Virus record (IMG/VR): IMGVR_UViG_3300020182_000024
Length of the DNA stretch: 20,000 nt
Strand: one strand, 5' to 3'
Origin: an uncultured virus (IMG/VR IMGVR_UViG_3300020182_000024)
Lineage: Duplodnaviria; Heunggongvirae; Uroviricota; Caudoviricetes
Position numbers and translations under genes: made by a program
The notes under the pieces: model-generated
What the model was told of the DNA's origin: nothing
Seen by the model: the letters and a program-made list of their open reading frames with translations, nothing else
The model's database searches: none
Shown: in pieces, positions 1-20,000 of the stretch
How the letters are laid out: each line of letters opens with the position of its first letter
How positions within the stretch are numbered: the stretch's first letter is position 1

Positions 1-325
1 AACTGTTTATTACCCTTATAGGATTTCCTGCACCTTCTGTTAACCCTACACTGACAGAAACTATCTGTTTAGAGTTACGTATTTTTTCAATCTTAGATAT
101 AAACTCTACCGATGAGATATCCTCTCCTGTTGAAGAGTTTATATCTGTGATAACACCTGAGAAGGATATTTCATCCCCTGTGTTAACTATATTATCAGAA
201 GCAAAACCCCCATCCTCTACTGGAAATTCAGTTACCCTAGAGTTTAATACCCTTGATACTTGTAATGTAGCATCCATAGAAAATGCTTCTTCATTTGTAA
301 TTATAGAAAAATACCTTATAGCCAT
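1..325 (-). CDS. Dit-like / baseplate hub-initiation protein, 3'-truncated by the window edge (not in the ORF track)
   Basis: My translation from ATG at 325 reads MAIRYFSIITNEEAFSMDATLQVSRVLNSRVTEFPVEDGGFASDNIVNTGDEISFSGVITD... and stays open to position 1. An AGGAG RBS at 331-335 overlaps the tape measure stop. The 'VTEFPVEDG..SD' motif and the position right after the tape measure gene fit Dit-like proteins. Confidence 0.75.
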   Translation of the reverse strand, partial: MAIRYFSIITNEEAFSMDATLQVSRVLNSRVTEFPVEDGGFASDNIVNTGDEISFSGVITDINSSTGEDISSVEFISKIEKIRNSKQIVSVSVGLTEGAGNPIRVINS

Positions 326-334
326 ATTAACTCC

Positions 335-2365
335 TTAAAATAAAACAGCTTGACTACTAGAATATAAATCCATCTCTCCTACTAATCTCCTACCGAACTC
401 TTCTGGAGACTCCCCAGATGTTTGAGTTAATGTTATTTTATCTATATTAACTTGAGTATTAGATGTCTTGTTTGATGAACCATTACTTATTACATTTCTA
501 CCTAGTGAGTCTAATTTACTAGGTGTAGATAGTTTATCATATACCCAATTTAATCCCTCCATTAGCAAAAATAAAGGTAACGCTGTTCTTAGTAAGGATC
601 TTAAAGCAAACCTCATTGCTAATAATCCTTTAGTAGCCACAGAAGTCCCTGTGGACATTGCAAAGAAACCTTTAGTCATTGCCATGGCATTTATAGCACC
701 TGCTGCTAATTGTGCTGTCATACCACTAAGAGCTATTACTAGTTTAGGTATTAATAAAATACCTAGTATTCTAAAAGCCCATACTAAACCTTGACCTTCA
801 TCCATTCCTAATATTTGAGCTATGTTGTCTAACAACCTTAATGGAGCTGTAAGTACTTTTGCTAAAATAGAGAAACCAAATGTTAAACCTTTTAATGCAG
901 GCGTTATAGCTTCAATCAATATAGCTGCACCTGAGAATATACTTTTTAGTAAATCTCCTAATCCCGCATTAGCAATACCCTCAACAGCCTTATCCTTGGC
1001 ATTAATCATCCTAGTTTCTTCTGCGGATATAGAACCCATTGCAGCTAATAATGAACCAGATTGTTTACCCATATCACTAAGGTTTCTAGCTACTATCTCT
1101 GTGAATTTCTTAGCATCAACACCTGCTGTCTTAATAGTATCTTTAAAACTCTTACCATTCTCAGATAAGTGATCTTTAGCTGTAATACCCATCTCATTTA
1201 ATGCTGCTGTTGCTGCACCCATAAAGGCGGGTACTTGGTCAACCACTTGGTTGATCTCTTGTGCTTGAACTACAGAACCAGAGATCATCTGTCTAAAACC
1301 TAGTAAAGCTAGTTTAGCTGACTCTGCGCTTGTAGCTGATGATGCTAAACCTTCTGTGAGGTTGGTGAATACTTGTTTAGCCTTTTCAGGATCAACGCCA
1401 CCTGATATAGCAGCTACATTAAACGTAGCAAATGCCTTAGCTGTATCTTTATATCTAAGACCTAACCTCTCCGTTAATGCGTCAACATATTTTAAATCTT
1501 CTGCTGATTTAACTGCATTGCCAGATGCTAATAGAGATGCAACACCAATGTTCTCCATCTCTGCTGCTGTATTTTTAAGATGAGATACACCTGCCATAAT
1601 AGCAAATACAGATACCCAACTTCTGGCCATATTCTTCAACGAATCAGTCATACCATTAGCGGCAAACTTATTAGCATTAAATCGTTTAGTTAGCTGGGCT
1701 GACTCTCTACCAACCTTAGTTAACTGATCTTTACTTCCTTGCAATGTCTTATTATAATTTAAGAAGGTGGCATCTGTTTTCTTAGTGGATTTAGCTAAAT
1801 TATCTTGTGCATGTTTTAAACTTTTTAAGGTGTTCTCAACTCTAGCTATAGTGCCTTGAGTTTCTTTTCCACCTATTTTACGAAGTGTTTGTAACTTCTC
1901 TTCTGCTCTTACTTGAAGGCGTTGTAACTCAATGTTTCTATTCTGTCTTTCATTAACATTGATATTACCTGCACCAGCTTTTCTCCCATCTCTTTTTCTA
2001 TTCTCTATAAGAGCTAGAGAGTGTGTCTTTTCTAAGGCTATCTCTCTTTTTTTCATAGCAGCCATCTCTGCTGCTAAATTATACTCTTTCTTCTTACTAC
2101 TTAAACTATCCCTATTTATTCTTTTCTGATTTTCTTCTATTGCCTGCTGATGAGTCTTCTCTGCCTTCCTTTGTCTTTTTCTTTCATTATTCATCTCATT
2201 GGCTAAGGCAAGCTCATCTTTGTTAATACCTTGAGATTTCATCTTAGGTTTAACTTTCATATCCTTGTCGAAAGATGCAAACCTCTTTTCTAAATCTTTA
2301 AAACTCTTATTAAAATCCCTAAGGTCGAGTCCTAGCTTTACAGCATAATCATTATCACCTACCAT
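335..2365 (-). CDS. Tail tape measure protein (676 aa)
   Basis: Long helical protein with a charged coiled-coil N-terminus and a central tape-measure-type segment (AEDLKYVDALTERLGL...GFRQMISGSVVQAQEINQV). The C-terminal part has hydrophobic Ala/Gly/Leu stretches. It follows the tail chaperones. Confidence 0.92.
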   Translation of the reverse strand: MVGDNDYAVKLGLDLRDFNKSFKDLEKRFASFDKDMKVKPKMKSQGINKDELALANEMNNERKRQRKAEKTHQQAIEENQKRINRDSLSSKKKEYNLAAEMAAMKKREIALEKTHSLALIENRKRDGRKAGAGNINVNERQNRNIELQRLQVRAEEKLQTLRKIGGKETQGTIARVENTLKSLKHAQDNLAKSTKKTDATFLNYNKTLQGSKDQLTKVGRESAQLTKRFNANKFAANGMTDSLKNMARSWVSVFAIMAGVSHLKNTAAEMENIGVASLLASGNAVKSAEDLKYVDALTERLGLRYKDTAKAFATFNVAAISGGVDPEKAKQVFTNLTEGLASSATSAESAKLALLGFRQMISGSVVQAQEINQVVDQVPAFMGAATAALNEMGITAKDHLSENGKSFKDTIKTAGVDAKKFTEIVARNLSDMGKQSGSLLAAMGSISAEETRMINAKDKAVEGIANAGLGDLLKSIFSGAAILIEAITPALKGLTFGFSILAKVLTAPLRLLDNIAQILGMDEGQGLVWAFRILGILLIPKLVIALSGMTAQLAAGAINAMAMTKGFFAMSTGTSVATKGLLAMRFALRSLLRTALPLFLLMEGLNWVYDKLSTPSKLDSLGRNVISNGSSNKTSNTQVNIDKITLTQTSGESPEEFGRRLVGEMDLYSSSQAVLF

Positions 2366-2383
2366 ATTAATCGCTAGCCTCTA

Positions 2384-2650
2384 TCATTTATTAGGATTCT
2401 TTTCTTCTTGATCTTTTTCATGTGCTTGTACATAAGCACTTCTAGTTTCAATATATTCCATTAGGTCATATATCTCTGGGAGTGTTCTATCATATAGTAA
2501 TGTTCTAACACACCTATCACCCTCTGGAGTGTGTTCACTAGATGCTAACCCATAAGCAATTCTTTTTGTAAGAGAGAGGGAAGACTTCTCTTCCACTAAC
2601 TTCTCTATTCTTTTGACGTGTCTTCCGTAGTTGTCATTTTGTTCTTTAAA
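2384..2650 (-). CDS. Tail assembly chaperone, -1 frame extension (gpT-like part of a G-T fusion)
   Basis: The ORF-track entry 2384..2746 is in the -1 frame relative to 2605..3090 and lies between the chaperone and tape measure genes. The slippery heptamer T-TTA-AAG at 2650-2644 is in the correct phase. Confidence 0.72.
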   Translation of the reverse strand, partial: FKEQNDNYGRHVKRIEKLVEEKSSLSLTKRIAYGLASSEHTPEGDRCVRTLLYDRTLPEIYDLMEYIETRSAYVQAHEKDQEEKNPNK

Positions 2651-3090
2651 AGGATTTCTGAAAAAATGTCTGTTGTCCCCATCTCCAGAAATCCTTGTGT
2701 AAAAGTCTCTGGGGTTAAGCCATTCTCCTGTACACTCCAAATACATAAAGGGATAATCTTTCCTTTCTCTTTACCTTTGAAATCTTCTTCTAGGTTAACT
2801 GGTGCGCCATCTACATATAAACCAGTTAGTAACTTCTTAACTAAGTCTAATACATTTGCTTTACCCATAGACATATTTAATGCCTGTGCTAAATGTTTAC
2901 CTATATCTAAATCTTTGAAATCTTCTCCTGTGAAAAGACCTCCATCATAAGCTGCACCTATAGGCAGAGCTAATAATTCCATTAGTTGTTGACCAACAGT
3001 AATGGAATCTGTTAAATTCATTAATTTGAGGGCATATTCTTTACCATCAAACTCTTTCTGTACTACACCTGCTTTACTTAAAGCATTCAT
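2605..3090 (-). CDS. Tail assembly chaperone (gpG-like, 161 aa)
   Basis: Lies between tail tube and tape measure, has a strong AGGAGGAG RBS and an N-terminal 'EFDGKEYALKLM' typical of these chaperones, and overlaps a -1 frame ORF. Confidence 0.82.
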   Translation of the reverse strand: MNALSKAGVVQKEFDGKEYALKLMNLTDSITVGQQLMELLALPIGAAYDGGLFTGEDFKDLDIGKHLAQALNMSMGKANVLDLVKKLLTGLYVDGAPVNLEEDFKGKEKGKIIPLCIWSVQENGLTPETFTQGFLEMGTTDIFSEILLKNKMTTTEDTSKE

Positions 3091-3112
3091 TATAATCTCC
3101 TCCTACATACTA

Positions 3113-3128
3113 AGGGGCAAAAGCCCCT
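3113..3128 (-). terminator. GC-rich hairpin after the tail tube gene (partial terminator or stabilising stem)
   Basis: AGGGGC-TTTT-GCCCCT on the minus strand directly after the tube stop codon. The following T tract is poor (TAGTAT), so read-through is likely. Confidence 0.5.
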
Positions 3129-3133
3129 CCTAT

Positions 3134-3634
3134 TTACCCAACAAATGAGCCTAAGTTATCAATACCTGCCTTAATCTCAGCAAGGATACCTACTTCATCT
3201 ACGATACCTTCTGGTGTAACTAAGAACTGCATACCCTCTGCAAATATCTTCCAAGTTCTTTCACCATACTCTGCACTATAATCTAATGTAGGTGTAGCTT
3301 GGATATGACAATCAGATAAAAGAGCAATAGCACCACCTGATGAATCTTTAAATGTAAAAGACCCTCTAGTTTTAGTATTGTTAAGTTCTTCATAGTTAAC
3401 CACACTTGATAATGCGATATCTGCTGGAGAACCAGCAAACACTGTTAACTCAAACATGCCTGTTCTATTAGGATTAACTGCAATAGCAGATTCCCCAAAA
3501 GCACCCACTGCTACGGTTGTTAGATCTTCATTACGAGAGATACTTGCAAAGTTACTTGCGACACCTGTAATATTAAATCCAAGGAAAGCAATCTCTACTT
3601 TCCTACTTGAATAAATTGGTAATGCACCTGCCAT
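3134..3634 (-). CDS. Tail tube protein (DUF3277-like, 166 aa)
   Basis: Immediately follows the sheath. Motifs YSSRKV, 'VGAFGE...NPNRTGMFELTVFAGSP' and 'RTWKI' match this tube class. Confidence 0.85.
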   Translation of the reverse strand: MAGALPIYSSRKVEIAFLGFNITGVASNFASISRNEDLTTVAVGAFGESAIAVNPNRTGMFELTVFAGSPADIALSSVVNYEELNNTKTRGSFTFKDSSGGAIALLSDCHIQATPTLDYSAEYGERTWKIFAEGMQFLVTPEGIVDEVGILAEIKAGIDNLGSFVG

Positions 3635-3649
3635 TATATCTATCTCCTA

Positions 3650-5005
3650 TTAAGATTGGGCTTCATAAGTTAAGCTACCATTAATGTTTGCTATAATTTG
3701 AATAGCCCCTGCTAGATACATAGTTACCGAACCATTAAATGTACGTGCTGCCACTTCACCAAATGCAATGCTTGCACGTTTAGGGAAGTCAATAATATAA
3801 GCATTATCTTCTTGTAAGATATGTGGAATAACACCTCTAGATTTATATCTATCGAGTGTAGAAGTAATAACATTCTCAATAAGAGAAATACCTGCATCTG
3901 TGTAGATAATCTTCTTCTTATTAATAATAAGATTCTGTAGATTTTCAGTTAATCTGGCATCCAAGAAGTCTCTATCCCTAATAATATCTACGAAGAATGT
4001 AGCACCACCTGATACTGTACCTCTACGTGTAATACCTAATCCACCTACATTCTCAGTGAAAGAAGCATTCTTATTAGTTAGATTGGTTTTATCTGTAACA
4101 GATAAGTAGTTACCTGTTAGTGGATTTTTAGCTGCACCTAAGCTTTTAGATAAGTTACCTGCAATTACATACTTACCTGCATCTTGCGGAGCAAACATAG
4201 CTAGGTAAACCATCTCTGGGAACGTAGTATCTGCTGTGTGATGAAACCAATATGATGTACGGAATCTTGCATTCTGTTTTAACACAGAAGGAATATCTGT
4301 AGCACTCTCTGAATATACACCTAGATCAGCTTGATTCTGAGTAGACACCCAGTATTGCTTTTCAGTTGATTCAATGTATAGTGATAATGCTTCTACGAAA
4401 GCTACTGAGTGGTCACTAGAGGCTACAAAGTAGAAGTCATCATCTTCATCTCTAATAGCATCCATCATATCTGCTGCATCTTCTGTAGTAACAACAGTAT
4501 ATGTAAGACGACCTACGTCTGTGACTGCATAAGCTGCTGTACCAGTTTTAGACAATGTAATACTACCTGTGTCATCTACAACCGTAACACCTGTTGGTGA
4601 ACCTAATGCTGTAACCAATGCTGTAGCAATAGTTGTAGCTGTTTCAGAACCAGTGGTAGTTGTAAACGTTGCTGTAGTAGTTACGTCTGCTGTATCAAAT
4701 ACTTCTAGTGTATAAGTTTGACCTGCTGATGTAGCTGCCTCTGGTGTGAATGTAATACTATCTACTTCCCTACGACCTACTTTAACTGTACTGGGGTTAA
4801 TATCCTGTGAGAATGCTGCTGTCATTGCTGCATAAACATTAGAATCAGATGGGAAGTCATCTGTAGTAGGTTTAATTACATAAGAACGTGAACGCTCTTT
4901 AAACCATACGTGTGCATCTGTAAACATTGGTGTACCAAAGGATGCCCTTGATACTGCTGCAACATCGAGACTGATATTGACTGTTACTATCTGTTGATAA
5001 GACAA
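3650..5005 (-). CDS. Contractile tail sheath protein (DUF3383-like, 451 aa)
   Basis: N-terminal 'IVTVNISL...FGTPM' and C-terminal 'FVDIIRDRDFL...IIYTDAGISLIE...LAGAIQ...INGSL' are characteristic. It precedes the tube gene. Confidence 0.9.
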   Translation of the reverse strand: MSYQQIVTVNISLDVAAVSRASFGTPMFTDAHVWFKERSRSYVIKPTTDDFPSDSNVYAAMTAAFSQDINPSTVKVGRREVDSITFTPEAATSAGQTYTLEVFDTADVTTTATFTTTTGSETATTIATALVTALGSPTGVTVVDDTGSITLSKTGTAAYAVTDVGRLTYTVVTTEDAADMMDAIRDEDDDFYFVASSDHSVAFVEALSLYIESTEKQYWVSTQNQADLGVYSESATDIPSVLKQNARFRTSYWFHHTADTTFPEMVYLAMFAPQDAGKYVIAGNLSKSLGAAKNPLTGNYLSVTDKTNLTNKNASFTENVGGLGITRRGTVSGGATFFVDIIRDRDFLDARLTENLQNLIINKKKIIYTDAGISLIENVITSTLDRYKSRGVIPHILQEDNAYIIDFPKRASIAFGEVAARTFNGSVTMYLAGAIQIIANINGSLTYEAQS

Positions 5006-5034
5006 GTTGTTTCTCCTGTTCGAGATTTATTTAA

Positions 5035-5625
5035 TTATGGGGTGGGGCATGTAACACTAATATCTATCTGTAAAGCGTTATCCTCTTCATCTGGATCTTC
5101 ATCAACTTCACCAGTTAAAACTATTGTTTCTATAATTCCTGTTTCTATATCTGTCACTACATCTGCAATACCTACAGATAGATTAAAAGATGCCACTTCT
5201 AGGTAATCTGTTGCTAACTTCTGAGGGAGCGAATTAACATTGAATACATCTTTTAATCCTGCACCTGTATTAGTAGTTATAGCATCTAGTACACGACCTA
5301 TTCTGAATCTACCTTTAAGATCTTGAGCTATAGATAATGAGTTATCTCCATATACTGTATATTGCAAAAGTAAGTTAAAATAGGATGCAAAGAATGGATT
5401 ATCATTCTCATCTACACCTGTATTATTTAACCAACTGCCTGAGTCATCTATAGTAAGAATATCTACAGTGATGTAAGGTGTCTCAGGGATTAAATCTTTA
5501 GGTCTTTCTGTGATAACTGTGGGAACATTTTGACCTGATTTTCTATATGTACTTAAATGTTCTCCAACTTCCTCGCTTGCTATTCTTTTAAATTCTGTTA
5601 GAATAGCTTTAGTATTTATTGCCAT
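5035..5625 (-). CDS. Tail terminator / neck-tail completion protein (196 aa)
   Basis: Last neck gene before the sheath, with a 'PETPYITVDIL' motif. Mainly a synteny call. Confidence 0.65.
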   Translation of the reverse strand: MAINTKAILTEFKRIASEEVGEHLSTYRKSGQNVPTVITERPKDLIPETPYITVDILTIDDSGSWLNNTGVDENDNPFFASYFNLLLQYTVYGDNSLSIAQDLKGRFRIGRVLDAITTNTGAGLKDVFNVNSLPQKLATDYLEVASFNLSVGIADVVTDIETGIIETIVLTGEVDEDPDEEDNALQIDISVTCPTP

Positions 5626-6005
5626 TAGTTAGACCTCTGAGATGATCGTTTATCCTCTCTCACAAATAATGTTTTATAGTGATCAGCTCTAGACCCATGT
5701 CTTGCCCAATTAGCTACTTTAAATGCAATATAACTATTACCATCTATGGTTGTTTTATCTGCCTTGAGATTATTAAAAGGATCAGCTTCTTTAATAGGTG
5801 TCTTACCCAGCACGACTTGTACATCATTAGATGTAATACCATCTGGGAAGATAATCTGTTCAGATCCTTGTCTATAAGGTTGAATACTATATAATCCATC
5901 ACCTATAATTTCAGGAGGGAAATCTTCAAACTCATCATTATCATTAAACTCCCCTCCTGTATGACGTTCAATGGTTAAAGGTGTTACAAATATTCTTGAA
6001 CGCAT
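5625..6005 (-). CDS. Head closure / stopper protein (126 aa)
   Basis: Size, position and the motifs 'SIQP' and 'ADKTTIDGNSYIAFKVANW...HYK'. Confidence 0.62.
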   Translation of the reverse strand: MRSRIFVTPLTIERHTGGEFNDNDEFEDFPPEIIGDGLYSIQPYRQGSEQIIFPDGITSNDVQVVLGKTPIKEADPFNNLKADKTTIDGNSYIAFKVANWARHGSRADHYKTLFVREDKRSSQRSN

Positions 6006-6500
6006 CTATCCACCTACCTCGTTTACTTTATTATTATAAGAAGTCTTGTAAGCTGATTTAGATTTAAGTTCACCAGTATCTAATAGTGGAGTTGTGTTAT
6101 CTCCAACGATAGGCATAAACAATCCAGCTTTACCAAATAGTTCAGAATACTCTTCCCTGAGAACAAGCCCTATCTCCATTAGGAAGGTTTCACTTGCTGA
6201 ACCCTGTAGTAAATTCTTAGAGAACTTCTTAAACACTTTCTGAATCTTAGGGTTCTTTAAAAACTTCTTATTTTGTAATTGAGTGAAAGCGAATGCAGCT
6301 AGTGGGTTTTTGATGACACCACTATTTGTTAATCCTACAGACCACAACTTTAACAACTCTGTATGTGTTAAGTCTGAGCCTGTGTGAATACCGCTATCTT
6401 CAAAATGACCCACTTGTACATTATTCTTAGAAAGACTATTAAGATTTTTTAGTATTTTTTCTAAGTTTCCCTTTTTCTTTACTATCTTCGCTGTTATCAC
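6006..6500 (-). CDS. Neck / tail-completion protein (HK97 gp10-like class, 164 aa)
   Basis: GTG start with an AGGAG RBS, 'VQVG' near the N-terminus and C-terminal 'TPLLDTGELKSK' resembling the PLIDTG.L motif. Confidence 0.65.
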   Translation of the reverse strand: MITAKIVKKKGNLEKILKNLNSLSKNNVQVGHFEDSGIHTGSDLTHTELLKLWSVGLTNSGVIKNPLAAFAFTQLQNKKFLKNPKIQKVFKKFSKNLLQGSASETFLMEIGLVLREEYSELFGKAGLFMPIVGDNTTPLLDTGELKSKSAYKTSYNNKVNEVGG

Positions 6501-6579
6501 TTACATCTCCTTTTTCAACAAAGACTTCCTTATCTTCTAAGATGTTTCCATCCTTATCCTTAACTGTTCTTTTTATCAT
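6439..6579 (-). CDS. Small highly charged hypothetical protein (46 aa, below the ORF-track cutoff)
   Basis: MIKRTVKDKDGNILEDKEVFVEKGDVSDNSEDSKEKGKLRKNTKKS*. Its ATG overlaps the upstream TGA (ATGA), and it fills the otherwise empty 6501-6575 gap. Confidence 0.55.
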   Translation of the reverse strand: MIKRTVKDKDGNILEDKEVFVEKGDVSDNSEDSKEKGKLRKNTKKS

Positions 6580-7019
6580 AAAATTAACCTATCTGAGTTA
6601 GAAGTGATTGTGGATTTATAACAGGATATTGTATCTTCCTGATTATGGAAATATATTCTAGTGTTACTCTTCATCTTGTAACCACCTTTAGGAAGGTAGG
6701 GGCAAAGATTAGGTAAATCATCTATAAACTCTCTCCATATATTCTTATTATCTGTAGAGAAATAATATTCAACACCATCAACCCTCTCTCTTGTGATGTT
6801 ATCCCCATCTACAATATATAAAGAGTTATTCCTTATAGCTGCAACCTTTAATGACTTACATAATGCTTCAGAGTAATACTGCTCATCATCTTCTAGAATG
6901 TTATTACTAATAACATTCTCTGCTAGTGTTTTTAATTGACTCTCTTTTAATACATTAACATCTGGAGGTAGATATTCCACCAAGTCAGAAACTAACTCAT
7001 CTATATTTATAATGGGCAT
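6576..7019 (-). CDS. Head-tail connector/adaptor protein (147 aa)
   Basis: First gene after the major capsid, with an AGGAGG RBS. It has a helical N-terminus plus the 'RERVDGVEYYF' beta-hairpin motif seen in adaptors. Confidence 0.6.
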   Translation of the reverse strand: MPIINIDELVSDLVEYLPPDVNVLKESQLKTLAENVISNNILEDDEQYYSEALCKSLKVAAIRNNSLYIVDGDNITRERVDGVEYYFSTDNKNIWREFIDDLPNLCPYLPKGGYKMKSNTRIYFHNQEDTISCYKSTITSNSDRLIL

Positions 7020-7039
7020 TTACCCCTCCTTGCAAATAA

Positions 7040-7080
7040 TATATTATTAATAACTCTACATAAGAACTATTAATAATATA
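7040..7080 (-). repeat. AT-rich inverted repeat (13 bp perfect, up to 18 bp with G-U on the minus-strand RNA)
   Basis: TATATTATTAATA (7040-7052) and TATTAATAATATA (7068-7080). Confidence 0.8.
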
Positions 7081-7099
7081 GCCTCCAAAAAGGAGGCTA
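7072..7099 (-). terminator. Intrinsic terminator after the major capsid gene
   Basis: TAGCCTCC-TTTTT-GGAGGCTA stem-loop at 7079-7099 followed by TATTATT, 15 nt downstream of the capsid stop. Confidence 0.65.
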
Positions 7100-7114
7100 A
7101 GGCTTCTCTAACTA

Positions 7115-8209
7115 TTAATCAGAAGAAGTGAAGTGCTGGATAAGCTCTGGGTACTTATTCATGTAAAGAACGTTTTGCTCTTCATACAAAGTAACACCTT
7201 CGCGGTCATGCTCTTTCATAAAGCCATACTTAGGCATTGCTACCATATCGTAGTAATCTTTATGTAAAATGGTAGAGTAGATACGTGCAAACATGTTAGT
7301 TGCGCCTACAGGAATCATAATACCATTATCTGTTGGAAGGAAAGGAGTTCCAGTTACACTATCTGGGACACGTACATAAGTAACACCAGTTAATGCAGAT
7401 GTGAAGTGTCTACGCATAAATGATAAACTTTGCCCTTCGAAGTTAGAACGTGATACACCATAAGCTGTTAGATCTAATGGAGTTGCAGGGTTAAGTGCAA
7501 ATACACCAGCAGCTACAGTTTGTTCTAAATCAAATAATTTATCGAACAATGTACCACCACATACCATGAAGACTGCTTGATATGAAATACCAGCTTTAGA
7601 AGCATTCTCTTGTAGTGCGTCTACTTTAGCATTAATCTTGTTAACAACATCGTCTGCTGCACTTCCTAGTAAGAGATCAGTAGCAACCGCTCGTGAACTG
7701 CCTACGATATCAGTGTGGAAGTTGTAAGATTTGGCTGCGCCACCTGCTGTATAGTTTGTATCTGCTGTAAGAAGTTGTGCATAAGACATTTCTTCAAACA
7801 GATTCCAACCGCGTTGCATTTTAACGGTTAATTCAGCTACACGATCTTCAATAGAGTATGCACCTTCCTCACCAAACTTACGTTTACCATAAACATCTGC
7901 AACAGAAACTTTACCACTAATTCCGAAAGAACCTGTACGGAACATTTTCTCTTTACCAGAATCTAGTGTAACCTTACCGCCGCCAACTTCATCAAAACGC
8001 TTACCAGATACTAACTGTTGGTTTTCGATGATTTCGTCATAGACTACTTTATCACTAATTTGGAAATGGTTCTCAGTCATGCCACTTAAAAGGGCTGTCA
8101 TGAAGGCAGGTTGTACACCTGCTTTACGAGATACTGCTGATGTAACATCAACTAACTCAAAAGAATTACTCTCTGAGCGTACTGATTTATCAATAGATTG
8201 AACTTGCAT
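7115..8209 (-). CDS. Major capsid protein (HK97 fold, lambda gpE-like class, 364 aa)
   Basis: Size, position after scaffold and decoration genes and before a terminator, and C-terminal 'EEQNVLYMNKYPELI'. Codon usage is biased as in highly expressed genes. Confidence 0.9.
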   Translation of the reverse strand: MQVQSIDKSVRSESNSFELVDVTSAVSRKAGVQPAFMTALLSGMTENHFQISDKVVYDEIIENQQLVSGKRFDEVGGGKVTLDSGKEKMFRTGSFGISGKVSVADVYGKRKFGEEGAYSIEDRVAELTVKMQRGWNLFEEMSYAQLLTADTNYTAGGAAKSYNFHTDIVGSSRAVATDLLLGSAADDVVNKINAKVDALQENASKAGISYQAVFMVCGGTLFDKLFDLEQTVAAGVFALNPATPLDLTAYGVSRSNFEGQSLSFMRRHFTSALTGVTYVRVPDSVTGTPFLPTDNGIMIPVGATNMFARIYSTILHKDYYDMVAMPKYGFMKEHDREGVTLYEEQNVLYMNKYPELIQHFTSSD

Positions 8210-8223
8210 ATTTTAGTTATTCC

Positions 8224-8706
8224 TTATAAGTAAGTTGGAGTTACTACAGTAGCCTTAGCAGAAGTAGTAATACGTTGTTTTTCTAGCTGAGCTAAGAATA
8301 AGCCTTGAGCTGTTGCATCTGCACCATTCCAGATAATACCATCTGTTAGGATGTTAGCATCTCCACGATAGAGAACAGTCATTTTAGCGTCTGCGTCTGC
8401 TAGGTTTGTGTCTTCATAATTCAAACCTTTGCCTTGATACTCACCTACAGATAATGCAATAACACTACCATCTTTAAGAGGTGAATTACCTGTAGTAATA
8501 GCTGCTGCAATATCTTGTGCTACATACTTCTCGAATCGAGAGTTTGCATTAACCCAGATCAATGCCACACCGATATTATCTACTGTGCCTGTACCACCAA
8601 CATCAACTGTTGCAAAGCTATTATCAACAGCATTTTCATTTGAATAACTATCTTCTGCTACTAGCAAAGAAGATAAAAGTTTACGACTTACTGAAATATC
8701 CGGCAT
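8224..8706 (-). CDS. Head decoration / stabilisation protein (160 aa)
   Basis: Ala/Gly/Val-rich beta-type sequence between scaffold and capsid, with 'VLYRGDA' and 'LEKQRI' near the C-terminus. Confidence 0.7.
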   Translation of the reverse strand: MPDISVSRKLLSSLLVAEDSYSNENAVDNSFATVDVGGTGTVDNIGVALIWVNANSRFEKYVAQDIAAAITTGNSPLKDGSVIALSVGEYQGKGLNYEDTNLADADAKMTVLYRGDANILTDGIIWNGADATAQGLFLAQLEKQRITTSAKATVVTPTYL

Positions 8707-8711
8707 TATTA

Positions 8712-9344
8712 TTATGCTCCTTCTTGTAATTTAGCGACTTTTTCTGCGATTTTCTCATTAAGAGATTTCTCAACGTCTTGTTCTGGTTGACCTTCATAGC
8801 CAAGCTCTTTATCAATTTCTTGATCTTGTTTAGCAGCTTTCTCTACATCAACCTTAGTTGTATATAACTCTTCAAATGCTTTGGTTAATTCAGTGCGCTC
8901 TTCTGCACTAACACCTTGCATAGCATCTACAACTTTATCTACATTAGATAAATTAAACTTACTTAATTCTGCACCAAGTTCTTTACTAACGAGTGCTTTT
9001 TTAAGTGTTGCAATTTCATCTTGCGCTTTTTGTAAAGCACTGGTTTCTTGATCTGACATTTCGTTTCCTTTAGTCAAGTTTTCATCTTCCCCTGCATCAC
9101 TCTTGACAGAGGAGAGGGATTGGGCATCACCACCTTGTTTATACAAGGGAGTAAATTCTTCACCATACTTTTCTAGTAGGGCTGTTTGTTCTTCTGTTAA
9201 ATCTTCTTTACACGTATATCTATTCTTTAATAAGATAGTTTCCATACCAGAAGCAGCGAATCCTTGGGACTCATCTGTCATTGATATTTCAGATATATCT
9301 AAGTCATAAAGATTAGCCTTCGCTTTGCCATTAGATTCACTCAT
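8712..9344 (-). CDS. Capsid scaffolding protein (210 aa)
   Basis: Acidic coiled-coil protein between protease and decoration/capsid genes, with repeated [LV]xK[AS] motifs. Confidence 0.75.
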   Translation of the reverse strand: MSESNGKAKANLYDLDISEISMTDESQGFAASGMETILLKNRYTCKEDLTEEQTALLEKYGEEFTPLYKQGGDAQSLSSVKSDAGEDENLTKGNEMSDQETSALQKAQDEIATLKKALVSKELGAELSKFNLSNVDKVVDAMQGVSAEERTELTKAFEELYTTKVDVEKAAKQDQEIDKELGYEGQPEQDVEKSLNEKIAEKVAKLQEGA

Positions 9345-10095
9345 CTTCTATCTCCAATTTAATACCTTTAGCTCCGAAAGATGGTGCGCCTAATACACCA
9401 GATTTTTTATCTTCCCAAGCTAACTTATTATTCCATTTAGCAGATATAAGAGGAGTACCCGCTTTAACAAATTTATTACCTAATGTAGCATCTACTTCTT
9501 GAACCCAAGCTCTTTGCCAAGTAAAAGTGTTAGTCTTGTGTGCGTGGAATAAACCAGATGGTAATGTACCTTTATCAATCTTCTGATTAATATTATCTAC
9601 AGCTTTTCTAACCTCTTCTAATGATATAGTATCTCCATGTAGATCAACTTCACCAGCAGGTCGCCAGATAGGTTCAATAGAGATCATCTGCTCATCGTTG
9701 AAATCTTTAAGTAATTCAACTTCTTTCTTTTTAAAATACTTATCTAAGAAAGAAAATAAACTCTTTTCTGTAACTATAGTGTTATCTTCTTCTACACTAT
9801 TCAGTTTCCACTCTGTTAGCTTAATAGCCTCCATTACAGAGTCTTCTATCTCTACCTTGCCTACTTCATAAGTATAAGAGACAGCCCACTGGCGGTAGCG
9901 GCTTTTCTGACAATCCCACATAGAGAAGTAAACATAATTATCATCATGGTCTTCATAATAAGCCCACTCACCACAACCATTCATTTCAAATGCAGATTCA
10001 ATAGATTCTCGTAAGTATCTAACCTTATCTTGGTTGGTATTCTTATCTAATGACTCCTTAGATGGAGCTACTAGAATATCTTTTAATTTATTCAT
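9337..10095 (-). CDS. Prohead maturation protease, XkdF-like (252 aa)
   Basis: 'EVDLHGDTISLEEVRKAV', 'LFH' and 'WEDKKSGVLGAPSFGA' match XkdF-like serine proteases. It follows the portal gene. Confidence 0.82.
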   Translation of the reverse strand: MNKLKDILVAPSKESLDKNTNQDKVRYLRESIESAFEMNGCGEWAYYEDHDDNYVYFSMWDCQKSRYRQWAVSYTYEVGKVEIEDSVMEAIKLTEWKLNSVEEDNTIVTEKSLFSFLDKYFKKKEVELLKDFNDEQMISIEPIWRPAGEVDLHGDTISLEEVRKAVDNINQKIDKGTLPSGLFHAHKTNTFTWQRAWVQEVDATLGNKFVKAGTPLISAKWNNKLAWEDKKSGVLGAPSFGAKGIKLEIEDE

Positions 10096-10112
10096 ATTAG
10101 TCTCAATTACCC

Positions 10113-11612
10113 TTATGCTGCATTTTCACTGTTAGTATCACTACCTGCTCCTTCTGCTTGTGTATTGCCATTACCACTACCTTCTGAACCAGAAGATTTT
10201 AGGTCTTGTAAATCTATACCCCTTAATCCATCTATGGGTAATCCCATACCCGTAAACAATACTTCCAATGCAGAGTGTGTAGCAATACCGCTAGATGCTA
10301 ATCTATTAGCTGTCTTACCTAGTATTTCCATATCGGGTTTAGAAGGATCAGCAGCTTCAAAGTAAGGCATATCTTCCCAATCTAGTTGGATACCATTCTG
10401 TGCAAGTAATCTAGGAATGAGTTGTGTATTTATAATATCTACTTTCCACTCAACATTACGTTGGATATAATAATCATGAATAGTCATCTGATTAGATGAT
10501 TGAGCATTAGAGCCATGACCATCTTGACCTAGAATAATAAACTGTGCGCCGAATATATTATAAATACTTTTAGTTCTTTGCTCTATTACATCCGAAGTTT
10601 GATATTGCTTCCCTGTCCCATCAATCCCTTTATAATTTAATCCAAAATCATTGTGGCCTTTATCATCTCTACTACTGGGGATAATAATAACTGGCTTTTT
10701 ACCAACAGTTGAATCGGCTACACTTTGAATTAACTCATTATAACTTCTAGCTTCCTCTGGGTAGTTCTCTGGGTCATTACCCTTATCAATCATGTCATTA
10801 GGTAATTCTAATACAGCAACACCAGACATATCCTTTTGAATACCAATCAATTCCAACTGCTGAATCAAACACTTTTCAGCACTAGGCTCATAACATGGTA
10901 TTAATGGTGAATTACCTTGAGGGTTATTATCTGTAGGATTAAATTTAAAATGTAATAATTTATCAGAGGGTATAAAAGTATATTCAGGTTCTTTATAATA
11001 CCCATTATTAACAGCTGTATAGCTTATGTTACCTGTATTATAAGAGCCTAATGTCCTATTGGCCTTTAACATTGGCTTGAATACAACACCTTTTAAATCT
11101 CTATTATTTTTATCCCATACCCAACCATAGACAGAAGATTGTGTTCTAGGTGATAATTTCTTTAATACTATACTTCCCTTATACTTCCCATAAGTTCTTC
11201 TTTCGTAAACAGGATGTAATAAAGAGAATCCATGTACAATATCAGTACAGCTTGAGTTCATAGCCTCTCGCCATGATCCATGTGACATATTCCTAAAACA
11301 ATAATTTAAGAACTTAGCTGCCTCTTTACTCTTCTCGCTATCACCTTTAGGCTTAACTGAGCCATTATCTAAAGCATTAAGGGAAAGTACATTAGTCATG
11401 TCTACACAGTTATGAACTGCTGGGTCTGTAGAATACATCTCATGTGCAATATCAAAAAATCTAGGATATTGTAAATCCTTTGCTTTTTGAGTTTTAATAA
11501 ACCTCCCACCATCTACTACATAAGGTTGGCCTATTTCTGTTGCTACTGTATCTATGGAAAGTTTAGGATTAATAGATTCTGCTTTATCAAGACTTGTCTT
11601 TTCAGTAGACAT
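10113..11612 (-). CDS. Portal protein (Mu gp29/DUF935-like, 499 aa)
   Basis: Motifs 'HGFS', 'KKLSPRTQ', 'IPSDKLLHF...NPQGNSPL' and 'INTQLIPRLLAQNG'. It lies downstream of TerL. Confidence 0.9.
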   Translation of the reverse strand: MSTEKTSLDKAESINPKLSIDTVATEIGQPYVVDGGRFIKTQKAKDLQYPRFFDIAHEMYSTDPAVHNCVDMTNVLSLNALDNGSVKPKGDSEKSKEAAKFLNYCFRNMSHGSWREAMNSSCTDIVHGFSLLHPVYERRTYGKYKGSIVLKKLSPRTQSSVYGWVWDKNNRDLKGVVFKPMLKANRTLGSYNTGNISYTAVNNGYYKEPEYTFIPSDKLLHFKFNPTDNNPQGNSPLIPCYEPSAEKCLIQQLELIGIQKDMSGVAVLELPNDMIDKGNDPENYPEEARSYNELIQSVADSTVGKKPVIIIPSSRDDKGHNDFGLNYKGIDGTGKQYQTSDVIEQRTKSIYNIFGAQFIILGQDGHGSNAQSSNQMTIHDYYIQRNVEWKVDIINTQLIPRLLAQNGIQLDWEDMPYFEAADPSKPDMEILGKTANRLASSGIATHSALEVLFTGMGLPIDGLRGIDLQDLKSSGSEGSGNGNTQAEGAGSDTNSENAA

Positions 11613-11623
11613 CTATATTACCT

Positions 11624-11941
11624 TTATTTATTTTTACTAGGACGACCTGCTTTCTTTTCTTTAACTTCTTGCTTAACAGGAGCTTCTTCTACTTTCTCTT
11701 CTTTCACAGGTGTAGGTTCTTTAGCAGCTTCTTTAAGCATCACACATCTACCAACAACATTACCCTTAAAAAGTCTGAAGAAGGCATTGTGAACATTGAG
11801 TTGATCTTCTGTTGGTAATCTCCAACCACCATCCCAAGCATCTTGCATAGCTTTAGCAAATTCATATTCTGCTTTCATACCTACACCTTTCTGTAGGATA
11901 GTTAGCGTGTTATCTTTTTCTGATACAGTTAATCTTTTCAT
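11624..11941 (-). CDS. Hypothetical protein with a Lys/Glu-rich tail ending KKAGRPSKNK (105 aa)
   Basis: Fills the TerL-portal gap on the coding strand with 5 and 11 nt spacers. Confidence 0.75.
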   Translation of the reverse strand: MKRLTVSEKDNTLTILQKGVGMKAEYEFAKAMQDAWDGGWRLPTEDQLNVHNAFFRLFKGNVVGRCVMLKEAAKEPTPVKEEKVEEAPVKQEVKEKKAGRPSKNK

Positions 11942-11946
11942 ATTTA

Positions 11947-13542
11947 TTAATAGCCTCTGGATGACATCATATCTGCCATAAGTGTTGTTTGTTTAGTTTG
12001 TGAAAATTTTGGTATTGATACTACTCTTGTTTCTTTTGCTTTGTTAAAACACGTAGAGGTTGCATCCACCCAATCATCTTTTCTTGCGGATGTACTACTC
12101 TTAGATGGATCAAAGTTTTCTAACTCTTTTAACCATTTCTCTAATGTAACTGCATTAGGAAAACTATCTGGAACTATATAAACTAGACCAGTAGAACAAG
12201 CATTACAAAATGGTTGAAAATCTTTCATTTTCTTATCTGCTGTGTTGTTTGCAGATTTATCTTCTACAACATCAATACCTTCACATATCAATTTAGACAT
12301 TGTGTATGTATGGTCTGTAGTACCTGAGCCGCTATCCTTTACTAAAACAGTAGTACAATTATCTCCATCGAACTTAGCTTGTGAGAGAATTAAATTATCT
12401 CTTGCTCCTGCTAACTTTCTGAATCTACCATAAATCTTCTCAGATTCTTTCTTGGTGTCAAATTCTGAATCAATAACATTAGGATCGTAGTTGCCTAGTA
12501 TCCAGAAAAAACCTTGTTCATCTTTTAATATTTGAGGAGAAGCTGCTGTGTAATCCACAGCTGGGTTTTCTTTAGAAGGTTCTGTATATGCCTTATCCCA
12601 AGCCCTATATCTTCTAGCTGTGGATGGAATATCAGTTATCTTCTTAGCTTTCTCTCCATCTTCTCCCAATACCCACTCCCTCTTCCAAAGAGATGCACCT
12701 TTAGGTCTTGAATGCCAATTACCATATAACTGAGTATTTCTTTCGTGATCTTCTAAGTTATTTAGTTCTGATAAATAAGATGGGTTAGATGCAAGACCTA
12801 ACGGGTTATCAAATATATTAAAGAATACAAAAGTGAATGTTTTTGGTCTTACATATCTCTCTCCTTCTGGAGAAGTAGGATCTGGAACGTATACACATTC
12901 CCTATGGTTCTCTATAAACCACTCTTCCGAGTCACCAAATATAACTTCATCTTCTTTAATTACAAAATGTCTAATTATCCCCACTTTATCTGGATCTGGG
13001 AATCCTTCATCATTTAAGAAGAAATCTACCCAAGGTAAGCACCAAGAGTCTGGTGATGGGTTGAGCGTCCCTAACATAAAACTATCAACTTGAGCCTCAG
13101 AACGTAAGCACGTCATAAGGAATGCAACTTGACTTTGAGAGAATTTATCTATCTCATCAAATGCGATTAATGTTGCACCAGAGCCACGATGATCCTCTTT
13201 ATCTTTTTCATGGAACATATGACTATATTGTATTCGTGCGCCAGCTGGGAATTTCCAAGTAACAGCAGATGGTATGGAAGTACCTTTAAATAAGGGATAC
13301 ATACTCGTGGCCTTATCCCACAACCCATTACTTTGCATAATTTCTGCATATTTTCTACGGAAGTATATAGCTCTGAAATTAGGATCATTTACAAAAGGAA
13401 GAGAGGCCATAGTTAGTAGCTCACTTTTACCGCCAAAGCGCGAACCCCCCCATAACATAAAATCTACTTTGCCTAATAAACTGAATGCTAATTCCTGCTT
13501 CCCCTCTTGGGGTTTAATATCTTTCCAAGAGTTATAAGACAT
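11947..13542 (-). CDS. terL: Terminase large subunit (531 aa)
   Basis: Q motif 'PQEGKQ', Walker A 'GGSRFGGKS', Walker B 'LIAFDE', coupling motif 'TLNP', and nuclease-domain 'RAWD' and 'DDWVDA'. Confidence 0.95.
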   Translation of the reverse strand: MSYNSWKDIKPQEGKQELAFSLLGKVDFMLWGGSRFGGKSELLTMASLPFVNDPNFRAIYFRRKYAEIMQSNGLWDKATSMYPLFKGTSIPSAVTWKFPAGARIQYSHMFHEKDKEDHRGSGATLIAFDEIDKFSQSQVAFLMTCLRSEAQVDSFMLGTLNPSPDSWCLPWVDFFLNDEGFPDPDKVGIIRHFVIKEDEVIFGDSEEWFIENHRECVYVPDPTSPEGERYVRPKTFTFVFFNIFDNPLGLASNPSYLSELNNLEDHERNTQLYGNWHSRPKGASLWKREWVLGEDGEKAKKITDIPSTARRYRAWDKAYTEPSKENPAVDYTAASPQILKDEQGFFWILGNYDPNVIDSEFDTKKESEKIYGRFRKLAGARDNLILSQAKFDGDNCTTVLVKDSGSGTTDHTYTMSKLICEGIDVVEDKSANNTADKKMKDFQPFCNACSTGLVYIVPDSFPNAVTLEKWLKELENFDPSKSSTSARKDDWVDATSTCFNKAKETRVVSIPKFSQTKQTTLMADMMSSRGY

Positions 13543-13552
13543 ATACTACCTA

Positions 13553-13963
13553 TTATTTTATTGCTGTAACGTAACCCCCCATACTAGGAGTCTCTTCTTC
13601 TTTAGGGTTTTTATTCCCTTTGTTATTCTTAGAATCTTGTTTTTTCTTATACTCAAATATATCCACTTGAATATCAATGCCAATAAGTTCCTTAAAACAA
13701 TTAAAACTTAACTTAGGGTTGAAGCTAGGGTTAGATACTTTCTTAGGTTCACCTGTTTTATCATCTATCACTTCAATTTCAGGCTGCATAGCTAAAGTAG
13801 CTAATTCTTCAATTTGTCTAAAGTAGTGTTCCTTCCTCTTGCCAAGATATTCTTGAACTTGACGATTAGTCATACGACTATTCTTTACACCTTTTGGCCT
13901 ACCATTTAGATTACCTGAGTGGCCTTTCTTAAATTGGCCTTTCTCATTAATTTCTACAGTCAT
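13553..13963 (-). CDS. terS: Terminase small subunit candidate (DUF5681-type motif); start probably ATG 13963 rather than 13978
   Basis: 'GQFKKGHSGNLNGRPKG' motif directly upstream of TerL. ATG 13963 overlaps the upstream TGA (ATGA coupling). Confidence 0.7.
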   Translation of the reverse strand: MTVEINEKGQFKKGHSGNLNGRPKGVKNSRMTNRQVQEYLGKRKEHYFRQIEELATLAMQPEIEVIDDKTGEPKKVSNPSFNPKLSFNCFKELIGIDIQVDIFEYKKKQDSKNNKGNKNPKEEETPSMGGYVTAIK

Positions 13964-14298
13964 GTTTGTACCACCCACTGTTTTTTTATTGTTATTTCTT
14001 GAGGGTCTTCTCTTTCATATACCTCACCAGTGGTAGAGTTTCTAAACTCAACACCTAGTACATAATCACCCTCTGGGATATTAGTTTCTGCTGGAGTTAA
14101 TTTAATAAGGAATCTATCTTCTTCTGCATTCTTAGTAGTGACTTCCCTATCAACGCTCCCAGCGATACTCCCATCTCTTTTATCCCTTAATTGAATAAAA
14201 CAAGTCCAGTTAGTTAAATCTGTAACTATTACTCCATCTTGTTCTATATATACTTTTAAGGATTTAGAATTGCCTCTAACAACCTTCAACTTTGACAT
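13960..14298 (-). CDS. BppU-N / LtfC-like beta-sandwich adaptor (112 aa)
   Basis: The pattern 'VRGNS...DG..TDLTNWT...LTPAET..PEGDYVLGVEF' resembles stand-alone fibre-attachment beta-sandwich domains. Recognised by eye only. Confidence 0.55.
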   Translation of the reverse strand: MSKLKVVRGNSKSLKVYIEQDGVIVTDLTNWTCFIQLRDKRDGSIAGSVDREVTTKNAEEDRFLIKLTPAETNIPEGDYVLGVEFRNSTTGEVYEREDPQEITIKKQWVVQT

Positions 14299-14503
14299 TT
14301 ATCTCTCCATCTTGGATTGCTATGTCATCTTCTGTGATGACTACTTTATATTCTGTTGTAATATCTTCTACACTAATAGTAGGGGTAGAGTCACTTATTA
14401 TTATAGTATCTATGACAGTTTCTACCCCTATAGCATCAACAGGGACTAGATAATTATTAACTTCTCCTACCATTGCATTATTTAAACATGGTGTTAAAAT
14501 CAT
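14276..14503 (-). CDS. Small acidic Ile/Val-rich hypothetical protein (75 aa)
   Basis: ATGA-coupled to the 1066-aa gene and overlaps the next gene by 23 nt. Confidence 0.65.
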   Translation of the reverse strand: MILTPCLNNAMVGEVNNYLVPVDAIGVETVIDTIIISDSTPTISVEDITTEYKVVITEDDIAIQDGEINVKVEGC

Positions 14504-17500
14504 ACCTTATCATACCCTGCTGCATTTTCACCTAAATTAATAGGATTACCCTCTGCATCTTTTATTGCTACTCTTTTTAGCTCTGTTGTGCCATTATTAT
14601 CATAAGTGACAATAAAGTAAGCACCCTCTTTAGTAGATACCACAGTTACTCCATCTTGCCCTATATAACGAGTATTGTTGTCATGGTATTTAACCATAAG
14701 TTCTGTATCGCTCTTTATAGACTGAGATGTTGTCTCAAGAGATAAGCCATTCTGTATTTCATTTACAGTGGGTATATCACTTACTTCTGCTAATGTATCT
14801 AATCTAATATCATTACTAAGTAATGGATTAGTTGGTATGGAATCCACAGAGTCTTGTGTAGCTAAGCCATTCTGTATTTCTGTAACACTAGGAGGATTAG
14901 CCTTATAACTATCTTTATTAGTATAACTATCTAAAGCAGAATGTAGCTCTACTTCCGAAACTCCAGCATCACTAACATTAGCATCTAAGTAATCCAACCT
15001 GCTATCTGTAGTTAATACAGGGTTAGTAGGTATTGTACTCACTGTTTGAGCTATCTGGGTTATCTGTTGAGAGTTAGAGTTATACAACCTATCATTTGGA
15101 ACCCACTGTATGCTTGCATTAGAAGCCCCTGTGGTTATGATGGCTTCTCCTTTGTAATGCCTCCATATCCCCCCAAATATAACAAGTTCAGAATTAGGCT
15201 TATTATTTTTTAATTTTAACCTACCTCTAATTTCTATATTTCTTTCATCTGGAACGTAAGCAAGGCCTAGAGCATCATAATATAAAGCACCTAATGCAGT
15301 AGTGTTTATCCATCTCCACCAAGCAATACCTTTTTGACAGTCGAAACTATCATTTACATCATTAACATTAATCTCTACATCTGTGAAATTAGCTGTTAAT
15401 TCACCTCCATTACTAGAGTCAACTAGTGACCCATCGAAGCCCACTATACCATCAATAATCATATTATTATGAATTAGATCATCTTCTTGTGACTCGATCA
15501 ATGTAATACCTGATTCTGTCATAACTGCAAACAATCTTAGTGGTATTTTAGCTTCTACTCCTGATTGCCAATTAGCTTTAACTAATATAACATCACCTAG
15601 CTGAGTGGTAGATGTCCCTCCTACGAAGGTACTTGTGGTATAGCCTTGTCCACCAGATACAATAGAATTGTCTATCAAAGATGGCACAGTAATTATCTCT
15701 GCCCCATATTGATCAATAATCTTAGTTGATCTTGTATAGTTAATAACTACAACTCTAGTTCCATCTATTATGTTAGGGAGGTTAATAGCTAACTCATCTG
15801 CTGGAGTTTCCCATATATAATTAGGATCAAATCCACAGTTGATAAATATACCCTGTAGGTAAGATGTAGATGTAGTTCCTGCTACCCGTCTAACTTTTAT
15901 TTTAAATAACCACTGAGATGTATTCGTTATCCCTTGTGCAGCAATTTCTGCATTCCAATTAGATAATGTTAGGTCTTGATAAGTGGAATAAGTACCTGCT
16001 ATTGTCTTAATGCTAAATTGAATATTAAAGTTAGAAGTTTGACTCCCATTCAATTCTATTGATGTGGCTGCATATGTACCTGATACAATATTACTTTCTG
16101 TCTCTACTTCTACAGAAGTATTACCCAAATGAAGCCTAGAACCTATGTGTAGAATATCCGATTCACTTCCATTTATTATGGAAGTTTTACTATCACTTGC
16201 ATTATAAAAAGGATGAGATACTAAAGAGCCTAATGTTTTATCTAGTGATTTATATATCTCAGAAGAGTACATACCATAAGCAGGTGAAAAATCATAACCT
16301 ATTATTGAAGTCCTTAGGAACTGAGTATTTAAACAGGGTATATTACCTATATCATTATCTACGTTAGAAACAATATTTGCTAATAACCACTGCTTCTGAC
16401 TATATACATTTATATCTCTAGCACCTCTTTCAGATGTACCATTATGTTCTACATTTAGAATAGATCCACTAGAGGTTTGATTGAGGTTAAATACTTCATA
16501 AAATGTACTTCCCACTGGAGTTACTATGTTAGCTAGATGAACGTCTGTACCGATAGCTTGAACTAAATGACGCATTTGACTAGGCCAAGGCTCTGTACCA
16601 TACCTAGTGAATCTAGATATAGAGTGATTTACAGCCAAACCTTGGGATATTACTAGCCAATAAGGGCAAGTATCTCCTATCTTATAGGTTGTAGACCATA
16701 TTAAATTCTCTATCTCCCCACCTTGTTCATTATACACTCTATGAACACCACTGTTACCTACAAATGTCTTTAATGTGCCAATCCTACCAACACAATTAGG
16801 TCTGACTCTAGGATAAAAACTATTTGTTTTTTGTGTAACAAAATTACATCTTAATTCTTCTATATCGTAATAGAGAAGAGATGAATTATTAACTACTTCT
16901 GTTGAAGAGGTATTCTCTGTTTGAAATATAATCTTACCATGATCTCCCCTAGGAAGGTTTAATCTTGTATTCTCAGTACCCAAACCTATGTACACTAAAT
17001 TATCTATATCACTATCACTGAAAGAATCTGCTGTAAAGGCTTGAGTACTATCTATTATAGCGGAGTCTCTTATTCTATAAGTACCTCCGCTACGTAAATC
17101 TGGGTCTATTATAAATGTCTTCTCTATATCTAAGATAGAGCCAGAAGCATTAAACTGGCACTCATTAAATTCCCATACAATACTAGGTATCTGTACTGCA
17201 CCTGAAGGTATCTTTCCGTTAACTCCATCTCCAAATGAAACAATACCATTTGAGTATGTAAAATGCTCACCTCTAGCATCATTCCTTATATTAGAAAGGG
17301 ATGATACGCAAGTCCACTGTACATTATCAATTAGAAGGAAAGGAACTTTAGGGTAATCTCTTCCATCTAAATCTTGAGGAAGTGTTATAGTTATATCGGG
17401 TGTTACACCATCTGCAACTGGTAGGTCTATATACTGACCTCTGAATATGAAATTACCTCCACCCGTCAAGGTGGAATTGGTTGCAGGAGCATGTCTAATG

Positions 17501-17700
17501 AATATAGGATTAGTATTATTACCATTAACCCTTAATGTCCTAAACCTTGTATTTACAAACATAGTTAATATTTGTACTGTAGACTTCTCAATAATTAACT
17601 CCGAATCATTGGTAAAATCTATTACTACACCATCTACTAACTCAGGATTACCTTCTAGGTCATTTTCATAATCCATTACCCCTGATATAACTATTGCCAT
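14500..17700 (-). CDS. Large putative virion fibre/spike-like protein (1066 aa)
   Basis: Long uninterrupted ORF with an Asn/Ser/Ile/Thr-rich, beta-solenoid-like composition, a 'GIVSFGDGVNGKIP' motif and C-terminal repeats. The ORF is certain; the function is inferred. Confidence 0.55.
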   Translation of the reverse strand: MAIVISGVMDYENDLEGNPELVDGVVIDFTNDSELIIEKSTVQILTMFVNTRFRTLRVNGNNTNPIFIRHAPATNSTLTGGGNFIFRGQYIDLPVADGVTPDITITLPQDLDGRDYPKVPFLLIDNVQWTCVSSLSNIRNDARGEHFTYSNGIVSFGDGVNGKIPSGAVQIPSIVWEFNECQFNASGSILDIEKTFIIDPDLRSGGTYRIRDSAIIDSTQAFTADSFSDSDIDNLVYIGLGTENTRLNLPRGDHGKIIFQTENTSSTEVVNNSSLLYYDIEELRCNFVTQKTNSFYPRVRPNCVGRIGTLKTFVGNSGVHRVYNEQGGEIENLIWSTTYKIGDTCPYWLVISQGLAVNHSISRFTRYGTEPWPSQMRHLVQAIGTDVHLANIVTPVGSTFYEVFNLNQTSSGSILNVEHNGTSERGARDINVYSQKQWLLANIVSNVDNDIGNIPCLNTQFLRTSIIGYDFSPAYGMYSSEIYKSLDKTLGSLVSHPFYNASDSKTSIINGSESDILHIGSRLHLGNTSVEVETESNIVSGTYAATSIELNGSQTSNFNIQFSIKTIAGTYSTYQDLTLSNWNAEIAAQGITNTSQWLFKIKVRRVAGTTSTSYLQGIFINCGFDPNYIWETPADELAINLPNIIDGTRVVVINYTRSTKIIDQYGAEIITVPSLIDNSIVSGGQGYTTSTFVGGTSTTQLGDVILVKANWQSGVEAKIPLRLFAVMTESGITLIESQEDDLIHNNMIIDGIVGFDGSLVDSSNGGELTANFTDVEINVNDVNDSFDCQKGIAWWRWINTTALGALYYDALGLAYVPDERNIEIRGRLKLKNNKPNSELVIFGGIWRHYKGEAIITTGASNASIQWVPNDRLYNSNSQQITQIAQTVSTIPTNPVLTTDSRLDYLDANVSDAGVSEVELHSALDSYTNKDSYKANPPSVTEIQNGLATQDSVDSIPTNPLLSNDIRLDTLAEVSDIPTVNEIQNGLSLETTSQSIKSDTELMVKYHDNNTRYIGQDGVTVVSTKEGAYFIVTYDNNGTTELKRVAIKDAEGNPINLGENAAGYDKV
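14743..14880. repeat. 18-bp exact direct repeat inside the 1066-aa gene
   Basis: TAAGCCATTCTGTATTTC at 14743-14760 and 14863-14880, 120 nt apart, encoding EIQNGL twice. Confidence 0.85.
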
Positions 17701-17989
17701 AATCTCTCTCTAATAATTTCTGGGTATTTAATAGATTATTAAGTTCTTTGATATCTTCACTATCCTGAAATTCTCTATCTAAATAATTTTTATTTTCTAT
17801 ATCTAAGATAGCTTGATATACCAAAGAGGAAAAACCCTGTATATCTTCCACAGATTCTTCACAAGGAGGTGAACCTGTCCCTATACACAATTTGGAAAAA
17901 GCAGGGAATTTTATTCCTGAATCATGACTATTAATAGTGCCATCATCCCTAAGACTTACTTCTTCTCCACAAAATTGACACCTACTCAT
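17666..17989 (-). CDS. Hypothetical protein with a putative Zn-binding N-terminus (107 aa)
   Basis: CQFC...H...CIGTG pattern; overlaps both neighbouring genes. Confidence 0.65.
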   Translation of the reverse strand: MSRCQFCGEEVSLRDDGTINSHDSGIKFPAFSKLCIGTGSPPCEESVEDIQGFSSLVYQAILDIENKNYLDREFQDSEDIKELNNLLNTQKLLERDYGNSYIRGNGL

Positions 17990-18173
17990 GTATATTCCTC
18001 ATATGAAGAGGGTATAGATTATTCTCTATATCTCGTAAAGAGTATCTTCCTATATCGTAGGTAGTGTCAGATATATGGCAATTTTCACATATATCCTTTC
18101 TAACCTGAATATTCTGTTTATATTCTTTAACTGGGAGTTGACACTCTGTACAAGTTATGTTATTATTATCCAT
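17982..18173 (-). CDS. Small putative Zn-ribbon protein (63 aa)
   Basis: Two CxxC motifs (CTEC, CENC). First ORF downstream of the leftward promoter, but without a clear RBS. Confidence 0.55.
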   Translation of the reverse strand: MDNNNITCTECQLPVKEYKQNIQVRKDICENCHISDTTYDIGRYSLRDIENNLYPLHMRNIHE

Positions 18174-18277
18174 AGTAATTCAATTTATTATTAATTAAGT
18201 GGGGTGGTATGATTTAATGTGAAGATGCCCCTCCCTTCACGTTCGTATCTTATATATCAAACTATTTAAGATAAAGC

Positions 18278-18307
18278 TTGACTTTCTCTGTAAAATGTGT
18301 ATATAAT
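18278..18307 (+). promoter_or_regulatory. sigma70-type promoter, rightward
   Basis: TTGACT (18278-18283), 18 nt spacer, TATAAT (18302-18307). Confidence 0.7.
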
Positions 18308-18350
18308 AAGTTATAGGTAACTTATTTTGTTTCTCTACCCTATACTTACT

Positions 18351-18379
18351 ATTATGGCATACTTTTTCATAAAAGTCAA
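18351..18379 (-). promoter_or_regulatory. sigma70-type promoter, leftward toward the morphogenesis operon
   Basis: Minus strand TTGACT, 17 nt spacer, CATAAT with an extended -10 TG (TATGCCATAAT). Confidence 0.75.
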
Positions 18380-18437
18380 GCTTTTTATTCACTTTTGTTA
18401 TAAAAAGATTAAATTAATACTATTTACACCTATTTTA

Positions 18438-18466
18438 TTGACATTTTATGTAGAAATATGTAATAT
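18438..18466 (+). promoter_or_regulatory. sigma70-type promoter for the 99-aa ORF
   Basis: TTGACA (18438-18443), 17 nt spacer, TAATAT (18461-18466). Confidence 0.6.
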
Positions 18467-18499
18467 ATACACCTAAACATAACTAAGAGAAGTAGAAAT

Positions 18500-18799
18500 A
18501 TGGATAATATTAAAGATATTTTATGGGAAAAGGGTATTACTACACATCAAGAATATTTAGCTAGACGGGAGTTTTATGGATATATGAATAAGCCATCAGA
18601 AAAACAAGGTGGTATTGATGATATAAGTTATGGTAATATGTCAAGTTACCTTACAGAATCATCTGATAACCAAGATAACAATATAGGATCTGGGATATTA
18701 ATAGATATAGATAAGTTTGGATGGGAAGAGGGGTATGATAGAGAGATGCGGGACTACCTTAATCGTGGTTATGAATCATTTAAGATATATGATGAATAG
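18500..18799 (+). CDS. Hypothetical acidic protein (99 aa)
   Basis: Only credible plus-strand ORF. It is flanked closely by promoters on both sides and has no motif I recognise. Confidence 0.65.
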   Translation: MDNIKDILWEKGITTHQEYLARREFYGYMNKPSEKQGGIDDISYGNMSSYLTESSDNQDNNIGSGILIDIDKFGWEEGYDREMRDYLNRGYESFKIYDE

Positions 18800-18802
18800 T
18801 AC

Positions 18803-18831
18803 TTGACATTTGGTAAATAATATGCCATAAT
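18803..18831 (+). promoter_or_regulatory. sigma70-type promoter upstream of the tRNA cluster (distal)
   Basis: TTGACA (18803-18808), 17 nt spacer, CATAAT (18826-18831) with extended -10 TG. Confidence 0.75.
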
Positions 18832-18882
18832 GGTATATATGGAGTAAGCTTTATTAGTAGTTATATTTATATTAAATAAAGC

Positions 18883-18912
18883 TTGACTTTTGGGTGGAAA
18901 TACCCCTATAAT
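18883..18912 (+). promoter_or_regulatory. sigma70-type promoter upstream of the tRNA cluster (proximal)
   Basis: TTGACT (18883-18888), 18 nt spacer, TATAAT (18907-18912), with an AT-rich UP-like region upstream. Confidence 0.75.
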
Positions 18913-18939
18913 AAAAGTAAGAGATAAGTAAAGGTTTAT

Positions 18940-19015
18940 TGGCGTGTAGCTCAATAGGTAGAGCGTATGACTGTTAATCATGTGGTTGTAGGTTCGATGC
19001 CTACCACGCCAGCCA
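18940..19015 (+). tRNA. tRNA-Asn: tRNA-Asn (GTT)
   Basis: Full cloverleaf: acceptor TGGCGTG/CACGCCA, D stem GCTC/GAGC, anticodon arm TATGA-CTGTTAA-TCATG, T arm GTAGG-TTCGATG-CCTAC, discriminator G and encoded CCA. Confidence 0.96.
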
Positions 19016-19019
19016 TATT

Positions 19020-19118
19020 AGATAAAGTGCGTAGTGCAGTATGATAGGTTCGATTCCTTGTTTAACTCTGGGAGTGATAAGACGTAGTATTGTGGGTGCA
19101 AATCCCACCGCTTTATCT
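19020..19118 (+). ncRNA. About 100-nt tRNA-like RNA with two T-loop arms and no anticodon arm
   Basis: 10-bp terminal stem AGATAAAGTG/CGCTTTATCT, with AGG-TTCGATT-CCT (19046-19058) and GTGGG-TGCAAAT-CCCAC (19092-19108). It sits between two tRNAs. Confidence 0.65.
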
Positions 19119-19125
19119 TTATTAA

Positions 19126-19202
19126 GTGCCAGAAGCATAACAGGTATATGCACTCCGCTCATAACGGAGAGATACTAAGTTCAAGACTTAGGTGGCACAC
19201 CA
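19126..19202 (+). tRNA. tRNA with CAT anticodon (probably Ile2/lysidine type; elongator Met not excluded)
   Basis: Acceptor GTGCCAG/GTGGCAC with a G7.G66 mismatch, D stem GCAT/ATGC, anticodon arm CTCCG-CTCATAA-CGGAG, T arm CTAAG-TTCAAGA-CTTAG and A-CCA end. Confidence 0.85.
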
Positions 19203-19209
19203 ATTTAAT

Positions 19210-19284
19210 GCAACTATAGTGTAATGGATAGCACAAGTCTCTTCTAAAGATTTAGTCCAGATTCAAATTCTGGTAGTTGCGCCA
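19210..19284 (+). tRNA. tRNA-Arg: tRNA-Arg (TCT)
   Basis: Acceptor GCAACTA/TAGTTGC, D stem GTGT/GCAC, anticodon arm AGTCT-CTTCTAA-AGATT, T arm CCAGA-TTCAAAT-TCTGG and G-CCA end. Confidence 0.93.
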
Positions 19285-19287
19285 AAT

Positions 19288-19365
19288 TAATTTGTAGTTT
19301 AAGTGGATAAAACACCTACTACATAAGTAGTAGGAGATGTAAGGTTCAAGTCCTTGCCGAGTTAG
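19288..19365 (+). ncRNA. tRNA-like element or pseudo-tRNA with an aberrant anticodon arm
   Basis: Acceptor-like TAATTTG/CGAGTTA, D arm GTTT-AAGTGGATA-AAAC, arm CCTACTAC-ATAA-GTAGTAGG and T arm GTAAGG-TTCAAGT-CCTTGC. No encoded CCA. Confidence 0.7.
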
Positions 19366-19370
19366 TAAAG

Positions 19371-20000
19371 AGTGTTACAAAATAGCAGTTACTACTTCCC
19401 CTTCCTAAGTATTATTAAGTTAATATGGATGTTGGGCTGTAACACTTACTTAATGCCTTTATCTCGTAGGGGGTATTATTTAAACAGTTTACGATATACG
19501 CTGGCATTGCCTATCGGTGTTAGAAGAGATGAATAACTACTGTGGATTCATAGAAGTTATAGGGTAGGCCATATTGATAATATCTCTACCTGATTAGTCG
19601 AGGTAAAATAATATCCGCAAGTAGGCTCGTAGCTTGCAAGGTAGAGATATTATCAATATTGTACTATATGTAATACAATAACGTGTTTAATGAGTTATAT
19701 GTAGTACATTCAAGAAGTAAGAGGTTTTCGATGCAGTTAGCAACCTCTCTAAATACAAACTAGACCAACTCTGAGATTGAGTATAATCTAGCAAGATGAA
19801 TAACGTGAAATTTCAGCACTTGTCACTTATAAAAGATAAGCCTATTCGTAATACTGTGAAGTATAATAAAATGGGTTTTATAGGTGGCTGCATAACCTAA
19901 CGGCGGCTATAGAAATATAGGATTAGGTGTGTGAAGAGGACGGTGTATTGCAAGGCTATTCTTAGCGTGTTTTGCAATAGAAACAGGTGGATTCGTGATC
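19371..20000 (+). ncRNA. Putative large structured ncRNA (or array of structured RNAs), continuing past the window end
   Basis: No ORF in the track. About ten adjacent helical domains with plus-strand G-U pairs, two GNRA-capped hairpins and a 21-bp perfect stem, located downstream of the tRNA promoters. Confidence 0.62.

Follow-up and report, generated by a model that had tools for sequence, protein, structure and literature searches.

To our knowledge, few structured RNAs of unknown function exceed 500 nt in length, and the architectures of OLE, GOLLD and ROOL proved unprecedented. ROOL is similar in size to the ~580-nt RNA that we describe here. The tRNA region of phage T4 gives rise to stable small RNAs, species 1 and species 2, which have no known function, are co-transcribed with the tRNA cluster, and are freed by tRNA-processing enzymes; unlike the RNA described here, they are about four times smaller. 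In the sections of a recent preprint on which we draw (bioRxiv 10.1101/2024.12.08.627333), GOLLD and ROOL are presented as phage and prophage RNAs that are often found near tRNA islands, have an unknown function, and form cages.

The RNA examined here shares with ROOL, as portrayed in those sections, its encoding by phages, a location often beside tRNA islands, a highly branched fold, and the absence of a known protein partner. It differs in sequence and helix layout, and its family comes from uncultured marine phage contigs only. With GOLLD, according to the same sections, it shares a place in phages or prophages near a tRNA island (here tRNAs at 18940-19364, upstream on the same strand; one marine GOLLD lies downstream of a tRNA-Met) and a modular build with a conserved half and a variable half. 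However, the universal part of GOLLD is there its 3′ region, whereas the part shared here is the 5′ ~95 nt. GOLLD also exceeds 800 nt and forms a 14-mer cage, and ROOL forms an 8-mer cage; the ~580-nt RNA is shorter than GOLLD and has no nested tRNA. We hold with a confidence of roughly 0.9 that this locus encodes a conserved, structured RNA belonging to no class catalogued so far. Among the large ornate phage RNAs that sit beside tRNA islands, it is best regarded as a new class.

The DNA analysed (the window) is a 20,000-nt stretch from an uncultured member of the Caudoviricetes (IMG/VR record IMGVR_UViG_3300020182_000024). It is a phage fragment in which a minus-strand block encodes the tape measure, sheath, major head, portal, and large terminase proteins, and a short plus-strand block carries the tRNA genes (Table 1). 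The structural genes are of myovirus type and the nearest cultured terminase, that of Pseudoalteromonas phage H101, is 47% identical. The rV5-like myovirus suggested in an earlier note on this DNA is not established; the nearest cultured relatives of the phage clade are Pseudoalteromonas phages. A second record of the same phage (G001) spans only window positions 1-9765. A blastn search of 14500-19300 against 50,697 cultured phage records returned the tRNA-Asn gene only, and a search for relatives of a 99-aa ORF at 18500-18799 gave none.

Table 1. Coordinates of the features discussed in the text (window positions).
Feature	Position	Strand	Remarks
Sigma-70-like promoter match 1	18803-18831	+	11/12 consensus; L040 minus strand 2449-2421
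Sigma-70-like promoter match 2	18883-18912	+	11/12 consensus; L040 minus strand 2369-2340
tRNA-Asn	18940-19015	+	ARAGORN; Rfam tRNA 69.1 bits
tRNA (CAU)	19126-19199	+	ARAGORN; Rfam tRNA 45.8 bits
tRNA-Arg	19210-19284	+	ARAGORN; Rfam tRNA 62.3 bits
tRNA-like, sub-threshold	19288-19364	+	Rfam tRNA 25.3 bits
Module X	19371-19573	+	Contains five of the helices listed earlier; only in window/L040 and L008, 90.6% identity
GAAA-receptor-like hairpin	19404-19428	+	CCUAAG ... UAUGG flanking a 6-bp stem
Perfect 21-bp hairpin	19571-19659	+	Insertion/deletion polymorphism
15-bp hairpin	19660-19708	+	Abuts the conserved RNA; in the place of tRNA-Trp in L011 and L032
Conserved RNA, 5′ half	19713-20000	+	A4 alignment of five; continues to ~20290 on L040
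P1 hairpin	19720-26/19742-48	+	15-nt loop, loop core invariant in 16/16 distinct members
P2 hairpin	19768-71/19779-82	+	3/4 pairs compensatory, 79.6% of cells paired (16 distinct)
Predicted long-range closing helix, 5′ strands (helices 3 and 4)	19791-19801	+	Partner is the conserved 3′ tail past the window
Three-way-junction domain	19816-19946	+	Helices 5-8
Helix 5, junction-closing	19816-20/19942-46	+	0/5 compensatory, invariant
Helix 6, long arm base	19822-33/19877-88	+	5/12 compensatory
Helix 7, long arm, GTGA tip	19840-53/19865-76	+	5/12 compensatory
Helix 8, GAAA tip	19890-903/19920-32	+	9/12 compensatory
Helix 9	19947-19978	+	6/10 compensatory, 100% of cells paired; conserved 12-nt internal/terminal loop
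Helix 10, 5′ strand	19984-19988	+	4/5 compensatory; partner ~130 nt past window end

Extent and structure of the conserved RNA

The earlier note had proposed that positions 19371-20000 belong to a single large ornate non-coding RNA on the plus strand next to the tRNAs. Such an RNA is indeed supported, on that strand and in that setting, but the conserved unit starts at ~19713 and not at 19371. All 12 helices listed for the region are present where they had been placed, with 5-21 pairs each; together they hold ten G-U pairs and one mismatch, the 21-bp helix 19571-91/19639-59 being without any mismatch, and both GNRA loops were confirmed (GTGA at 19856-19859 and GAAA at 19913-19916). The region is also free of ORFs, as had been stated, the longest frames touching it being of 54 aa (19372..19536, plus strand), 35 aa (minus strand), and 34 aa (plus strand). 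Compared with the related locus L008, the 54-aa frame shows 16 differences that fall on codon positions 1, 2, and 3 as 8/3/5, indicating no coding selection, and in our reading of the alignment the 34-aa frame (19796..19900) is only 18 codons long in L007, and an indel of 2 nt shifts the frame in L025 and L030. Alternative codes (TAA as Q, TAG as Q, and table 4) gave no long frame in the stretch when run on the near-identical L008. A protein-coding gene, recoding included, was rejected because no open frame is conserved.

Compared with dinucleotide shuffles, the whole region folds better on both strands (z of -3.44 on the plus strand and -3.15 on the minus strand; 20 shuffles), as does the complete 583-nt element (-4.33 and -3.70; 100 shuffles). 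With 100 shuffles each, 19371-19712 gave a z of -4.1, which is due to the 21-bp (19571-19659) and 15-bp (19660-19708) hairpins, while 19371-19573 gave -0.02 and 19713-20000 by itself gave -0.9, no better than shuffles. The expectation that folding would exceed shuffled controls on both strands is thus borne out for the whole region and the full element, but not for 19371-19573 and 19713-20000 taken separately. Thermodynamics by itself is weak evidence, and the case for an RNA therefore depends on the comparison with relatives.

L040, a metagenome locus, matches window positions 18225-20000 with 100% identity and extends 1251 nt beyond them (window position = 21252 - L040 position), with ~290 nt of non-coding sequence past the window end followed by an ORF. 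The conserved RNA runs from ~19713 to ~290 nt past the window end, ~580 nt altogether; its 3′ end lies outside the window, as had been foreseen, at the window equivalent of ~20290 on L040. Four contigs with terminases 72-79% identical showed patchy similarity to the stretch and a common block from ~19713, and a degenerate pattern derived from this block was scanned over sequence collections. True members were recovered at 5 of 8 loci in viral contigs and at 16 of 23 in metagenome contigs, the other seven being one human-gut sequence without the stem. A looser pattern yielded 64 loci in viral contigs, of which seven, three of them new, matched a covariance model (R1) that represents the 95-nt 5′ domain only. 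After deduplication the family counted 17 members, with 16 different sequences for the 5′ domain. Five distinct homologues (window/L040, L008, L007, L025, and L030) are full length at 576-594 nt; they amount to about three lineages, as two pairs are 94-95% alike.

The remaining 57 loci of the looser pattern had no R1 match, and the 12 inspected were recurring look-alike or isolated sequences without the P1 stem. Matches in L017 (G+C-rich coding sequence) and L043 (in an ORF of 531 aa on a contig from a Colwellia MAG), and those in L051 and the seven identical human-gut loci, which have no stem, were likewise set aside as chance. Scans of 185,579 prokaryote species genomes returned chance matches only, 19300-20000 had no blastn match among the 50,697 cultured phage records, and an exact scan of viral contigs for the hairpin arm gave 0 hits. 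In the nearest cultured phages (H101, HM1, 2L372X, and 166E36-1) R1 reached a best E of 0.3 and recovered no member. Neither the window nor any of the 20-kb loci contained a second copy of the 5′ module, the module being single-copy in each locus. The carriers are a small group of uncultured marine myovirus-type phages with few members.

Running RNAalifold on the alignment of the five full-length homologues (A4) predicted 18 helices comprising 124 pairs, of which 46 have changed on both sides. Pairing holds in 92.1% of 620 cells, compared to 36.5-50.5% when partners are slid by 1-3 columns. The 46 compensatory pairs compare to 26.0 ± 2.9 in column-shuffled alignments (0/500 reach 46) and 2-9 in slid ones, in a test that scores the structure on the same alignment it came from and with counts that include inherited changes among about three lineages. 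G-U combinations occupy 106 of the 620 cells and A-C combinations 11, so the folded strand is the plus strand of the window, as for the tRNAs; the G-U bias on which the earlier note had based a plus-strand RNA is thereby borne out in the conserved element. A DNA-level feature (a replication origin, a packaging site, or protein-binding inverted repeats), or chance helices in an AT-rich spacer, would fit the 36% G+C of the region, its abundant inverted repeats, and the better-than-shuffled folding of both strands. Nevertheless, such an excess of G-U over A-C is unexpected for duplex DNA signals, the 46 compensatory pairs lie in non-palindromic helices, and contigs from RNA libraries cover the element, and we disfavour this reading as very improbable.

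Of the 124 pairs, 53 lie wholly within the window, and 25 of these 53 are compensatory (helices 2 and 5-9). Over 19713-20000, the window and L008 differ by 3 substitutions in 288 nt (1.0%). Among the five previously listed helices from 19720 on, covariation upholds four; the fifth, 19760-64/19787-91, was discarded as not conserved, its 5′ partner occurring in only 5/14 homologues. In P1, the second pair is G-C in 13, U-A in two, and C-G in one of the 16 distinct sequences, and the third is C-G in 14 and A-U in two. A 5′-3′ closing helix of the full-length RNA is tentatively predicted; it includes a tandem G-A/A-G and one compensatory pair (C-G in three sequences, U-A in two), the others being invariant. 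The P1 loop was also predicted to pair with the 3′ tail, but this was unsupported, with 0/10 compensatory pairs and four pairs with breaks.

The interval between the tRNAs and the conserved RNA

Positions 19371-19712 form a lineage-specific mosaic of module X, an 86-nt hairpin indel, and a second hairpin. Module X was not found in the other 15 members, and differs from L008 by 19/203 substitutions (9.4%, compared to 1.0% in the core 19713-20000) that comprise two compensatory pairs, four single pair-keeping changes, and four broken pairs; in this lineage it may extend the RNA at its 5′ end, or it may be a spacer. L008 does not have 19574-19659, carrying 10 nt in place of the 86 nt. A 74.7%-identical copy of the 21-bp hairpin lies directly upstream of tRNA-Trp in L011/L003, and the inner part of this hairpin is similar to the tRNA-Asn gene in its 5′ part (repeat D2). 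In the 15-bp hairpin, six substitutions separate the window from L008, two of which break and two of which keep pairs, and 19660-19712 as a whole has 6/53 substitutions (11%); weak look-alike hairpins precede P1 in L009 and L031.

Within module X lies a hairpin whose sequence has the form of an 11-nt GAAA-tetraloop receptor, a motif for which the expectation is 0.48 per 20 kb on both strands. This hairpin is present only in the window and L008, the only two sequences with the GAAA loop of helix 8; in L007 that loop is GUGA, and L025 and L030 have no GNRA loop there. Positions 19397-19436 show no change between the window and L008. As these two sequences are one lineage, the co-occurrence of loop and receptor counts as a single event. 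To judge from these motifs, the GAAA loop may dock onto part of 19371-19712, which would then be a peripheral extension.

These features, together with the two compensatory pairs of module X and an interval from the tRNAs to the element that holds neither an ORF nor a terminator, could be taken to indicate one ~920-nt RNA starting at 19371, with module X and the two hairpins as peripheral domains in this phage. We consider this unlikely, although not negligible, given that module X folds no better than shuffles, has four pairs broken in L008 and is missing from all other members, that the upstream parts diverge by 9-11% compared to 1% in the core, that the 86-nt hairpin is present or absent among near relatives, and that the co-occurrence of loop and receptor, seen in one lineage, counts once.

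Transcription, neighbouring genes and the shared 5′ module

Four whole metatranscriptome contigs (two runs of one study, two contigs per run) tile L040 962-1580, equivalent to 19672-20290, with 2-8 differences each compared to L040; they are assemblies that carry no strand or end information and may include DNA carry-over. The end of one contig falls within ~5 nt of the predicted 3′ end, which is a weak hint as to the end of the RNA. No contig covers module X, the 21-bp hairpin, or the downstream ORFs, and this missing cover is evidence neither way. The two sigma-70-like sites at 18803-18912 are consensus matches only, and the total of promoter-like sites is not above shuffles; the two likely mark the start of a transcript carrying the tRNAs and the RNA. 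No terminator-like site was detected from these promoters to the element or after the element, nor was a conserved sigma-70 promoter found right before P1. The tRNA model had no match within 19371-20000, where the nearest signals upstream are the last Rfam match, ending at 19364, and the last ARAGORN tRNA, ending at 19284. A same-strand tRNA occurs upstream within the available flank in 6/14 distinct members, and in L011 and L032 a tRNA-Trp ends 6 nt before P1. None was found in six others (834-2500 nt of flank), L007 has a partial tRNA match only, and the L025 flank is too short to tell.

All 17 members have in common only the first ~95 nt, namely P1, a conserved joining strand, and P2. The same two hairpins head 12 further sequences (at least 11 distinct RNAs) with other bodies, the sizes downstream of the module being ~200 nt, 250-420 nt, and 580 nt, and the sharing of P1 and P2 among unlike bodies indicates that the family is modular. 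In the type B body (four sequences), 13/81 pairs are compensatory, and a helix linking the 5′ region to the 3′ end, predicted independently, has one compensatory pair; our reading of this alignment also places an internal sigma-70-like promoter match before the last hairpin and an ORF. By eye, the L034 variant ends in a terminator-like long hairpin followed by T8.

An ORF starts 10-45 nt past the conserved 3′ tail in all five full-length homologues, with no terminator between. Three unrelated ORFs follow the element in this set, namely one of 52-59 aa in L040, one of 40 aa in L008, and an AP2-domain ORF in L007, the start of which L025 and L030 appear by eye to share. A gene-specific riboswitch or leader was rejected because no gene family is consistently found downstream. 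A more general cis-acting role, as a leader or processing module of a tRNA and early-gene operon (making polymerase terminator-resistant, providing an RNase entry site, or exerting translational control), retains some credit because, in every case, the next ORF is close by and no terminator intervenes. The part that is widely shared is moreover a two-hairpin 5′ module, which recalls put of phage HK022, a two-hairpin antitermination RNA, and the internal promoter match of type B also fits such a role. On the other hand, the downstream ORFs are unrelated among homologues, their ribosome-binding sites are not part of the conserved element, the L034 variant carries a terminator of its own, and ~18 helices with multi-way junctions and a 5′-3′ closing helix exceed the needs of known leaders, and we think a leader improbable. 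We moderately favour instead a stable RNA that exists as a discrete species once freed from the tRNA transcript, a reading based on the varied downstream genes, the complex fold, the paired ends, the L034 terminator, and the cover by RNA-library contigs.

In L007 the element is flanked by an HNH_3 endonuclease ORF (30.5 bits, compared to a cut-off of 24.8) on one side and the AP2-domain ORF (28.2 bits, below the cut-off of 33.3) on the other, in keeping with the mosaic character of the region. Such neighbours, the swapping of modules around the element, and the 99% identity over 19713-20000 compared to 70-90% in the flanks could point to a selfish or mobile cassette, either a degenerate intron or homing-endonuclease cargo, whose near-identity reflects recent transfer. 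Yet there is no conserved exon context and no match to group I or II models at E up to 10, endonuclease ORFs accompany some members only, and compensatory evolution across divergent members points to selection on the fold, all of which makes this explanation quite improbable.

Relation to known families and possible role

At gathering thresholds, Rfam 15 identified tRNAs only. With permissive filters and E up to 10, scans of five segments (window 18800-20000, L040 900-1950, L008 2100-3300, L005 4000-6500, and L003 3000-4800) produced no GOLLD, ROOL, intron, RNase P, or tmRNA match in the element, the sole Rfam matches in the stretch being to snoRNA models at 30-35 bits under their thresholds. 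The suggestion that this is a divergent member of GOLLD or ROOL thus failed the covariance-model test in all five scans, and we file the RNA under neither; its alternative, a new class, is the one that agrees with the lack of any Rfam 15 family match at E up to 10. A group I or group II intron was also rejected, as no scan gave a match inside the element and the flanks differ among homologues. Outside the element, a group II D1-D4 match over the tRNAs (window 19090-19213) scored 14.2 bits compared to a threshold of 49, and a plastid group II D5 match at L003 3846-3878 scored 17.6 bits compared to a threshold of 53.

A literature search for large phage RNAs found no description of this RNA. The catalogue of Fremin, Bhatt and Kyrpides 2023 (PMC10690425) reports 10,006 covariation-supported candidate structured RNAs from IMG/VR-type data, including tRNA-like and cis-regulatory motifs. 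The five IMG/VR contig identifiers are absent from the six of its nine supplementary files that were searched, so a prior listing of this RNA is possible.

Under the favoured reading of a discrete stable RNA, transcription would proceed rightwards with the tRNA cluster from the sigma-70-like promoters, and tRNA-processing nucleases would then free the RNA from the transcript; in L011 and L032, P1 lies 6 nt past a tRNA-Trp. The RNA would remain stable with its 5′ and 3′ ends joined by the long-range helix, and would function in trans, serving as a scaffold or assembly made of RNA as GOLLD and ROOL seem to do, rather than regulate any single neighbouring gene. A function like theirs is proposed by analogy, from a shared niche and size only.

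A bolder proposal, to which we assign a low probability, is that the P1/P2-headed RNAs constitute a modular phage superfamily with swappable bodies of 200-580 nt, of which the 580-nt form, expressed together with the phage tRNAs, would assemble itself into a particle made of RNA only, comparable to the ROOL and GOLLD cages, and in which a new pair of GAAA loop and 11-nt receptor would dock intra- or intermolecularly in this lineage. The occurrence of one 5′ domain on several bodies provides a natural set of chimeras with which to ask what each part does. If a further class of RNA, unrelated in sequence, does occupy the same tRNA-island niche, this would suggest that the niche repeatedly yields large RNAs, which bears on the use of such RNAs to the phage.

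Predicted closing helix and internal promoter match

In the closing helix predicted between window 19791-19801 and the conserved 3′ tail (~965-985 on the minus strand of L040, the contig locus that carries the missing half of the RNA), UGAUGA of the 5′ strand faces CUGA of the 3′ strand, an arrangement that would form tandem G-A/A-G pairs plus a U-U pair; the window's own 5′ strand reads AGAUGA in place of UGAUGA. These letters are those of box C/D. As no 3-nt bulge is evident, the arrangement is not a classical kink-turn. Elsewhere in the element, a sigma-70-like promoter match (see table) is preserved in four of the five full-length homologues; in the fifth, L007, its −10 hexamer is gone, and the overlapping hairpin is preserved by two compensatory pairs.

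Genes around the RNA

Features in and around the RNA element in the window and related contig loci (L numbers)
Feature	Position	Strand	Evidence
Sigma-70-like promoter match (10/12), inside RNA element	L040 1117-1089 (window-equivalent 20135-20163)	-	
tRNA, anticodon UUA, 85 nt	L008 1633-1717		ARAGORN 'tRNA-Stop'; Rfam, 47.8 bits
tRNA, anticodon UUA, 85 nt	L031 836-920		ARAGORN 'tRNA-Stop'; Rfam, 48.3 bits
tRNA remnant	window 19016-19058		
tRNA, anticodon CAU	window 19126-19199		Rfam, 45.8 bits; not called by ARAGORN
tRNA-like, sub-threshold	window 19288-19364		25.3 bits vs 29
tRNA-model match stretched over 117 nt	L009 2179-2295 (= L004 2701-2817, -)		42.7 bits, model 1-71
Homing-endonuclease-type ORFs adjoining RNA (HNH_3; ORF with AP2 domain)	L007 1594-2112 and 3099-3764		
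Look-alike of homing-endonuclease-type ORF	L008 4553-5020		No Pfam match
1066-aa ORF	window 14500-17700	-	No PHROG or Pfam match

The UUA-anticodon tRNA of the related phages is ochre-suppressor-like. The window retains only a remnant resembling the 3′ half of this tRNA, and translation table 11 reads its late genes normally. The stretched match shared by L009 and L004 lies ~190 nt upstream of the 5′ hairpin P1 and suggests a tRNA gene with a ~45-nt insertion or intron. In the sub-threshold tRNA-like sequence the 'anticodon arm' position is occupied by a stem of 8 bp capped by a 4-nt loop. Among the protein-coding neighbours, the look-alike in L008 is situated further downstream of the RNA. 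In the window, the structural block ends with the 1066-aa ORF, which, judged by its position, probably encodes a tail fibre or host-recognition protein.

Variant forms and the region upstream of P1

Most of the viral-contig loci recovered by the looser pattern scan (57 of 64, L052-L115) fit the search pattern and not the RNA model; many of these 57 contigs have one recurring sequence in common, which appears to be conserved and unrelated to the RNA. A short form of the family occurs on the minus strand of L034, where P1 (from 631 downwards) and the joining strand lead, within ~200 nt, to an inverted repeat of 18 nt and T8. This form resembles a small RNA that carries an intrinsic terminator of its own. 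Upstream of P1, L030, L020, L009, and L031 share a conserved hairpin followed by a T-run at a distance of 20-70 nt, which has the appearance of a terminator; no conserved sigma-70-type promoter turned up in this region. If the hairpin does function as a terminator, the RNAs of these members would need a promoter of their own.
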